A stretch of 63,749 bases of DNA, counting the filler. It is 4 parts of 4 records of this genome, joined end to end, with 100 filler letters (N's around TTAATTAATTAA, not from the genome) between each part and the next. Parts side by side here need not be neighbours in the genome. Positions count along the whole stretch, not along the records: positions 1 to 23,299 come from DRR723986_9362; 3 more parts are not named here. The stretch is one strand, 5' to 3'. This document shows, in pieces, positions 1-63,749 of this stretch. Made by a program: the position numbers and the translations under genes. The notes beneath the pieces were generated by a model. It was not told the DNA's origin. It was given only the letters and a program-made list of their open reading frames with translations, and made no database searches. Each line of letters starts with the position of its first letter. Positions within the stretch are counted from its first letter, which is position 1.

Positions 1-359
1 GTTCGCGGTTAATCCTCCGGAGGTTTAACAGATGTAACTTAAAACCAAAGGACATACCCAATCAAGCACTGTTTGCTAAAGTGCCCGCAGAACTGACTGA
101 ACGTCCACCTATGCTGTTTAATCGCATAGCACAATTCGCCTAAGACTTCAGCCGCAGAAGCAGAAGATATTCAGTCGGCATCAATCTCAGTGATTTCAGT
201 CTCTGAGACTTGAGGCGGACGCAGTGACTACAGACTCCGCTCTCAACTACAAACAAAAAACTCAAAAAAGCCTGAGACCAGCAGAGAACCGCAGGTGAAT
301 CAATGGGCTCAAAGCGCTCTTAAAAATGCCCCAAAACGCCGATTCCAGAGAATAATCGC

Positions 360-872
360 CTATTGTTCAGCCGCGCGGATCTCCGCTAAAACACGCGGAC
401 GCGCCCAGACTGCCGCAAACAAGAGTGCCAGCGAGATCACATTTACGCCAAACTGAACCAGCCCCAAGGGTGGGTCCGTGCTGAAGCCGAACTGACCGCC
501 AAGCACAAAATCGCCTTTGAGACCCACAAAATTATCGTAAAAAACGTAGTAGGCGCAGCCGATGTAAAAGTGAAATTGGGCGGCCACACCCGTGAAATAC
601 AGCGACTTGAGGAACAACCAGGGGTAAAACAGGATCCAGGCACGCGACTCCGCATTACGCGCGCGCCAGGCAAGTAAAAATGTGGCGATTGAAGCCATCG
701 CTACGGCAGCCAGTGACATCATCTCCGCCATGTCTTCGACCGGTGAGATGAAGTAGAGGCTGAAAATCACGAAGACATTGACCAGCCCAATCGCCGCCAA
801 AGTGATTTCGATGAGTGAGATTGCAAAAATTGTTTTATACGCAGCAGAGTCGCCGACGGGATTACGCACCAT
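360..872 (-). CDS. hypothetical membrane protein (about 4 hydrophobic segments)
   Basis: 170-aa ATG-started ORF with several long hydrophobic stretches; no family recognised. Confidence 0.55.
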   Translation of the reverse strand: MVRNPVGDSAAYKTIFAISLIEITLAAIGLVNVFVIFSLYFISPVEDMAEMMSLAAVAMASIATFLLAWRARNAESRAWILFYPWLFLKSLYFTGVAAQFHFYIGCAYYVFYDNFVGLKGDFVLGGQFGFSTDPPLGLVQFGVNVISLALLFAAVWARPRVLAEIRAAEQ

Positions 873-1211
873 AAATTTCCAGTTTGGGGCCGCACGGAAT
901 GCGGCCGGCTTGACAGACAGTGCCTACAGCTAGAGGGCCGGCGCCTACAAACCCACCGAATGAACCGAAGACGCCCAATTTCACAGCAGAATAACAAACT
1001 CCGCAAGACATTATTGCCACGGCTCTCAGGGAATAATCAACTCGCGCAGGTTCAGTCACCGAAACAGCAAAGAAATTCCCTTGCTGCCGTGTTTCCCGCT
1101 GAACCAGACAGGCGAGATCAACCGATTGAAGTAGTACCGGTTCGTACGGAAACTGAGCATTTATGCGCCGAGAAGACCGAATAAATCAGCCACGCATTCG
1201 TTGTAATTGGC

Positions 1212-2270
1212 ATGCCAACTCCCGAAAAACCGATCAAGGGCCGCGGTGCCGCCGCCAACCCCAGCCACCGATTTACCAGCATCGAATTGCTGCGTGACGA
1301 GCAGTGGAATGAGGAAGATCCGGCCCCCCAGACGCAGATATTGCGCGATGATGCCAGAAGCATTCTGGTACGTAATAACAGTCCCGACGTGCCCTTTGAA
1401 TACGGCATCAATCCATACCGCGGCTGCGAGCACGGCTGCATCTACTGTTATGCGCGCCCCTCACACGAATACTTTGGTTTTTCCGCCGGTGTGGACTTTG
1501 AGTCGAAAATCCTGGTAAAGGACAACGCGCCACAGATGCTGGCGCAGGAACTGAGCAAAAGCTCCTGGAAACCGCAGGTGATTGCCATCAGCGGCAATAC
1601 CGACGCCTATCAGCCGCTGGAACGACGCCTGAAAATCACACGGCAATGTCTGCAGGTGCTGCGTGATTTCCGCAACCCTGCAGCGATTATCACCAAAAAT
1701 GCGTTGTTAACACGCGACCTGGACCTGCTGCAGGACTTAAACAAATACGATGCCGTCGGCGTGATGATTTCGGTTACCTCGCTGGACCGTAAACTAACGC
1801 GCATCCTGGAACCGCGCACTTCACAGCCGGCCAAAAGGCTGCAAGCCATCAAAACTCTTGCCGAAGCCAGAATCCCCGTCGGTGTTATGGTCGCGCCCGT
1901 CATCCCCGGCATTACCGATCACGAGACGGCTGCAATTCTGGAAGCCGCCGCCGAGCACGGAGCCACGCGTGCCGGATATGTTAACCTGCGCCTGCCGCTG
2001 GCCGTGGCACCGCTGTTTGAATCCTGGCTGGAGCAGCACTTCCCCGATCGCAAAAATAAAGTCCTCAACCGCGTTAAATCCATGCGCGGCGGCAAACTTA
2101 ACAACACACAGTTCGGCGCACGCATGCGCGGCGAAGGCGCCTATGCCGACCTGTACTCCAAACAATTCAAGATTCTGTGTGATCGTTTCAACTTAAACAA
2201 ACAAGAACACAAGCCACTCAGCAGCGCGCACTTCCGGCGCTATAACGCCCAGCAAGATCAGCTCTGGTAG
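1212..2270 (+). CDS. PA0069/Rv2578c-family radical SAM protein (SplB-related, putative DNA repair)
   Basis: N-terminal KGRGA, INPYRGCEHGCIYCYARP (CxxxCxxC), SGNTDAYQP, LEPRT and PVIPG motifs. Confidence 0.9.
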   Translation: MPTPEKPIKGRGAAANPSHRFTSIELLRDEQWNEEDPAPQTQILRDDARSILVRNNSPDVPFEYGINPYRGCEHGCIYCYARPSHEYFGFSAGVDFESKILVKDNAPQMLAQELSKSSWKPQVIAISGNTDAYQPLERRLKITRQCLQVLRDFRNPAAIITKNALLTRDLDLLQDLNKYDAVGVMISVTSLDRKLTRILEPRTSQPAKRLQAIKTLAEARIPVGVMVAPVIPGITDHETAAILEAAAEHGATRAGYVNLRLPLAVAPLFESWLEQHFPDRKNKVLNRVKSMRGGKLNNTQFGARMRGEGAYADLYSKQFKILCDRFNLNKQEHKPLSSAHFRRYNAQQDQLW

Positions 2271-2350
2271 GGGCGGCGGCCACAAACCTAAAGTCAGGAA
2301 ACCACCCATTGTAGCGGCGCGCCACAGCAGCCGGCCCGGATGTGAATTGT

Positions 2351-2417
2351 TAAACAAATCAATCACATAGATTTAACCGACATCAAACAGGCAGGCAACA
2401 AACTCAGCGTATTTTTG
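2351..2417 (+). promoter_or_regulatory. Pho-box-like 11-bp-periodic repeat array followed by a Bacteroidota-type -7 promoter element
   Basis: TAAACA/ATCACA/TTAACC/CAAACA/GCAACA start at 2351, 2362, 2373, 2384 and 2395 (exact 11-bp period); TATTTTTG (TAnnTTTG) at 2410-2417. Confidence 0.5.
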
Positions 2418-2484
2418 GCCCTTTCTGTGCTTGCGCTCCCCACAATCGACTGCAATTATTTCACACTCCCGGGATGTTTCACAC

Positions 2485-3771
2485 ATGCGAACTCTTTTAC
2501 AACTGCGCTACTTCATGTTACTTGGCTTTGGCCTCCTGTTAACAACAGCCTGTGATGACGACGACGACAACAATGATGGCGGCTCGGATTTCCCCACAGA
2601 ACCCGTAGCGCTTGAACCGCGCACCGCGCTGGAGTCATTCGGTGACGTCACCGTCTGGAACGGCGGTTATGGTTCCGGAATGTCGCTCGACCCAACATCC
2701 GACCGCCACTTCTACATCATGACTGACCGCGGACCGAACTTTGACGGTGCCGACGGCGACTCCAAAGTTTTTCCGCTGCCGGACTTTAATCCCGTGATTG
2801 GCCGTTTTCAGCTGGCAAACGGCGAGCTAAACCTCGTCTCCAGCATCGTTCTTAAAGACGCGAGCGGCACACCGATCACCGGCCTGCCAAACCCCATCGG
2901 TGCCGGCGGAACAGGTGAAACCCCTTCCGACCTCAGCGGAAACATCCTCAACTTTGATCCGAATGGCCTCGACCCCGAAGGTCTGTTTTTCCTGGATGAC
3001 GGTACGTTCTGGGTCAGCGACGAATACGGCCCCTACATGATCCACTTTAACGCCAATGGCACAACCATTGAGCGCATCAGTCCATTCTCCGAAGGTCGCC
3101 GTCTGCCGCGCGTCCTCCAGAAGCGCCGCCCCAACCGCGGAATGGAAGGCCTGACGGTCACGCCGGACAACTCCAAAGTTGTCGGCATCATGCAGTCCTC
3201 GCTCGATAACCCCAGCCGCGACGTACGCTCGACGTCGCGGGTGACCCGCATCGTGCTATTCGACGTCAACAGCGGCAGCTCACAGATGTTCATCTACGAG
3301 CAGGAAGCTCCCGCACTCAGCAACAGTGCAATTGTGGCGCTCAGCAACACGACATTCCTGGTGCTGGAGCGCGACGGCAAATTCCAGAATGATGGCGCAG
3401 TCTACAAACGCATCTACAAAATCGATATCAGCAATGCTACCGACGTCCTTGGTGATGACGGCGAAAACGGCATGCTGCTCGACGGCAAAACACTCGAAGA
3501 AAGTTCACTTTCCGAAATCAGCGCCGCTGGCATCACCTCCGTCAGTAAAAGCCTGGTACTTGACCTGTTAACAGTTTCCGGCGGTTATCCGCACGACAAA
3601 CCCGAAGGTGTTGTGCTGATTAACAGTACGATGCTCGGCATCATCAACGATGATGACTTTGGTGTTGATGACAACGGCAATGGCGGCCTGATCCAGAAAG
3701 TTTTGCCCGGAACGACTGAGACCGACAGCAATCAAATGTACTTCGTGCGCCTCTCAACGCCAGTAATGTAA
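2485..3771 (+). CDS. phytase-like esterase family lipoprotein
   Basis: Lipobox LLTTA-C plus acidic tether; TDRGPN, LDPEG, WVSDEYGP, NRGMEGL, LERD, DKPEG and INDDDFG motifs; ATG 2485 preferred to TTG 2431. Confidence 0.88.
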   Translation: MRTLLQLRYFMLLGFGLLLTTACDDDDDNNDGGSDFPTEPVALEPRTALESFGDVTVWNGGYGSGMSLDPTSDRHFYIMTDRGPNFDGADGDSKVFPLPDFNPVIGRFQLANGELNLVSSIVLKDASGTPITGLPNPIGAGGTGETPSDLSGNILNFDPNGLDPEGLFFLDDGTFWVSDEYGPYMIHFNANGTTIERISPFSEGRRLPRVLQKRRPNRGMEGLTVTPDNSKVVGIMQSSLDNPSRDVRSTSRVTRIVLFDVNSGSSQMFIYEQEAPALSNSAIVALSNTTFLVLERDGKFQNDGAVYKRIYKIDISNATDVLGDDGENGMLLDGKTLEESSLSEISAAGITSVSKSLVLDLLTVSGGYPHDKPEGVVLINSTMLGIINDDDFGVDDNGNGGLIQKVLPGTTETDSNQMYFVRLSTPVM

Positions 3772-3849
3772 GTATTGGTCGCTTTCGCGCCTACTAAACT
3801 CACCGGCTAAACTGCTTGCTGAATTCGCCGGCAGAGGGCTTTAAACTAC

Positions 3850-3900
3850 AAACAGCGGGACGTGATGTTAACGTAACACGTCCCGCTGTTTTGTTTTATC
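3850..3900. terminator. intrinsic terminator, probably bidirectional
   Basis: 15-bp perfect inverted repeat AAACAGCGGGACGTG (3850-3864) / CACGTCCCGCTGTTT (3877-3891), then a T-rich run, between convergent genes. Confidence 0.8.
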
Positions 3901-3927
3901 GTGTCGCCGCATTCGGCGACTTGACAC

Positions 3928-6453
3928 TTAGTTGTCTGAGACCAGTGCGGCCGGCACTTCGGCGGCACGGCGGCTTCCGCGACCGTTGCCATTGTTGCTG
4001 CCGTTGTTGTTTCCATTGCGGCGGCCACGGCCCGAGCTACGCTCCTGACCATTTTTACGTACAGTCGCAGCCTGTGCATTGCTAACCGTCACACGCAGGG
4101 CGCGCAGCCCCGAGACTCCCTGCATCGCTTCCAGCTCAAAGGATTCGATCTGCGCTTCGATTTTGCCGATGCTCTGCAAGTAATTCAGGAATTCTTCATA
4201 CTCGCGCGCTTCTTTAGTCTGCGAATACACAATCGCGATTTTACCCGGCTGTGTTAAACGCTCGCCAGTGTCCTTGACGACGGCTTTATCAATCCGCTTT
4301 TTGATAATCTCATAACGAATGTTGTACGCGCCGTCCACATCAAACTGCTTTTCGTCCACGCGGAAGCGGATGGCCAGTGGCGTGTCCTGCACCAGAATCA
4401 AATGCGCCGAAGAGAGCGGCAGCGGTAATTCGCTACGCAAAGCATCGGTTTTCTGCACAACTTCACACATCACTTCCAGCTGCCACAAACGCAGATTCTT
4501 CAAATACATCCGGTCAAAGTAACCATCCGCATTCAGCGAAGCGCCCACGTACATGCCATGGTCAACACCATCACTTTTGTACTTTTCAAAGTAATGCGGG
4601 AACATCGCCTGCGCATTTTCCTGGGCGCGGTCCAGAATCAGGCCGACGGCGTCATTGATTTTGGCGACGCTCTCGTCAAACTCGCGACGCTTGCGGTAGA
4701 CGATGTTAACATCCGGAGAGAGGCTGTCGTAGTAAATCTGCACCGAACCATCCACCGTCTCGGAGAAGGTGCGCAGATGTGCAAACAGCGGTTCAACTTC
4801 ATTGCGCAGATAATCCAGAATCGAGAGCTCATCCCCCGATCCCAAATGCTCAAGCACCGAGTCCACCATCTTGCTCAGCCGGAAGCCCAACTCCTCAAAG
4901 ATTGGCATCGGTTTGACCGCAGCGGCGTTGCGCACAACGTCCAGCGCCAGACTCAACTGCCCAGCCAGATCATCGCGAATACATTCGTTGCGCTTGCTGC
5001 TCGAATTGCGAATGTCGGAGAGACCATAGAGTGGATACACATTCTCAAAAACGATCGGCTCCATCTCCGTCGTTACCGGCTCACCGGCATTGCCCTGCCC
5101 CAGTACGTTAACTGCGGCACGATGGAAACGCCATTCCACGGCAGGATGAATTGCCGTGCACTCGTTCTTGATAATCTGCTGAATATGCGCGTTCAGGTCA
5201 TCAACCGAACGGCTCATCGCCACCGAAAACAGTGGCAGCACGCGTTGCATCTTCAGGATGTTCAGGCTCGTCAGGTCGCCTGGGTTGGGTGAGGCCAGCT
5301 CAATCATCCCCAGCACTTCACCATCGTGCACCAGCGGTGCCACGGCCACATTGCGCAGCCCCGCCTCCATCAGCAGGGTCTCCATCGCCGTTAAATTCTC
5401 TACGCGGCTCAGGTCCGTTTCAACTACAAAACCGCCGCTTTGATAGGCGCGGTCGTAGACCGATCTCTGGAAGGCATCGCAGGTCAGCCCACAATCTTTG
5501 GTGATCACCAGGCTGCGCCCCAGGCGGCTGGCGAACATCATCATCGTGCCGTAGTCTTTGGCAAAGGGAGTAATCCCCAGGCGCAAATCCGGGCGGCGCA
5601 TGAAGTTGCGCATCGCACGCTCCAGGCGGTCAAACGACTCGGAACTCGTCAGCGCGTCAGACTCAATCAAACGATATTTGAGGCGTGAGAGGGTTTCCTG
5701 CTCACTTACGTCAATCGCCGTGAAAATCGAAATGCCATGGAATACAAAACGGTCCAGTGGCAGCATGCGCCCCCATTGCTCCAGATCCGTCGAATTTTTC
5801 ATTAAAGCGTCAAGGTCACAATCGTCCAGCTGCGGCAGCTCGCCCACAACCTCGATGTCCATAAAACGCAGATCAATTTCGCTCTGGAAATGCAGGTCCA
5901 GCCCCGTGTCCGGATTCGTCGCGGAAAAGACCCACGGCACTACGAACTCAAACTTCCGTCCGTAGAAACGCGTCAGAATCAAGCTGTAGGCATTCATGAT
6001 TTTAGCATGCATCACCACGTCGATGTCCATATTCACACGGAACATCTTCTCGGCATCACCCGCATCACCCGACACGTACTTGTGGAAGGTTTTGGTCGCA
6101 TAAATGACCTCGGTGGAAAACGGCCGGAAGGCACCAACCATCGCCGAAGCCTGTTGTGCTGGTGGCACGATTGCCGTCATCAGGCACTCAATCAGATCGC
6201 GGTGTTTTTCTACTGCACTTGGATCCACGGAAGGCTCCAGCAGTTCCGGTGCGGCTTCTGCCAGCTCCAGAATCTCACCTGCCATTTTCGAGTGCAGCCC
6301 GTCGGAATTCTGCACCATCTGCCGCCAAAAATCGATCAGCTTTTCAAAACTAAGCCGCGACTGCATGTGGATTCCACGCTCCGCCAAATACTCATCTATC
6401 GTACGCATATTCATCTGCGCACTACGTTCAAGTGGTAACGATTTCTTATCCAT
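3928..6453 (-). CDS. large GAF-domain protein with a putative divergent class III nucleotidyl cyclase C-terminal region (paralog 1)
   Basis: GAF signature GLRNVAVAPLVHDGEVLGMIELAS; C-terminal YPLYGLSDIRNSS, EKYKSDG, FDVDGAYN and ERLTQPGKIAIVYS; ATG 6453 (TTG 6486 possible). GAF call is firm, cyclase call is inference. Confidence 0.8.
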   Translation of the reverse strand: MDKKSLPLERSAQMNMRTIDEYLAERGIHMQSRLSFEKLIDFWRQMVQNSDGLHSKMAGEILELAEAAPELLEPSVDPSAVEKHRDLIECLMTAIVPPAQQASAMVGAFRPFSTEVIYATKTFHKYVSGDAGDAEKMFRVNMDIDVVMHAKIMNAYSLILTRFYGRKFEFVVPWVFSATNPDTGLDLHFQSEIDLRFMDIEVVGELPQLDDCDLDALMKNSTDLEQWGRMLPLDRFVFHGISIFTAIDVSEQETLSRLKYRLIESDALTSSESFDRLERAMRNFMRRPDLRLGITPFAKDYGTMMMFASRLGRSLVITKDCGLTCDAFQRSVYDRAYQSGGFVVETDLSRVENLTAMETLLMEAGLRNVAVAPLVHDGEVLGMIELASPNPGDLTSLNILKMQRVLPLFSVAMSRSVDDLNAHIQQIIKNECTAIHPAVEWRFHRAAVNVLGQGNAGEPVTTEMEPIVFENVYPLYGLSDIRNSSSKRNECIRDDLAGQLSLALDVVRNAAAVKPMPIFEELGFRLSKMVDSVLEHLGSGDELSILDYLRNEVEPLFAHLRTFSETVDGSVQIYYDSLSPDVNIVYRKRREFDESVAKINDAVGLILDRAQENAQAMFPHYFEKYKSDGVDHGMYVGASLNADGYFDRMYLKNLRLWQLEVMCEVVQKTDALRSELPLPLSSAHLILVQDTPLAIRFRVDEKQFDVDGAYNIRYEIIKKRIDKAVVKDTGERLTQPGKIAIVYSQTKEAREYEEFLNYLQSIGKIEAQIESFELEAMQGVSGLRALRVTVSNAQAATVRKNGQERSSGRGRRNGNNNGSNNGNGRGSRRAAEVPAALVSDN

Positions 6454-6539
6454 AAGCTCAGGCTCTGGGTAGATTGTCCGCGGCAAGATCGCTCTGGACA
6501 GCTTAAGGCCTTTACGCTTTGCGTAGGCCGGCTTGATTT

Positions 6540-9059
6540 TTATGTTTTGCTCTGATCCGTCAGCGAGGAGCTGTCAAACGAAGCCACAAGTTCTTGCAGG
6601 CTTCCATTCTCGCTCGCGCCGGCAGCACCATCAACAGTCGCGGCCGCTGCGGCAGCGTCCTGCTGTCCATTACGTACAATCGGTTCGCAGGCATTAGGAC
6701 ATACATTGACGCGCAAAGCCTGCATTCCTTGAATTCCCTGCACAGAGTCCAGCTCAAGAGACTCAATTTCCGCTTCCAGATAACCAGCCGACTGCAGGTA
6801 TTCAAAGTATTCGCGATACTCAAACGCGGCTTTGGGCTGAGAGAAGACGACAGCAATCGCTCCAGGTTGCGTCAATCTTTCCTCGGTGCCGCGAATTTTG
6901 ACTTTATCGATGCGTTTTTTGATGATTTCGTAGCGCAAATTGTACGCACCATCAACGTCGAACTTCTTATCGTCCAGTCGGAAACGAACCGAAAGCGGCT
7001 CGTCATGCACCAACACTAAATGTGAAGTCTCCAGCGGAATCAGTAGCTCGGTCGCCAGCATCTGTGTGCGGCGCGCTACGCGGCAGAGCAGCAGCAACTG
7101 CCACAGGCGCAGGTTGCGCAGATACATGCGGTCAAAACCATCGCGTTCCACCAGCGATGCACCAACGTACATCACGTGTTCCACGCCGTCGGTTTTATAC
7201 TTTTCAAAATAGTGCGGGAACATTTCCTGCGCGCGATCCTGCTCATAATCCAGTAAGGTCGAAATCTCGTCGTTTAGCCGCATCAGCGAGAGGTCAAAGT
7301 CGCGGCGGCGGGCATATACCATGCCTACCGTCGGGTCAATTGAGGCCACGTAGGTATCAATAGCTGCAGCCACGTCCTCACCAAATCCGCGCAGGCGTTC
7401 AAACACCGATTCGATATTCTCGCGCAGAAAGTTCACGATTCCGGACTCATCACCGGAAACTACGCCACGGCTTATGTGGCTGATATGTTCTTCGGTGCGA
7501 TGTTTAATCTCGCGCAGAATCGGCATTGGCTCGCGGTCTAATGCTTTTTCGACCACTCGCAGCGCCATCTGTAGTTGCTTGAGCAGGTCGCTCTGGATCG
7601 CCTGATTGCGCAACTTGGAGGAATCGCGCACATCACTCAGGCCGTAGAGCGGAAAGACATCATCAAACACCAGGTCGCGCATTTGTGCCGTGGCGTCATT
7701 ACCGCGCTCTTCCAGCAGCTTAAAAGCCGCCGAACGGAAACGCCACTCCACCGTAGGGTGGATTGACGTGTATTCTTCCTTAATCAGCGCTTCCACGTGA
7801 TTGTTGAGCTCATCTGCACTGCGATCCAGCGCCACCGCAAACAGGGGCAGCAGGTCGCGAATTTTTATCAGATTGACGGTGTTAAAGTCATGCGCGTCCG
7901 GGCTGCCCAGCTCTAACATGCCCACCATCTGGCCATCGTGCAGCAGCGGCGCTACCACCACATTGCGCAGGCCCAGCTGGCGGAAACGTTCTTCCAGAAC
8001 GCCACAAGAGTCCAAAGTCTCCAGATCGTCAATTATCTCAACTTTACCCGAGCGGGCGGCACTGCCATACAAAGACTCAAGGACGGACTCCGATGTTGCC
8101 AGGCACTCATGTGTCAGCGCCAGGCTGCGTCCCAACTGACGCGAAAGTCCAAGTGTGTTGTCCAGGCCGGCGGCATAGGCTGCCACTCCCAGGCGCATCG
8201 TGGGCCGTTTCAGGTAGGCACGCACCTTATTTTCCAGTTCGGTAAAAACCGCCTCGGAGCTGAGCGCCCCCTTTTGGAGCAGGTCAAAGCGCATACCGGA
8301 AAGCATTTCCTGGTCGGTTATGTCCGTGGCATGCATGATGGTAAAACCGCGCATCTCAAAGTTTTCCGGTGGCAGAATGCGCAGCCAAACATCCAGGTTT
8401 GTCATGTTCGTGCGTAGCTCGGCCAGTTCGGCTTCACTGAGTTCCTTGTGCTCACCGTGCTCGATAATGTCTATGAAGCGCGGATCAATCATGATTTTGT
8501 AGTGCCGCTCCAGCCCGGTATCCGGATCGGGAGCCACAAAAACGACGGGAAACTCAAAGCGTAGGTTCACACCATAAACCTTGCCCATGATCGCTACATA
8601 CATGTGCACCATGCGCGCCAGGAACATCTGCTGTTCCTCAAAGTTCATCGTGAAGTTTATTTCGCCTTCACGCAGGCGCAGGTAGCGATTGAAGTTTTCG
8701 GTAGTAAACAGCGGCTGCATGTCCAGTGGTGAGACCGCCGCAATCAGATGGCGCTCCCAGGCTCCCGGAGCTATGATGCCCGAAAACAGGAAATCTACCA
8801 GGGGTCTGTGTTTTTCTATTACTGTGACATCAGTGATGACGCCATGCAGCTCTTCGCACTGCTCCACGAGTTCAAACAGGCGCTGCCATTCGGCTTTGAG
8901 CGGATGGTCGGTTTTGAGAAGTCGGTTGCGCCAAAAATCGCGCAGGCTGTCCAGACTCAGGGTTTGGCTGAGTGGTTTTTCAGCGGTCCCGGAATAGTGA
9001 AACAGCTTGACTTCCTGCAGGCTTGCTTCGTTTCCTGTTTGCATACGTTGGCTCGGCAC
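6540..9059 (-). CDS. large GAF-domain protein with a putative divergent class III nucleotidyl cyclase C-terminal region (paralog 2)
   Basis: Collinear with the adjacent gene along its length: GLRNVVVAPLLHDGQMVGMLELGS, FPLYGLSDVRDSS, EKYKTDG, FDVDGAYN, ERLTQPGAIAVVFS; start GTG 9059 or ATG 9044. Confidence 0.8.
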   Translation of the reverse strand: MPSQRMQTGNEASLQEVKLFHYSGTAEKPLSQTLSLDSLRDFWRNRLLKTDHPLKAEWQRLFELVEQCEELHGVITDVTVIEKHRPLVDFLFSGIIAPGAWERHLIAAVSPLDMQPLFTTENFNRYLRLREGEINFTMNFEEQQMFLARMVHMYVAIMGKVYGVNLRFEFPVVFVAPDPDTGLERHYKIMIDPRFIDIIEHGEHKELSEAELAELRTNMTNLDVWLRILPPENFEMRGFTIMHATDITDQEMLSGMRFDLLQKGALSSEAVFTELENKVRAYLKRPTMRLGVAAYAAGLDNTLGLSRQLGRSLALTHECLATSESVLESLYGSAARSGKVEIIDDLETLDSCGVLEERFRQLGLRNVVVAPLLHDGQMVGMLELGSPDAHDFNTVNLIKIRDLLPLFAVALDRSADELNNHVEALIKEEYTSIHPTVEWRFRSAAFKLLEERGNDATAQMRDLVFDDVFPLYGLSDVRDSSKLRNQAIQSDLLKQLQMALRVVEKALDREPMPILREIKHRTEEHISHISRGVVSGDESGIVNFLRENIESVFERLRGFGEDVAAAIDTYVASIDPTVGMVYARRRDFDLSLMRLNDEISTLLDYEQDRAQEMFPHYFEKYKTDGVEHVMYVGASLVERDGFDRMYLRNLRLWQLLLLCRVARRTQMLATELLIPLETSHLVLVHDEPLSVRFRLDDKKFDVDGAYNLRYEIIKKRIDKVKIRGTEERLTQPGAIAVVFSQPKAAFEYREYFEYLQSAGYLEAEIESLELDSVQGIQGMQALRVNVCPNACEPIVRNGQQDAAAAAATVDGAAGASENGSLQELVASFDSSSLTDQSKT

Positions 9060-9227
9060 TGAAATGGTACGATCGAAGTCCAGCTAAATAGCATCTTTTT
9101 CAATGCCAAAGCAAACGTTTTAGCACCTGATAAAGTGCCCCAGCCATTAGGAGAGTTATAGCGCAGTCCGTTTGGTGCTCTGGGGACAGCTACGTTTCAT
9201 CCAAACCTGATGTCTGAGTTTGCATAA

Positions 9228-9875
9228 TCAGACATATGAGATAGTGATCGTAAAACCGATTCTTTGTGGTCTAATCTCGTACTCCGGCTTAATGATCACT
9301 TCCAGCAGATTAATGAAGTATTCCAGCGTGATTGTTCTGTTTTGTGCGTTGACGGAACCGCGTACATCAACGGTATAACCCTGTTTGGGGTCTCCAAAAC
9401 CATTGCTCTCACCCAGTCTAACGCCTTCTGGAACTTCCAGGCTGAAGGGGTAAACACCAAGCTGAATAGCGTTTCCGGGTTCCAGAACCCTTGTCTCTCC
9501 GTCCAGGATCAATCTTGAAAAGTTCATGTCTATTCTGGTGATGTAGAGCTGCTGATCCAAAAAATCGCTCTCCAAATCGGCCACGGCACCGAATCTGATA
9601 AGTGCAGATATTGGGTCATCCGGATCGCTGAGTTGCAGTTGCGGCTCCTGTTCGCTGTCAATCACATACTTAACTGGAATTTCGCCTTCGTCAATCGTCA
9701 GGCGAAATTCAGCCGAAAACTCTTCGACATCCGCAAAATCGATTGGATCCAGATCTACCGAACGCGGCGTGGTGATATCGTCAGACTGCGCGCAGGCGCC
9801 CAGGAGCAGGACCATCGCCAAGGTTGGCAGTAGCAGAGCGTAAAAACGGCGAATATTCACGGAATCAAGCCTCAT
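9228..9875 (-). CDS. hypothetical lipoprotein
   Basis: Signal peptide with lipobox LLLGA-C; beta-rich acidic mature region; third gene of the ECF cassette. Confidence 0.7.
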   Translation of the reverse strand: MRLDSVNIRRFYALLLPTLAMVLLLGACAQSDDITTPRSVDLDPIDFADVEEFSAEFRLTIDEGEIPVKYVIDSEQEPQLQLSDPDDPISALIRFGAVADLESDFLDQQLYITRIDMNFSRLILDGETRVLEPGNAIQLGVYPFSLEVPEGVRLGESNGFGDPKQGYTVDVRGSVNAQNRTITLEYFINLLEVIIKPEYEIRPQRIGFTITISYV

Positions 9876-9920
9876 TAATTAAGCGCACTAACAGCTGGAC
9901 AAACGAGTATTGGCATAGTA

Positions 9921-11261
9921 CTAGAAACGTACTGAAGCCCCGTAAAACCAGCCAAATTTGGAAGAAGTATACTGCACTCCGTTGATATCATACCACAAGT
10001 GGCTGAATTCAACGCCAAAGGACAGGGCAATCGAACTTTGTGGATTGCTGCGAATTCCAATAATTCCCTTTGCCAGCGGCCCAACTTCAGTAGTGCCGGC
10101 CAGTCCCTGAATGTACGGAAACACAATCTCCACGGGGGAAAGCGCACGCAGTTCGTAGCGCCCGAGCAAGCCGGCCCAAAACAGCTGTGGGTTCTGCCGG
10201 ACCGTAGCATTGCGGTCGAGCAAAACAGTCCGATATTCCTGGCCAAACGATTCGCGGCCACCTTCAATGCCTACAATCATGCTTTTTTTGAGCTCGTACG
10301 AAAAAGCCAGCGCGCGGTCAGCTGTAAAACCGTCTACCTGAGACGGCAAGCCGATTTCGGGGCTGGAATCGGCCAGCAGCGTACGCAGCTCAACCGTCAG
10401 TCGGCCGTCGCGCGATTGTGCCGTGCCCGGGAACTCAACATCCGCGAGGCCCTCAAGGCGGCCAAACGATTCGTCGCTGTCGCGCTCGTCGCGGACTGAA
10501 ATGTTTCTGGTTTCCGGATCAGTGCCAAACAAGATGGTTTCCCTCAAGACAGGGTTTTCCCTCAAACCCGGCGCCAGATTGGCTGACGCCGGTACTTGAG
10601 GACTACTGCGCGACTCACTGAAATCGGTAACCTCGGAAGGTTGAACCGAACTTGTGTTTGCTCCCTGAGCAAGAACTGAATTTGCGTCCACATTTGGGGC
10701 GCCTGAATTTTGCATTGTTTGCACGGTTTGGTCTGTTCCCGCGCGACTATTTCCCGCATCCGCCGTGAATGTATTCTCTTTGCCGCTTGCTGAAGCCGGC
10801 ACTACACCTGCCGCATCCCCGAACACACCTGCCTCCGCAATCCGTGGCCACGGGAAGGCCATGTCAACTTCTACTGCGCCTGCACCGGGCCGTGGGTCTG
10901 TTGCGATCATCTCTGTATCGGAGCCCCAGGGCAGCATCAATAAAAACATCAGCAGAGCACCGATACTTGCTGCCAGGCCATGTGAGCCGATGCGCTTAAA
11001 ACCCGCCAGAAAACGCGTCCCCAGCGCTGGTGAGGCAGCCACGGGACTGCTATATCCTACAGCCGCAAAAATGTTGGCCGTGGCGGCAGCCGGCGCGGCA
11101 ATTGTCGGGACCTCCTGCTGCACAATTGAGTGCATATGCAAGTGATCCTGCAACTGATGGCGCAGACCGGCATCGCGGGCCAACTCACTGAACAGCACTT
11201 CCTGTTCAGCCTGGCCCAGCTCACCGTCTAAAAATTCACGCAACATAGTTTCTGAGTTCAT
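9921..11261 (-). CDS. putative anti-sigma factor with a C-terminal outer-membrane beta-barrel-like domain
   Basis: N-terminal LREFLDGEL anti-sigma-like helix; one TM (LAASIGALLMFLLMLPW); long S/T/A/P-rich linker; alternating beta-strands ending YGASVRF; 16 bp downstream of the ECF sigma gene. Confidence 0.65.
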   Translation of the reverse strand: MNSETMLREFLDGELGQAEQEVLFSELARDAGLRHQLQDHLHMHSIVQQEVPTIAAPAAATANIFAAVGYSSPVAASPALGTRFLAGFKRIGSHGLAASIGALLMFLLMLPWGSDTEMIATDPRPGAGAVEVDMAFPWPRIAEAGVFGDAAGVVPASASGKENTFTADAGNSRAGTDQTVQTMQNSGAPNVDANSVLAQGANTSSVQPSEVTDFSESRSSPQVPASANLAPGLRENPVLRETILFGTDPETRNISVRDERDSDESFGRLEGLADVEFPGTAQSRDGRLTVELRTLLADSSPEIGLPSQVDGFTADRALAFSYELKKSMIVGIEGGRESFGQEYRTVLLDRNATVRQNPQLFWAGLLGRYELRALSPVEIVFPYIQGLAGTTEVGPLAKGIIGIRSNPQSSIALSFGVEFSHLWYDINGVQYTSSKFGWFYGASVRF

Positions 11262-11277
11262 GACTACACCTCAGCCT

Positions 11278-11844
11278 TCACTGGAATTTTTCAATGTCGG
11301 CCAAATAAGGCGAAAGTATATTCCTGATGCGGTCCTTGGCGCGCCAAACGCGGTTCTTCAAGGCAGGAATAGTATCGCCAGTGATTTCTGCTATTTGTGA
11401 GTAGGACATGCCTTCGTATTCCTTGAGCACAAATGCTTCGCGGTATTTGATGTCCAGCAGCCCCAGGGCAGTTTCGATCAGCTCCAGCAAATCGCGCCGC
11501 TCGTAGCTCTCATCCCGACTGGAAAAAGTGAAGTCGTCCAGATCAAGGAACTGCTTTTTATCACGACGGTGATTGTAACACAGGTTACGAGCAATCTTAA
11601 AGAGATAAGAAGGTACATTCTGGACTTCATAACTCTTGAGCGCCGCACGATGAAAACGAATGAAGGTCTCCTGGTAGACATCCTGGGCATCACCATGGTC
11701 GCCCAAAATCTTGAGGCAATACATAAACACACGGTTACCAAAACGTGCGTAAAGCTCAGCGAAGGCACGCTCACCTTCCGCCTTGCCGCCCGCAATGCGT
11801 GAGTATAACTCAAAGTCACTCGTGTTTTTGTCGATGTTCTGCAT
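11278..11844 (-). CDS. ECF-family RNA polymerase sigma-70 factor
   Basis: Region 2 (AQDVYQETFIR, YLFKIARN) and region 4 (YREAFVLKEYEGMSYSQIAE..TIPALKNRVWRAK). Confidence 0.93.
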   Translation of the reverse strand: MQNIDKNTSDFELYSRIAGGKAEGERAFAELYARFGNRVFMYCLKILGDHGDAQDVYQETFIRFHRAALKSYEVQNVPSYLFKIARNLCYNHRRDKKQFLDLDDFTFSSRDESYERRDLLELIETALGLLDIKYREAFVLKEYEGMSYSQIAEITGDTIPALKNRVWRAKDRIRNILSPYLADIEKFQ

Positions 11845-12066
11845 CAGGTCTGCCGGAGTGCGCCTGTTTTACGCTACCAGGGAAGCAGCGCGCCACAGTG
11901 GCATTCCAAGTCGTCCGCAATTGTGTCCGTCGATCCTTTCCATCGGTCTGCACGGCCCGCATTTTTACATCACAGGCCGGCATAGCAGTGGAATGGCAAT
12001 AGGACACAGCTAAAACTGAAAGAGTCTCAAAGAGATTTTGGCACAGTGAGCAGATGGTGCTGCCGC

Positions 12067-14148
12067 TCAGGCCAGAGAACGTAAATACTCAAGGGTTTCG
12101 ACCTGAGCATCACAGCTCTCACGGCGACGTGTGGTGACATAGCGGTTGCTCAGACGTTGATCTATAACGCGTGCCTTGACCGTATCATTCGTATGCAGCG
12201 TCATGAGTTCCTGCAATGTTTTGCGGACGGCGGGATCGTGGAGTGGCACACCAACTTCAATGCGCGAATCGAGATTGCGGCGCATCCAGTCTGCCGAAGC
12301 CAGATACATTTTGTCTTCGCCGCCGGCGTGAAACATGAAAACACGCGGATGTTCCAGGAAACGCCCAACAATGCTGGTAATCTTAACATTTTCACTCATG
12401 CCACGCACGCCGGGAACCAGACAGCAGATTCCGCGAATAATCAAACGTACTTCCACTCCGGCAGCCGAGGCTTTGTAGAGGCGTTTAATCATTTTGCGAT
12501 CTTCCAGCGAGTTCATCTTGGCAAAAATTCGCGCCGGTTTACCGGCTTCGGCCGCCGCGATTTCAGCATCGATTAAGGCGCGGAACTCTTCGCGCATGCC
12601 CGCCTGCGCTACCAGCAGATGTTTAAACTTGCGCTCCGGCATGTCTTTTTTCTGCAGCGCTTCAAACACATTACCTGCATCGGCGGCGATACCGGGGTGA
12701 GCGGTAAACAAACCAAAGTCTGTGTAAATCTTAGCTGTTTTTTCGTTAAAATTCCCTGTGCCAACGTAAACATACTCTCTCAGGCTCTCGCCTTCACGGC
12801 GTGCAACGTAGGCCAGCTTGGCGTGAACTTTGAGGGCGGGCATACTGTATAGAACTTGCACACCGGCCTTCTCCATTTCGGCGGCCCAATAAATGTTAAG
12901 TTCTTCGTCAAAGCGCGCCTTAACTTCTACAAACGCCAGCACACGTTTACCATTGCGTGCAGCGCGGATCAGCGCCTCAACGACTTCGGATTTGGCAGAG
13001 ACACGGTACAAGGTGACGCTGATCTTCTCAACAGCTGGGTCTTCAGCGGCTTCCTGCAGAAAGCGCGAGACATAGGTAAATGATTGATATGGAAAATGTA
13101 GTAGTTGATCCTGTTCGGCAAGACACTTAAACAAACTCTCACTTTGCTCAAAGGCGCGCAGCGGCAGCACTTCCTGCTTGGGGTATTCCAGATCGGAGCG
13201 CCCAAAAGTAGGAAAAGCAAAAAAGTCGTTAAAGTTGTGGTAACGTCCGCCGGGCACCAAATCGGCCTTGTTTAATTTAAACGAATGACGCAGGAAGGAC
13301 AGGAACCCCTCAGGCATATCCATATCGTATAAGAACCGAGCAGGCACACCTACATGCCGCTTCTGAATACCTTCTTTGATTTTTGCAACCAGGTCGCCGG
13401 AGGTCTCATCGTCGATGTACATCTCGGCATCACGTGTTAACTTGATCGAATAGGTGGCAAGCGGATCGTGTTTTGGAAAAATCAGCGGCAAACTATCGCG
13501 GATGATATCATCCAGAAACATAACCGAATGGCCTTTGCGCGAGGCGGGCACCTGCACAAACCGCCCGAGCTTGTCGGATGGAATTTCCAGAATTGCCCAA
13601 TTCGAGCGGCGCGTACGCCGGAAGGTGCCGCGCTCAACATCTTTTTCTATCAACTGAACTGTTAAGTACAGTGCTTTATTCTTGAGGAAAGGTGGATTGG
13701 TGTCTTCATCAATGATGACTGGTTCGAGGAGGGCCTGAACATGTTCGCGAAAGTAGCGCCGTGCGTAACGCCGCTGATTGCGCGTAATCTGGCGTTCATT
13801 CGGCAAATGAATGCCGGCGGCATTCATTTCGGGCAGCACTTGTTGGCGGTAGATTTCGCCAAAGCTGTCCTGCTGGCGTTTAACAATGCGGTGAATATGG
13901 CGCAGCAGTTCCTTAGGTGGAACGTCGCGCTTTTTGCTTTTGTGTTTAGGCAGATCTGCCAGGCTGCGCGTCAGCGCTACACGAACGCGGAAAAACTCGT
14001 CCAGATTTGACGAAAAGATGGCTAAAAAACGCAGGCGTTCAAACAGCGGAACGGTCCTATCGGCCGCCTCCTGTAAAACGCGGTGGTTAAACGCCAGCCA
14101 GCTGATATCGCGGTCGTGGTAGCGCTGTTCTGTTTGCAGTTCTAACAT
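12067..14148 (-). CDS. ppk1: polyphosphate kinase 1
   Basis: RDISWLAFNHRVLQEA, FSSNLDEFFRVRV, LLHFPYQSF, EVKARFDEE, KVHAK, GTGNFN, GRFLEH and SADWMRRNL; ATG 14148 avoids overlap with sixA. Confidence 0.97.
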   Translation of the reverse strand: MLELQTEQRYHDRDISWLAFNHRVLQEAADRTVPLFERLRFLAIFSSNLDEFFRVRVALTRSLADLPKHKSKKRDVPPKELLRHIHRIVKRQQDSFGEIYRQQVLPEMNAAGIHLPNERQITRNQRRYARRYFREHVQALLEPVIIDEDTNPPFLKNKALYLTVQLIEKDVERGTFRRTRRSNWAILEIPSDKLGRFVQVPASRKGHSVMFLDDIIRDSLPLIFPKHDPLATYSIKLTRDAEMYIDDETSGDLVAKIKEGIQKRHVGVPARFLYDMDMPEGFLSFLRHSFKLNKADLVPGGRYHNFNDFFAFPTFGRSDLEYPKQEVLPLRAFEQSESLFKCLAEQDQLLHFPYQSFTYVSRFLQEAAEDPAVEKISVTLYRVSAKSEVVEALIRAARNGKRVLAFVEVKARFDEELNIYWAAEMEKAGVQVLYSMPALKVHAKLAYVARREGESLREYVYVGTGNFNEKTAKIYTDFGLFTAHPGIAADAGNVFEALQKKDMPERKFKHLLVAQAGMREEFRALIDAEIAAAEAGKPARIFAKMNSLEDRKMIKRLYKASAAGVEVRLIIRGICCLVPGVRGMSENVKITSIVGRFLEHPRVFMFHAGGEDKMYLASADWMRRNLDSRIEVGVPLHDPAVRKTLQELMTLHTNDTVKARVIDQRLSNRYVTTRRRESCDAQVETLEYLRSLA

Positions 14149-14173
14149 CTTGTAGTCTTCCTTTCGCTGAGCT

Positions 14174-14689
14174 TCAGTCTGCGTAATCGTCGGAAGTGGT
14201 GTACTTTTTAGGATATTCAAAAAACACCACACTTCCGTTGTTCTGGCGGATGTCCGTCCAGCGTTCAACATCAAATTCAATCGCTACTATCGCACTGGTT
14301 GGAATATTGTCAATACGGTAGTTGCTTAACATGTTGGAGAGCCATGTTAAACTGGGATTGTGCCCAAACAACATCACACTGGCATGGCGGTCAGTAGATG
14401 AGTGGATCACCTCAAGCAGGTCTTTCGGCGTCGCCTCATAAATGCGTTCATCCGTCCGCAGTTGATGTAGTGGAAAAGAAATGGCATTGGCCAGAATGCG
14501 AGCATAGGTAATCGCGCGGCTGGCCGGACTGGAGATAATGGCATCCGGACGGACGCGTTTGCGCCGCATGACTTCGCCCATCAGCGGAGCGTCACGCCGG
14601 CCACGTCCGTTGAGGGGACGTTCAAAATCTGTTAACTCTTCATATTTCCAGCTGGACTTGGCATGCCGTGCCAGATAAACAGTTTTCAT
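14174..14689 (-). CDS. sixA: SixA-like phosphohistidine phosphatase
   Basis: LARHAKSSW, DFERPLNGRG, SSPASRA and FGHNP histidine phosphatase motifs. Confidence 0.88.
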   Translation of the reverse strand: MKTVYLARHAKSSWKYEELTDFERPLNGRGRRDAPLMGEVMRRKRVRPDAIISSPASRAITYARILANAISFPLHQLRTDERIYEATPKDLLEVIHSSTDRHASVMLFGHNPSLTWLSNMLSNYRIDNIPTSAIVAIEFDVERWTDIRQNNGSVVFFEYPKKYTTSDDYAD

Positions 14690-14777
14690 ACCAAAACTCC
14701 ACGTACACTTGCCATTTCAAAACAAGTGGAATACAGATGGAGCCGGGGCTCATCGGCTGGAAAATTAGACTTGTTGG

Positions 14778-14795
14778 CTAACACAGATTTAACAC
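14778..14795. promoter_or_regulatory. 11-bp-spaced direct repeat upstream of sixA-ppk1 (possible response-regulator site)
   Basis: CTAACAC-agat-TTAACAC, with TAACA cores at 14779 and 14790. Confidence 0.3.
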
Positions 14796-14835
14796 TCGAT
14801 TGGGTACGCAGGACGATCAACACTTACACCTTTAA

Positions 14836-16062
14836 TCAGGCAGCAATTACTGCAACGCCGAAGGCGAGGATCGACAGGATTAACCCGTACATAAATACAT
14901 CGTATGAGATCCGCAGGAATTTGTACTTGCGGCTAAGAACGCGCCCCAGAAAGAACAAATCCTTTGTCAGACTATCATACAGGTATTCACGATCGCTCAT
15001 CATCTCGCGCATTCCCCAAACATAGTCGTCCAGGGTCACGTTAAAAAAGTTGCCAAAAAACAACAGGTTTACACGCCGTTCTTTGACGTCCGTTTGCGTA
15101 AAAGTTCCCTCGGTCACTTTGGGACGCGTGGAAATGGTCGCAAAGATCAACGTCACAACACAAACAGTCAGCAAGAGGAGCGTTGGCGCAATCAAATGCG
15201 GATTCGCTTGCAGGTCATCAACCAGTAAACTTACCACAATCGAGATTATGATAGCGTTAACACTGATGAGCATGTTCGCTTTGTTATCAGCAATCGCACT
15301 GAGGTTGATGTGGTTGCGCATGGTAACGCGGAACATCGTCTCAATTCCGCGGTCCGGAACAATCGATTTGTTCTTGATTGACTCAAGCTTCTTCTTCTGG
15401 ACTTTGAGCTTGATGTCTTCTTCTTCGCGCTTGCGTTTACGCTTGCGCATCTTTTTCTTGAGTTTGGCGATTGTGGCCAGCTTGGTCGCCTGGTAATTGG
15501 CCACGGCGTAGTCGGTAAAAAACTGGTGTTCCAGCAAAAACTGAATGCTTTTTTTCATCCAGTCTACATCGCGGTAGCGCTCTTGTGACGTGTGTTCCCA
15601 CTCAACGCGCAGCAGGTCATTACTTTCCTGAAAAGACTCCAGGCCCACATGCTGCAGGTCAGCATCACAGATAACCTTTTCCATCATCGTCTGCGGGTTG
15701 GGCGGATACTTTGTGACCTGGATAAGGGAACGCACCGTATCAATCTTGGCGGCAGGGTAATTACGTGCCTGCAGGTATTCCGCAGCCATTTCCGCACTGT
15801 TTTGCTCGTGATCTTCACGTCCATGGATATATCCAATGTCATGAAACCAGGCCGCCAACTGAACCATCTCCAGTTCTTCGGCATTTAAGCCCGAAGCTTC
15901 ACCTATAAGGCACGCAGCATCTACGACTTTCGAGGTATGCGCGTAGTTGTGGTAAATGTAGGAGTTTTCTAACTGACGACTGAGAATTGAAGCAACGTGA
16001 TCGCTCACATCCTTCAACAAAACTTCAGTATCACCCATGCTTGCCTGGCTAGTTGTACTCAT
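14836..16062 (-). CDS. HD-domain phosphohydrolase fused to a PycTM/DUF5706 transmembrane effector domain
   Basis: YHNYAH, AAWFHDIG, DHE and CDADL (HD fold); basic linker; then ADNKAN, TM-TM-RP, LLFFGNF, RKYKFLR and a final TM (PycTM pattern); ATG 16062 has an AGGAG RBS. Confidence 0.85.
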   Translation of the reverse strand: MSTTSQASMGDTEVLLKDVSDHVASILSRQLENSYIYHNYAHTSKVVDAACLIGEASGLNAEELEMVQLAAWFHDIGYIHGREDHEQNSAEMAAEYLQARNYPAAKIDTVRSLIQVTKYPPNPQTMMEKVICDADLQHVGLESFQESNDLLRVEWEHTSQERYRDVDWMKKSIQFLLEHQFFTDYAVANYQATKLATIAKLKKKMRKRKRKREEEDIKLKVQKKKLESIKNKSIVPDRGIETMFRVTMRNHINLSAIADNKANMLISVNAIIISIVVSLLVDDLQANPHLIAPTLLLLTVCVVTLIFATISTRPKVTEGTFTQTDVKERRVNLLFFGNFFNVTLDDYVWGMREMMSDREYLYDSLTKDLFFLGRVLSRKYKFLRISYDVFMYGLILSILAFGVAVIAA

Positions 16063-16158
16063 TCGCTCCTGCGCCCTAAAACGTATAGGCAGTGCAAAAA
16101 AGCCGTAAAGTATCAATAATTAAGGCGCGGTGCAATCTGGGATCGGAACCGGTCTCGA

Positions 16159-18486
16159 CTATCTGCGTTCTGACTTACTTGTGTCTTGCTCCTTAGCCTG
16201 CTCACGAAGGCTGCGGTGCTCCCTTTCTCCGTCCTCTTTATCTTCGTGAAACGTTTCATTGCGCGCTTCAAGGTCGAGCCAATCGAGCAATTCGCGTTCC
16301 TCATCCAGAACCTGTCTGATTGGGGCAGGCTCGGTAGGTGGCGCCTCCTGTGGCTCTTCACGACCGATGTATGGGTTATCACTCGTCTGGCGGATGAGCT
16401 TGGGTTTTTCGACCACGTCAAACTGGAAGGCCAGTGCATCCTGATAGTTCAACAGTGGGTCGTTGTAGGTTTGCTGCATGAACTTGGCCCAGATTGGTGC
16501 AGCTGCGCGACCACCCTGCCCATTTTCGTCGGGGAATTTGACCAAGATATCATCAAATCCTACCCAAACGCCGGCGCAGAGCTGCGGCGTATATCCCACG
16601 AACCATGCGTCTGTATAATCATTTGTGGTACCGGTTTTGCCGGCGGCCGCTTCTATCGGAAACAGTGAACGCACGCGCACGGCCGTCCCACCAGCAATTA
16701 CATTGCGCAGCATCGTAGTCATATATGCGGCGGTGCGTTCAGATATTGCGTCGGACGCCTCAACGAAACCCTTGCGGTCAAAAATGATATTGCCAAAGCG
16801 GTCTTCAATGCGCTCAATTGTATAGGGCTGGACATGCACGCCACGATTCGGAAAGACAGCAAAGGCCGCAACCAATTCGAGCGGAGAAACAACTTCCGAG
16901 CCCAATGCCATAGCCGGCACCGCCTGCAGAGGCGAAGTAATTCCCATGCGTTCAGCTGTAGCCCTGACTTCCTGTGGCGTAGCATATTCAGTAATCAAGC
17001 GACCGGCGACTGTGTTGATCGAATACTTGAGAGCCGTCGCCAGGCTGACAGTCCCAGTGGTAAAACGCGGGTGCGCGGCCAGCGCCCAGATGTCTTCTGA
17101 ACCCGGCACTTCAAATTCAAAGTCTCCAGCCTCAACCAAACTGTCAGGCGTCAGATATTCATGCTCCAGGACTGTAGCGTACAGGAAAGCCTTAAATGCC
17201 GAACCGGGCTGACGCTTGATTTGGGTGGCGCGGTTGAGTGTATAACGCTCACTTTTGCCGAACTTCGATGATCCAACCATTGCACGAATAGCGCCGGTGG
17301 AAGGATCTATCGCCGGGAACCCAATCTGAATGCGCGTTGCCTCTACTTTTACAAACTCGGCGAACTCTTCGGAGCTGCGCAGACTGTCGAGCACGACTTT
17401 GCGCGCATCACCCGAAGCATTTTTATACACCGCCGTCTGCCGTGCATATTTGTTGACCAGAGCTTTGAGTACTGAGGCATTGCGCTTCCAGGACCAGCGC
17501 TTGTCAAATTGCTTCTGCACCTTGGCCAGATGCTCCTGCACCGCCTGGTTGGCGTAGCGCTGCATGCCGGCGTTTAGGGTTGTGTGAATTACCAGGCCGT
17601 CGCGGTAAAAGTTCAGGTCTTTGGATTTGAGCAAAGGGTGCACACGCAATTCACGACGCACCATTTCGGCGAAGTGCGGCGCGATGCTGCGACGCTGGAT
17701 AGTCTCTTCCGGTGCCGCAAACACAATCTCTTCGTCCAGCGCCTCCTGGTATTCTGCGTCGCTGAGTTTGCCGACGGCATGCATACAGCTGAGGACCGTA
17801 TTGCGCCGCAGGCGCCCCGGCCCCGGCTTGGAGCGGCTGCTATACCGCGATGGGTTTTTGAGAACACCTACCAGGTAAGCGCACTGCGATGTCGTAAGCT
17901 CCAGCGGTGACTTGTTAAAGAACAGGTGCGCCGCCATCTTGAGCCCATAGGCTCCGCGACCATAGTAAACGGTGTTTGTATAGAGCCCCAGAATTTCACT
18001 TTTGGTATAACGACGCTCAATTTCAATAGCAGTGAACAGCTCGCGAACCTTGCGCTCCAGCTTGCGTTCGTGGGTCAGGTAGAGGTTGCGCGCCAGCTGT
18101 TGTGTTACCGTTGAGGCGCCCTCACCGGTGGACCATAAAATGTTGTTGCGCACAGCGCGCATAAGCCCCCAGGAGTCAAGCCCCCAGTGATCGTGAAAAT
18201 TGCGATCCTCCGTGGCCAGCAGAGCCGTCAGGAAGTCGGCGGGAATGCTGTCGCGCGAGAGCTGTGTGCGCCGCTCGCGATCGTACAAAATCTCAAGGAC
18301 TTCACCATCTTCGCTCAGAACCGTGCTCGCCAGGTCACCACGTGGGTTCTCCAGCTGTGCCAGCGATGCCAATTGGCCGCTGGTGACGTTATAAACAAAC
18401 AGCCCAACACCGCCACAAGTGGCAAGCGCCAAAAACAGCAGGGTCCAGAAGATGTATTTTGCTCTAACTCGGAATCGCATGATCAT
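16159..18486 (-). CDS. class A penicillin-binding protein (PBP1A family)
   Basis: N-terminal TM; transglycosylase motifs EDRNF, GASTVTQQLARN and RKVRE; transpeptidase motifs GSAFK (SxxK), SIN and KTG. Confidence 0.95.
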   Translation of the reverse strand: MIMRFRVRAKYIFWTLLFLALATCGGVGLFVYNVTSGQLASLAQLENPRGDLASTVLSEDGEVLEILYDRERRTQLSRDSIPADFLTALLATEDRNFHDHWGLDSWGLMRAVRNNILWSTGEGASTVTQQLARNLYLTHERKLERKVRELFTAIEIERRYTKSEILGLYTNTVYYGRGAYGLKMAAHLFFNKSPLELTTSQCAYLVGVLKNPSRYSSRSKPGPGRLRRNTVLSCMHAVGKLSDAEYQEALDEEIVFAAPEETIQRRSIAPHFAEMVRRELRVHPLLKSKDLNFYRDGLVIHTTLNAGMQRYANQAVQEHLAKVQKQFDKRWSWKRNASVLKALVNKYARQTAVYKNASGDARKVVLDSLRSSEEFAEFVKVEATRIQIGFPAIDPSTGAIRAMVGSSKFGKSERYTLNRATQIKRQPGSAFKAFLYATVLEHEYLTPDSLVEAGDFEFEVPGSEDIWALAAHPRFTTGTVSLATALKYSINTVAGRLITEYATPQEVRATAERMGITSPLQAVPAMALGSEVVSPLELVAAFAVFPNRGVHVQPYTIERIEDRFGNIIFDRKGFVEASDAISERTAAYMTTMLRNVIAGGTAVRVRSLFPIEAAAGKTGTTNDYTDAWFVGYTPQLCAGVWVGFDDILVKFPDENGQGGRAAAPIWAKFMQQTYNDPLLNYQDALAFQFDVVEKPKLIRQTSDNPYIGREEPQEAPPTEPAPIRQVLDEERELLDWLDLEARNETFHEDKEDGEREHRSLREQAKEQDTSKSERR

Positions 18487-20360
18487 TCCCGCAGGATTTT
18501 ACGTATTTCCACGCGCCGACAGCGCGAATGGAATGTTTCCAGATCCTCACTTGGACGGCGAATCAGGGGGCGGGTTTCACCCGCCGAGTTCGTCACCAGC
18601 AAAGCAGCGTCTACACCGCGCTTGATGAGCTGCGTCTTGAGGAAGTCGGCACGACGTTTACCCAGCATCAGATTGTACTCTTCGCTGGATTTTTCATCTG
18701 TATGACCGATCAAAACAATCGATTTGATTGACTTTTGATACAAGTTAATGTGTTTCGCCAGTCCAGTGACGGCTTCCTGCCAGGTTTGATTGGTCTGGCG
18801 ACCATTGCTGTCCAGAACGTTGGGGTAAGGTTCCAGATAAATATCATTCGGAAAGTTGAGCCGCAAGGTCAGGCTGGCGGTCAGTTCAAAACCGCGTTCA
18901 GTTTTTTCCGTTTCTGCGTCTACACGGCTTGTGCGTGGAAAATAGGTTTCGGCCTGGGCGCTGACTTCGACTTCGCCACGCACGCGGCTTTCCAGGCGGA
19001 AACTGCCGTCTTTGGCGGTCTCGGCACTCTGGCGCACTTCACCAGTTTTTAGCTCGGTGACTGTGACGATTGCATCTGGAATCGGCTTTTTGGTGCCGCG
19101 GTCAACGACGCTACCTTCAACGACTAAATCGCGTTCCGGCAGCACTTCTTCTTGAGGATCTTCGGTTTTGGGCTGGCTGGTTTGCGGATCCGGGTTCGTG
19201 GTCTCGGCAATTGGCTCGCTGGTTTGTGGATCGGGCTCGATGCGCTCTGTTGTCTGATCGGCTTGGAGCTTTTCCGTCAAAGTTGGAGTGCGGCCGGCCA
19301 CAGGCTGAATATCATCCAGGCCACGGCGCACGGGATGCATCACATAGAGGTCAAAACCACCGTGTTGGCCGCTTGCCACATATGCTGGTGCACTTTGGTT
19401 GGAGCTGTAATACAGCAGACTGTCTGGTCTGCCCGGCGTCGACGGAAATAACTCGTCTGACGGCGTATTCAGGGGCGCCCCCATGTTTTGCACTGTGCCA
19501 AAAGCCTGCAGCGATTTCCCGGCACGCAGTGCCGCAAAGTCCACACTGACTCTGAAAATATCGTATCCGCCAAGTGTCGCGTGGCCCGAAGACGCAAACA
19601 GTAAAGTCTTGCCGCCGGGAGCCACAAATGGTGAAAGCTCGTCACAAATTGTGTTGAGCGCGGCGCCGCAGCTCTGCGGAACGGACCAGCCATTCGCTGA
19701 ACGAACGCTGTAGTAGAGATCGGTTCCGCCCAGGGAGCTGGGCCGCTCGGAGGCAAAAATCACCACGTCACCAGCCGGGGAGAGCGTCGGATGGCCATCC
19801 CACCACAAGTCAGTATTGAGTTCTTTGATAGGTGTCACTTGGCCGATTGCACGGCCTTCAGCCACATAAATATTCGCATCACCGGTAACTGCCTGGTCAC
19901 TGACGCCGCTGAAAATGCCGGAAGGCGTCAGGGTACTGGCGCCAAATGTGCGCATTCCGGGAATTGACAGGCTCTTAGCGCTTTTGCCGCGCGCTGCCTG
20001 TGAGAGTTCAACTTCTACCAGACGCTGCAGGCCGCCATTGCCAACCGTCATCAAAGCTTCCGTTTCTGAGCGGAAAGCCAGAGTAAACTCACCGTCCTGT
20101 GAGTTGAGACCGGCGACGGGTTCAATTCTTAGGTATGTTTCGCCAGGTCCGCGCGCCGCCGTATCAAACGGTACTCCCTTCCAGCTTCCCGGCAGACACT
20201 CCACGACGGGCTCCGGGCAGTCAAGATCAAACTCTTTGGCAGGAGGTGGCAGGCAGGCGCTGAGAGCCACCAGCCCCAGGAGCGCCAGAAATGCCAAACC
20301 ACGAGTCTGTGAGTTAAAAGTGATAATGCAGCTCCAGGCAGATAGAGAGTAAATGTTCAA
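18483..20360 (-). CDS. PD40-repeat / carboxypeptidase-regulatory-like / OmpA C-terminal domain lipoprotein (PorE-like architecture, no TPR)
   Basis: Lipobox ALSA-C; PD40 repeats (HPTLSPAGDVVIFASER..LGGTDLY, SPFVAPGGKTLLFASSG..LGGYDIF); OmpA motifs GHTD..YNLMLGKRRA and RRVE. Confidence 0.85.
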   Translation of the reverse strand: MNIYSLSAWSCIITFNSQTRGLAFLALLGLVALSACLPPPAKEFDLDCPEPVVECLPGSWKGVPFDTAARGPGETYLRIEPVAGLNSQDGEFTLAFRSETEALMTVGNGGLQRLVEVELSQAARGKSAKSLSIPGMRTFGASTLTPSGIFSGVSDQAVTGDANIYVAEGRAIGQVTPIKELNTDLWWDGHPTLSPAGDVVIFASERPSSLGGTDLYYSVRSANGWSVPQSCGAALNTICDELSPFVAPGGKTLLFASSGHATLGGYDIFRVSVDFAALRAGKSLQAFGTVQNMGAPLNTPSDELFPSTPGRPDSLLYYSSNQSAPAYVASGQHGGFDLYVMHPVRRGLDDIQPVAGRTPTLTEKLQADQTTERIEPDPQTSEPIAETTNPDPQTSQPKTEDPQEEVLPERDLVVEGSVVDRGTKKPIPDAIVTVTELKTGEVRQSAETAKDGSFRLESRVRGEVEVSAQAETYFPRTSRVDAETEKTERGFELTASLTLRLNFPNDIYLEPYPNVLDSNGRQTNQTWQEAVTGLAKHINLYQKSIKSIVLIGHTDEKSSEEYNLMLGKRRADFLKTQLIKRGVDAALLVTNSAGETRPLIRRPSEDLETFHSRCRRVEIRKILRE

Positions 20361-20455
20361 AGGCGAGCGCTAGACGCTACACCTAGTGTCTTTGAATTCG
20401 ACACGGATCAGATACTATTGAAGTTTTTGAGATCAATGTTGTGCGGCAGCTAATG

Positions 20456-21061
20456 TTACGCAAATCGGCGCGGAAGTGCCAACGCGCGGTCCAACAGACG
20501 CATAAAATGTACGCGCGAGATTTCAAGCGCGCCCAGGCTCTGCATGTGCGGGTTGATGTACTGTGAATCCAGTAATACAAAACCCTGCTCATTCAGATGC
20601 TGCGTCAAATGCACAAAGGCAACTTTGGACGCTTCGCTGACGGTGGAGAACATGGACTCACCAAAAAAGGCAGCGCCAAGTTGAATGCCGTAGAGCCCGC
20701 CAACGAGCTGTCCACCCTGATAACTCTCGACCGAATGTGCATATCCGCGTTCGTGGAGTTCAGTGTAGACTGCGATAATATCTTCTGATATCCAGGTTGA
20801 CTCACGCGCGGCACAGCCGCGAATGACGCCTGCAAAGTCGCGATTGACGGCACACTCAAAGGTTTGGGACTTTAGAACTTTGCGCAGCGATCGACTGACC
20901 TTGACGGCGTCCAGTGGGATAATCGCGCGCGGATCGGGCGCGTGCCAGTACAAGTCTCCCGTGTCCTCATCGGCCATCGGGAAATAGCCATTTTCGTATG
21001 CCCACAGGACCAGGTCAGCTGTAAACAGCTCGGTGTGATCGTCTGATGCGCGGCGCGTCAT
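20456..21061 (-). CDS. aat: leucyl/phenylalanyl-tRNA--protein transferase
   Basis: AYENGYFPM, PDPRA, TWI, AHSVE, LVGGLYG, FFGESMFS and ASKVA. Confidence 0.96.
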   Translation of the reverse strand: MTRRASDDHTELFTADLVLWAYENGYFPMADEDTGDLYWHAPDPRAIIPLDAVKVSRSLRKVLKSQTFECAVNRDFAGVIRGCAARESTWISEDIIAVYTELHERGYAHSVESYQGGQLVGGLYGIQLGAAFFGESMFSTVSEASKVAFVHLTQHLNEQGFVLLDSQYINPHMQSLGALEISRVHFMRLLDRALALPRRFA

Positions 21062-21783
21062 GGCTTGCGCACCTCGCAGCGCAGCCGCGAATAGTTGATG
21101 CCACGGTGGATACTCAGAATCTCCTGGTCGGTTTTAACGCCCAGGCCCCATTCTTCTTCGTTGCAGTCCACACAGTCAAAACCGGCGTATTGCTCTAAAA
21201 CGCCGCGTTGGTATTCGTCAACTTCGGGCACATCGGTCATCAGGTACAGATGGCCGCCGGGCTGCAGGACACGCGCGCATTCATGTAGAAATGCTTCGGT
21301 AAAGGCGCGCCGTTTGTTGTGGCGTTTCTTGAACCATGGATCCGGGAAGAAGTAAAAGATGCGCTCAATTGAGTCACTCTCAATAAATGGCATGCCGTTG
21401 GCGACGGAATACCAAATAACGGACGCATTTTTGATGTCTTCGCCTTCAATTACGCCGCTGATCCACTCCACCGGCGCGCGGCGGACTTCAATCCCAAGAA
21501 TATTTTCGTCGGTATTCAGCTGTGCATATTCCATCAGCAGGCGGCCCATGCCGCAGCCGATATCGAGGCGGCGCGGCGCCTTGCCATCGGGGAAATGCGC
21601 AGCCCAGTCCAGACTTTGATACAGTGGTGGATAGTCGGCACCGCCCAACTTTTGCTGGTCGTGCGGCATGTAATAATTGGGGCTGGTATGATGCCGTATG
21701 CGCGGCACGGGGTATTTGGAAAAGTCTATCGCCACAGGACTGAACGCTTGATTGATGTAAGAATACGATATCAGAAGGATCAC
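21058..21783 (-). CDS. trmB: tRNA (guanine-N7)-methyltransferase
   Basis: LDIGCGMG, LGIEVR, FPDPWFKKRHNKRR and LMTD; exact start uncertain. Confidence 0.92.
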   Translation of the reverse strand: MILLISYSYINQAFSPVAIDFSKYPVPRIRHHTSPNYYMPHDQQKLGGADYPPLYQSLDWAAHFPDGKAPRRLDIGCGMGRLLMEYAQLNTDENILGIEVRRAPVEWISGVIEGEDIKNASVIWYSVANGMPFIESDSIERIFYFFPDPWFKKRHNKRRAFTEAFLHECARVLQPGGHLYLMTDVPEVDEYQRGVLEQYAGFDCVDCNEEEWGLGVKTDQEILSIHRGINYSRLRCEVRKP

Positions 21784-21844
21784 GCGGAAGAGGCGGCACT
21801 AACTCTTAGCGGCTGCAAGCTCTACGCAAAATGCAGGGCGGAAC

Positions 21845-22699
21845 CTAGAACACAGCGCCAAAAACGGCGTCTAAAATCAGGATACTCGCGGCCGAGAGCG
21901 TAAAGGAACGCACCGTGCTCTGACCAACACCTTCGGCGCCACCCGCAGTGCGGAAGCCCACATGACAGCCAATCAATGCCGTCACACCGCCAAAAACGAA
22001 TGATTTGAACAAACTCAGGATCACTTCCGAAAGCTGGAAATAATACGCAATTGAGTTAAAAAACGCCACGGCCGAAAAGTCGAATTTGAGCGAAGTCAGG
22101 AGGAACGCACCGGCAATTGCAACAACATTGGAGAATACAGCCAGCACGGGCATCATTGCCAGGGCCGCCAGTACACGCGGCATCGCCAGGTAACGATGCT
22201 TGTCAATCGCCATAAGCTCAAGAGCATCAACCTGTTCGGAAACCTGCATCGTGCCGATCTGCGCCGTGATAGCCGCACCAACCCGCCCGGCGATCACCAG
22301 AGCTGTCAGAACCGGCGTCAACTCCGTAAAGATGACTGTCGCTACCGACCCGCCAATAAAAGGCTTGGCGATGCCGATCAGATTAAATTTGGCGAACAGG
22401 TTCGTGGCCTGCAGCGCAGCGATAGCACCGGTAAAGGAGCCAATCAGAATCACGAGCGGCAGCGAGTCCGTACCCACGATTCCCATCTGCTCAAATATGA
22501 GCTTGCGGTCCTTAAAAACGCGCGGCAAATAACGCATCACATGCCGCAGCAGCAGAACGATCTGCCCAAACTCAGCCACAAAACCCAAGATGCTGCCGCC
22601 AAGACGTGCAAAGATATTCAGGCGAACCTTCCCTCGTGCCGAACTGTGTCCGGCTGCTTCCAATAGCGTAAAAAGGACGTCGCGCAGCCGAGCTGCCAA
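21845..22699 (-). CDS. mlaE: MlaE-family ABC transporter permease
   Basis: ELTPVLTALVIAGRVGAAITAQIGTM..SEQVDALE, MPRV and GGAEGVG; start (TTG 22699) uncertain. Confidence 0.93.
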   Translation of the reverse strand: MAARLRDVLFTLLEAAGHSSARGKVRLNIFARLGGSILGFVAEFGQIVLLLRHVMRYLPRVFKDRKLIFEQMGIVGTDSLPLVILIGSFTGAIAALQATNLFAKFNLIGIAKPFIGGSVATVIFTELTPVLTALVIAGRVGAAITAQIGTMQVSEQVDALELMAIDKHRYLAMPRVLAALAMMPVLAVFSNVVAIAGAFLLTSLKFDFSAVAFFNSIAYYFQLSEVILSLFKSFVFGGVTALIGCHVGFRTAGGAEGVGQSTVRSFTLSAASILILDAVFGAVF

Positions 22700-22721
22700 G
22701 GTCCAAACTTCAATTTGGCCA

Positions 22722-22729
22722 CAAAAATA
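22722..22729 (-). promoter_or_regulatory. Bacteroidota-type -7 promoter element for mlaE
   Basis: TATTTTTG (TAnnTTTG) on the minus strand, 22 bp upstream of the ORF. Confidence 0.45.
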
Positions 22730-23189
22730 CGCGCATCACGTGGGAATTCCCAGCTTACAGCGCAGCGAGGCCCAATTTCGGCACCCGAAACTGTAATATT
22801 GATTCGCTTTTTGAGGACAAATGTCGCCAATCTACATGTCTTCAGGCGCATGCATTTTTTACGATCAGACTTTTAGGTTCAAAACCACAAGCCTTCAGCC
22901 CTATGCACTTTAATCCTCAGCTCCTGCGGGGCTGTTGGAGACGCTCAGCTGCAAAGTTGGAAGTCTTGCGCTTAGGCAAAAGCGCCGAATGCGGCTTATA
23001 AACAAGAATGGCACATACCCCTAAGACTTCAAATCCGAACGCCCATATTCAATCAAAAATACATGGTCGAATTGCTGGATATTTGGCTGCGCTAATATTC
23101 AAGGCATTTAGACTAAAAGCACCCAGAACGACATTCAGAGGCCAGTATTTGGCGTTCAGCGGCGAGATTTTGAAATCATAAGTTTTCCA

Positions 23190-23222
23190 CACCACCTGTG
23201 AGACTGTGGCTCACAGGTGGTG
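23190..23222. repeat. 13-bp perfect inverted repeat (hairpin; terminator or REP-like)
   Basis: CACCACCTGTGAG-actgtgg-CTCACAGGTGGTG in non-coding DNA near the contig end. Confidence 0.7.
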
Positions 23223-23299
23223 GGTGTATTTTTACCACTCACCCAATCGCAACTCCCAATCCAAATACTAACAAAACGGCTATAAAAGCCTGAGCCGAA

Positions 23300-23399
23300 N
23301 NNNNNNNNNNNNNNNNNNNNNNNNNNNNNNNNNNNNNNNNNNNTTAATTAATTAANNNNNNNNNNNNNNNNNNNNNNNNNNNNNNNNNNNNNNNNNNNN
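23300..23399. other. artificial contig spacer
   Basis: 44 N + TTAATTAATTAA (stops in all six frames) + 44 N. Confidence 0.99.
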
Positions 23400-23535
23400 C
23401 CCGGCCGCTGACGCGTCGCGGCTCACATGCCGCCGCGCATGGATTTACCGATTGCGGCATTGCCGTGAGCCGCTGGCGGTCAGGCCACGGGCATCTCCGC
23501 GTACTTGAGCCGCTGGCCGTAAGGCCACAGGCATC
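23400..23535. repeat. REP-like repeat cluster
   Basis: 30-nt direct repeat at 23466-23495 and 23506-23535 (TGAGCCGCTGGCnGTnAGGCCACnGGCATC, 3 mismatches); related inverted copy at 23401-23426 (minus strand GTGAGCCGCGACGCGTCAGCGGCCGG). Confidence 0.7.
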
Positions 23536-23750
23536 GCAGCTATGTGACCGTGGACTGTCAGGTGACTTACCAGCGTATTGAGAATCCTGCAATTTCCTAA
23601 TACCTCGGCGAAAGAAACTGGGCGGCCAACTCGTCCAACTGATTGCGAAGATTTCTGTATCCCGACCAATTCCGCGCTTACTTCAAGCGGATTGGGATCG
23701 CCTTCGCAAATACGCTACAACGACATCCTGGTATCGGAGGCGAACCGGTT

Positions 23751-25139
23751 ATGAAGCCACTGACAAAACTCTCTGCTGTAGTGCTGGCAGGCTTGCTCGT
23801 ACCGATTTCAGGACTGCTAGGGCAAGAACGTGCCGAAATCGGTGCTTTCCTGCAACTGACCTCCAGCAACCAGACTGAGCGTCTCAATGCACTGGAGGCA
23901 ATCTCGGAGAACTGGCATGTTGGAGATACTCCCATGCTCCTGGAGGCAGTTCGGTTCACTCGTAATCCAAGGAGCCGCATCGCTTACTTTGACTTTCTGC
24001 GCGAACATACTGGGCAGAAGATTGGCAATGACCTAAGCGCTTGGTACGAGTGGCTGTGGTCGCAGGAAACTGACGCTCACCCTCACTACGCACAGTACAA
24101 ACAAAAGCTTTACACGCGAGTCGACCCTCGGTTCGCGGAGTACTTCTCGGACGACCGCGCCAGCACGATCCGTTTAGATGAGATTCGTTGGGGTGGAGTC
24201 CGCCGTGACGGCATTCCTCCGCTCAAGAATCCGGAAGTCACCTCGGCAGCGGAAGCCCTTTACTTGGCCGACAGCGATATTGTCTTCGGCGTCGAGTTTA
24301 ACGGGCAAGCTCGAGCGTACCCGAAACGAATTCTTGCGTGGCATGAAATGGTAAAAGACACTGTAGGCGGGCAATCCATCAACGGCGTCTACTGTACCCT
24401 CTGTGGATCTATGATCGTTTACGACACGAATATCGACGGCAAGCACTATGAGCTCGGCACGAGTGGTTTCCTTTACCGCAGCAACAAGTTGATGTATGAC
24501 CACGAAACGAAATCCATGTGGTCAACACTTGCTGGCGAGCCGGTTGTGGGGCCGCTTGTTGGCAAAGGCCTGCAACTCGAACCCCTATACGTAGTCACGA
24601 CCACCTGGGGACAATGGAAGAAGATGCACCCGAGCACCGATGTCCTGACGCTAGGCACGGGACATAGTCGAGACTATGGCGAAGGGGTCGCCTACCGGGC
24701 CTACTTCGCAACCGATCGACTGATGTTCACCGTACCGAAAATTGACACTAGATTGAAAAACAAGGACGAGGTCTTGGCGCTACGCGGTGAGGAGGGCGAG
24801 CGGCTTGCGATCTCGGCGAAGTTCCTGGACAAGCATCCCGTATACCATGATTCGATTGGCGAAGCTGATTTCGTCGTCCTGACCGACAGCTCAGGAGCCA
24901 ACCGAGTCTACGATGCAGCCGGCGTGAAATTCGAGGCTTGGGAAGACGAAACCACCGTCAGAGCGAACAACGGTCAACTTTTCAAAGTCACCGAAGACGG
25001 CCTGAAACAACTTGATGCTTCAAAGGCGGATGATGTCGCCCCGACCGCGACGCCCAATAAGCACCGCAGACTTCCCGCCCACCGTGCGTTTTGGTTCGGC
25101 TGGCAGTCCGCTTATCCCGACACTGAACTAGTCAAATAG
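23751..25139 (+). CDS. DUF3179 domain exported protein
   Basis: Signal peptide; WGGVRRDGIPPL, RAYP..IL.WHE, YCTLCGS, GTSGFLYRSN.LMYD..T.S.W and FWFGW...YP.T; ATG 23751 has a GGAGG RBS. Confidence 0.88.
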   Translation: MKPLTKLSAVVLAGLLVPISGLLGQERAEIGAFLQLTSSNQTERLNALEAISENWHVGDTPMLLEAVRFTRNPRSRIAYFDFLREHTGQKIGNDLSAWYEWLWSQETDAHPHYAQYKQKLYTRVDPRFAEYFSDDRASTIRLDEIRWGGVRRDGIPPLKNPEVTSAAEALYLADSDIVFGVEFNGQARAYPKRILAWHEMVKDTVGGQSINGVYCTLCGSMIVYDTNIDGKHYELGTSGFLYRSNKLMYDHETKSMWSTLAGEPVVGPLVGKGLQLEPLYVVTTTWGQWKKMHPSTDVLTLGTGHSRDYGEGVAYRAYFATDRLMFTVPKIDTRLKNKDEVLALRGEEGERLAISAKFLDKHPVYHDSIGEADFVVLTDSSGANRVYDAAGVKFEAWEDETTVRANNGQLFKVTEDGLKQLDASKADDVAPTATPNKHRRLPAHRAFWFGWQSAYPDTELVK

Positions 25140-25247
25140 TTGCCGGACAGGCAAACAACTGTCTTAAAACTGCCCGGGAACATGTAGCCCTTGCGAAGCA
25201 AATTTGCGTTCGCCTGTTAGCTGCCAGCCTGCATCAATCCAAGGATT

Positions 25248-25727
25248 TCACTCGTGTTGTGAGTATGCGCTAGTTTGCCCCAGCAGGACGCTGACAATCA
25301 TGCTTGCACCAACGGCTGGGAATAGAAGCACGGCACCAACCCACAAGGGGAGCATTCCTGAGCGATGACCGACAATTCGTGCAATGCTCGGAGTTCGCTC
25401 GGTATATTCGACGGGCACTCGGGTTCCAGGTGCTAACGAGTTCTCTGTCCAGGATTTTGCATGCGTTACAATACCGTCGGCATTTGTGAAGGAGAATCGC
25501 ACGGCGTAGATGGTCTTACCGTTGAACTCATCACCGGACGTGTAGCCCGTCGGTGTTGATGAGACGACGGAACCATTTGTCTTCGAGATCGTACTGAGCT
25601 TGAATGCTATTGCCGACCAGTCGGCATACTGTCCAAACAGCCACCAAGCAAGCACGCCGAACATTACAAGAACCCATCCCAGCCGGGCCCGCGGAATAGT
25701 GAAACAGTCAATTGTTCGCCAACTCAT
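25248..25727 (-). CDS. DUF3592-like membrane protein
   Basis: TM - beta domain (G.VV..YAVRFSFT..G..PGTRVPVEY...P..ARI) - TM. Confidence 0.6.
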   Translation of the reverse strand: MSWRTIDCFTIPRARLGWVLVMFGVLAWWLFGQYADWSAIAFKLSTISKTNGSVVSSTPTGYTSGDEFNGKTIYAVRFSFTNADGIVTHAKSWTENSLAPGTRVPVEYTERTPSIARIVGHRSGMLPLWVGAVLLFPAVGASMIVSVLLGQTSAYSQHE

Positions 25728-26250
25728 CGCCCCGCCCTTGTGATTGTCTGAACGATCGCAGCGTGAAGCGTAGCTCGCGTGCACCGCATCCGCATTGCAT
25801 TCTTCACTCCCCGTACGAAGGTGCTCGCCGAAATGGCTACGAGATTCCTGCGCTAACTAGTGTGTCGTTGTCTCGCAGGCGATTTACCGAGTAGCGTTGG
25901 CGACTAGAAAAAATTCAGCAAGCGAGATGAGGCTGATTGGAAAGCATTGTAGCTCGCAAACTCAAACCGTACTAAAGAAGCTTGTTCTCGCAAGCGGCCT
26001 ACAACCACACGTGTCGAAATTGCATTCGCGCGAAAATGCACTCGGCTCCCGTAGACCAACGTTTCGAAGGGATAACTCTCAAACTCGCCAACCTGCCGTC
26101 GGCCACTATAGTCGTCAAACAATCATTGGCGGACGCTTGGGGGGATCTTTTACGAAGTCGCACCCTCTGCACATTGTGAGATTTGCTCGGGCGTGTTGGT
26201 GGCGGTGGCAGGGGATATGTACATTTGACGCGATTTCCGTACCCTAATCT

Positions 26251-26280
26251 CGTTCCGTCACCTGAGTCGGTGACGGAACG
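26251..26280. repeat. 12-bp perfect inverted repeat
   Basis: CGTTCCGTCACC-tgagtc-GGTGACGGAACG just upstream of the ZIP gene. Confidence 0.7.
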
Positions 26281-26317
26281 CAATGCCGGCTGACAAACTC
26301 CACTTTCTTCGTCCCGA

Positions 26318-27370
26318 TTGGTTCTGCACTTTATGCTCTCGATGGACGAATTGCTGCTGGTCTACTGCGTATTGGTCTGCCTAGCATCATTGACAGGCGG
26401 GCGACTCTCGTTGTTGGTCCGAATGACCCACCTGCGGACGCAGCTTCTCATGAGTGGTGTTGGTGGGTTGATGCTTGGAATCGCCATGCTGCACATGTGG
26501 CCGCACAGCGGTGAGCTGCTTGGTTCGCAGGCTAAGGCCGGGATTGGGGCACTTGCGGGACTCATTGTCATGTTCTTGATCATCCGCCTCTTTCACACGC
26601 ACGACCATTCAGTGCCTGTCACCGACGAAGCTCAAGAAAGCGGGCATCATCACAGTCACTCGCACGACGGTAATGAAAAGGAACATTCGCACGCAGAACA
26701 TTCGCACCAACATGGTCATTGCGACCATGAACACAGCGATGCTCGCGGGGTGAGTTGGGTTGGCCTATTCTTCGGTCTGGCGCTTCACACGCTGGTCGAT
26801 GGCGTTGCGTTGGCGAGTAGCGTTATGGCGGGCAGTCACGGCGCTTGGATGGGACTAGCAGGACTTGGGACCTTCCTGGCTGTCGCACTCCACAAGCCAC
26901 TAGATGCGTTTGCAATCACGTCTGTCATGGAGAAGCAGCGTTGGAGCGCGTCTGCGCAAGCGGTAGCCAACTTTACGTTCTCGTTGGCCTGCCCCGTCGG
27001 CGCACTTGGCTTTTTCTACTACACAAGAACCCTCTCGGGTGGCAGCACTGAATTACTTGGTTGGGGACTAGCCGTCTCTGCAGGGTTCTTTATCGGTATC
27101 GCTCTTGCCGACCTGCTGCCGGAAGTTGCTTTCCATGATCATGATCGAGGCAAGCTGACTTTAGCACTGCTGTTTGGTGTCGCACTCGCAGTCGGCATTG
27201 AGAATCTACCAGGGCATTCGCACGAGCAAAACGCCTCACCCGAGAATGCTGCGCCAGCGACTGTCGCACCAAATGCGAATTCCCGTTCGCAGCCTCAAGC
27301 GACCAGATCGCAGCCTCAAACGAATGGTGCGGTGCAACTAAGAGTCGCACACATCAACGTGTCGCCCTGA
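26318..27370 (+). CDS. ZIP-family divalent metal transporter
   Basis: Multiple TMs, His-rich loop (HHHSHSHD..HSHAEHSHQHGHCDH), LHTLVDG, LHKPLD and DLLPE; exact start uncertain. Confidence 0.9.
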   Translation: MVLHFMLSMDELLLVYCVLVCLASLTGGRLSLLVRMTHLRTQLLMSGVGGLMLGIAMLHMWPHSGELLGSQAKAGIGALAGLIVMFLIIRLFHTHDHSVPVTDEAQESGHHHSHSHDGNEKEHSHAEHSHQHGHCDHEHSDARGVSWVGLFFGLALHTLVDGVALASSVMAGSHGAWMGLAGLGTFLAVALHKPLDAFAITSVMEKQRWSASAQAVANFTFSLACPVGALGFFYYTRTLSGGSTELLGWGLAVSAGFFIGIALADLLPEVAFHDHDRGKLTLALLFGVALAVGIENLPGHSHEQNASPENAAPATVAPNANSRSQPQATRSQPQTNGAVQLRVAHINVSP

Positions 27371-27964
27371 TATCTTTACTTTGCCCTGAGCAATCTTTTG
27401 CACCACGTGGGGGAACAGCTCGCGTTCAAGCTGGAAGACCCTTTGTTGAACGTCCACAGCGGAGTCGCTGGGAAGTACTTCACAACTGCGTTGGGCAATG
27501 ATGGGGCCGTGATCAAATTCGTTGTCAACGAAGTGCGCGGTACATCCGGTTAGTTTTGCGCCGTAATCAACGACCGCCTGGTGCACGCGAATTCCGTAGT
27601 AGCCCTTACCGCTGAAGGCTGGAATGAGGGACGGGTGAATGTTCACGACTCGGTTGGTGAAGTCATCGGGAATCAGCAGGTGGTCTAGGTATCCACCCAT
27701 GACAACCAGTTCAACGCCCAACTTCCGACAGTGGGAAAACACCGCTTCGGAGTGCTCTTCTCCAGATTCGAAGTCCCGCCGTGCGATCTTTTGCAGTTCG
27801 ATCCCAGCCTCTTCGGCGATCAAGTTGCCGCGGCACTCACGCTTGCTGGATACCACCAACCGATAATCGCAATCGAGATTTCCCTCGTGAGACACTTTCA
27901 GCAAGTTCTCGAGCGTGGTCCCTCCGCCAGAGATCAAAACGGCGATGGGTAGCTTACTTGGCAT
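27338..27964 (-). CDS. purN: phosphoribosylglycinamide formyltransferase
   Basis: [21 protein letters not shown] and GCTAHFV...FDHGPII.Q. Confidence 0.96.
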
Positions 27965-30900
27965 CAGCGGGGCCGTTCACTTTGATGGTAATGTCGACTT
28001 TGCAATCCGCTACATCAACGCACTCTCCGGTGGCTTCGCCCTTCTCCACCGTTACGCTATCGGCCAGTGTTTCACCAGCCAGATAGTCTTTGTGTTCCTC
28101 AACTGCCTTTGCAAGGTCGTCGTTGTCGAAGCGGAGCGTTACCGCGATGCGATCGGTGAACTGCAGGTCAGCTTTCTTTCGCTCTTCCTGGACAAATCGG
28201 ACGAGGTCGCGAATGTAGCCTTCACGGATCAGTTCGTCGGTCAATTCTGTTGCCAAGACGACGACAGCCAGTTTGCCCTGCGCGGCGGACCAACCGTCTT
28301 TGGCTTTCAGGCGGACTTGGATGTCGTCGCCCTCAAGTGTTAGCGGCGTTCCGGCAAGATCTATTTCAACCTTCCCGTCGGCTTGCAATTGGGCCAGCAA
28401 TTCACCACCGTCGGCTTCGGCCAGTGTCTTCTTAAGCACTGGGACATTCTTGCCAACCTTTGGGCCGAGTTTCTTGAAGTTTGGAAGAACCTGATACTCG
28501 ACGTAAGGGCTGTTGCCAGAATCGTATGCGATCTCCTTAACATTCAGTTCAGCGCGAACGATCTCATCGTGTTCCTTCAACCAAGGAATGTGCTCGTCGC
28601 TTGCTATGCTAACTTCGACACGTGATAGTGGCTGTCGGACCTTAAGTTTCGAATCCATTCGAGCACTGCGGCCTAGACTGGCGATCTCACGCAGCAGTTC
28701 CATTCGAGCGCACAAGGTGCTGTCCATGATCCGACCATCGGCGACTGGATAATCACACAGATGGACACTCTCGCGAACTTTTCCTTTCACCGGCTCGGTA
28801 AGTGCTTGCCAAAGTGATTCAGCGATGAACGGCACGAAGGGAGCGACCATTTTGGTGACGTCAACCAGGACTTCATAAAGCGTCCAATAGGCGTCGGCCT
28901 TGTCCTGACTTTCGCTGGCTTTCTCGCTGCCCCAGTAACGATCGCGACAACGCCTGACGTACCAGTTGCTAAGTGCATCTACCAATGAATTGATTCGCTG
29001 ACACGCCGCAAAGCTGTTGTAGGCATCCATGGACGACACAACCGTTTCGATCGTCTGTGTCAGCTCGCCCATGATCCATCTGTCGAGTTCACTGCGTTGT
29101 TCGATTGGGCGGTAACCCTCTGCTGTCGCAAACTCGTTGGAGTTCAATTGATCAAGCTTGCCTTCGACGCTAGCGGGGCCGGCAAATTGGTCAATCTCGG
29201 CGTAGATTGAGAAGAAGCTGAGTACGTTCCATAGGCGTAGCAGAAATTCAGGAATGGAGTCTCGAATGGCGCGTTCGGCGTAGATGATCGAGCTGTGGGG
29301 CGGCTGGTTTGCAAAGAAGTACCATCGCAGTGCGTCGGCACCGTGGTTGTCGAAGATCTCCTGCGGACTTCGGTAATTGCGCAGGCTCTTGGACATTTTG
29401 CCCGTCTTGGAAACGTATTTCTTGCCTAGCTCCGCGCGAGCTTCTTCCTCGGTCAAGAACAACTGCTTGCTGTCTTTGCTCTCGTACCATTCGGCCAACA
29501 TGAGTCCAAGAACGATGCAGTTCTTGAATGGATGCGGATTCTCGGTATTTTCAAACAGCATGGTGCTGATTGCGAGTTGGCTGTAGAACCAGCCGCGCGT
29601 TTGGTCGAGGGCTTCGCTGATGAAGTCAGCCGGGAATGCAGCTTCGAATTGTTCTTTGCCTGTGTGCGGGTAACCCCACTGTGCGAACGGCATTGCACCG
29701 GAGTCGTACCAGCAATCGATTACCTCCGGCACTCGCCGCATCCGCGCCGAGGAGTCAAAGGGTGAATCGTAAGTGATTGCATCAATGTATGGCTTGTGAA
29801 CCTTCAGGTCGTCAACCAATTCGGGATTCGCCGCCTTGGCCTTCTCCCACATCTCGGTACCGGAAACGCCCGGCTGGGAAAGTAGTTCGTCGTAGCTTCC
29901 AAACGCCTCACGCTTTCCAGTCTTCTCACACTCCCAGATTGGCAACGGCGTGCCCCAGTAGCGTTCGCGCGAAAGAGCCCAATCGACATTGCTTTGCAAG
30001 AAATTGCCGAAGCGACCGTCTTTGATATTTGCTGGTGACCAGTTGATCTGCTGATTGTTGGCAATCATCTGGTCGCGGTATTGTGTTGTTCGGATGAACC
30101 AGCTTTCGCGAGGATACTGGATCAACGGGTCCTGGTCGGCGCGCCAACAGAATGGGTACTCGTGCAAGTACTGATCCAAGAGCAGCAGGTGGCCTGATTC
30201 TTTGATGGTGCGCGAGATGGCCTTGTCGGCGTCCTTAACCCAAACACCCTCTTGATCGGGGTAGTCCGAAGTGAACTTGCCATCTGGACCGACCGCGCAG
30301 AAGAGCCCGGGCCCGCTACCGTCAACAAAGCGGGCCTGTTCTTCGACCAGCAATTCGTAGTCGACTTCGCCGAACGCGGGCGCGATGTGAACGATCCCGG
30401 TTCCACTGTCCAGTGTCACAAACTCGCCAGCCAGAACGCGCCAGTAATGGTGCTGCTGGCCACCTTCGGAAAGTTCTCCAGTGTCTTCGCTGTGATCTTT
30501 GTAGTAGACGTCGATGGGAGGGCGATAGCGGAGGCCAACCAGTTCACGGCCCGAACAAGTGCTTTCGACTTTCCAGCTTCTCTTTGTCTTCTCGGCTAGT
30601 GCCTCGACCAATTCGGCCGCAACGATCAATTTCTCCCCAGACTCTTCGTCGAGAACGGTCGCGTACTCGAGATCTTCGCCGACGGCCGTGTACGTATTGC
30701 TGGGAAGTGTCCAAGGGGTGGTCGTCCAAATGACGATCGATGTGTTTTCGCGATCGAGAAGCGGAAATTTCACGTAGACACTTGGATCAGCGACTTCGCG
30801 GTACCCCTGCCCCACTTCGCCGGCGGAGAGTGCAGTTCCGCCTTGAGCCCACCACCAAACGATCTTGTGGCCGCGGTAAAGCAGACCGCGATCAAACAGC

Positions 30901-31394
30901 TCTTTCAGGCTCCACCAAACGCTTTCGACGTAGGTCTTGTGGTACGTCACATAGGCTTCCGACAGGTCGATCCAGAATCCAAGCCGTTCGGTCAGTGTTT
31001 CCCATTCTTGCATGTAGCGCCAAACGCTTTGTTGGCACTTCTGGATGAATGGCTCGATACCGAACTCTTCGATCTGCTCTTTGCCGTGGATGCCGAGTTC
31101 TTTACATACTTCGACTTCCACCGGTAGTCCGTGCGTGTCCCAGCCCGCTTTCCGCTCGCAGCGGTAGCCTTGCATCGTCTTGTACCTGGGAAACAAATCT
31201 TTGATAGCACGAGTGAGGCAGTGTCCTGGGTGGGGAAGGCCGTTTGCCGTTGGCGGGCCTTCGTAGAAGACGAATTCCTCGGCTCCCTGACGGCCTTTGA
31301 GGCTCTTTTCGTAGATACCGTTCTCTTTCCAAAACTTCAGGATGTCCTGCTCGAGTTTCGGAAAGCGTACTTGCGTGTCAACGGCTTTGAACAT
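27954..31394 (-). CDS. ileS: isoleucine--tRNA ligase (type 2)
   Basis: [58 protein letters not shown] and KMSKS; type-2 C-terminus without the zinc finger. Confidence 0.97.
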
Positions 31395-31510
31395 GGTGGC
31401 CTACTATTGGCAAGTTGTTGCAAGTGGAATTGAGGCTTGGAGGCTCGCCGCCGATCAGTCGCCGCTATCGAGCGAGCGGACGGCTGGTGAGCAAATGGAT
31501 GCGACGGAGG

Positions 31511-33184
31511 CTAGGTTGTAAGCTTCTTGTACCGGAACTTCTGCACTTCGTCTTCAGCAAGTCCCAGTCGTTCGCGACGCTGAGCCTCGTAGGTGTCAAA
31601 GTTGCCTTCGCACCAGTGAACGTGCCCATCACCCTCAAATGCGAGGATGTGCGTGGCGATTCGGTCAAGGAACCAACGGTCGTGGGAGATAACTACGACA
31701 CATCCCGCGTAGTTAAGGATCGCTTCTTCGAGTGCTCGCAGCGTGTCGACGTCCAAATCGTTGGTCGGTTCGTCGAGCAAGAGCAAGTTCGAGCCGCGTC
31801 GCAGTAGCTTTGCCAGGTGAACACGATTGCGTTCACCACCGGAAAGTACGCCGACCTTCTTTTCTTGGTCGGGGCCGCGGAAATTGAACTTAGAAACGTA
31901 GGCCCGCGCGTTGACCTTGCGGCCGCCCATCTCTAGCAGATCTGTACCGCCACTGATTTCCTGGTAAACCGTTGCGTTTGAGTCCAGTGAATCGCGGCTC
32001 TGGTCGACGTACCCAGGTTCAACGGTTGGACCAACGCGAAACGTGCCCTTATCGGGCTGTTCAGAGCCGGTCATCATGCGGAACAGCGTCGTTTTACCTG
32101 CTCCGTTGGGCCCAATCACGCCAACGATGCCGCCAGCCGGCAGACTGAAGCTGAGATTTTCGATCAAGACGCGATCGTCAAACCCCTTGGTGACATCTTT
32201 GGCCTCGACTACGAGTTCACCAAGATGTTTGCCAGGTGGAATCTGGATCTCGAGCTCGTCGGGACGATCCTCGAATTCCTCCGCAGCCAATTTTTCGTAC
32301 GAGGAGATCCGCGCCTTGCTCTTGGCCTGCCGTGCCTTGGGGGAACTGCGGATCCATTCAAGTTCCTTTGCCAGCGTCTTTTGCCTGCTGGCCTGCTGTC
32401 GCTGTTCGCGTTGGAGCCGTTCTTGCTTCTGCTCCAGCCACGCCGTGTAGTTGCCTTCGAACGGGTGCCCCTGACCGCGATCCAGCTCCAAAATCCACTT
32501 GGCGACGTTGTCTAGGAAATAGCGATCGTGCGTGACCGCGACAACCGTTCCCGGATACTGATCCAAATGCTGCTCAAGCCAGTGAATGGACTCGGCATCC
32601 AGGTGGTTGGTTGGTTCGTCGAGCAACAGGAGATCGGGCTGTTCGATGAGCAATTTGCACAGAGCGACTCGACGTCGTTCCCCGCCAGAGAGCTTGGTGA
32701 CATCGGCGTCTCCAGGCGGCAGGTTCATGACAGTCATCGCCAATTCGACCTGCCGATCGAGTTCCCAGAGGTTGTGCGCGTCGATTTCGTTCTGGAGTCG
32801 CTCCATTTCGTCGTAGAGCTTCTGCAGTTTAGCCTCGTCGGTCACTTCGCCAAGTTCCATCGATATCTCGTTGTATCGATCGAGCACCTTTCGACGGACG
32901 GCCACTGCCTCTTCAACGTTTCCCTGAACGTCTTTCTCAGGGTTGAGTTGTGGTTCTTGTGGCAAGTATCCGACCGTGAAGCCCTTGGTCAGCCGCGCTT
33001 CGCCGTCGAAGTCTTTGTCGACGCCAGCCATGATGCGAAGGAGCGTACTTTTTCCCGCGCCGTTGGATCCAAGGACGCCAATTTTCGCGCCGGGGTAAAA
33101 CGACAACCATATGTCCTCCAGCACAGGCTTCGGCCCATGCTTCTTGGTCATCGACTCCATCGTGAATATGTACTGGCGTCCCAT
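31511..33184 (-). CDS. ettA: energy-dependent translational throttle protein (ABC-F)
   Basis: [19 protein letters not shown], two ABC cassettes and linker [22 protein letters not shown] 33184. Confidence 0.95.
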
Positions 33185-33652
33185 TGCTTTCCCTAAACTC
33201 CTGAATCCATCGTCGCGTGAACGAATCAACCGAATTGCGAGCAGCCAATCCACCTCAAGCGGAGCGGTGACAACTTGGCCGTTACGCAATTTTGCCGTTG
33301 ATTACGCAAGAATTTACCGCGCGGCTGGTAAGTAACAAGTCTGGCGAGTGGTCCACCTGGTGCAAAACGGGCCTCTCGATTCGCGAACCAGCGTCAAAAC
33401 CGCACGGGTGTGCGTTAACCAGTCGCATGGTGACTGAGGGAGCCAAGCAAATTGCCCCGCCATCTCGCCACTTCGAAGGCGCACTACAGCAAGTGTGCAG
33501 CGTCCAATGCAGCTCGAAAGCACCTTAGGAATGGTCGAAGCTAGCGATTGGCCACAGGTCCGGCACATCGGTTGCACAAGAACCTCTTGGGTCGTCCGGC
33601 CAATCCGCCGGCGAGATCACGGAATTGAAAACACGCCTAAGGAGAGAATTCG

Positions 33653-34195
33653 ATGAAAGAGCTCCATTTCCTGCCAAGCCGCCGCCTTCTGCTCATACCT
33701 GTGCTTGCCACAATCGTAGCCGTTGGAGTAAATCAATCTGGCAATTCACAGCAGGGCGGCGCGTCCAAGACTGGGGCTGCCCCAGTCCAAGAGGCTGATG
33801 GCGACGGTGCGCCGAAGGCCCCGAGACTGCAACTAGTCGACGAGAGTGCTCCTGTCCTCAAGGAGGTGCCCAAGGTGACCGATCAGCGTCCGATGGATTT
33901 TTGGATGCAGCACAAACTCGATCACTCCAAGAAAATGCTCGAAGCAATGACGCTGGCCGACTACGAACAGGTCAGATTCGGTGCGCAGCAAATGCGTATG
34001 CTCGGCCGTATTGAAGGATTCGTTCGTCGCGCGAATCCAGCGTACACTGCCCAGGCACGGGCTTTTGACAGCTCGCTGACGGCGCTTATGCAAGGCGCTG
34101 AGAAGAAAGACAGCATGATGGTCAACGCTGCTTTCAACAACATGACAACTAGCTGTGTAAAGTGTCATAGTGTCCTGCGTGGCGAAGCGAAATAG
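33653..34195 (+). CDS. exported c-type cytochrome (cytochrome c'-like helical bundle)
   Basis: Signal peptide; single C-terminal CVKCH heme motif; WMxxKL helix; AGGAG RBS. Confidence 0.75.
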   Translation: MKELHFLPSRRLLLIPVLATIVAVGVNQSGNSQQGGASKTGAAPVQEADGDGAPKAPRLQLVDESAPVLKEVPKVTDQRPMDFWMQHKLDHSKKMLEAMTLADYEQVRFGAQQMRMLGRIEGFVRRANPAYTAQARAFDSSLTALMQGAEKKDSMMVNAAFNNMTTSCVKCHSVLRGEAK

Positions 34196-34315
34196 ATTGC
34201 ACTAAACTGCTGGGCTGAACAAGAGCGAGCTAGCGGCAGTCCAGGTGCAGCATTTCGTGCTTCTTCAGGCTCACCTGGCCTTACCGCTCGATACCTCGAA
34301 AACGGAACCCATTCA

Positions 34316-35098
34316 TTGGACATTGCTTCTTACAACCGTGCTGCCTGGGATAAGTTGGTAGACCAAGGCAATCAATGGACCGTCCCTGTTGACTCAGAGC
34401 AGATCGAAAGAGCCCGACGGGGGGACATCAGCATTGTTCTGACACCGACGAAGAAAGTCCCCAAAGAATGGCTCGGCGACGTTCATGGAGCAAAGATTCT
34501 GTGCTTGGCGTCCGGCGGTGGGCAACAGGGGCCACTTCTTGCTGCCGCCGGTGCCGTTGTGACCGTGCTCGACAACTCCCCAAAGCAGCTTGCCCGAGAT
34601 CGTGAAGTCGCACAGCGCGAGAACCTTCAACTGGAAACCGTGCAAGGCGATATGCGCGATCTCAGCAGCCTGCCTAGCGGGCACTTCGATCTAGTCGTCC
34701 ACCCATGCTCAAATACCTTCGTGCCGAGCGTTCTACCGGTATGGAAAGAAGCATCACGAGTGCTCCGAAGCGAAGGGATGTTATTGGCCGGATTCTGCAA
34801 CCCGGTGGTGTTCATTTTTGACTACGAAAAGATGAAAGTCGGGGAGTTGGTTGTAAGGCATTCAATCCCCTACAGCGACTTCGATCAATTAGACGCATCC
34901 GAGATCGAGCAGATGCAGAGCAGTGGCGAAGCATTCTGCTTTGGCCACACCCTGGAGGATCAAATTGGTGGGCAGATCGCTGCCAGACTTGAAATCAATG
35001 GATTCTACGAGGATACGTGGGGCGACGATCCTGCTTTTCGATCGCTCAGCGAAACCATTCCATCGTTCATAGCGACCCGCAGCGTGAAGCGAAGCTAG
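34316..35098 (+). CDS. class I SAM-dependent methyltransferase
   Basis: ILCLASGGGQQ, GDM.DL, FDLVVH and RVLR..G. Confidence 0.9.
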   Translation: MDIASYNRAAWDKLVDQGNQWTVPVDSEQIERARRGDISIVLTPTKKVPKEWLGDVHGAKILCLASGGGQQGPLLAAAGAVVTVLDNSPKQLARDREVAQRENLQLETVQGDMRDLSSLPSGHFDLVVHPCSNTFVPSVLPVWKEASRVLRSEGMLLAGFCNPVVFIFDYEKMKVGELVVRHSIPYSDFDQLDASEIEQMQSSGEAFCFGHTLEDQIGGQIAARLEINGFYEDTWGDDPAFRSLSETIPSFIATRSVKRS

Positions 35099-35131
35099 GC
35101 TGCACCGATCTTCGGTTCGTCGTGATTCGGT

Positions 35132-36010
35132 CTAGGCCGCCGCGGCCCTCGTTTCGCGTCGTTCTGGCAAAAACGCGATCAAAGCCACGGCGAGCAACGC
35201 AGCGTAAAGCGGCTGACACCAGAAAACGCACATGGCGAGACAGAAAAGCCAGCCTGCAATCACACCAAGTGGCCGGAAGGGGCGTTGCAACAGCGCCATC
35301 AATGAAACCGCTTGAACCACAAGAATTCCGTGGGTGATGAATTCTACCAACAGCGGATTGTCGCCGAGCAACTGTAGCGAAAGCATCTGCGAGCGGCCCG
35401 ACGACGCAAGCCACCAAATTGCCTCGCCCCGCCACCAAACCAAATTAGCAAGCTGCGAAAGAAAGCCCGCTGCAAGGACGATCCAGATGTGTACTTGTGT
35501 AAGTCGCAGCGCGATGTTGTTCCAATAACTGCTCGAAGGGCCATCCGGGGCCGAACGGGAAGTTCTCGAACTAGAGGCGACCGCCAAGTAGATGACTAGC
35601 GGTACCAACAGCGGTTCGACGGGGCCACTCAGCCACGTGATTCGGTGGATCCATGAGACCGCAACGACCAACAGCAAAGCGTAAACAATGCGCCCGCCGA
35701 GTCCCAATGCGGCCACTACGGACAACACGATTCCCGCGACAAGGCATGCGTAGTACAGCGCAAGTGAATCACTCAGCCATAAAAAACTCCAACGCTGCCA
35801 ACGCGACACTTGCGCGAAGTCCAGAATTCGGGCGCTAGCATCGAGACTCAGTACGCCATCGGAACCGAACCAATAGGCGATATTGCCGAAAAAGCTTGCG
35901 AACCACAGCAAGACTACGGTCAATACGCCGATACGAAGCTGCTTGACTCGATTGGCACTGGCTGGCTGGAACCAGAATTCGTCCCATGAAGCACGCATTT
36001 GGCGAATCAT
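35132..36010 (-). CDS. HTTM-domain-like polytopic membrane protein
   Basis: WDEFWFQP..LRI N-terminus, WFG.DG.L, LRL.Q.H and WW.GEA.WW, with multiple TMs. Confidence 0.65.
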   Translation of the reverse strand: MIRQMRASWDEFWFQPASANRVKQLRIGVLTVVLLWFASFFGNIAYWFGSDGVLSLDASARILDFAQVSRWQRWSFLWLSDSLALYYACLVAGIVLSVVAALGLGGRIVYALLLVVAVSWIHRITWLSGPVEPLLVPLVIYLAVASSSRTSRSAPDGPSSSYWNNIALRLTQVHIWIVLAAGFLSQLANLVWWRGEAIWWLASSGRSQMLSLQLLGDNPLLVEFITHGILVVQAVSLMALLQRPFRPLGVIAGWLFCLAMCVFWCQPLYAALLAVALIAFLPERRETRAAAA

Positions 36011-36828
36011 TGCGATGCTCCTGAGGCAGAGGTGCTGGCACTGGCGGCTTCTTCAGTACTCTTAGATACTCGAGCAGCGGGTAAGGTTGGCGATACGACT
36101 AATGTACCATCGCTGGTGGTGACCAAATCCGCCGTATACACGACTGAGTCTGGCCAAGCCTCAGCGATCGTTACGTTGCCGAACTCCATCATTTCTTCGT
36201 ACTGGCGATAGTTGATGACCACCGGCGACAACAACCTTGCTTTGTCGATGCTCCCCAGTGTTCTTGATGTTTGAGCGTTCACTGTATCAACGATTATCTC
36301 CCCGAGTATCTCGTTGTCACCGGAGTCGGCATACAGCAAGCGGACGATGCGAGAAAAGTTTGCCCACCTGGACGACGTCCAGTCCACGGGCCGTTCATCA
36401 GAGACTCGCACGCCTTGAGGTGGCAGGCTGGTCCACTCATTGACCGGTGCATCCGTTTGATGCACCTGGACGACCATCGGGAACTCAATTTCTTCCCCGT
36501 GAGTCCATTCAATCGCGACGGCACCATAGTCTTGGCCGGTCCCCACAATGTATGGCCCCAGAAAGTCCAAGAAGCGGCTCTGGATAATGCTTGGCGAGAG
36601 ATTCGCCGACAGCGAGGTTAACAGGCAAACGAACTGAAAGAGAACCAACACGCTCACGATTCTTTTCGCCATTGGCGAAATGCTCGTTGCTACCTCCGAG
36701 TTTTCCTGCTGCAGAACGCTCGTTTTCGTTGGAGGCTCGCTTGTTGCTGATTCTGACCTCTTTCGTTTTCGCATAGCAGGGGCGTACTTCGGCAGCTTGT
36801 TTGGCGGCGACTCATTTCGGGGCCGCAC
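36007..36828 (-). CDS. hypothetical single-TM protein coupled to the HTTM gene
   Basis: 273-aa ORF with one TM; 4-bp overlap with the downstream start; start uncertain. Confidence 0.65.
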   Translation of the reverse strand: MRPRNESPPNKLPKYAPAMRKRKRSESATSEPPTKTSVLQQENSEVATSISPMAKRIVSVLVLFQFVCLLTSLSANLSPSIIQSRFLDFLGPYIVGTGQDYGAVAIEWTHGEEIEFPMVVQVHQTDAPVNEWTSLPPQGVRVSDERPVDWTSSRWANFSRIVRLLYADSGDNEILGEIIVDTVNAQTSRTLGSIDKARLLSPVVINYRQYEEMMEFGNVTIAEAWPDSVVYTADLVTTSDGTLVVSPTLPAARVSKSTEEAASASTSASGASQ

Positions 36829-36994
36829 TGTTCAGAAGACAGTCGGATCTAACGATCGAACTAGATCCAAAGACTTGGTTCGGCGATGTCAGTAGAGTGT
36901 AATTCCTCCCCGCGGGCACTTACAGTGGCAACGCGGAACAGAGCTTGAAGAATCACAGCATCACCTGCACGTGGGGTGACTTCGCTTCGGTCAG

Positions 36995-37031
36995 GAAACG
37001 AACACAGGGCACAAGTGGAACTTGTACCCTG
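36995..37031 (-). terminator. probable intrinsic terminator of the SHD1 gene
   Basis: Minus strand CAGGGTACAAG-ttcca-CTTGTGCCCTG (one G-U pair) followed by TGTTCGTTT. Confidence 0.5.
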
Positions 37032-37058
37032 CGCTTCTGTTAGTGATTTCAGTTTCGT

Positions 37059-37583
37059 TTATCGAGCGGTCGAGATGAACTGAACCTTGCCGGATTCGGA
37101 AGCTGCTGCGATTTGCTGGACGATGACTTTGTCTGAGTCACTTAGTCGACGCAATGGAACCGTGCAGTACTTGCCGTTGGATTTCAGCAATCGAACGCTG
37201 TCGATTCGAATTTCTGCCAACTTCGCTTCTACGGTGAAGTTGCCGGTGTTGTCCTTCCAAGTCCGCAGTTGCGTGGCCTTGAACAGATCGTCTAGAGAAT
37301 CGCCAGCATCGTCGCCGGTTGCGTCCTCAGCCGGTGCGCCAAACAGATCTTCTAGATCCATCTTGTCTGCTTCGATTGGTTGCGTCGAAGTTGGTTGACC
37401 AAAGAGGTCTTCGCCACTCGGGGCTGAATCGCCCGAAGGTGCACCGAACAAGTCGTCTGCTGCTGGAGCTGCATTGACGGGAGCTGGGTCGCCGAACAGG
37501 TCATCGGCCGCTGGAGTGGAGTCGGTGGGAGCACCAAACAGGTCGTCCGCTGCGGGAGCTGCATCGGCAGGAGCACCAAACAG
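37059..37583 (-). CDS. SHD1-domain protein with acidic DLFG repeats (5'-truncated by the contig end)
   Basis: Frame open from the contig edge: LFGAPADAAPAADDLFGAPTDSTPAADDLFG...; C-terminal RTWKDNTGNFTVEAKL...V.L.K.NG....VPL..LS..D is SHD1. Confidence 0.8.
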   Translation of the reverse strand: MFGAPADAAPAADDLFGAPTDSTPAADDLFGDPAPVNAAPAADDLFGAPSGDSAPSGEDLFGQPTSTQPIEADKMDLEDLFGAPAEDATGDDAGDSLDDLFKATQLRTWKDNTGNFTVEAKLAEIRIDSVRLLKSNGKYCTVPLRRLSDSDKVIVQQIAAASESGKVQFISTAR

Positions 37584-37584
37584 G

Positions 37585-37684
37585 NNNNNNNNNNNNNNNN
37601 NNNNNNNNNNNNNNNNNNNNNNNNNNNNTTAATTAATTAANNNNNNNNNNNNNNNNNNNNNNNNNNNNNNNNNNNNNNNNNNNN
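37585..37684. other. artificial contig spacer
   Basis: 44 N + TTAATTAATTAA + 44 N. Confidence 0.99.
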
Positions 37685-37768
37685 ATCCGGGTGCGAGATG
37701 ATGGCAAAGGTGCGACGGCGCGCGATCTCGGGCGGCAATTCGGGGCGATTTGTGGCGGTATCTAGCAT
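37685..37768 (-). CDS. prfC: peptide chain release factor 3, N-terminal fragment (runs off the contig)
   Basis: MLDTATNRPELPPEIARRRTFAIISHPD matches the RF3 N-terminus preceding AGKTT. Confidence 0.9.
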
Positions 37769-37825
37769 GAGCGCGCGTATAGGTAAGATATGGGCCAGAG
37801 GCAAGGAAAACGGGGGGTGACATGC

Positions 37826-37863
37826 GTGCACCACCCGTGCACCCCCTGTGCACCGGGGTGCAC
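37826..37863. repeat. four helically phased GTGCAC palindromes
   Basis: GTGCAC at 37826, 37837, 37848 and 37858 (spacing 11, 11, 10) in the divergent intergenic region. Confidence 0.75.
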
Positions 37864-37935
37864 CGGACGCTGATCTTGGGCGGTGTTAACCTTTGGCTGG
37901 CAATGTTGGGGTGAATTTTAACACGAGGTAAAAAC

Positions 37936-38283
37936 ATGGTCAGTCGCAATCAGGCCCGCACCGAAATGCTGCACGAGCTGGAGGCGCTACAAGAAAAGCT
38001 GGCCAGCGATTGGCTGGATCACAGCTTGCCAGAGGATTGGCATGGGCTGGACACGTGGCACGGTCCAGTGCGGGACAAGACGCGGGTGACGATCCGGCTG
38101 GACGCGGACATGGTGCGGTGGTTTCGCAAGCTGGGGCCGGGGTACGGCGCGCGGGTCAATCAAGTGCTGCGGATCTATTGGACGGCGCTGTTGTGTGGCC
38201 ACATCAAAGCGCATCAGTACGACAACACGCTGCCGCGTTTGATGTTAGAGGCGCAACGCATTCATCGCGAGATTGGGGCATGA
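37936..38283 (+). CDS. BrnA antitoxin-family (ribbon-helix-helix) protein
   Basis: KTRVTIRLDADMVRWFRKLGPGYGARVNQVLR; GAGG RBS. Confidence 0.85.
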   Translation: MVSRNQARTEMLHELEALQEKLASDWLDHSLPEDWHGLDTWHGPVRDKTRVTIRLDADMVRWFRKLGPGYGARVNQVLRIYWTALLCGHIKAHQYDNTLPRLMLEAQRIHREIGA

Positions 38284-38705
38284 GGGGGATGTGATTGCTT
38301 GGATGGAGGTCATGTGGGTAGATATCGAGATGCAATCAGAAGTCGGTTTTGGGCAGTTTTTGTATCTTGCAAAGCCCGCCTTTCTGTCTCGGAGCACTGC
38401 ATGCGACCGCTGCAATGCCGCATGAAAAGTGGTCATTGCGAACTCTATGCAGCAGATTCTCTGGTCAGGCGTCGGCTAGGCGGAGGTTTCTCGCCGTTCG
38501 CTGCAAGTGCTTTATTTTTCCAAAGCCGAACGTGCGGGATATCTGTGACGTCCGTTTTCCACCCGGCCACTCAGTGTCGGAAGTGCCGAAAACCCGAGCT
38601 TGTGAAGCTAACGAAACCGGTTAGTGCAGTCTTCCCGCAAGAACAGTAGTTAAGGTATTCGATAAACATTGGTTTGGAGTAGAAGAGGGCAGAAACGTTA
38701 CGCAG

Positions 38706-39707
38706 TTAATCGTTGGGTTCCCGGTGATCTGCACGAAATTGTGTCGGGGTTTTCTTTTCGTGTTTTGAAAACGTGCGGGCAAAGTTTGAGGGGTCCGCGT
38801 AACCAAGAGCGCTTGCTATTGCTTCGACAGTCCGATCACTTTGCGTCAGCGTATTCTTTGCAAAAACCAACCGCGCGGCAGTTAGTTCCCTAGATGTTGT
38901 GGTACCCAAGGCGGACAATCGACGGGCAAGCGCTTTGGGGTGCATGTGAACTAACTTGGCTGCATCTGCGGTCAGCAAGCCGCCTTGGCCGATGTGCTGT
39001 TCCAGCAACTTACGAAAGTCAGCTAAAAAGCTGTGTTGACCCAAGACCTCAGGTTTGGAGGGTCGTGCGGTTTCCTTTTGGCGATTCATAGTCGGCAAGG
39101 CCAGCCAATCGGACGGGAACCGAATTCTGGGCCCCATGTTGTCACCCTTTAACATTTGATAGCGGCCGAAACGAAGTGGCAATGCCGTGGGATCACAAAG
39201 TACCAAAAACACCTGCTCAGGCTGGATCTGGGGGCCCAACACTTTTTCAATAATTGCCAGCTTGAGCCCAATCATGAATCCGTCATTCTGAATCGGTTCA
39301 ATCAGCGGTTTGAACTTACGTTTTTCCCCGAACGTTGCCTTGTCCCCTCGAATGTCGAGATAGGGGGTCACGGATAGGGCAACTTTGGTGGCTTGAACGA
39401 CATAAATATTTAGGAACTCGCCCAAGGTTTCGGCCTGCTTTAGAGCCATCGCGACCATCGGCCAGCCGGTCGGATCAAGTTGCGCGCCAATTGTCGCGCA
39501 AAATGTCCGGTCATTGGTGGCAGTGGCACAGTTTTCCACAAATTGGTGTATAACCATGACATGTACGGATGAACCCTCCTGTTCCACCGCGTTCATGGTC
39601 AAACCAACGCTGTCCAAAATGGGCTCTGGATCAATCCCCCGCTCTTTGAGGCCGCTGATAAGCGGCAGCAGGACTTGCAGTTGCACTAGGGGTAGCGAGT
39701 TGGGCAA
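38706..39707 (-). CDS. AraC-family transcriptional regulator
   Basis: C-terminal double HTH (IASALGYADPSNFARTFSKHEKKTPTQFR); GGAGG RBS before the TTG. Confidence 0.92.
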   Translation of the reverse strand: MPNSLPLVQLQVLLPLISGLKERGIDPEPILDSVGLTMNAVEQEGSSVHVMVIHQFVENCATATNDRTFCATIGAQLDPTGWPMVAMALKQAETLGEFLNIYVVQATKVALSVTPYLDIRGDKATFGEKRKFKPLIEPIQNDGFMIGLKLAIIEKVLGPQIQPEQVFLVLCDPTALPLRFGRYQMLKGDNMGPRIRFPSDWLALPTMNRQKETARPSKPEVLGQHSFLADFRKLLEQHIGQGGLLTADAAKLVHMHPKALARRLSALGTTTSRELTAARLVFAKNTLTQSDRTVEAIASALGYADPSNFARTFSKHEKKTPTQFRADHREPND

Positions 39708-39891
39708 TAAAGACCTCCACGAATGCGAAGTTGCCTGTTATCCAGTCCGAATTTTGTCAGTCAGTCAACTATTGCCAGTCATTTCTTACCAAAAATCGCA
39801 TGCCACTGTCCCAACATGACGGGCGAGCAATTTTTGAATCTGCCAGTATCAAATTCGAGATTCGGAATTTTTAATGCTGAGGGGTTACTCA

Positions 39892-41319
39892 ATGAAGAAG
39901 TGCATATTGTTTTCCAAATCGGCTCTTTGTGGGCTTCTTGCCGTCCTGGCATTGCCTGCACTGGCGCAGGAAGACGCACCGCCATCAATCCTGTTCACAA
40001 ACGCGAATGTGTTCGACGGCTTTAGCCCTGACCTGATCGAAGGTGCGAACGTGCTGGTCGAAGGCAACGTTATCACGCAAGTCTCGACCGACGCGATTGA
40101 TGCGCCGGATGCCTTTGTCGTCGATGCCTCTGGTAAAACGATGACGCCGGGCTTGATCGATATGCATACGCATAGTGTGTTCATGACACCTGAGGGGACA
40201 AACTCCTATTCCGACAAATGGGATGGGCCTGGTGGTGGAGCGATGGCCGCACAAGGTCTGCGCGAAGACTTTCTGATGAAGGGATACACAACCGTACGAG
40301 AAATCGCTGGAAATTCACGCGGTCTCGCAATGGCGTCAAAGCGCGGTTTGCTCATTGCGCCTCGTATCTACACATCAGGCGCAGTTCTGAGCCATACCGG
40401 CGGACATGGGGATTGGGGCGCAGCAAACGATACTGATGTTACAGATCATGGTGCCATGATCCAACATTCGATGATTGTCGACAGCCCAGATGACGTCATC
40501 AAAGCGTCCCGTCGAAATTATCGAAATGGCGCGCATTTTACCAAGATCATGGCAGGAGGGGGCGTCGCCAGTATTTATGATCCCCTTGAAATCCTTGGTG
40601 CCACCAAAGACGAAATGGAAGCCGCAGTTAACATTGCGGAAAACTACGGCACGTATGTCGCTATCCACGCTTACCATGACCGATCCTATCAGCAAGCGCT
40701 CGATGCAGGGGTGCGCAGCTTTGAACATGGGTTCCTTGTATCCGAGGATATTGTGAAACAGATGGCCGCAAAAGGGGACGAAATCGTCTGGAGTTTTCAG
40801 TGTTACATGAGTGTGAAGTCATTTGGTTCTTATGAATCCATGCCTGCATTTTTTACTCATGAGCAAAAGCTGAAGGGTGTTGCCGTTGGGGAAGGGGCTC
40901 GAAAAGCGGCCAAAATGATGCGTGAAAACGGTGTTTTCATCACGGGAGGGGCCGATATGTTTGGCCCGGGTCTTCAGGAAATCGCAAAAGAAGATATCGT
41001 CTGTGAAGTGGAAGAAGCTGGTTTCACGCCCGCTGCGGCCCTGAAACACTACACCGGAAATGCGGGCAAGGTCTTGAAATGGTCTGGGCCTCTTGATCCC
41101 TATCCTACATATGCGTTGGGGACCATCGCGCCAGATAGCTACGCCGACATCCTGCTTTGGGACGGTAATCCTTTGGAGGATATCCGTTTGATTTTGGATG
41201 AGAGCAAACTGCAACTGATCATGAAGGACGGGCGAGCTTACAAAAATACCATGGTCGATGCAGGCAATATTATGTACCGGCCCGGCACTTCCAAACCTTC
41301 CATCACTTCATTCCAATGA
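39892..41319 (+). CDS. exported metal-dependent amidohydrolase (prolidase-like)
   Basis: Signal peptide; PGLIDMHTH, SHTGGHGD, KIMAGGG, HAY, SFEHG, GADM and ADILLWDGNPL. Confidence 0.9.
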   Translation: MKKCILFSKSALCGLLAVLALPALAQEDAPPSILFTNANVFDGFSPDLIEGANVLVEGNVITQVSTDAIDAPDAFVVDASGKTMTPGLIDMHTHSVFMTPEGTNSYSDKWDGPGGGAMAAQGLREDFLMKGYTTVREIAGNSRGLAMASKRGLLIAPRIYTSGAVLSHTGGHGDWGAANDTDVTDHGAMIQHSMIVDSPDDVIKASRRNYRNGAHFTKIMAGGGVASIYDPLEILGATKDEMEAAVNIAENYGTYVAIHAYHDRSYQQALDAGVRSFEHGFLVSEDIVKQMAAKGDEIVWSFQCYMSVKSFGSYESMPAFFTHEQKLKGVAVGEGARKAAKMMRENGVFITGGADMFGPGLQEIAKEDIVCEVEEAGFTPAAALKHYTGNAGKVLKWSGPLDPYPTYALGTIAPDSYADILLWDGNPLEDIRLILDESKLQLIMKDGRAYKNTMVDAGNIMYRPGTSKPSITSFQ

Positions 41320-41534
41320 CCGGAATTCCCGCAGCGTTTGCCGCAAGACTTCGTTGCCTTGGTGGTGGTTTCTTTCAGCCAACATGGATCATGAAGTTCG
41401 GAAGAGTTCTTTCAAAGATTTCATCAATGGCGATGCAGGGGACCAAACCTGTGATCGTTTGATGAACAGTGGGGCGGAAGTTACCTCGGTCGCCCCACTA
41501 TTTTTTGCCTAATACTCTTAGGACCCGAGATAAA

Positions 41535-42545
41535 ATGAGAAAACTCACAGTCGGTGTTATCGCCAGCCTCTGTTTGACCATTGCAGGCCATGTGCGTTCC
41601 CAAGATTTGAAGCATGCTGTCGAAAGTAGCCCCCGCCCTTGGTCCCACGAACGCTTTGATGCGGCCCCAGACAAGTTTACATTTGCCATTCATTCAGATC
41701 TGACGGGCGGTGAACGCCCCGACATATTTGCGACTGCGGTGGCGCAACTGGCGCTTCTGCGCCCTGAGTTCCTGATCAGCATCGGCGATCTTATCGAAGG
41801 CGGTGGCACCCGCAAAGAGTTGATCGCTGAATGGGATAGCTATGATGCCCGCATTCAGTCGCTTAATGCGCCGGTATTCTATGCGGGTGGCAATCACGAC
41901 CTGTCCAGCGCGTTAGAGCGCGAGGTCTGGGCCGAACGCTATGGACCGTTCTATTATCACTTCCGCTACAAGGACGTTCTGTTTCTGGTGCTCGACAGCG
42001 AAGATGTGGCCCCGGATCGGCGCGACACGATCGCCGCCGCGCGTGCGGAAGCCGTCGAAATCTTCAAAACCGAAGGCCCCGAAGCCTTTGCCGCCACCCC
42101 GTATGGTCAGAGCCCCGAGCGCGAAAGTGGCGCCATAAGCAAGGCTCAGGCGGATTACTTCACGAAGGCGATTGCCGCCAACCCGGATGTTCGTCACAGC
42201 TTTGTCTTTGTGCACAAGCCGGTCTGGCTACGCAAAGACGGCACACCGTTCCAGCGTATCGAACAGGCGTTGGCCGGGCACGCCTATACGGTTTTCAACG
42301 GGCATGTTCAGGCCTATTCACATCGGGTGCGCCATGCGCAGGACTACATCCAACTGGCGACGACCGGAGGCAAACAGTTCCCTGACCTAGGGTTTTCCGA
42401 GGATCACATCACGCTTGTCACCGTGTCGGGCAAGGACGTGGCTATCGCAAACCTGATGCTGGCTGGCATTCGCGACAAGACCGGGGCGATCCCCAACAAC
42501 GGAGGTGCCCTGTGTTTTTCAACATCAGAATGCGCAAGCCAATGA
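41535..42545 (+). CDS. exported calcineurin-like metallophosphoesterase
   Basis: Signal peptide; SD, GDL, GNHD, HKP and GHVQ motifs. Confidence 0.88.
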   Translation: MRKLTVGVIASLCLTIAGHVRSQDLKHAVESSPRPWSHERFDAAPDKFTFAIHSDLTGGERPDIFATAVAQLALLRPEFLISIGDLIEGGGTRKELIAEWDSYDARIQSLNAPVFYAGGNHDLSSALEREVWAERYGPFYYHFRYKDVLFLVLDSEDVAPDRRDTIAAARAEAVEIFKTEGPEAFAATPYGQSPERESGAISKAQADYFTKAIAANPDVRHSFVFVHKPVWLRKDGTPFQRIEQALAGHAYTVFNGHVQAYSHRVRHAQDYIQLATTGGKQFPDLGFSEDHITLVTVSGKDVAIANLMLAGIRDKTGAIPNNGGALCFSTSECASQ

Positions 42546-43765
42546 GCCGATTTACAAAGGGTTTCAGCACACGCGGGGCAGGGGGCCTCTTTGCGGGCCT
42601 GTGTCTGGCCGTAGCCGGTTCGATCCCGATGCCGTCTTTGGCGCAGGGCCTAGGCGGCCCGTCGTCGACCCAGGCCGATCTTACGCCGGGCGACGGGTTG
42701 ACCGACCCGCAGTTCCGAACCGATTTTCCCCGCAATATAGCTCCTGGCTGGTTCGCCTGGAAAGACACACTTGCGGAGAAGGGATTCAAGTTCAATCTGG
42801 ATTACATTTCGCTTGGACAGTGGTCGAATGCGAACATCGGTGAGGGCAAGGCAAGCGGCGGCATGGCACGGTTCTATGGAACTTGGCAGGCGACCCAGCT
42901 TGGGTCTCTGACGTTCAAAATCGAAAACCGTCATGCCTATGGTGCCGTCGCGCCTCAGTTCTTTGGGTTTGACAGCGGTGCGCTGTCGATCACGGGCACG
43001 GCTTTCAATGACAACGGGACATTGCTGACCAACTTGTTTTGGACGCAAAGGGCTGCGGATGGGGCCTGGACACTTCAGGTGGGCCAGATCGATGTGACTG
43101 ATTTTACAGACGTCTATGGGCTGGTCAGCCCGTACACTGCTTTCCAGAACCTTGCATTCAACACCAACCCCACAATCAATGCGCCCAACCCAGGACTGGG
43201 CATTGCCGGGGGCGTCAAGCTGGGCGAGAACTTTTACATGGTGGGCAGCCTGGCCGACGCCAATGCTGACCCGTCCCAGCCCGATGCAAAGGTTTTCTCG
43301 CATGGCAATCTCTTCAAAAGCCTTGAGATTGGTTATACCAGCGGCCTGGATCGCATTTATTTTGACAACGTACACATGACATTCTGGCATTCGGATGCCG
43401 CAGATGATGGCAGTCGCGCAGAAGATTACGGAGCCACATTTTCCGCCGCTTGGTTCATCGACAACACATGGATGCCATTTCTTCGCGCCGGTGCCTCAAA
43501 AGGCACCGCAGCACTTTATGACAAATCGGTTTCAGCGGGTGTCGGATACTTTGCGCGCAACACCGATCTGGCCGGATTGGGTGTCAACTGGGCCGAAGCC
43601 AAGGGTATTCCCGGCAGCCAGGTCACGTTAGAAGCCTTCTACCGCTTCTCAATATCCCCGGGTTTCCAAATCACGCCGTCTATTCAGTACATTCATAATC
43701 CGCTTCTGAACTCTAGCCAGTCCAGTGTCACACTAATTGGGGTACGGGGTCGGATCGTATTTTGA
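42542..43765 (+). CDS. carbohydrate-selective porin (OprB family)
   Basis: Signal peptide, beta-strand pattern, GQID..DF.D, EAFYRF...QITPSIQY..NP and terminal F; ATGA overlap with the upstream gene. Confidence 0.85.
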   Translation: MSRFTKGFSTRGAGGLFAGLCLAVAGSIPMPSLAQGLGGPSSTQADLTPGDGLTDPQFRTDFPRNIAPGWFAWKDTLAEKGFKFNLDYISLGQWSNANIGEGKASGGMARFYGTWQATQLGSLTFKIENRHAYGAVAPQFFGFDSGALSITGTAFNDNGTLLTNLFWTQRAADGAWTLQVGQIDVTDFTDVYGLVSPYTAFQNLAFNTNPTINAPNPGLGIAGGVKLGENFYMVGSLADANADPSQPDAKVFSHGNLFKSLEIGYTSGLDRIYFDNVHMTFWHSDAADDGSRAEDYGATFSAAWFIDNTWMPFLRAGASKGTAALYDKSVSAGVGYFARNTDLAGLGVNWAEAKGIPGSQVTLEAFYRFSISPGFQITPSIQYIHNPLLNSSQSSVTLIGVRGRIVF

Positions 43766-43911
43766 CGATTGGGAAACCTGCGCTTAGCTGCCGTTGGCGA
43801 TGACTGCGACAGTTGTGATCGAGCGCCAGGGCAGTTGAATGACCGCTTTGGATAAACGAAACGATCACTGACGATACAGGTGCCCGAAGGTTCTTAAAGT
43901 TCTATGACTGG

Positions 43912-44373
43912 CTATTGTTCATCCAATATTCGACCAAGCTCATCCTTGTATGACCTTAAGCTACTAAGCAGAGCATCGGGGTCTCCAACATCCGGCTGAT
44001 TTGACAGTTGAGTCTCAAACTCATGTAGCTTTGGACCAGCCCGCGCCACCAGATCCTGACCTTGCTCAGTCGAGATAACAATCCGACTTCGCTTATCTCC
44101 CTTGTTCTCAACACGCGAAATGTGTCCATACTCTTCTAATCTGGCCAAGCCATTGCTAACGTGAGATTTTTTAATGCCGCTTTCTTCGCAGATATCCTGC
44201 GCACGGCACGACTGAAGTGAAACGACTGCCCTCAGGATACGCCAATCCTGCCAATTCAACCCAGTCTCCCGAAGAACAGCTTTGGAATACAGCATCATGA
44301 TTTTTTGAGAGAGAGAATAGATCGCAGCGAAGATCATTTCACCGGACGTCATTCCGTTCAATTTCTGGTCCAT
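43912..44373 (-). CDS. MarR-family transcriptional regulator
   Basis: GLNWQDWRIL, VS..L.RLE..G.I.R...DKRS..V..T..G winged helix. Confidence 0.9.
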   Translation of the reverse strand: MDQKLNGMTSGEMIFAAIYSLSQKIMMLYSKAVLRETGLNWQDWRILRAVVSLQSCRAQDICEESGIKKSHVSNGLARLEEYGHISRVENKGDKRSRIVISTEQGQDLVARAGPKLHEFETQLSNQPDVGDPDALLSSLRSYKDELGRILDEQ

Positions 44374-44404
44374 TTGCACTTCACCGATCATCACATCAAA
44401 TTTG

Positions 44405-44424
44405 GTTACGTAGGTAACTTGACA
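44405..44424 (+). promoter_or_regulatory. candidate MarR operator abutting a TTGACA -35 box of the TRAP operon
   Basis: GTTAC-gtag-GTAAC palindrome (44405-44418) directly followed by TTGACA (44419-44424) in the marR/dctP divergent region. Confidence 0.55.
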
Positions 44425-44496
44425 AAAATCCAAGCTTCACGCAACTCTTGACCAAAAAGGGGGCAACAGCTGCTCCGTTATTCAGGGAGGACAATT

Positions 44497-45492
44497 ATGC
44501 GTAAAATGTTGTTAGGGGCAATGTGCGCCGGATCAGTGATGTTTGCAGCAGCATCTGTACATGCTGAGACCGTTATTCGGGTGACCCTTCAGTTGCCGAA
44601 GACACATTCTCTGGGGCAGAATTGGTTGGATTTTCAAACCTTGATTGAAGAGAAATCGGGTGGTGAACTGAAGCTTCAACTGTTTGATTCAGCTCAGTTG
44701 TTCAAAGACAAAGAAGTTCCAGAAGCGGTTGGAACTGGCGCAGTTGAGGCCGGAACAGCATTTTTGGGGCGCTTCACCGGTGCGGTTCCTGCAGTCGACG
44801 TTGTCGCCATTCCCTTCATCTTTGATGACGAGGCGCATTTGCGTTCGGCGGTGGCTTCGGGGTCCGAGTTGCGCACAGGCCTGGATGCTGAAATATTGAA
44901 AGAAACCAACGCCAAAGTTCTATGGTGGCAAGCCTTTGGTCGTAACATCTATCTCTCAAATGACAACGCGATACGCGTGCCTGCAGATATGGCAAGTAAA
45001 AAGGTTCGAACCTACGGCAAGGTACACGGCTGGACCGTTGAGGCCCTGGGCGGAGCACCAACACTCATGTCCGGATCCAAGCAGTTCCTTGCCTACCAAC
45101 AAGGTGCGGTTGATGTCGGCATGACCGGCGCGTCGGCTGTTCGGTCACGTAAATTGTACGAAGTCATGGATCATGTGACCCTGTCCTATGACAGTGCCAT
45201 TGAGTTTGTCGCTGTCATGAACAACGATTTTTTCGAAGGTCTTTCGGCTGAACATCAAGCGATCATCATGGACGCAGCCGCAACTGTTGAGGCTAGTCTT
45301 CGCGATGCGATCTACACCCAAGAGGCCGAAGCCGTAGCTGAGGTGAGCAGTAAAATGACTGTCGTCGAATTGACCGAGGCCGAGCGCGCTGAATGGGTAT
45401 CAGCCACCGCTGGTGTCGTTGATCGTTTTGTCAGCGAAACCGGCGATGCCGGAGCTGCAGCAGTTGCCGCAGTTCGTGCTGCAGCAAATTAA
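44497..45492 (+). CDS. dctP: TRAP transporter substrate-binding protein
   Basis: Signal peptide, SGGELK..LF..QL, G.R, K.R and ALGG.P; GGGAGG RBS; followed by dctQ and dctM. Confidence 0.93.
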   Translation: MRKMLLGAMCAGSVMFAAASVHAETVIRVTLQLPKTHSLGQNWLDFQTLIEEKSGGELKLQLFDSAQLFKDKEVPEAVGTGAVEAGTAFLGRFTGAVPAVDVVAIPFIFDDEAHLRSAVASGSELRTGLDAEILKETNAKVLWWQAFGRNIYLSNDNAIRVPADMASKKVRTYGKVHGWTVEALGGAPTLMSGSKQFLAYQQGAVDVGMTGASAVRSRKLYEVMDHVTLSYDSAIEFVAVMNNDFFEGLSAEHQAIIMDAAATVEASLRDAIYTQEAEAVAEVSSKMTVVELTEAERAEWVSATAGVVDRFVSETGDAGAAAVAAVRAAAN

Positions 45493-45511
45493 GTTAAACC
45501 AAGATTTGGTC

Positions 45512-45540
45512 GCGGCCTCCAATTTGGGGGCCGCATTTTT
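45512..45540 (+). terminator. hairpin plus T-run after dctP (partial terminator or mRNA stabiliser)
   Basis: GCGGCCTCCAA-T-TTGGGGGCCGC followed by ATTTTT. Confidence 0.6.
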
Positions 45541-45559
45541 GCGAGCATAGTGGGGTAAC

Positions 45560-46087
45560 ATGGCATCGATACTCAACACATATGTCCGAACGATGGATAC
45601 CGTTTCGGAAGTTTCTGGCAAAATCGCAGCGTGGATGTTTTTCACCACTGGTGTCATTGTCTCGTTCGAAGTCTTCATGCGTTATGTCCTGAACTCACCA
45701 ACGATCTGGGTGGATGAAATCAGCCGCATTTTTCAGGTTTGGGCCGCCTATCTGGCCATTGCCTATGTGTTGAAACACAAGGCCCATATTATTATTGATG
45801 TCACGTTTCGTGACCCCAATTCTCTTGGCCGCAAAGTTGCCGATACGTTTGCCATGGGGGTGATTTTTTTCTTTTGCTTGGTCGCGGTGAAATACGGGAT
45901 TGATATCTGGTGGAAATCGACCGTTTCAGGCCACACGACAGACAGCTACCTTGCTGTTCCAAAAGTCTTTATTCAATCGGCAATCTGGGTTGGTTTTGGC
46001 TTGATGGCTTTGCAATGCGTGGCTGAGGTTATCAAAATATGGACTTGGGACCCTGACGATTTACCCAAGCAGACGCTGGTGCATTAA
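45560..46087 (+). CDS. dctQ: TRAP transporter small permease
   Basis: 4 TMs, EVFMRYVLNSPTIWVDE and HI.ID. Confidence 0.93.
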   Translation: MASILNTYVRTMDTVSEVSGKIAAWMFFTTGVIVSFEVFMRYVLNSPTIWVDEISRIFQVWAAYLAIAYVLKHKAHIIIDVTFRDPNSLGRKVADTFAMGVIFFFCLVAVKYGIDIWWKSTVSGHTTDSYLAVPKVFIQSAIWVGFGLMALQCVAEVIKIWTWDPDDLPKQTLVH

Positions 46088-46088
46088 G

Positions 46089-47360
46089 ATGGAAACTTTT
46101 CTTATTTTGGGTAGCCTGATCGGGCTGTTGTTGTTGCGTGTCCCGGTGGCCTTTGCAATGGGCGCCTTGGGGACAATTCTACTCTGGCTCAAGGGTTTGC
46201 CACTGATTGGAATTCCACAGCGCCTGTTTGGAACCATGGACAGTTTTGAGCTGCTGGCGGTGCCATTGTTCCTGCTGATGTCAAATGTCCTTCTTAAGGG
46301 GGGCGTGGGCCGTGACCTGTTTGCCAGTGTCCAAGCCTGGGTCGGCCACTGGCCCGGCGGTCTGGGCGTTGCTACCATCATGAGCTGCACCTTGTTTTCT
46401 GCAATTTCCGGATCGTCCGTCGCAACAGCCGCAACGATTGGGACCGTCGCCATCCCAGAGATGAAACAGCGCGGATATGATGAACCGTTCATTTTGGGTC
46501 AGCTTGCTGCTGGGGGAACGTTAGGAATTCTAATTCCACCCTCTATTCCCCTGATTATTTATGGAGTTATCACCGAAACCTCGATCCCGACCCTATTTCT
46601 GGCGGGTATCGGGCCAGGACTTTTGATGGCAAGTATCTTTATTATCTACGCGATGATGTACAGCCGCATGGGCGCTGCGGCTCCGATTGCCAAGGCAAAC
46701 TGGAGCGAGCGTGCAAAGGCTACGTTCTATGCCTTGCCAACTGTTGTTCTGGCCTTGGCAATCATCGGGTCAATTTATGCCGGCATCGCAACCCCATCAG
46801 AGAGCGCTGGTGTTGGCTTTGTCATCGCTATTTTGATGACCTTTCTGATGGGCCGGATGAACTGGGAAAAACTAAAAGGCGCGGTCGAGGATTCACTAAA
46901 AACCACAGCAATGATCTTTATCATCGTGGCTGGGGCAAAGGTATTTTCCTACGCTATAACATTATACCTGATCCCGCAGACCATAAGCGGTTATCTGATC
47001 AACAATATCACCGACCCAACGATGTTTATTCTGGCAGTTGGAATTGTTTTGTTAATCATTGGGTTTTTCCTGGAATCCCTTTCGATGATGTTGATCATGG
47101 TGCCGGTGTTATTCCCTGCCTTGCAGGCGATGGGTATTGACCCAATCTGGTTTGGTATCTTCTTTGTTGTACTGATCGAAGCCGCTCTGATCACGCCACC
47201 CGTAGGTCTCAACCTGTTTGTGATACAGGCGGTCGGAAAGGCCAGACTAGAAAGCGTGGTGCAGGGTGCTTGGCCGTTTGCGCTGATGATGCTGGGCATG
47301 GCAGCGCTTTTGTGGTTCTGGCAGGATCTTGCGCTCTACATCCCTTACAAGCTGTTTTAA
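46089..47360 (+). CDS. dctM: TRAP transporter large permease
   Basis: FSAISGSSVATAA, GTLGILIPPS and ITPPVG.NLFV. Confidence 0.95.
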   Translation: METFLILGSLIGLLLLRVPVAFAMGALGTILLWLKGLPLIGIPQRLFGTMDSFELLAVPLFLLMSNVLLKGGVGRDLFASVQAWVGHWPGGLGVATIMSCTLFSAISGSSVATAATIGTVAIPEMKQRGYDEPFILGQLAAGGTLGILIPPSIPLIIYGVITETSIPTLFLAGIGPGLLMASIFIIYAMMYSRMGAAAPIAKANWSERAKATFYALPTVVLALAIIGSIYAGIATPSESAGVGFVIAILMTFLMGRMNWEKLKGAVEDSLKTTAMIFIIVAGAKVFSYAITLYLIPQTISGYLINNITDPTMFILAVGIVLLIIGFFLESLSMMLIMVPVLFPALQAMGIDPIWFGIFFVVLIEAALITPPVGLNLFVIQAVGKARLESVVQGAWPFALMMLGMAALLWFWQDLALYIPYKLF

Positions 47361-47414
47361 CAGCGTTTTCCCTGCTCTTGGTGGCTCTCTGGGGCCGTAT
47401 CAAAAGGAAATCTC

Positions 47415-48290
47415 ATGACACAATCGTCACCTGACAGATTGCGGGCCCTGTTGAAGGGCGACCAGATTATAACCATGCCCTGCTGTTTTGACCCGTTGTC
47501 GGCGAAGTTGGTTGAGCAGGAAGGGTTTCCACTTACTTTCATGTCCGGTTTTGCGGCATCTGCGGCGCGCTTAGGGATGCCCGACACCGGGCTTATGTCT
47601 TATGGCGAGGTGGTCGATCAGGGTCGCAATATTTGCAACGCGGTGGATATACCTGTGATCGGCGATGGGGACACAGGGTATGGCAATGCTCTAAACACCA
47701 AGCGTACGGTTAAGGGGTTCGCTCAGGCCGGGTTTGCCGCCGTGATGATAGAGGATCAGGTGGCACCCAAACGGTGCGGACATACGGCTGGCAAAGCTGT
47801 TGTTGAGCGTGACGAAGCGTTCGAACGCATCCTTGCAGCAGTAGACGCGAGATCCGAAGACCACGATATCCTCATCCTTGCGAGAACGGATGCTCGCCAT
47901 GAACATGGCTTGGATGAAGCCATAGACCGCGCCCGGCGGTTTCATGAATTGGGAGCCGATATCTTGTTTGTCGAAGCGCCACGCGACACTGACGAAATGC
48001 GACGGATATGCAAAGAACTGCCTGGGCCCAAAATGGCCAATATGATTGAGGGGGGGCTTACACCTAACCTCTCGCCCGCTGAGTTACAGCATCTGGGTTT
48101 TCAAATCGCTGCCTACCCTATCACTCTGATGGCGGCCGCGATGAAAGCAATGACTGGTGCGCTCGAGCAACTCAAATCAGGTGACGTCGCTCCTGAGCTT
48201 TTAATGCCATTTGACGAGGTCAAAACACGTATTGGTTTTGACGACTATTTCGAAACAGAACAGCACTACGGCGGCCGGAAGATTACCTAA
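47415..48290 (+). CDS. isocitrate lyase / PEP mutase superfamily enzyme
   Basis: SGF, PD.G, DGDTGYG, IEDQ..PKRCGH, ARTDA and GAD.LFVE. Confidence 0.92.
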   Translation: MTQSSPDRLRALLKGDQIITMPCCFDPLSAKLVEQEGFPLTFMSGFAASAARLGMPDTGLMSYGEVVDQGRNICNAVDIPVIGDGDTGYGNALNTKRTVKGFAQAGFAAVMIEDQVAPKRCGHTAGKAVVERDEAFERILAAVDARSEDHDILILARTDARHEHGLDEAIDRARRFHELGADILFVEAPRDTDEMRRICKELPGPKMANMIEGGLTPNLSPAELQHLGFQIAAYPITLMAAAMKAMTGALEQLKSGDVAPELLMPFDEVKTRIGFDDYFETEQHYGGRKIT

Positions 48291-48741
48291 TCTGTTCTTT
48301 GATACTACCTCTAGATCAGAGGACCGAACTGCTGAAGTTGAAAAGATGGTAATCCAAGCGACGATGGAGTTTTCGACGTAAACTGACGGAGACTTTGCAT
48401 TGCGATTACCTACGGTTGATTACATTCAGTGAATGTCACATCTGACTGAGTGGCAAACCTCCGGGTTCTCCTGAGAGCAGTCATTCAAGTATTGCGCAGC
48501 TAACGGCAACTCTCGGCCCGAGGTGCAGGACGGCCATGTCTACTTTGGGCTGACAGTTGCCATTGCTTGGTACCTGACGGAAGCTCTGCTGCATTGTCAG
48601 CGTTGATGCGATGCCAAGACACTCCTCAATTCGGACTGCCCCTGACAGGATCAGATTTGCCGTTCTGATCGGTTTTCCGAGCGATCCGCCATACGCCACT
48701 GTGTGCGGTCAATGTGTGCGGTTGAAAATCTCCCACCTCAC

Positions 48742-48903
48742 CTATCCCCTTGAAAGCCCGTCAATGAACTGGATTTCAATGTCTTCGACCGGCTCACCGT
48801 TAGTATTCACGATACTGGTGATTTTACTCCGATAGGTTTCTGCATCTACGAAATATAAGCCTGAAGCATCGATGTCGTATGGTTGGGCGTAGAAGGTCGC
48901 CAT
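48742..48903 (-). pseudogene. truncated ArdA-like antirestriction gene (N-terminal 53 aa only)
   Basis: Own translation (below the ORF-track cutoff): MATFYAQPYDIDASGLYFVDAETYRSKITSIVNTNGEPVEDIEIQFIDGLSRG*; AQPYD..A.G.YF...N..G.PVE..EIQFIDG recalled as the alphaproteobacterial ArdA-like N-terminus. Confidence 0.65.
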
Positions 48904-48927
48904 TGTGTTCCCGTTTCATCCTGAGGT

Positions 48928-48949
48928 CAGGGTTGCGCTTGCAACCCTG
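48928..48949. promoter_or_regulatory. 9-bp hairpin in the leader of the ardA-like remnant
   Basis: CAGGGTTGC-gctt-GCAACCCTG, 24 bp upstream of the ATG. Confidence 0.45.
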
Positions 48950-49245
48950 CTCACGGCGAGGGGGTAGGTGGGGGAAAGCCAGATCGATGCGGATGGTGCG
49001 GGTGTAGGGCAGCTGCCCGAACCTCGGTCCCGCGTCTATTTTGCTTTTGGGGCAGCAGGCAAAGGCCTCGGCCCCATCTTCAAAGGCCGCCTGGCCGACA
49101 AAGTGAATTTCTCAGGGATGGAACCCGGCACAAGCCTTGCACACAACAATGGTAGCTACTATCAAAATGATAGGTGCTTTCTGCACTAATTGAAGCGTCT
49201 GATTGTATTTGAGATTAATAAAAATGCTTAGAGGATTAACATTAT

Positions 49246-50038
49246 ATGCGGCTTGTATTGTTCATCGGCCACCACAAAGTTGGATCATCATCCTTACAGG
49301 ATTATCTGGCGCGAAACTCGGCGAATTTGATAAAACACGGTGTTCTACACCCGTTTGTTGATTTTGAAGGAATGAGTTATTTCGCGGCCACAGCAAGCGG
49401 AAAACCTGTCCCCAACAAACCGCTACCGGATAATATCAAGGCCCCGCATAATGCGCTCGCATTTCGTCTCATGGCAGCCAGCCATGACAAGGGGCGCGTT
49501 CCGCCTTGGCACAAAATGCTCCCGGCGATTCCGCAGATGAAGCACGCGATCCATCAGCAAGTTCGTCAATTCGAACCTCACACCATCATTCTTGCCTCTG
49601 AGGTGTTCTCGAATTTTTCTGCAATGTCCCCCACATTGGTCGAGCACATTGCCAATCTGTTCCCTGACGCGGAAACGACGGTCATAGCAACGCTGCGAAG
49701 AATTGATGATTACCTAATTTCATGGCATGGTCAGCGCCTAATGTTTGGGCACAAATTAGAACCTTTGCGGAGTGTGGGTGCTAAACCTTATTTTGGTGAA
49801 ATTCACTTTAACTATTGGCGGATGTTGGAGCGATGGTTGGCCTGCTTTCCAAAAGCTGAGTTCGTTATTCAAGATTATGCAGATGTCCTAAAATCCGGCG
49901 GTACTGTAACCAATTTTTTTCAAGCAGCAAAAATTAAAACCCCGCACAAGATGTACCCGGAAGTCAAGGACAACGTCTCTATTCATCGCGGCCTCTACGA
50001 AATTTCGAGGTTGGCCAACCATGATTTGCCTCATCCCG
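49246..50038 (+). CDS. sulfotransferase-like P-loop protein, probably surface-polysaccharide related (3'-truncated)
   Basis: LFIGHHKVGSSSLQ PAPS-binding-like motif, ILASEVF and LRR.DD...S. Confidence 0.7.
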
Positions 50039-50138
50039 NNNNNNNNNNNNNNNNNNNNNNNNNNNNNNNNNNNNNNNNNNNNTTAATTAATTAANNNNNN
50101 NNNNNNNNNNNNNNNNNNNNNNNNNNNNNNNNNNNNNN
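50039..50138. other. artificial contig spacer
   Basis: 44 N + TTAATTAATTAA + 44 N. Confidence 0.99.
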
Positions 50139-50179
50139 GCGGCCTTCGGTCAAGGCTGCTACTGTCATAGGTAAACCCG

Positions 50180-53100
50180 TCAGTTGGCGGCGTTTTCAAG
50201 CGCCGGTTTGATTGTGGTTTGCAAGATCGTCCGAGCACCCGGGAGAGTGCCGCCGGGTACCTGTCGGATAGCCGCTCGCGCGCCCTGGCTGTCTATGTCC
50301 CCTCGGGCAATTTGGGCGGCGATAGTCGCGAAGTCCTGCAGGTTCCCGACCGTTGGCCCAAGAAACGCCCCGGCGGCATTCCGGCTTGCGTATCTCGAAA
50401 CGTCGGCGCCTCTGTCTTCGTCTCCTGCGATGGCTTGAGCCGCAGACTTGACCCCGAAGGGAGAGCCCATTTTTTCCGCCGTGTTAGAGACATCCATAAG
50501 GACCGTTGCAATTCCGGTTCTGTCGAAGCCGTCAGCGATCCAAAGGCCCGGATTATCGGTTAGACGGTCAGCGGCTTCAAAGTCCCCCCGCTCAATGAGC
50601 TTGAGGTAAGAAACCATCATGCCAAACGCCGTTCCAAACGCCAGGAACTCGGCAAGGTGTTTCGGCCGTCCCTGCAGGCGAGACAACAATATGCGCTGAT
50701 GCGCGGCCAGACCGAAGCTTTTGAACTGCATTGCAAGCTTTCCGGCATTGGAGCGTGCCCAGAGCGGTTTATCTGCAATGCCCGGTGTAACGACCCCGCC
50801 ATCAGCCTCTTTGCTCAGTGCCGCACCTATGACCCGGCGCGCGTCCGTATCTTTCCAGGCTCGGAGATTGAGCCCCCATATCCCGCCATCATTCACCGCG
50901 AATTTGTCGATTTGATCGGCAATCCGGGTTGCCATCGCCTCGTCAATACCGAGCTTGCCGAGATAGCCGCGCTCATATTTTGAGAGCTTGGCAAAGGAAG
51001 CCTGTCGGCCGACTGTCCCCCACTTGGTCGGAAGTTCCTCCAAACTGCCAAGCGTAAGGCGGGCGATCTTGTTACCAGCCTGCAGCGTGACAATTGTTTT
51101 CATGGTGTCGTTCCAACGATCAAGGAACGTCAGCCGCGAAAACGTGGATGAAACGTTGCTCATGAGCCGATCAGCGACATTGCCGGCCGCATAAGGGTCA
51201 TGCAGTTCCGCCAGCTCAGCCAACCGGGTTTGGAGAACCGTTTCCGTGATTATGCCCCACTCGCGGGCGTCACGTTTTGCGATCCTTGCCGCCTTGGTGG
51301 TCGACACAAGGCCCGTTAATCCGTCATCCATGAATGACCGCAAGCCTTGCCGAGTCATGACACTCGCCATGTCGGGCAAGCTGGAAAGCAAGACACCGCC
51401 GAGCAGTCGGATATAGTTCCACCCCAAAGCGAGACGGGTGAAGGTCGACCAGGCGGAACGCTCTTCGGCCGCCCGATAGGTCCCCCGCAACATGTCGCGA
51501 AACGCCTCAATGTGGGCAATGTCAGCACGTTCCCGGTTTTCCAGGCTCTTCAATGCCTTTTCGCCTTTGGTCTGTGCCCGCAACGCCGCATAGTCGTCAG
51601 TTATGGCCTTGATCTGGTCTTTCATGTCAGCCCGGCCGAATGCCCGGGTCAGCTCCACTTCTGACGCCATTTGCCGCACATACCGCCGGGCAATCATTTC
51701 CATGTCATTGACAAGGAAGCCCTCTATTTGCTCGTCAGGAATGTGAAGCGTCCGACCCTTCAAAGGTCCGCGGCTAACAGGCACCATCCAGTCGGGCACG
51801 TCCTCGACCTGTCGGCCGGTGATTTTGTCGAAGGTGCTTCCCACGATTTCGTCAACGTAGCCGTCAATGTCTAAGTCGTCGGCAAAGTACAGCTCTTCGC
51901 CCCGATCCTTCGGCAGCATTGGCTTGAGTTTATCAACTTTCGCCTTTGCCTTTATCACCCGTTCGTCGGCCTTGTTCTTGTCGGCCCGGAGCGCTCGCAA
52001 CTCTGCATCCATGTCCGGCGTCATCCGCCCTTCGGCTTCAACGCGTTCAATGGCCTCGATCCGGTTTCCGATCCGGGCTTGATCGTACCGGCCCTTTGCG
52101 AAAGCCTTTCGGGCGTCGGCGAAATCGACCAAGATTTTGACCGTTGGCGAGGCATTGGCCTGCTGGCGCACCTCGTTGATTTTCGCCTCCAAGTCATTCA
52201 GCTCATCCGCAAAGCGGTTGGCTTCTGCTTCGGCAATGAGACGTTCGGCCGAGATTTCGTCGGTAAGTCTGTCGAACTCTTCCAGCTCACCCGTCATCCT
52301 GCCGATAGCCTGGTCAAGATCCGACAGCTTGTCTTCTTGCTTCAAGGCCCGGCTCAGTCGCTCGCGCACCTGTTTAACCGTTGCGTTTGAAGGCAAGCCG
52401 ATGCTTTCCAACCATTGTTCCGCGTTTGCCTCAAGAGCTTCGCGCGCAGCTTCGGCCGCCAACTCGTCTTCAGTGCGAAGTGGTGCGCCGGCCATTTCAT
52501 CACGGATCGCCGCCAAGATTTCATCCGGGTCAGCGTAGCCGTTCTGGTCTGTGTGCATCCGGGCAAGCAACGGGTCTTCCCGCGCAACCAAGTTGTCGAC
52601 CGCTGACAGGCCGCCTTCCTTTCGGAACAAGCCCGGGGCAGTCTTCGGGGTGACCCCCATATGCCTTAGCTCTTGGTCCAGCGCAGAGCCGATCTTAACG
52701 CCGCCTTTCTGCGACAGTAGAGACAGCACAGGACGCTTTTGCCCGGCCTTCACGGATTGGGAAGCCTCTGCCACTGACCGCACCATGACATCGTCATCAG
52801 CCGCTTGCTTTGCCGCAGCAAGAACCGTTTCAGGAACGCGGCCCCGGAGCACGTCAAAGCGCTGGCCTTCCTTCCGGCGGATCGCTGATAGTTTGCCCTC
52901 GCGAACCTTCCTGCGATTGGCCAGGCGTTCGTCAACGGTCTCGACACGCCCGAGCGCACGGCTTAGCTGTTCGTCAACGTCAGATGCCCGGTTGATGTTC
53001 TTGGCAATCTCGATTTCCTCTTGCCGTGCAATCGCCCTGTCGACCTCGCCGCGAATGTACTGCTTGAGGATGCCCCGAAACTGCCCCTCGCCTGCAAGGA

Positions 53101-54385
53101 TCTTTCCCCGGTCATACATCCGGTAAAGATAGCTTGGTGCGGTGGTCACCTTCACGCCTTCCGGCAAAAGGCGAACGCCCACAGCCTCGTCCTTCAGCGG
53201 GTCCGCTACGTCTTCGCGCCAGGACCGTGCGACAGCTTCAACGAACTCGTTGCCGTCAACGTCTTTGTCGCCGCGTCGGGTGGCACGGGCTACGGCCGCG
53301 TCAAAGTCCGCCTGCTTCCCGGTGAACCCTGCTTTCCGTGCCGATTTGAAGCCCTCGCGCCTTTTCACAATGAACGTTGCAAGGTTGCCTTGGTAACGCT
53401 TCATCGTGCTTTCCACCGCCGGGCCAAGTGTTCGGCCTTCCAACTCGCCCGCCGTGCCGACGTGGTTTTCTGCCAGCTTCAGGAACGTGGTGCGGGACTT
53501 CATGGAAGGAGAGGTTAGAAGCTGAAGCCCCGGGTTTAGGCGTACAGCCGCCGTTGCGTTCGCAATCGCCTTAGCCGCACGGCCGCCACCAATCTGCAAT
53601 TCCTTTTCCCAATCGACCGTATCAAGGTCATCGGTTGCCGCAGAACCAGCACTGCGCAGCTTCCGGACAATCTCTTGCGAGACTTGTGCAGGATGCGGCG
53701 TTGCGTCGGCCAAGTCCTCTTCAAGCGCGTGGCTGAATTTTGCCCAATCCGACCGGCTGAAGATTTGAGCGCCAGCAGCGCCGAGCACCCCGCCCAGAAT
53801 GACAGAGCCGCCGACCACATAAGCACTGTCGCCCGGGTCGCGGGTCTGTTGCGTCAGGTGCAACGCGCCTTCCTGCAAAGCTGCGCCCGCACCGGACGCC
53901 ACGCCGACGGATAGAGCAGAGCGGCCGACGAAGTAGCCCGCGCGCCCAGCCTTCGCCAATGCGCCGCCTGGAAGCAATAGCGTAGGGCTGGCAACACTGG
54001 CGAAAATCTCGGCACCTGTACCGCCCCAACCGGCCGCCTCAATGGTTTCCCGGTCACGCTTTTCCCGGTCAATATCGGCCTTGATGGCTTCCACGACGGT
54101 TGCGTTTTGGGCTTCAAGGAAGCGGTCGGAATGCTCTTCATAGCCCTTCAAGTCACCGTTGGTGAAAGGGTTATATTCCGGATCAACCCGGAAATATTCC
54201 CGCTTGTCGAGGTCAAGAGCTTCTGAGGCGAGCAGTGAACCGACTTCATTTTCTGACCGGAACGCAGCACCCGTGGCGCCGAAGAAGCCGGGCTTTTCCA
54301 CTCGATCACCAGCCCGTGCGTTCAGATCAAACGGAGTGTAAGCCCCCGTGTCGCTGGAAACGGGGCTGTTCTTATCAAGCGGCAT
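50180..54385 (-). CDS. large internal virion (DNA ejection) protein
   Basis: 1401 aa, Ala/Gly-rich helical, last and largest of three genes after tail tubular B; C-terminal GKLAMQFKSF. Confidence 0.75.
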   Translation of the reverse strand: MPLDKNSPVSSDTGAYTPFDLNARAGDRVEKPGFFGATGAAFRSENEVGSLLASEALDLDKREYFRVDPEYNPFTNGDLKGYEEHSDRFLEAQNATVVEAIKADIDREKRDRETIEAAGWGGTGAEIFASVASPTLLLPGGALAKAGRAGYFVGRSALSVGVASGAGAALQEGALHLTQQTRDPGDSAYVVGGSVILGGVLGAAGAQIFSRSDWAKFSHALEEDLADATPHPAQVSQEIVRKLRSAGSAATDDLDTVDWEKELQIGGGRAAKAIANATAAVRLNPGLQLLTSPSMKSRTTFLKLAENHVGTAGELEGRTLGPAVESTMKRYQGNLATFIVKRREGFKSARKAGFTGKQADFDAAVARATRRGDKDVDGNEFVEAVARSWREDVADPLKDEAVGVRLLPEGVKVTTAPSYLYRMYDRGKILAGEGQFRGILKQYIRGEVDRAIARQEEIEIAKNINRASDVDEQLSRALGRVETVDERLANRRKVREGKLSAIRRKEGQRFDVLRGRVPETVLAAAKQAADDDVMVRSVAEASQSVKAGQKRPVLSLLSQKGGVKIGSALDQELRHMGVTPKTAPGLFRKEGGLSAVDNLVAREDPLLARMHTDQNGYADPDEILAAIRDEMAGAPLRTEDELAAEAAREALEANAEQWLESIGLPSNATVKQVRERLSRALKQEDKLSDLDQAIGRMTGELEEFDRLTDEISAERLIAEAEANRFADELNDLEAKINEVRQQANASPTVKILVDFADARKAFAKGRYDQARIGNRIEAIERVEAEGRMTPDMDAELRALRADKNKADERVIKAKAKVDKLKPMLPKDRGEELYFADDLDIDGYVDEIVGSTFDKITGRQVEDVPDWMVPVSRGPLKGRTLHIPDEQIEGFLVNDMEMIARRYVRQMASEVELTRAFGRADMKDQIKAITDDYAALRAQTKGEKALKSLENRERADIAHIEAFRDMLRGTYRAAEERSAWSTFTRLALGWNYIRLLGGVLLSSLPDMASVMTRQGLRSFMDDGLTGLVSTTKAARIAKRDAREWGIITETVLQTRLAELAELHDPYAAGNVADRLMSNVSSTFSRLTFLDRWNDTMKTIVTLQAGNKIARLTLGSLEELPTKWGTVGRQASFAKLSKYERGYLGKLGIDEAMATRIADQIDKFAVNDGGIWGLNLRAWKDTDARRVIGAALSKEADGGVVTPGIADKPLWARSNAGKLAMQFKSFGLAAHQRILLSRLQGRPKHLAEFLAFGTAFGMMVSYLKLIERGDFEAADRLTDNPGLWIADGFDRTGIATVLMDVSNTAEKMGSPFGVKSAAQAIAGDEDRGADVSRYASRNAAGAFLGPTVGNLQDFATIAAQIARGDIDSQGARAAIRQVPGGTLPGARTILQTTIKPALENAAN

Positions 54386-56904
54386 TACTGGCCTGCCTTT
54401 TCAAGTTGGTTGAACTCTTCGGCCGCTCGGCTCATTTCGTCCAATGGAGCGCCGCCCGGCTGTTCAGATGGCCGCAGGCTGTCGCCCAGGGCTTTACGTG
54501 CTGTCGCGTCTTCACGTTCCTGCAGGTATTGCGCGCCGTTCTGCTCAAAATCGGCGGCTTTCCGCGCTTGTTCCGCAGCGATCGCACCCGGTACGTCAGC
54601 TTTGAAAGCAAAGGGCAGTTGCTGCAACACGCCGTCTTTGTCGACATACTGCAGCGTCAGACGCGGTTCCCGCTGTGCGCGGTGGTCAGCAACCGTGTAT
54701 TCGTTGCCCACGAGGTAGAACCGCTTTGCGTCTATGCCTTCCTCTTTCAGAGCGGCTTTGACCTGATCGCCGATGTACTCGTGGCCGCTATCCCCTACCG
54801 GCGGATAGAGCTTTTCAACCGGGTATTTCAGCACCACGCCGGAACCGTGCGGGGAATATTCGGACGTTCCCCACGTGCGGGACATGCGTTCAAACGCCAG
54901 CTTTTCGGCCGCATCCAGATCGCCCCCGACTTCCCCGAGGCTTTCCTTGAACAACTGCCGGAACTCGGAAACCGCCAAGGCCTTGCCCTCTTCCGAGGTG
55001 CCAAGGTCCGGACCGATGGAAAAGACCCCCTTGTCAAAGAACCCTTCCACCCGGGTTGCGTCGATCTTCTTCAAATGATCCTTGACCGGCTGGCTGTCCA
55101 ACAGCGCGTCACGCTGCTTTATCGCTTCCGGGCTGTTCAGTTCGGCCAATCGCTGACCGGCTTGCACCGCATCCAGGCCGAGCCCTTCTGTGTAGAGCCG
55201 CCACTTGGTTGCCGCGTCTTCAAGCTCCGCACCGTTATCGGCACCGCGCACGGCCTGCGGGTTCATCGAATAAAGAGCCGCAGCCCGCTCATATGCCGCG
55301 CCTACCTGCAACGGGTCGGTGCCCCTCAAGCCGTTCCGCACAAAGTCAACGTAAGGCTTAGGGACAACGCCTTTGCCGGCAACAATGGCAGAGGCAACCC
55401 GGTCCGGATCTTGTTCCGTGCGCATTGCCTGCTGGTAGACCAGCTCAGCGCTTTTCCTGTCGTCAGGGTCCAGCGGATTGGCGGCCGCCCCGCTGTTCGC
55501 CCAATCAATCGCCTTGCGCTCTTTCTCCCCGTCTTTAAGAGCGCTGTTCAACGAGTTGATAAGCGTGGCTTTCTGGCCATCGTCTAAGATCGCATCGTCA
55601 AGAACCTGCTGACGGTCGACAGTCAACGGATCGGTGGCAATCTGCAGGCGGTAAGCGTCCTGGCGGTCAGAAGCGACCGACACAAGATCGCGTTGCGACT
55701 GATCGTAGAGCTTGACTTGGTCCTCATACGAGATCCGGTCTAACCGCTCTTGAACTTCAGGCGGGGCGTTCGGGATCGAGACTTTACCCCGGATAATGTC
55801 GGCCTCTTGTTGCCGACGTTCTGAATTGACGCCGCCGTTGTCACCTTTCAGCCCCTCGACCGCCGCCGCGATTTGCTCAAGATCGCCAGACCTGACAGCC
55901 GCATGGAGCCGGTCAGGAACTTCCCCATAGTTGTACGTGATCGAGGAAAGCGCAGCTTGCGCCCGTGGCGGCAACCGTTGCCAGGCATCCGCACCAACCT
56001 GCTTAACCGCGATAGCCTGAAACTCGGCAATGCGGCGTTCCAGATCGCGTTCAGCGTCCGCCCGGGTTATCACCGTGTCCTTGGTGACTTTGACGACTGT
56101 ACCATCTGCCTTTGTCACCGTGTCGGAGCCGTACCCCACACGCCAACCGGAAAACTGCTTCCCGTCATGCCCGCCAGTGTCGGCATAGGCCTTGGTTTCA
56201 AAACCTTCACGCGAGCGGATCAACGAACCGGCATCGATAGCAGACACGCCGAACAACTCAGCCCGCTCGGTGGCCGGCAGCGTTTCAGCCCAGGCAATCG
56301 ACGCCATACGTTCCCAAGACTTGAGGGCGTTTTGTTTCTCGATGTCAGGCAGGCCGCTTTCCGTGATCAGCGAGCGCCCGACCTCAAGAGCCTCATCATA
56401 GGTATTCGGGTTTGCTCGAATGCCTTTCGCCAACTGGTCGGAGCCTTCGGCAATGCCCTGCTTAAAGTACCGGGTGCGCTCTTGGAGCTCGGTTTTGGCA
56501 AAGCGGTTTGTGTATCGGTTCCGAAGGTCCGCAACATCAAGTTTAGCCTGTGCCCTTGCGCCTTCCGGCAGGCTTTGAATGAACGCCGTAGCGTCCTGAT
56601 CAAATTTCGCCTGCATCGACTTGGTGTAACCAGCGGCGCCAGGCTGCAGGTTGGTTTGCGCTTCAAGCTCTTTCTGCGAAAACTGCCCTTCGAAATCGAG
56701 CCAGCCTTTTTTGCGCTGAAAGTCGTCAATCTCGTTTTGCCGGCGTTGCGACAATTGAGCGAGTTGGCCGACCTGCCCGGCTGACTGCTGGATCTGACGG
56801 CCGAGCCCTTCCACCGCCCGCCCCTGCGCCGTGTCGGCGATGACGGTAGGTTGCCGCACCCCAGGCAGTGCCCGGTTGCTGCGGTATCTGTCGAAGTTTG
56901 CCAT
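54385..56904 (-). CDS. internal virion protein with a GH24 lysozyme domain
   Basis: IRSREGFETKAYAD...WRVGYG, ITRADAE..L, AL.SITYNYG and RRQQEA embedded in a helical protein. Confidence 0.8.
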   Translation of the reverse strand: MANFDRYRSNRALPGVRQPTVIADTAQGRAVEGLGRQIQQSAGQVGQLAQLSQRRQNEIDDFQRKKGWLDFEGQFSQKELEAQTNLQPGAAGYTKSMQAKFDQDATAFIQSLPEGARAQAKLDVADLRNRYTNRFAKTELQERTRYFKQGIAEGSDQLAKGIRANPNTYDEALEVGRSLITESGLPDIEKQNALKSWERMASIAWAETLPATERAELFGVSAIDAGSLIRSREGFETKAYADTGGHDGKQFSGWRVGYGSDTVTKADGTVVKVTKDTVITRADAERDLERRIAEFQAIAVKQVGADAWQRLPPRAQAALSSITYNYGEVPDRLHAAVRSGDLEQIAAAVEGLKGDNGGVNSERRQQEADIIRGKVSIPNAPPEVQERLDRISYEDQVKLYDQSQRDLVSVASDRQDAYRLQIATDPLTVDRQQVLDDAILDDGQKATLINSLNSALKDGEKERKAIDWANSGAAANPLDPDDRKSAELVYQQAMRTEQDPDRVASAIVAGKGVVPKPYVDFVRNGLRGTDPLQVGAAYERAAALYSMNPQAVRGADNGAELEDAATKWRLYTEGLGLDAVQAGQRLAELNSPEAIKQRDALLDSQPVKDHLKKIDATRVEGFFDKGVFSIGPDLGTSEEGKALAVSEFRQLFKESLGEVGGDLDAAEKLAFERMSRTWGTSEYSPHGSGVVLKYPVEKLYPPVGDSGHEYIGDQVKAALKEEGIDAKRFYLVGNEYTVADHRAQREPRLTLQYVDKDGVLQQLPFAFKADVPGAIAAEQARKAADFEQNGAQYLQEREDATARKALGDSLRPSEQPGGAPLDEMSRAAEEFNQLEKAGQ

Positions 56905-56915
56905 TCAATGCACCG

Positions 56916-57419
56916 TCAGTTTGTGAGTGGGCGTTGATAGAAGGAGTTGCCGATAGTGCTAACTGCGCCAGTCACACCGCCCAGAACCGCGCCGAATGCG
57001 GCAGTTTTACCGGCCTTGCGTGCCGAGGTTGCCCGCTCCCGGGCTGTGTTGGCTTCAAACGTCAGGTTGCCCCGTTCGCCTTCGGCCCCGTAGCGGATCG
57101 CGTCCAACTCTTTCCCGGCCTCAAACTCGTTATCGTCCATCACGTCGACCAGTGACCCGGTTTCAGATAAGCCGCGCTCGGCACCGGCCGCACGGTTCTG
57201 CCCCTGTATCCGGCGCAATCTGTCGGTGACGTTCTTTCGCTCGAAAGACGCTTGCGTCTGATTGACTTCCTTCTGGCGCTCTGCCAGTTCGGCGCGGCGT
57301 TCTTCTGATTTGGCTTCTGCTTCCGCCTGTTGCCGGATGCCTTGCGCCTGGACCATGCCACCCGCGAGCGTCCCCACAGCGGAGACGGCCGTCAGGGCGA
57401 GCGTTACGGGATCGCACAT
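56916..57419 (-). CDS. small internal virion protein (T7 gp14-like position)
   Basis: MCDPVT start, Ala/Gly-rich hydrophobic ends and a coiled centre. Confidence 0.8.
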   Translation of the reverse strand: MCDPVTLALTAVSAVGTLAGGMVQAQGIRQQAEAEAKSEERRAELAERQKEVNQTQASFERKNVTDRLRRIQGQNRAAGAERGLSETGSLVDVMDDNEFEAGKELDAIRYGAEGERGNLTFEANTARERATSARKAGKTAAFGAVLGGVTGAVSTIGNSFYQRPLTN

Positions 57420-57422
57420 TTT

Positions 57423-59855
57423 CTAGGGCTCCACGTCTCTACCGAAATTAAGTGCCAGGATCGTGCAGGGCTTCCCGCCGCTTGCCTCAAGCGTGAGTTG
57501 CCCGCCATCTTCCCAGCGAGTTTCTAGCGACCGATCAATGACACCAGTTCGCAGCGGTGCAGGCTCCCCGGCAGGATCGCCCGCGCCGTAATAGATCAGC
57601 TCATCCAGATAGGTTGCGTCTGACCCCGCCCGGAGCGTCCCCGTTTCAATGACCGCTACCTTGCAATCGTCGACCTTCATTTTGCGGCCGAGGGCTGCAC
57701 CGTCTTGCGCATTGATTGGAAACGGCAGCGTTTTGGCCCGTGCTTTCACATCCAGGCCAACCAAGATCTTTTCCGCCGTCCGCCCGTTGGGCAGGCTGAC
57801 TTCTCCGCCGGTCACCGTGGCCGGGTAATCCGATCCATCGGCGAACATGATCACGTCTCTGCCTTCCAGATAGTCCAGCCCGGCAATGGTGTTGGCTGGA
57901 ACGCCCTCGTACCTTGAAGCGCAATCAAGGTGCCAAGCGTCTTCTATTTGCCCGCCACGGAAAGGCCTTTGCATGATTTCGATGTATCGCCGTGTCACCC
58001 CGTTGATGGTGCGATTGACGATCATCCAAACTTCATCCGATTGAACGCCGGTCAGGTCGGCCATGCACTCGACAACGCCGCCAAAGTCGTGGCGCTGCAT
58101 TCCGTACACTTGCTGTTCGCGTTCATAGGTGAAGCCGACGCCCCGGCCGTTGCGGTCCCACTGCCAAATGATGCTATCGGGATATTGCTGGTAACAGGCC
58201 CCCACGATGCCAGGCAGGAACAAATGAGACTGCACCTCGCTAACCGCCTGCGATACCCGGCCGTCAGCGCTGAAGTCATACCCCATTTCTCGCATGTCGG
58301 TACCGTATGGCCCGAAGTAGAGAAGCACCGACCCCACCTTGATAGGGCTCACGCCGTTGGCCCCGAAATTGGTTTCAGGGTTTTGCTCGACGTTTTCAGG
58401 CCCATACGGGTCTTGCTCAGTCGCCTTGCCGACAGCTCGCACCGCCCTCGACGTGCCGATAATCAGGTCATTGTCATCGACCAGCCATTGAATGCGGTTC
58501 ACCTGACCGGAGAGCACGCCGACCGAAACCGCGTCCGATGCTTCCAGCACGTGCGAAACGGAAAAGTTGGTAAAGTCTTCAGTCTGGCTTTCCCAGATCT
58601 TTTGCGGCTCTTCCACCGTCCCGGCGAACGCCAAGCGGTTCTTGTGCCACCCGACCGTTTCCGGCCAACCCGTCGTATCGGACCAAGCGCCCAGGCGCCA
58701 AATGCTCTGCGCTTTTGTGTCTGGCAGCGACTGCCCGAAAACCTGCACCTTGACCACCGTTGCAGAGGATCGGCTTGTAATCTTGAACCAACGCCAAAAG
58801 CCATCCGATCCACGGAACCGGATATGGCGGCCAACATCTGAAACTTTAAACCCAGATCCGCTATTGATTCCTGCAGCACTGGAAGCCGTCAGGTTGAACG
58901 GGCTCTGATCTTCCCCGGCTTGGTGAAAGACAATCTGACCGATTGCCGAATTGTCCGAGTTAGGGCCGCCACCCTGCGTGAAGCTCAGCCGGTAATAGCT
59001 GAATGCCGTCTCATTGTGGAAGGCGAACTGCCGCCACTCGTTTGACGCCCACGTGTCTTGCCCGTCCTGCGTATCCAGAATGGTCCAGTCAGAACCGTTG
59101 TTCGATGCCTCAATGTTCCATTGCCACGGCATGTCGTCGTTCTGGCTGTTGTCGTTCGGCGCCTGAAGCATATAGGCGTCAATAACAACACTGCTGGGGA
59201 ACTGGTATTGCACCCACCCCGTTGCGCCAGCGCCAAGGACCGACTTGCCTTCTGACCGGCTGAACACTTGCCAGGCGGTAGAACTGCCGTTGGAAGCCGA
59301 CACCGTGCCACTCGGTGCGCTGTTGGAGGTCATGTCAGGGACCGGGTTGCCGGTGCTGGACGGCTTCAGGTTCGTGGGCGAAATGTTCACATCGAGAAAC
59401 GGCCAATCCTTGAAGCTCATCCGCTCGATGGTCCAAGAGGTTTCCCCCAGACGCTTCAATGCATGTGGGGCAACGCCACCGCCGGCAATGAACAGCGTGT
59501 CAGTCGATTGAACGAACTTCAGGCCCGGCAAGTCTGCAATGCCGTACGGTGTGGATACCTCGACCGTGCCAACCCGGCCTGCGTTCGTGTAGACCCGGAA
59601 ATAGCCGTTGCCGAATTCAAGCATGTAGTATTGCCCGTTCCCGAACTCGAACGGGATCAGCCAACCGCCAACAGTACTGTCTTTCAGCTCGGCTATGAAT
59701 TTGGTTCCGCCCCGGCGACGCAGGCCGCCACGCTTGAGCGTAATGAAGTTTTCGCACGTTGCCAGCGAGGACCGGAACAACTCCAAGTCGGAGCGGTAAA
59801 CTAGTTCTGGATCCAGTTCACCGCGGCTAAACGTTGCCTGTAGGCTGTAGCTCAT
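57423..59855 (-). CDS. tail tubular protein B (nozzle) with an inserted discoidin-like domain
   Basis: FSRGELDP...RSDL, N.I....GGLRRRGGT.F, LIPFEF, LEFG..Y.RVY, QS.D, GWP..V.....RL.F and terminal P.TILAL. Confidence 0.88.
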   Translation of the reverse strand: MSYSLQATFSRGELDPELVYRSDLELFRSSLATCENFITLKRGGLRRRGGTKFIAELKDSTVGGWLIPFEFGNGQYYMLEFGNGYFRVYTNAGRVGTVEVSTPYGIADLPGLKFVQSTDTLFIAGGGVAPHALKRLGETSWTIERMSFKDWPFLDVNISPTNLKPSSTGNPVPDMTSNSAPSGTVSASNGSSTAWQVFSRSEGKSVLGAGATGWVQYQFPSSVVIDAYMLQAPNDNSQNDDMPWQWNIEASNNGSDWTILDTQDGQDTWASNEWRQFAFHNETAFSYYRLSFTQGGGPNSDNSAIGQIVFHQAGEDQSPFNLTASSAAGINSGSGFKVSDVGRHIRFRGSDGFWRWFKITSRSSATVVKVQVFGQSLPDTKAQSIWRLGAWSDTTGWPETVGWHKNRLAFAGTVEEPQKIWESQTEDFTNFSVSHVLEASDAVSVGVLSGQVNRIQWLVDDNDLIIGTSRAVRAVGKATEQDPYGPENVEQNPETNFGANGVSPIKVGSVLLYFGPYGTDMREMGYDFSADGRVSQAVSEVQSHLFLPGIVGACYQQYPDSIIWQWDRNGRGVGFTYEREQQVYGMQRHDFGGVVECMADLTGVQSDEVWMIVNRTINGVTRRYIEIMQRPFRGGQIEDAWHLDCASRYEGVPANTIAGLDYLEGRDVIMFADGSDYPATVTGGEVSLPNGRTAEKILVGLDVKARAKTLPFPINAQDGAALGRKMKVDDCKVAVIETGTLRAGSDATYLDELIYYGAGDPAGEPAPLRTGVIDRSLETRWEDGGQLTLEASGGKPCTILALNFGRDVEP

Positions 59856-60439
59856 CTGTCCGTCACTATGTCCAATTCAACCATTGGGAGGGGCGTCCCC
59901 TGCATCGCGTCAGCGACACTCGCTTGGTCAAAGGCCTCTGTTGCAGCTTGTCGGAGTGCTTCGGCCCGGCTGTTCTTGCCGGTGATGACGTGAGCGCAGC
60001 CGGACGCCAGGAAGAGCCCGAACCCGTGCACGAAGAGCGGCGAAAACTCGGCTTCCCTCTCCACTCTCTTGATGTACCGAAGAGCGAAAGGCGGCGGCTG
60101 ATCCGTCATGATCCACTGCCCCACGACTTCATAAGGCACAATCGCACCGTCAGGCCTGCCACCTATGGTCTGTTGAGGAAGACGCAGCGCTTTGTCTGGC
60201 CTGCGGTATCGGTACCGCCAACGGAAAGGCGGCTTTTCCGCGTCTGCAGGAAGGTTCACAAGCTCCGTTGCAAAGTCCCAATCATGCATTGCCTGGTAGG
60301 CGTCACGATGGGCCGCATAGTGGTTTCGCATCCAGCGAGAAGCCACGGAAGAAAAATCAAAATCCCTGATCGGCGCCTCTTTCAGATGCGCAAGAGCAAG
60401 GTTCGCCATTTCAACGGAGGTGTTGACCGTGCCGGACAT
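59852..60439 (-). CDS. tail tubular protein A (adaptor)
   Basis: VEMANLALAHL...I, H.W.FA, W.Y.Y..P...LR and F.PLF. Confidence 0.85.
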   Translation of the reverse strand: MSGTVNTSVEMANLALAHLKEAPIRDFDFSSVASRWMRNHYAAHRDAYQAMHDWDFATELVNLPADAEKPPFRWRYRYRRPDKALRLPQQTIGGRPDGAIVPYEVVGQWIMTDQPPPFALRYIKRVEREAEFSPLFVHGFGLFLASGCAHVITGKNSRAEALRQAATEAFDQASVADAMQGTPLPMVELDIVTDR

Positions 60440-60463
60440 GAGAAGCCGCCTTAACGTGGGTTG

Positions 60464-60811
60464 TTATTCGGCCGGGGTTTCGGCCAACTTCGCTTCATAG
60501 CTCTCAAGGACGGCCAAGCTTTCGTCCTTGCTCTTGGTTTTAATGCCCGCATACTCTGCGGCCATGGCCTGAAGCGTCTTCCAATGGGCATCGCGCCACC
60601 CTTCAGGCAGCGGCTTGCCGTGGTCCGGCGCGATTGCAGCGGCTTTTGCCTTCTGCTTTGCGTTCCAGTCGGCCGAGATTGTGTCGCTCAGCTTTTCCCG
60701 GCGCTTCTGGTCAAGGGATTTGCCCTTGTCGAAACGCTCTTTGTAATCTGACGCGTGGTTCTTCTGCAGCCGGGCAAGGTGCTCTTTCCGGCGCTGCTCG
60801 ATTTCATCCAT
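60464..60811 (-). CDS. hypothetical phage protein with a small C-terminal helical module
   Basis: 115-aa charged ORF between capsid and adaptor; LPEGWRDAHWKTLQAMAAEY..K.K. Confidence 0.7.
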   Translation of the reverse strand: MDEIEQRRKEHLARLQKNHASDYKERFDKGKSLDQKRREKLSDTISADWNAKQKAKAAAIAPDHGKPLPEGWRDAHWKTLQAMAAEYAGIKTKSKDESLAVLESYEAKLAETPAE

Positions 60812-60826
60812 GTGAAAACCCTCTTA

Positions 60827-60862
60827 GCAAAGAGAAAGGGCGGCAAAAGCCGCCCTGTTCTC
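60827..60862 (-). terminator. intrinsic terminator after the major capsid gene
   Basis: Minus strand AGGGCGGC-TTTT-GCCGCCCT followed by TTCTCTTTG. Confidence 0.75.
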
Positions 60863-60889
60863 AGTCCTCAGTGTTGCCGGTCGAACGCG

Positions 60890-61927
60890 TTAGATGTTCA
60901 CCTTGAGGCAGGCGAACTTGACGTTTTTGCGCTCATACTTCCGGTTCCAGTTGGTCGCATTGCGAAGCTCCGCCAGGGTTGCGCCCTGCGACTTGGTAAG
61001 GGAGGCGGCCGTGAAGTCCATTCCGGCCGGGTGGATCAGTTCAAAGCGGCGAGTAGTCAGGTAGTCCGCGCCGCCACCGTCGCCGATATCCGGGTCACGG
61101 GTGATTTCCGTTCCCTCGTTGCCGTAGATCGTCGGACGGCTCGGCACTTCGTCAATGTGCATGAAGGCACCCGGTGCGAACAGAAAGCACGAGTATTCAT
61201 CCGAGTTGGCGCCGGCAACAACCGGCATCATTTCGGAATGAATGACCATCATGCCGGCGTAATAGGGCACCTCGAAAGGCGCTTCGGACGGCTTCTTGAA
61301 CTCGATCTTTTCGTCATCGAGCAGAGTGCCATAGACAAAGCTGTGCATCGCGATGACGCGCAGATCGTCCAGATTTTCGCCCATGGTAAGCCGGGCGCGG
61401 TTGATTGCCTGATAGCTGACCCGATTGGCGGCCGTCGGGGAGCCCACGTCGGAGTAGATGGAATAAACCATGTCCCCGCCGTCGTTTGCCGCGTTGTCGG
61501 CAATGACGCCTTGAGCAGTGGCAATAATGCGCTCTTCCTTGCGGCGGCCCCAATAAGAACTGATCCGCTCTGCAACACGGTTCATTGCGCTGTCGCCCCG
61601 ACCCGTAGCCGCATAGCTGGCAACCGTCTTGGCACCGTGCTTTTTGGCCAGGCGATGCTTGTAGGCCTTCATGTCGCTGGCCGTGATCTTGCTCACGCCG
61701 ATCTTGTTGTCACTGTCGTCAATGACGGTCGGCTCCGTATCGTCCAGATCTTCCCAATACGGGACCTCGATCTGATTGCCGCCGGAGGTAAAGCGCTGTG
61801 CGATTTCAGGCGCCGGACCAGCCAGGATGCCGGAGTTTTCGAGCATGATCAGTTTGGCCGGCTTGTTTTCAGCCATGTAAGGCGTGAAGACGCGCGGTAC
61901 CACGATGTCAGAAATTGCAGTCGTCAT
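60890..61927 (-). CDS. major capsid protein
   Basis: ISDIVVP.VF..Y, SGI, GG..I.VPYW.DL, AMHS..Y..L and T.AEL....NW.R.YERKN; follows the scaffold and precedes a terminator. Confidence 0.9.
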   Translation of the reverse strand: MTTAISDIVVPRVFTPYMAENKPAKLIMLENSGILAGPAPEIAQRFTSGGNQIEVPYWEDLDDTEPTVIDDSDNKIGVSKITASDMKAYKHRLAKKHGAKTVASYAATGRGDSAMNRVAERISSYWGRRKEERIIATAQGVIADNAANDGGDMVYSIYSDVGSPTAANRVSYQAINRARLTMGENLDDLRVIAMHSFVYGTLLDDEKIEFKKPSEAPFEVPYYAGMMVIHSEMMPVVAGANSDEYSCFLFAPGAFMHIDEVPSRPTIYGNEGTEITRDPDIGDGGGADYLTTRRFELIHPAGMDFTAASLTKSQGATLAELRNATNWNRKYERKNVKFACLKVNI

Positions 61928-61954
61928 TTGCTACCCTTTCGAGAGATTGCGAGA

Positions 61955-62944
61955 TTAGAGGCCGAAGGAAGCCGGGTTGCGGCCAGCAGCTTCAATCAAC
62001 TGCTTTGCGCGCGCCGGGTTCTTGTCCAGCAGCTCGGATTGTGTTTTGAGGTCGGGCTTGTCCTTGTCGAACGGATTGGAACCGTTGCCGCCTTCGCCCA
62101 GATCGCTAAGGCCGTCTTCAGAAAAGGCCTTGTCGTGAATGAAGGCGAGCAGCCGAACCGCTGTCGGGTCTGCCACCTGTTGATTGCCGTCGTCGTCGGG
62201 GTCCGTCAGGATGCCTTTTTCAGCAAACCAGTCGGATACGTCGATACCGGCACTCTTGAGCCCATCCCGGGCGCGGCCAGCTTTGGCGATTACATTTTTG
62301 TAGCCATCGCTTGAAGGTTCGCCGAACTCTTTCACAAGCTCCCGGTGGGCTGTCTCCACCGCTTCTGCCTGTTGCGTTGCAGCTTCAGTTGCGGACTGTT
62401 CACCGGCCGTGAACTGTTCCGCCATTTTGCCCACCCACTTGTCATGCAGCACTTGAGCCGCCGACGGGTGCAGGCCTGCTTCCTGAAACCAAGACCCGGC
62501 CTCTTTGGCAAAGTCCTGATCGTAGGGAAAGTTTTCCGGCAGGTTGCCAGGCATCGAGAACTGATAGCCGTCTTTCGGCGTCCATCCGGCTGAAACCTGA
62601 CTGTAGAACTCGGCCTGCTGTTCCGGGGTGGCGTTTTCACCCGGGAGCGCAACCGATCCGCTCAGCTTGTCTTGCAAGGACCGATAGCCCTCAAAGACGC
62701 CGTCAACACCCTGCCAACCGTTTTCCGTGGCAATGGTGCGGTTGTCGTCGTTCAGCGTGGCGAGGAATGCCGCAGCATCGCCGCCACCTTCACCGCCTGC
62801 ACCGCCTTCCGGTGTGCCGCCAGCCCCGGGGGCACCTTCAGGAGCGAACACGGGCAAATTCCGGAAGCCCGGGCCGGAGCCCTGCAGCATCACCCGTGCA
62901 CCGCTCACAAATGCTCCGCCGCTGGTTTTGATAAACATCGTCAA
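61955..62944 (-). CDS. capsid assembly scaffolding protein
   Basis: Acidic Gly/Ala-rich; Y..LQ.KL....LPGENATPE....FY...G..P...Y; immediately upstream of the capsid. Confidence 0.8.
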   Translation of the reverse strand: MTMFIKTSGGAFVSGARVMLQGSGPGFRNLPVFAPEGAPGAGGTPEGGAGGEGGGDAAAFLATLNDDNRTIATENGWQGVDGVFEGYRSLQDKLSGSVALPGENATPEQQAEFYSQVSAGWTPKDGYQFSMPGNLPENFPYDQDFAKEAGSWFQEAGLHPSAAQVLHDKWVGKMAEQFTAGEQSATEAATQQAEAVETAHRELVKEFGEPSSDGYKNVIAKAGRARDGLKSAGIDVSDWFAEKGILTDPDDDGNQQVADPTAVRLLAFIHDKAFSEDGLSDLGEGGNGSNPFDKDKPDLKTQSELLDKNPARAKQLIEAAGRNPASFGL

Positions 62945-63255
62945 AAGTCCTCTTCATGTTTGAAGTCTGGCAGGGTTTCCAGCCGGGCCGCCTCCTGCAA
63001 TGCGGCGTGTTCTTCCGGCGGAATACGGATCATCGATAGGATGCGGGCGAACATGGCTTTGCGGCCGTCCACATAACCGCTTTGCCGCGTGTCCAGCGCA
63101 ACCGGCGGCGCCTGGTACATGCCGCACTCTGCCGCCAGATCGGCGAGAACCATTTCACCCTCAGGGCACAAAAAAACGGACCGATAGGCCCGCTCAATTT
63201 CTTTCCCACGATGTTTGCGTTGTGGCGCTCGACGCCGAAGGCTAAGCCACGCCAT
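62941..63255 (-). CDS. Bbp19-like phage protein
   Basis: AYRSVF..PEG.MVLADL and Y.DGRK....RI; lies between portal and scaffold. Confidence 0.8.
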   Translation of the reverse strand: MAWLSLRRRAPQRKHRGKEIERAYRSVFLCPEGEMVLADLAAECGMYQAPPVALDTRQSGYVDGRKAMFARILSMIRIPPEEHAALQEAARLETLPDFKHEEDF

Positions 63256-63749
63256 TGCCGCCGCCCCCTTGCTGCTGCAGAGCACTCAGAAGCGGGGCAC
63301 CGTCCTTTGCCATACGCGCCACGCTTTCACCGGCCGCAAGTTGCTCTTGCTGCTGTTCGCGTTCAGCGCGCTGTTTCCGGATCGCCTCGACCTCTTCCGG
63401 CGTGCGCTTGAGTTTGGCCGGCAGGCCGAGCGAACGGCGCGTCAAGTCAAACTCTTCTTCATTGTCGACCAGATCCAAGACCGACGGGTCCATGTTGGCC
63501 TTGACGCCCAGGTACTCGTTAAAGCCCATGATTGCCTCAAAGTGGCCGGCTTCCCGCATCTGATCGATTGGCGCGGTGCTGGTCAGCGTCACTTCACTGT
63601 CGGCCAGCGCTTCCGGCGGTTCCAGCGGCGAGCCCGGATCGAAAGCCCCACGGCGGCCGAGAATGCCGATTTCACGGTCAAACAGGTTTTCGTTGCCTGC
63701 CATCACGTTGGTTGAGAAAGGCCCGATCATGTCGGCCATTTCCTTGCGG
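63242..63749 (-). CDS. portal / head-to-tail connector, C-terminal part (5'-truncated)
   Basis: ..IGP, LFDRE..IL.R.G, PPEAL, P.VLD.VD and G.P....R..EEV.AIR.QR. Confidence 0.85.
   Translation of the reverse strand, partial: RKEMADMIGPFSTNVMAGNENLFDREIGILGRRGAFDPGSPLEPPEALADSEVTLTSTAPIDQMREAGHFEAIMGFNEYLGVKANMDPSVLDLVDNEEEFDLTRRSLGLPAKLKRTPEEVEAIRKQRAEREQQQEQLAAGESVARMAKDGAPLLSALQQQGGGGNGVA

What the first reader, a model, noticed from the sequence alone, without database searches (positions are those of the whole stretch)
4085..5045. C-terminal half of the GAF protein reads as a divergent class III nucleotidyl cyclase
Motifs occur in canonical order (ORF-track numbering, paralog 1): YGLSD491IRNSS ~ FxDIxGxT (metal Asp 1); EK635YKSD639G ~ KxxGD (substrate Lys, metal Asp 2); FD716VDGAYN722 ~ YDxxGxxVN; ERLTQPGKIAIVYS ~ RLExxAxPGxILVS; ELEAMQGVSGLRALRV ~ xxxLKGxxEPVxVYxV. 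Paralog 2 keeps the same residues (D476, K620, D624, D701, N707). Departures from the norm: the two Asp are 148 aa apart instead of about 45 (implying a ~100-aa helical insertion), G before Asp 2 is S/T, and the N..R spacing is altered. These could hide the fold from profile searches. Lys plus Asp at the specificity positions would predict ATP as substrate.
Basis: partly seen in the sequence, partly recalled or inferred. Interest (0 to 1): 0.8.

Follow-up and report, generated by a model that had tools for sequence, protein, structure and literature searches.

The report
Hidden cyclase domain in GAF proteins
Two neighbouring genes annotated only as "GAF domain proteins" end in a well-disguised nucleotide-cyclase fold split by a large helical insert, which suggests that a widespread bacterial protein family makes an unrecognised cyclic-nucleotide signal.

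Summary

Sequence methods do not see this. Pfam, NCBIfam and PDB searches found no cyclase, and hhalign gave P 0.007-0.055.

- **Metal aspartates:** D491 and D639 are invariant in 270 of 270 family members. They lie 148 residues apart against 44 in canonical domains, separated by a roughly 104-residue helical insert.
- **Other catalytic residues:** N722 is 96% conserved. The canonical transition-state Arg is replaced by a conserved Glu (E726).
- **Specificity pair:** Lys/Asp is only 77-85% conserved, so ATP as substrate is unproven.
- **Upstream domains:** an unassigned N-terminal domain, a GAF domain and a signalling helix.
- **Linked gene:** the family co-occurs with, and often neighbours, an HD-PycTM membrane protein.

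Most likely this is a sensor-regulated cyclase of a new subclass. Activity, dimerisation and Asp-Asp adjacency were not tested.

The parts
3928..6486 (-). Paralog 1 (P0001). It is 852 aa from the TTG start. The true start is probably one of the ATGs at 6414 or 6408 (M25/M27), judged from the family N-terminal consensus.
6540..9059 (-). Paralog 2 (P0002), 839 aa, 43% identical to paralog 1, with the same architecture.
4084..5052 (-). Cyclase homology domain (CHD) of paralog 1, residues about 479-801, running from beta1 to the last strand and including the insert.
   Evidence: AF2 model. Fold matches to class III cyclases over model range about 39-365.
4648..4959 (-). The roughly 104-residue excess of helical sequence between the two metal aspartates (about residues 510-613). 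It lies within five predicted helices spanning residues 495-628. The boundaries are approximate.
5014..5016 (-). D491, the proposed metal Asp 1, at the end of beta1 in the motif S-D-I-R-x-S-S.
   Evidence: Invariant in 270/270. hhalign aligns it to the first Asp of the canonical F-x-D-L-r-G-f-T motif.
4570..4572 (-). D639, the proposed metal Asp 2, in the two-residue turn of the beta2-beta3 hairpin (T/S-D-G).
   Evidence: Invariant in 270/270. Hairpin register from DSSP. hhalign places it two residues off, so the register is inferred.
4321..4323 (-). N722, at the N-terminus of the predicted alpha4. This is the position of the canonical transition-state Asn.
   Evidence: 258/270 N plus 11 D. 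Helix starts at model residue 282.
5053..5235 (-). Long linker or signalling helix between the GAF domain and the CHD (about residues 418-478), containing the invariant T-A-I-H-P-x-V-E-W-R-F motif.
   Evidence: Helices in both models. Model residues 1-28 co-align with the helix that precedes the CHD in sGC, GC-A, AC9 and a phytochrome-cyclase. W452 and F454 are 270/270.
5176..5712 (-). GAF domain of paralog 1 (about residues 259-437).
5713..6414 (-). N-terminal alpha/beta domain (about residues 25-258). The fold was not assigned.
   Evidence: Confident model, but the fold searches were dominated by the GAF part.
6702..7670 (-). Cyclase homology domain of paralog 2 (residues about 464-786), with D476, D624 and N707.
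14836..16116 (-). HD-PycTM membrane protein (P0271). It has an HD domain plus a C-terminal three-TM module like the Pycsar/CBASS 2TM effectors. This is the candidate partner of the family.
   Evidence: Pfam PF18967 1.8e-34 and HD 6.1e-07. PADLOC PycTM 2.3e-13. Neighbourhood and co-occurrence.

Best explanation
Both tandem genes encode members of a large, strongly conserved bacterial family of about 800 residues. The architecture is: N-terminal alpha/beta domain, GAF domain, long signalling helix, then a class III cyclase homology domain (CHD).

The CHD is interrupted between alpha1 and alpha2 by about 104 extra residues, which form a helical bundle.

**Shown**
- The CHD fold.
- The invariant acidic pair, at the end of beta1 and in the beta2-beta3 hairpin turn.
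- The conserved Asn at the start of alpha4.
- The GAF fold.
- The blindness of sequence profiles to the CHD.
- The genomic link to an HD-PycTM membrane protein.

**Inferred**
- The protein works like a sensor cyclase. A ligand or state sensed by the N-terminal/GAF module is passed through the helix to a dimeric CHD.
- The CHD uses two metal ions held by D491 and D639 to convert an NTP into a 3',5'-cyclic NMP plus pyrophosphate.
- The missing canonical Arg is replaced functionally by other invariant basic residues (R499, R600, K729, R731 or R743).
- The product is read or degraded by the co-inherited HD-PycTM protein.

The substrate is undetermined. ATP is a weak first guess from K635 and D716.
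For: **Fold**
- AF2 model of residues 440-810 from 82 sequences: pLDDT 94.4, pTM 0.90.
- Foldseek against PDB: 35 of the 37 rows shown are class III cyclases, best 2w01_B at E 8.5e-05, probability 1.00.

**Catalytic signature across 270 family proteins**
- D491 270/270; D639 270/270; G640 270/270.
- S495 269; S496 259. D-I-R-x-S-S parallels the canonical D-L-r-G-f-T.
- N722 258; K729, R731 and R743 all 270.

**Topology:** D491 ends beta1 and D639 sits in the two-residue beta2-beta3 turn.

**Paralogs:** both keep the 41 columns that are >=97% conserved. P0001 keeps 41/41. P0002 keeps 39/41, with E->D and L->M.

**Profile-profile comparison:** hhalign against 23 canonical CHDs is collinear over 179-180 columns once the insert is removed (best P 0.0069 of 7 windows tried).

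**Partner**
- An HD-PycTM protein is in 22 of 81 loci examined.
- In 121 sampled genomes of one phylum, all 18 family-positive genomes carry PF18967 against 31 of 103 negatives (Fisher p 9e-09, not corrected for phylogeny).
- 11 of those 18 have it within 15 kb on the same contig.
Against: - No sequence method reaches significance. Pfam has no PF00211 hit at E <= 10. PDB phmmer and profile searches give no cyclase. hhalign on the whole domain gives P 0.055 over only 78 columns.
- The canonical transition-state Arg (N+4) is E726 in 266/270.
- The positions read as specificity residues are not invariant: K635 209/270, D716 229/270.
- hhalign puts D639 two residues away from the canonical Asp and instead aligns K637/T638/G640/G648 to K/T/G/G. 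The always-acidic residue 642 (147 E, 123 D) could therefore be the true ligand.
- No coordinates were available, so Asp-Asp adjacency was not measured.
- No evidence on dimerisation was obtained.
- A 104-residue insert next to the usual dimer and substrate surface could change the chemistry.
- The HD-PycTM link is not corrected for phylogeny. It is looser outside that phylum: of 5 further genomes, 1 had no PF18967 match and the 3 from outside the sampled phylum had shorter ORFs of 175-279 aa.
- In the window the HD-PycTM gene is 5.8 kb from paralog 2, not adjacent.
Confidence: 0.58

Rival explanations
1. The domain has a cyclase fold but different chemistry or product. It could be an active two-metal enzyme that makes a pyrimidine cyclic nucleotide (as Pycsar PycC enzymes do), a 2',3'-cyclic or linear nucleotide product, or it could hydrolyse or transfer a nucleotide rather than make cAMP or cGMP.
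Against: Purine cyclases score equally well (rows within 1 Z unit are ties). PADLOC PycC models do not match. K and D at the purine-type specificity positions are the majority state.
Confidence: 0.22
2. The domain is a pseudo-cyclase. The CHD-like domain binds a nucleotide or serves as a dimerisation or regulatory scaffold without catalysis, as described for some class III cyclase-like ATP-binding proteins.
Against: Both acidic residues, the Asn and about 20 further polar residues are invariant or nearly so across 270 proteins from many phyla. Such conservation is unusual for a domain that has lost catalysis. Both window paralogs keep them.
Confidence: 0.12
3. The pair is a Pycsar-like anti-phage defence system: a cyclase together with the HD-PycTM protein as a membrane effector.
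For: The neighbour matches PADLOC PycTM (2.3e-13) and the CBASS 2TM effector (2e-13). The two genes co-occur and are often adjacent.
Against: There is no PADLOC hit for either paralog at E <= 0.1. The family is 40-58% identical across distant phyla and usually single copy. Its neighbours include housekeeping genes (PPK1, MsrB, Der GTPase, SelO). In the window the two genes are separated by four other ORFs.
Confidence: 0.06
4. The motif resemblance is chance and the C-terminal half is an unrelated fold.
For: Sequence-level statistics are weak.
Against: The confident model and three independent fold searches all converge on class III cyclases, covering 164-215 residues of 167-260-residue domains.
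Confidence: 0.02

Closest known systems
Class III nucleotidyl cyclases with N-terminal GAF or phytochrome sensors. Examples are cyanobacterial Cya2 guanylyl cyclase (2w01), P. aeruginosa CyaB (3r5g), Spirulina CyaC (1wc0/1wc1) and the phytochrome-linked cyclase 6fht.
   Different: - There is no Pfam PF00211 match.
- The Asp-Asp spacing is 148 residues against 44, with a helical bundle of about 104 residues inserted.
- T/S replaces the Gly before Asp 2.
- Glu sits at the canonical Arg position.
- The alpha4-beta6 loop is about 14 residues longer.
- The usual K-G-K-G hairpin reads Q-G-x-x-G-L-K/R-A-L-R.
Pycsar pyrimidine cyclases (PycC: 8jsz, 8jsf, 7r65) with PycTM effectors
   Different: PADLOC PycC and Pycsar models do not match the cyclase. 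The partner carries an extra HD domain. The family is large, conserved across phyla and not in an obvious defence context.
DUF2652 cyclase-like proteins (Ramakrishnan et al. 2016, PMC4886424; abstract and passages read)
   Same: They are a bacterial family, including Bacteroidetes members, recognised computationally as divergent class III cyclases.
   Different: DUF2652 proteins are single-domain proteins of about 250 residues. According to the reviewer's comment in that paper, PSI-BLAST and HHpred detect them readily. The present family is about 800 residues, has GAF and an insert, and does not hit that Pfam model at E <= 10.
Pfam PF27174 (shown as 'YeeD' by the Atlas tool)
   Same: It is precomputed on many close relatives. 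It is also on 23-33% of members of the Atlas clusters nearest to residues 440-810. It therefore probably already covers part of this C-terminal region.
   Different: The local Pfam copy lacks this model, so its extent, description and clan could not be seen. Searches for 'PF27174' and for 'YeeD' with 'GAF domain' found no paper. The one paper holding 'YeeD' and 'cyclase' is an unrelated E. coli cold-shift transcriptomics study.

Membership tests
Class III nucleotidyl cyclase (cyclase homology domain) | [quoted passage not shown] | tested here: met
Class III nucleotidyl cyclase (cyclase homology domain) | Match to the Pfam Guanylate_cyc profile (PF00211) above its cut-off | tested here: not met
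   Neither paralog has a PF00211 hit at E <= 10. In the three complete chromosomes G002-G004, the PF00211 matches lie elsewhere than the family loci.
Class III nucleotidyl cyclase (cyclase homology domain) | Two metal-binding Asp, one at the end of beta1 and one in the beta2-beta3 hairpin | tested here: met
   D491 and D639 are 270/270. The register of the second Asp is inferred, because hhalign differs by two residues.
Class III nucleotidyl cyclase (cyclase homology domain) | Spatial adjacency of the two Asp carboxylates | not testable with these tools
   Model coordinates are not returned (one search shows no model file). Adjacency is inferred from fold topology only.
Class III nucleotidyl cyclase (cyclase homology domain) | Transition-state Asn at the N-terminus of alpha4 | tested here: met
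   N722 is 258/270, plus 11 D. Alpha4 starts at model residue 282, which is residue 721.
Class III nucleotidyl cyclase (cyclase homology domain) | Transition-state Arg four residues after that Asn (N-x-A-x-R in the 23 canonical domains) | tested here: not met
   Position N+4 is E726 in 266/270. Other invariant basic residues (R724, K729, R731, R743) lie nearby in sequence.
Class III nucleotidyl cyclase (cyclase homology domain) | Purine-specifying pair (Lys at Asp2-4, Asp/Glu before the Asn) | tested here: inconclusive
   K635 is K in 209 and R in 28 of 270. D716 is D in 229/270. Equivalence depends on the inferred register.
Class III nucleotidyl cyclase (cyclase homology domain) | Head-to-tail dimer forming the active sites | not testable with these tools
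   No usable result was obtained; see Tried and rejected.
Class III nucleotidyl cyclase (cyclase homology domain) | NTP to cyclic NMP plus PPi activity | not testable with these tools
   This needs an enzyme assay.
GAF domain | GAF fold and profile | tested here: met
Pycsar defence system | PycC cyclase profile | tested here: not met
   P0001 and P0002 have no PADLOC hit at E <= 0.1.
Pycsar defence system | Adjacent effector with a PycTM module | tested here: inconclusive
   A PycTM-type protein is present (PDLC02364 2.3e-13). In the window it is 5.8 kb away, it is fused to an HD domain, and it is directly adjacent in only some genomes (6 of 18).
GGDEF diguanylate cyclase | GG(D/E)EF hairpin and Pfam GGDEF profile | tested here: not met
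   The hairpin reads K-(T/S)-D-G-V-(E/D). There is no GGDEF hit at E <= 10.
Pfam PF27174 | Match to the profile | not testable with these tools
   The model is absent from the local Pfam copy. It is only precomputed on relatives.

The most novel reading that the evidence does not exclude
The family is a new, widespread subclass of class III cyclases. Its inserted helical bundle supplies catalytic or regulatory residues. Its product, possibly a pyrimidine or otherwise non-canonical cyclic nucleotide, acts on a co-inherited HD-PycTM membrane protein. That would be a chromosomal, housekeeping counterpart of the Pycsar cyclase-effector pair in Bacteroidota and other phyla thought to be poor in cAMP signalling.
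Probability: 0.3. Interest if true: 0.85.

Novelty: new variant of a known kind. Interest (0 to 1): 0.72.

Why it matters
The family is large. It has at least 1,118 clusters at 50% identity and more than 8,000 clusters at 90% identity. It occurs in Bacteroidota (including Ignavibacteria and Rhodothermia), Gemmatimonadota, Rokubacteria/Methylomirabilota, Poribacteria, Entotheonella and some Proteobacteria. Public sources name it only 'GAF domain-containing protein' or 'hypothetical protein'.

If it is an active cyclase, censuses of cyclic-nucleotide signalling have missed a whole branch. Its strong link to a PycTM-type membrane protein would connect a defence-type effector module to ordinary signalling.

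It is also a clear case of a large insertion and altered catalytic residues hiding a well-known fold from profile searches. Every step is directly testable with standard enzyme assays.

Tried and rejected
**Sequence and family searches**
- Pfam and NCBIfam scans of both paralogs gave only weak GAF hits and noise.
- PDB searches by single sequence and by profile found no cyclase.
- hhalign of the family profile against 23 canonical CHDs was weak. The whole domain gave P 0.055 over 78 columns. With the insert columns removed, 7 windows gave P 0.0069-0.052.
- The ESM Atlas gave only clusters of the same family, partly carrying PF27174.
- A search for longer fused forms gave 0 hits among 3,240 candidates.

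**Complex prediction**
- Two copies of residues 440-810 with 2 ATP and 2 Mg gave ipSAE 0.00 and 0.00. The verdict was 'no answer', the alignment was not used, and no contacts were given. This says nothing for or against dimerisation.

**Calls that gave no result**
- No whole genome is held for the window.

- No GGDEF chain appears among the 50 rows of the wide fold search. This is not an exclusion.
- The N-terminal 245 residues were not assigned, because GAF matches filled both lists.

**Rejected leads**
- The phytase-like gene next to paralog 1 (2431-3771) is not a homologue of the SdiA-regulated/phytase-like gene seen near the family in Bacteroidota, so that apparent link was dropped.
- The metallophosphoesterase neighbour also carries an Omp85-like part and was not pursued.

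**Literature**
- Searches for PF27174, YeeD with GAF domain, DUF5706, and PycTM with HD domain found no papers.
- YeeD with cyclase found one unrelated paper.
- Three broader searches found no description of this family.
- DUF2652 (PMC4886424) is a different family.
- The class V adenylate cyclase of Prevotella ruminicola could not be compared. Only its accession was seen, in PMC10427991.
- Supplements of these papers were not seen.
Full report
**What is there**

The finding lies in the C-terminal half of an 852-residue ORF on the minus strand (3928-6486, P0001). Directly upstream on the same strand is an 839-residue paralog (6540-9059, P0002). The two are 43% identical over 775 residues.

The two proposed metal aspartates are 148 residues apart. 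In 23 canonical cyclase domains taken from genomes that also carry the family, the spacing is 44 where both motifs were found.

**What sequence methods see**

- Pfam finds only a weak GAF domain, and no Guanylate_cyc hit even at E <= 10.
- NCBIfam finds nothing meaningful.
- PDB searches by single sequence give 0 hits. A family profile gives 29 hits at E <= 10, which are GAF domains and noise with no cyclase.
- A PF00211 search of five genomes that carry the family finds ordinary cyclases. In the three complete chromosomes none of those matches lies at the family locus.
- hhalign of the family profile against the 23 canonical domains gives P 0.055 over 78 columns. It aligns only the first Asp motif correctly.
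- With the insert columns removed, the alignment becomes collinear over 179-180 columns. The best P is 0.0069 among 7 deletion windows tried.

This is suggestive, but it is not proof.

**The family**

The C-terminal region has more than 8,000 relatives at the 90% clustering level (all 8,000 scored candidates passed). It has 1,118 clusters at 50% identity with E <= 0.001, and 624 of these have E <= 1e-30.

Nearly all relatives are about 800 residues long with the same layout. Sources name them 'GAF domain-containing protein' or 'hypothetical protein'. Some carry a precomputed Pfam 38 family, PF27174, which my Pfam copy lacks.

Of the 602 matched stretches in species-representative genomes, 545 encode a relative, and the 80 best loci were kept. 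Their record titles name Bacteroidota of many orders, Ignavibacteria, Rhodothermia, Gemmatimonadota, Rokubacteria and Methylomirabilota, Poribacteria, Entotheonella, and some Gamma- and Deltaproteobacteria.

In an even sample of 121 genomes from the phylum of one carrier, 18 hold the family.

A true tandem duplication was seen only in the window and in its closest relative (L001, 83% identity). Other apparent doubles are one gene split into pieces.

**The fold**

An AlphaFold2 model of residues 440-810, built from 82 aligned family members, is very confident (mean pLDDT 94.4, pTM 0.90).

- **Foldseek against PDB:** 35 of the 37 rows shown are class III adenylyl, guanylyl or related cyclases. 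The best is Cya2 at E 8.5e-05. The two exceptions are polymerases with probability 0.15-0.20.

**Anatomy of the domain (model numbering plus 439)**

- Beta1 ends at D491.
- Five helices then span residues 495-628, where canonical domains have two short ones. The excess is about 104 residues.
- Beta2 is 632-637, the turn is 638-639 and beta3 is 640-647, so D639 is the second residue of the hairpin turn.
- A long alpha3 and a beta hairpin follow.
- A short strand covers F-D-V.
- Alpha4 is 721-734 and starts with Y-N722.
- A 14-residue loop holds E-R743-L-T-Q-P-G.
- Next come beta6, alpha5 and the final hairpin.

**Conservation across 270 family proteins**

- D491, D639, G640, G719, K729, R731 and R743 are each 270/270. 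W452 and F454 in the preceding signalling helix, and D506 and Q626 in the inserted helices, are also 270/270.
- S495 269; R499 269; R600 268; R798 268.
- N722 258, plus 11 Asp.
- Residue 642 is always acidic (147 E, 123 D).
- K635 is 209 K plus 28 R. D716 is 229.
- The residue before Asp 2 is always T or S.
- The canonical Arg position (N+4) is Glu in 266 of 270.

Both window paralogs keep the 41 columns that are at least 97% conserved. P0001 keeps 41 of 41. P0002 keeps 39 of 41, with two conservative changes.

The register of the second Asp is an inference from the hairpin. hhalign instead lines up K637-T638-x-G640 and G648 with the canonical K-T-x-G and G, which would put residues 641/642 at the Asp position. 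I could not obtain coordinates, so the second refutation condition, Asp-Asp adjacency, remains untested.

From established knowledge of the fold (recalled, not computed here), the end of beta1 and the beta2-beta3 turn are neighbours.

**The rest of the protein**

The first roughly 245 residues form a confident alpha/beta domain that I could not assign, because GAF matches filled the lists.

Sensor, helix, cyclase domain is the usual build of regulated class III cyclases.

**Genomic company**

In 81 loci (80 plus the window), the most frequent neighbour after the family itself is a protein of about 400 residues, present in 22 loci. In the window it lies at 14836-16116 on the same strand.

It has an HD domain and a C-terminal module with three hydrophobic helices. 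That module matches Pfam PycTM (1.8e-34), PADLOC PycTM (2.3e-13) and the CBASS 2TM effector (2e-13).

In the 121-genome sample:
- All 18 carriers of the family have PF18967, against 31 of 103 non-carriers (Fisher p 9e-09).
- For the roughly 400-residue form the split is 17 of 18 against 15 of 103 (p 4e-11).
- These tests ignore relatedness, so they overstate independence.
- In 11 of the 18 carriers the two genes are within 15 kb on one contig, and in 6 they are directly adjacent.

Nine further carrier genomes were checked in two sets of five that share one genome (G046). A PF18967 match was found in 7 of the 9. In the three from outside the sampled phylum the ORFs are shorter, at 175-279 aa.

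Polyphosphate kinase 1 lies next to the HD-PycTM gene in three settings: the window, four Cytophagales loci and one further genome. I record this but cannot interpret it.

**How it most likely works**

*Shown:*
- a class III cyclase fold;
- an invariant acidic pair and a conserved Asn at the topologically right places;
- a GAF-helix input;
- a linked PycTM-type membrane protein.

*Inferred:*
- The protein is a dimeric, ligand-regulated two-metal enzyme that cyclises an NTP.
- Other invariant basic residues stand in for the missing Arg, possibly including R600 from the insert.
- The HD-PycTM protein reads or degrades the product.

The substrate is open. Lys and Asp at the purine-type positions are the majority state but are not invariant, and pyrimidine cyclases are equally close in structure.

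I put about 0.58 on an active sensor cyclase. The rivals are 0.22 on the same fold with other chemistry, 0.12 on a pseudo-cyclase, 0.06 on a defence system and 0.02 on chance.

**Novelty**

I found no description in eight literature searches. The one computational paper on hidden Bacteroidetes cyclases concerns DUF2652, a different single-domain family of about 250 residues (PMC4886424, abstract and passages read).

Pfam 38 seems to hold a family over part of this region (PF27174), whose description I could not see. The domain may therefore be catalogued without the cyclase link being in print.

I rate it a new variant of a known kind.

Noticed in passing
window 50180-60439 (minus strand): GC rises to 0.58-0.61. 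The ORFs look like the internal-virion and tail module of a T7-like phage. They include a gp14-like protein (56916-57419, PF24072 1.2e-11), an 839-aa protein with a phage lysozyme domain (54385-56904), a 1401-aa ORF with no Pfam hit (50180-54385), and an 810-aa ORF (57423-59855). This is probably a prophage or its remnant.
   Followed up: no
L003, L006, L030, L034, L063; also P0062, P0054, P0107: In several genomes the family gene is in two pieces of about 300 and about 480 residues. Many database entries of 470-490 residues sit on long contigs. These are either recurrent frameshifts or a natural two-gene form in which the N-terminal domain is separate from GAF-cyclase.
   Followed up: partly
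window 12067-14280 and 14836-16116; L026, L044, L057, L060; G021: Polyphosphate kinase 1 lies next to the HD-PycTM gene in three unrelated settings: the window, the Cytophagales loci, and G021, where the two genes are 1 kb apart and far from the family gene. This hints at a link between the HD-PycTM protein and polyphosphate metabolism.
   Followed up: partly
window 9228-11844 (minus strand): An ECF-type sigma factor (11278-11844) is followed by two ORFs without any Pfam, NCBIfam or PADLOC hit (9921-11261, 446 aa; 9228-9875, 215 aa). These lie directly upstream of paralog 2 on the same strand. They may be an anti-sigma pair or part of one operon with the paralogs.
   Followed up: no
window 5713-6414 (residues about 25-258 of P0001): A confidently modelled N-terminal alpha/beta domain has no assigned fold. 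Foldseek aligns the whole N-terminal half loosely to phytochrome PAS-GAF-PHY modules (TM about 0.25), which is not convincing.
   Followed up: partly
window 1212-2270 (+) and 2431-3771 (+): A PA0069-family radical SAM protein (NF033668, 4.6e-144) and a phytase-like esterase (PF13449, 4.8e-49) lie just downstream of paralog 1, on the opposite strand. No link to the family was found.
   Followed up: partly

Follow-up and report, generated by a model that had tools for sequence, protein, structure and literature searches.

The window, i.e. the whole stretch of DNA analysed (63,749 nt, filler included), contains two tandem genes for GAF proteins, a three-gene ECF cassette, ppk1, a SixA-like gene and a gene that combines an HD domain with a PycTM module. 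A profile search of the window ORFs recovered the gene content described in the initial annotation, including the minus-strand orientation of all these genes and the convergence of a phytase-like gene on them:

2431-3771, plus strand: phytase-like beta-propeller gene (Phytase-like, E 4.8e-49), converging on the gene for GAF protein A
3928-6486, minus strand: GAF-cyclase-like protein A, an ORF of 852 aa (GAF_2, E 5.9e-4, below the Pfam cut-off)
6540-9059, minus strand: GAF-cyclase-like protein B, 839 aa (GAF_2, E 3.1e-9, above the cut-off)
9228-9875, minus strand: lipoprotein of 215 aa, final gene of the ECF cassette, with a signal peptide and a lipobox-like LLGAC
9921-11261, minus strand: membrane protein of 446 aa (weak anti-sigma hint, E 0.12)
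11278-11844, minus strand: ECF-type sigma factor with regions 2 and 4 (Sigma70_r2, E 3e-14; Sigma70_r4_2, E 1.9e-11)
12067-14280, minus strand: ppk1, polyphosphate kinase 1, with all four PPK1 domains
14174-14689, minus strand: SixA-like histidine phosphatase (His_Phos_1, E 5.6e-11)
14836-16116, minus strand: HD+PycTM ORF, likely start ATG at 16062 (PycTM, E 1.8e-34; HD, E 6.1e-7)

The true start of protein A is probably an internal ATG near position 6453. The start of the gene for GAF protein B and the end of the HD-PycTM gene are separated by 5777 nt that span two other transcription units, in agreement with the distance of about 5.8 kb and the intervening ECF cassette reported before. No Guanylate_cyc match was found among the 55 non-overlapping ORFs of at least 70 aa in the window (E limits 0.01 and 1e-4), and PADLOC PycC also had no match in the window, as expected from the earlier statement that a canonical PycC cyclase is absent. 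A phage-like block is present on the same contig, 34 kb away.

The polyphosphate kinase is a clear PPK1, comprising the N-terminal, the middle and the two C-terminal domains (E 2.3e-34 to 1.3e-69). The SixA-like protein scores 42 bits with TIGR00249 (sixA), i.e. under the cut-off of 74.5 bits, and is a member of His_Phos_1 only. The sigma factor scores 80 bits with TIGR02937, above the cut-off. The 446-aa membrane protein has a hydrophobic stretch at about residues 95-110, read as one membrane helix, and its position after the sigma factor gene together with the weak anti-sigmaE hint indicates that it is probably the anti-sigma factor. The lipoprotein has no Pfam or NCBIfam match.

For comparison, we analysed the neighbourhoods of 80 loci with genes of the same GAF family, 32 from Bacteroidota and 48 of other or unnamed phyla. 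The sigma, anti-sigma and lipoprotein genes are each absent from all 80 loci, and the cassette is a lineage-specific insertion outside the system. The phytase-like gene also has no homologue in any of the 80 loci, is not similar in pairwise comparison to the propeller gene that belongs to the recurring module (E 0.10), and is probably context only. Neither the cassette nor the phytase-like gene, both listed in the initial annotation, is part of the recurring set. A ppk1 gene is found near the GAF family gene in four of the 80 loci, and in L075 a SixA-like homologue is a neighbour of both the GAF gene and a 3TM gene. The neighbours in the window include a penicillin-binding protein in addition to ppk1 and the phosphatase, and none are defence or mobile genes, which fits the proposed phosphorus-metabolism context and not a defence island.

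The two GAF proteins are 43% identical across 775 aa and form sister branches in the family tree (support 98). The family is large, with 575 or more relatives across species-representative genomes of many phyla, and the source names of its members are only “GAF domain-containing” or “hypothetical”. Protein B begins with an alpha/beta region (about residues 30-260), followed by the GAF domain (about 265-395), long helices (394-454), and a predicted cyclase-homology-like domain (463-786), in which some 75-100 residues form a helical insert after the first helix. The GAF domain of protein B is supported by a GAF_2 score of 37.6 bits (cut-off 28.6 bits), and GAF structures match the GAF fold of the full-length model (pLDDT 86). 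Protein A scores 20.5 bits, below the cut-off, but aligns with protein B throughout. The family alignment contains 99 columns that are at least 90% conserved, many of which place charged residues on the face predicted to be catalytic; protein A retains 95 of the 99, and its four departures are conservative. A cNMP-binding domain is not present, and neither GAF protein matches any PADLOC model.

The C-termini had been described as cyclase-like from the start. This description holds for the predicted fold, but not for sequence profiles. The model of the C-terminal 340 residues is confident (pLDDT 91.2, pTM 0.86), and all 37 PDB matches listed in the structure search are domains of class III cyclases (adenylyl, guanylyl or uridylyl), among them the Pycsar-type uridylate cyclase 8jsz. 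The best E value is 1.9e-4, and the TM-scores by target are 0.41-0.57 for single catalytic-domain chains and lower for long multi-domain chains. The best matches of the full-length model are a phytochrome-linked cyclase (6fht, E 1.9e-7) and soluble guanylate cyclase, and the cyclase-homology fold can thus be assigned to the GAF proteins at the level of the structural models. By sequence profile, the family does not belong to the class III cyclases. Guanylate_cyc (PF00211) matched neither protein A nor protein B at E values up to 10, and it is absent from the 25 Pfam families listed for 50 family members at the same limit. HMMER against the PDB returned no cyclases, and hhalign of the family against one cyclase and against a profile of 151 cyclase sequences gave probabilities <1%.

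The expected cyclase sites were mapped onto the family by eye on secondary-structure elements, not by structural alignment, and conservation was counted in 78 members. D476 (motif S-D-I-R-G-S-S), where the first strand ends, is retained in 78 of 78 members; at the place that matches it in the by-eye mapping, a canonical cyclase encoded at locus L003 has L-D-I-R-G-F-T. The next hairpin (strands 2-3) contains D624 and G625, also retained in 78 of 78 members and followed by the invariant G633, where the L003 cyclase has G-D-G...F-G-A-P-L. Further invariant residues of the family are R484, D491, H616, K719, R728 and R783, and both window paralogues retain the invariant residues. Acidic residues are thus invariant at both expected metal sites, the identity of which is that predicted by the mapping, and the claim of a cryptic class III cyclase-type domain in the GAF proteins is borne out to this extent. 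The helix expected to bear the canonical Asn...Arg pair, after the dimerisation arm, has Asn (50/78) or Asp (28/78) at position 707. Four residues further, at position 711, 72 of the 78 members have Glu where the L003 cyclase has Arg; R709, K714, R716 and K719 are conserved close by.

The substitution at position 711 and the lack of any cyclase signal in profile methods would also fit a domain that is not a cyclase, i.e. a pseudo-enzyme used for output or dimerisation, or an enzyme of the palm type that catalyses a different reaction. In that case, ordinary cyclases would make a cyclic nucleotide and the GAF domain would receive it. GAF domains are classic cNMP receivers, and genes for canonical cyclases are immediate neighbours of the GAF gene in three loci (L051, L067 and L043) and lie 3.5 kb from it in L003. 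Three adjacent canonical cyclases in 80 loci are weak evidence, because Deltaproteobacteria have many class III cyclases per genome. Pseudo-enzymes usually lose catalytic residues of the kind that are retained here, i.e. the two expected metal-binding Asp residues in 78 of 78 members, and 99 columns are conserved at 90% or more. We regard a non-cyclase function as quite improbable. In the explanation that we tentatively prefer, the products of the two tandem genes would be enzymes under ligand control that belong to a large family without a name.

The candidate membrane partner starts most likely at 16062, the ATG at residue 19 of its ORF, resulting in a protein of 408 aa, in line with the 398-429 aa of its relatives. 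Its 3TM module belongs to the PycTM effector family (PF18967, E 1.8e-34), and the C-terminal 160 residues match the PADLOC PycTM models nearly over their full length (positions 20-152 of 160, E 2.3e-13). A Lys/Arg/Glu-rich linker joins the module to an HD domain of the HD phosphohydrolase superfamily (PF01966, E 6.1e-7, above the cut-off). Residues H56, H60, H92, D93, H103, E104 and D151 are retained in 121 of 121 HD-PycTM relatives; judged from the sequences, the HD site is intact, with the predicted metal ligands His...His-Asp...Asp (H56, H60, H92, D93, D151). The initial annotation had proposed that HD-PycTM also degrades the signal. An assignment of the HD domain as a cNMP phosphodiesterase found no support, as no match was obtained to cNMP, c-di-GMP or c-di-AMP phosphodiesterase families (class I PDE, HD-GYP and 7TMR-HD in Pfam and NCBIfam), and the only matches are to the generic HD model and, weakly and below the cut-off, to HDIG. 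The nearest solved relative is 3dto (BH2835, E 1e-3), an uncharacterised hydrolase.

The HD-PycTM family is very large, i.e. 6208 clusters passed among 8000 candidates scored, and the 120 relatives listed share 43-78% identity, with about 90% of the length covered. The preprint 10.64898/2026.08.12.744502 describes defence genes as fast-evolving, unlike the HD-PycTM family, and reports that defence systems recurrently link cyclases to this 3TM family; it gives the mechanism of nucleotide sensing by PycTM-type proteins as still unresolved. A true anti-phage locus of the Pycsar type, with a cyclase diverged beyond recognition, would be in line with the Pfam and PADLOC matches of the PycTM module, with the NCBI name of the relatives (“Pycsar system effector family protein”) and with the presence of phage-like genes on the contig. 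The size and the conservation of the family, the lack of PADLOC matches for the GAF proteins, the neighbouring ppk1, penicillin-binding protein and phosphatase genes without defence or mobile genes, and the 34 kb to the phage-like block argue against it, and we consider a defence function highly improbable.

Neighbourhood analysis, named in the initial annotation as a check of the proposed pairing, showed a real but partial linkage. In six of the 32 Bacteroidota loci, the GAF gene is adjoined by an HD-PycTM or bare 3TM gene, ppk1, or a SixA-like or Metallophos-Omp85 gene, and these six loci have five different gene orders. HD-PycTM itself is found with the GAF family in four of the 80 loci. 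In one of them (L070) it begins 1 nt past the stop codon of the GAF gene, on the same strand. On the family tree, the linked members require at least three changes. The other 74 of the 80 loci are unlinked, including all 48 loci of other or unnamed phyla and all 15 loci of Hymenobacteraceae. HD-PycTM is also associated with canonical class III cyclases, which adjoin it in two of three plasmid records. On pFA2 of Fulvitalea, the same module, composed of Metallophos-Omp85, propeller and HD-PycTM genes, has a canonical Guanylate_cyc gene 261 nt downstream of it, and a cyclase gene with 42% identity converges on HD-PycTM on a Persicobacter plasmid.

The high fraction of unlinked loci raises the possibility that the GAF proteins are free-standing sensor enzymes with targets elsewhere, and that their closeness to HD-PycTM and ppk1 reflects inherited or co-regulated synteny without a direct signal. 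No neighbour is conserved family-wide (even the largest cluster of neighbours is limited to 8 of 81 sources), members of the family are common also in phyla in which no link was seen, and in Chondrinema litorale the GAF gene and HD-PycTM are on different replicons. Plain synteny can also reach similar values: the linked lineages are 3 of 30, compared to 4 for the Tag glycosylase gene, an unrelated single-copy neighbour. However, Tag is convergent just downstream of the GAF gene in three mapped loci (L028, L032 and L060), in contrast to the various gene orders of the linked loci and the 1-nt same-strand junction, and the pairing of HD-PycTM with canonical cyclases on two of the three plasmid records is independent of the GAF family. 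The free-standing role appears somewhat unlikely. The overall reading of the initial annotation is partly supported, by the cryptic fold and the partial linkage, and is weakened by the large majority of unlinked loci.

The GAF-family fold, the conserved residues and the recurring linkage therefore make a cyclase and 3TM signalling pair outside phage defence plausible. We tentatively propose, with a confidence somewhat short of even, a circuit with Pycsar-like logic that leads from a GAF cyclase-type enzyme via a nucleotide and the 3TM module to phosphate and polyphosphate handling. The GAF sensor and the long signalling helices would regulate the very divergent class III cyclase-homology domain, which would use a two-metal site to turn an NTP into a cyclic nucleotide or another activated one. 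The gene of this enzyme recurs, in Bacteroidota, in a phosphorus-metabolism neighbourhood with HD-PycTM as the constant membrane component. The nucleotide would act on the 3TM module, i.e. the part that alone forms the Pycsar effector. The substrate of the fused HD domain would be the signal itself or else a phosphorylated metabolite, and the circuit would ultimately influence how phosphate and polyphosphate are handled, involving ppk1 and the SixA-like phosphatase. A more far-reaching version, which we regard as speculative and unlikely in its entirety, is a Bacteroidota housekeeping cousin of Pycsar, in which the GAF cyclase, or a membrane-bound canonical cyclase in some lineages, would produce a cNMP that gates a hexameric HD-3TM membrane assembly controlling the handling of phosphate or polyphosphate, the HD domain would end the signal, and the PycTM effectors of defence systems would be a stripped-down offshoot.

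If the GAF family is an active cyclase, sequence annotation has missed a class III-type nucleotide cyclase family that occurs in 575 or more species-representative genomes from many phyla. Signalling from this family to HD-PycTM, if it takes place, would give the 3TM module a physiological, non-lethal action beyond its only known role as an abortive-infection effector. It would also add a second-messenger layer to polyphosphate control in Bacteroidota and open a tractable route to nucleotide sensing by PycTM-type proteins and to the origin of defence signalling systems.

The closest known systems are Pycsar and Pucsar (PycC/PucC with PycTM/PucTM), in which a cyclase-fold enzyme is likewise recurrently linked to the same 3TM family (PF18967); by analogy, the logic, in which a 3TM assembly responds to a nucleotide signal, may also be shared. 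In contrast to PycC, the window enzyme has no Pfam or PADLOC match as a cyclase, and a helical insert, a GAF domain and sensor domains at the N-terminus set it further apart. In the window, the 3TM module forms one protein with an intact HD hydrolase, the GAF gene and HD-PycTM are usually not adjacent (5.8 kb apart in the window), unlike PycC and its partner, and a phosphorus-metabolism context and a large, conserved HD-PycTM family take the place of a defence context and rapid evolution. GAF-regulated and phytochrome-linked class III cyclases (for example 6fht and the CyaB-type enzymes of cyanobacteria) share the arrangement of sensor domain, long helix and cyclase-homology domain. The window family differs from this group by the absence of a detectable sequence relation to the cyclase domain, by the large insert after the first helix, and by Glu instead of Arg four positions past the conserved Asn/Asp. 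The HD phosphohydrolase 3dto (BH2835), as the nearest solved relative, has the conserved His and Asp metal ligands in common with the HD domain of the window, which differs from it in being tethered to a 3TM membrane module.

The locus spans positions 3928 to 16116 and comprises eight minus-strand genes and one convergent plus-strand gene. Searches with Pfam and NCBIfam bore out the gene layout of the initial annotation, including the spacing of 5.8 kb between the GAF genes and the HD-PycTM gene. The genes are as follows:

14836-16116, minus strand: HD domain followed by the PycTM-type 3TM membrane module (PycTM E 1.8e-34), HD-PycTM
Minus strand: histidine phosphatase branch 1, SixA-like, score below the SixA cut-off (Pfam, NCBIfam)
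Minus strand: ppk1, four PPK1 domains (Pfam, NCBIfam)
11278-11844, minus strand: ECF sigma factor (Pfam and NCBIfam)
9921-11261, minus strand: membrane protein with a weak anti-sigma hint
9228-9875, minus strand: lipoprotein
6540-9059 and 3928-6486, minus strand: GAF proteins B and A, about 840-850 residues, GAF being the sole recognised domain (Pfam, NCBIfam)
Plus strand, convergent: phytase-like gene (Pfam)

None of the 55 non-overlapping ORFs of at least 70 aa in the 63.7-kb window matched a class III cyclase model. Because a promoter and terminator scan found sites in numbers no higher than in shuffled sequence, the operon limits rest on spacing only. The protein at 9921-11261, whose gene follows that of the ECF sigma factor, starts with a short cytoplasmic segment and contains a hydrophobic stretch, in our reading a single membrane helix; the C-terminal region closes with ...GASVRF and resembles an outer-membrane barrel signature, which is unusual in an anti-sigma factor.

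Several features lie elsewhere in the window. Positions 50180-63749 hold structural genes of a T7-like podovirus with a G+C content of 0.58-0.61, compared with about 0.53, and may represent a prophage or a prophage edge; the block includes ORFs of 1401 aa (no family), 839 aa (phage lysozyme domain) and 810 aa (F5/8 type C domain), a T7 gp14-family protein and, at the window edge, the end of a head-tail connector. At 37629-38283, the start of a BrnA-type antitoxin gene (37936-38283, plus strand) is overlapped by an opposite-strand 106-aa ORF without a family. A MarR regulator, a TRAP transporter (DctP, DctQ, DctM) and a PEP-mutase/isocitrate-lyase family enzyme are encoded in a row at 43912-48290, with a calcineurin-like phosphoesterase and an OprB-type porin upstream (41469-43765).

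The full-length AlphaFold2 model of the GAF protein (48 sequences, pLDDT 86.3) had its best PDB matches to a phytochrome-linked adenylate/guanylate cyclase, DosP and soluble guanylate cyclase. Residues 455-795 were also modelled alone (50 sequences, pLDDT 91.2, pTM 0.86), and all 37 Foldseek matches listed for this model were catalytic domains of class III adenylyl, guanylyl or uridylyl cyclases, among them the Anabaena uridylate cyclase 8jsz. The best E-value was 1.9e-4, six matches had E ≤1e-3, and TM-scores by target reached 0.57. The predicted elements follow the order strand, long helix, three extra helices, helix, hairpin, helix, three strands, helix and strand-helix-strand-strand, which, in our own reading, would fit a cyclase-homology domain with a helical insert of about 75-100 residues after the first helix. 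The “cyclase-like C-termini” of the initial annotation are thus supported by fold but not by sequence methods. HMMER searches (phmmer and hmmsearch) against the PDB matched no cyclase, Pfam searches with 50 members at E up to 10 gave none among the 25 families listed, and NCBIfam gave none. The hhalign probability was <1% against one cyclase, and likewise against a profile of 151 cyclases (the canonical cyclase of the Ignavibacteria locus L003 and 150 representatives), both whole and in three parts. Judged from the models, we have high confidence that the C-terminal domain of the GAF proteins adopts a cyclase fold.

The putative active-site residues were counted in 78 family members and mapped by eye onto the elements of the L003 cyclase (Pfam Guanylate_cyc E 1.2e-28), the canonical reference.

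Putative active-site elements of the GAF family (protein B numbering) and of the L003 cyclase.
End of first strand: family S-D-I-R-G-S-S, D476 in 78/78; L003 L-D-I-R-G-F-T
Hairpin: family K-T-D-G...Y-V-G-A-S-L, D624, G625 and G633 in 78/78; L003 L-G-D-G...F-G-A-P-L
After third strand, next sheet: family F-D-V-D-G-A-Y-N, F700 and G704 in 78/78; L003 Y-S-I-S-G-N-T-V
Last strands: family Q-G-V-x-G-L-x-A-L-R-V; L003 V-K-G-R-E-K-P-I-T-I-Y-K-V

In class III cyclases, two Asp residues bind the catalytic metals. A two-metal site for nucleotidyl transfer is probably kept in the C-terminal domain, which we state with moderate confidence, and the domain would then be catalytic. A published account describes class III catalytic motifs as common to Pycsar cyclases, which need divalent cations (PMC11224242). 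At position 707, 50 of the 78 members have N and the other 28 have D; four residues further on, 72 members have Glu, where the L003 cyclase has Arg. These positions and the fact that the mapping was made by eye count against a simple equation with cyclases.

Canonical class III cyclases are encoded near the GAF gene in four loci. In three loci of deltaproteobacterial type (L051, 8140-9702; L067, 8128-9750; L043, 5879-9526), the cyclase gene directly adjoins the GAF gene in divergent orientation, two of the products being HAMP-cyclases and one a cyclase-AAA_16-TPR protein; in L003 (5129-6424), the distance is 3.5 kb. These neighbours could reflect cross-talk between cyclase types or chance in cyclase-rich genomes. 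The three adjoining genes hint that the GAF protein is a non-cyclase or a receiver, a reading that we consider improbable.

GAF proteins A and B share 43% identity over 775 residues and are mutual closest relatives, with a support of 98, in a FastTree phylogeny of 76 of 78 rows (two rows <600 aa were excluded). The pair is therefore an old, lineage-specific tandem duplication; no second family copy was found in the other 80 related loci. Heterodimeric cyclases show complementary decay between the partners. Of the 99 alignment columns with at least 90% conservation across the family, A departs from four and B from eight, always conservatively, and these few departures give no sign of such decay.

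A pattern scan of species-representative genomes yielded at least 575 confirmed relatives of the GAF proteins. The loci of the best 80 of these were surveyed, with the phylum taken from the record title: 32 are from Bacteroidota, 38 from eleven other named phyla (including Thermodesulfobacteriota, Rokuibacteriota, Methylomirabilota, Ignavibacteriota, Gemmatimonadota and Poribacteria), and ten have no phylum in the title. Family members are named only “GAF domain-containing” or “hypothetical” in the databases. About a third of the relatives carry the label PF27174 “YeeD” (Pfam 38.1), a family of which no mention was found in the partly accessible literature searched. In the ESM Atlas, matches to the C-terminal part were confined to clusters of the family itself, and the N-terminal part had no match. 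A search for shorter versions of the C-terminal domain produced 1801 matches, mostly on contigs of 1-3 kb, too short to judge stand-alone forms.

The C-terminal 160 residues of HD-PycTM gave a near full-length match to the PADLOC PycTM models of about 160 residues (E 2.3e-13), and also matched the “2TM” effector models of CBASS. That the locus is a true defence system nevertheless appears highly improbable, and its reading as a defence island was rejected. The HD-PycTM family is very large: of 8000 candidates scored, 6208 clusters at 90% identity passed, and 120 listed relatives have 398-429 aa and are 43-78% identical to the query. All of 121 sequences retain the HD metal ligands. HD-PycTM matched no cNMP-phosphodiesterase family in Pfam or NCBIfam, and the nearest solved relative of the HD part is an uncharacterised hydrolase. 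According to a 2026 preprint, PycTM and PucTM belong to the pJV1-spdB3 3TM family and form a hexameric, channel-like structure, in which the position of the nucleotide is unresolved (10.64898/2026.08.12.744502). The HD fusion is not obligatory, since the Bacteroidota locus L075 encodes a stand-alone 3TM protein of 193 aa (12827-13408, PycTM E 4.2e-28) without an HD domain; this protein is close kin of the 3TM half of HD-PycTM, and its gene, which adjoins the GAF gene, shares a 4-nt overlap with a SixA-like gene.

To compare gene neighbourhoods, 1127 ORFs from the 80 loci and the window were clustered all against all. No neighbour is conserved family-wide, the maximum being 8 of 81 sources, and the GAF family as a whole is not linked to the HD-PycTM family. 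Within Bacteroidota, a set recurs beside the GAF gene that consists of HD-PycTM, ppk1, the SixA-like gene, a Metallophos-Omp85 gene (about 1220 aa) and a gene for a small SdiA-regulated/phytase-like propeller:

L028 and L060 (Reichenbachiella): Metallophos-Omp85, propeller, HD-PycTM, ppk1, GAF gene
L070 (Saprospiraceae): Metallophos-Omp85, GAF gene and HD-PycTM on one strand, the HD-PycTM ATG lying 1 nt past the GAF stop codon
L075: GAF gene; convergent SixA-like gene and 193-aa 3TM gene without HD; propeller, Metallophos-Omp85, ppk1
L032 (Cyclobacteriaceae): GAF gene and ppk1 in divergent orientation
L078 (Cyclobacteriaceae): GAF gene, then a Metallophos-Omp85 homologue truncated by the contig end, of which the Omp85 C-terminal part is present

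An HD-PycTM or 3TM gene is present in four of the 80 loci (a profile search added none), ppk1 in four, Metallophos-Omp85 in five and any gene of the set in six. The linkage recurs, but partially: all six linked loci are among the 32 from Bacteroidota, with none among the 15 from Hymenobacteraceae, and none of the 48 loci with another or no named phylum is linked. On the family tree, the linked rows need four changes, at least three of them forced by well-supported branches (L078 not counted).

Metallophos-Omp85, which travels with HD-PycTM, combines an N-terminal calcineurin-like phosphoesterase with a C-terminal Omp85-type barrel (L028, 1706-6300; L060, 1792-6347; L070, 3739-7575; L075, 13426-17963; L081, 4979-9613). 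The small SdiA-regulated/NHL/phytase-like propeller lies beside it in four of five loci and was not found in L070; together the two appear to form an outer-membrane phosphoesterase module that is conserved but uncharacterised. None of the 80 loci has a homologue of the window's ECF sigma factor, anti-sigma-like protein, lipoprotein or phytase-like gene, and these genes are not part of the recurring set. In our reading, the ECF cassette was inserted between ppk1 and the GAF genes. The phytase-like gene, which is also unlike the propeller of the recurring module (E 0.10), was dropped as a part of the system.

As a yardstick for plain synteny, we used the gene for the unrelated 3-methyladenine glycosylase Tag, which is found near the GAF gene in seven loci of Cytophagales and one further bacterium (L028, 12574-13140; L032, 12642-13211; five further loci). 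When GAF proteins of at least 55% identity are joined into 30 lineage groups, Tag spans four groups, and ppk1, HD-PycTM and Metallophos-Omp85 span three each, so that group counts alone are not decisive. In contrast, Tag is convergent and just downstream in all three Tag loci mapped (L028, L032, L060), whereas the phosphorus set occurs in five different gene orders. We regard synteny without signalling as unlikely, though a serious competitor.

When a plasmid collection was searched at the protein level, full-length HD-PycTM turned up in three records. On pFA2 of Fulvitalea axinellae, the genes for Metallophos-Omp85, the propeller and HD-PycTM precede, by 261 nt and in the same orientation, a gene with the annotation adenylate/guanylate cyclase; its Guanylate_cyc match (E 5.8e-6) scores above the cut-off, and canonical motifs are visible in the alignment with the L003 cyclase. 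A Persicobacter plasmid carries a gene for a 42%-identical cyclase (E 8.5e-6) in convergent orientation to HD-PycTM; the third record, a Chondrinema plasmid, has no cyclase gene beside HD-PycTM. In one lineage, then, a canonical cyclase gene adjoins HD-PycTM within the module that elsewhere also includes ppk1 and the GAF gene. This finding, from two related genera, is our strongest single reason to think both that HD-PycTM acts together with a cyclase and that the GAF family functionally stands in for the canonical enzyme.

We tentatively propose, at somewhat below even chances for the account as a whole, a Pycsar-like two-part circuit that serves physiology. A GAF-regulated enzyme with a cyclase fold would make a nucleotide signal, and the target of this signal would be the 3TM module of HD-PycTM. 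The HD domain would hydrolyse either the signal itself or some phosphorylated metabolite, and the circuit's output would bear on the handling of phosphate and polyphosphate.

In the literature searched, which was accessible in part, we found no account of this GAF family, of proteins fusing HD to PycTM, or of a connection between these and ppk1. The combination was likewise not found there, although its parts and logic are already known. In Pycsar, the 3TM module is the entire effector, whereas here it is fused to an N-terminal HD domain via a linker rich in Lys, Arg and Glu. Compared with the known systems, the new combination would join a cryptic GAF-cyclase family to an HD-fused 3TM family that numbers thousands, and it would do so in a phosphorus-related, housekeeping setting.
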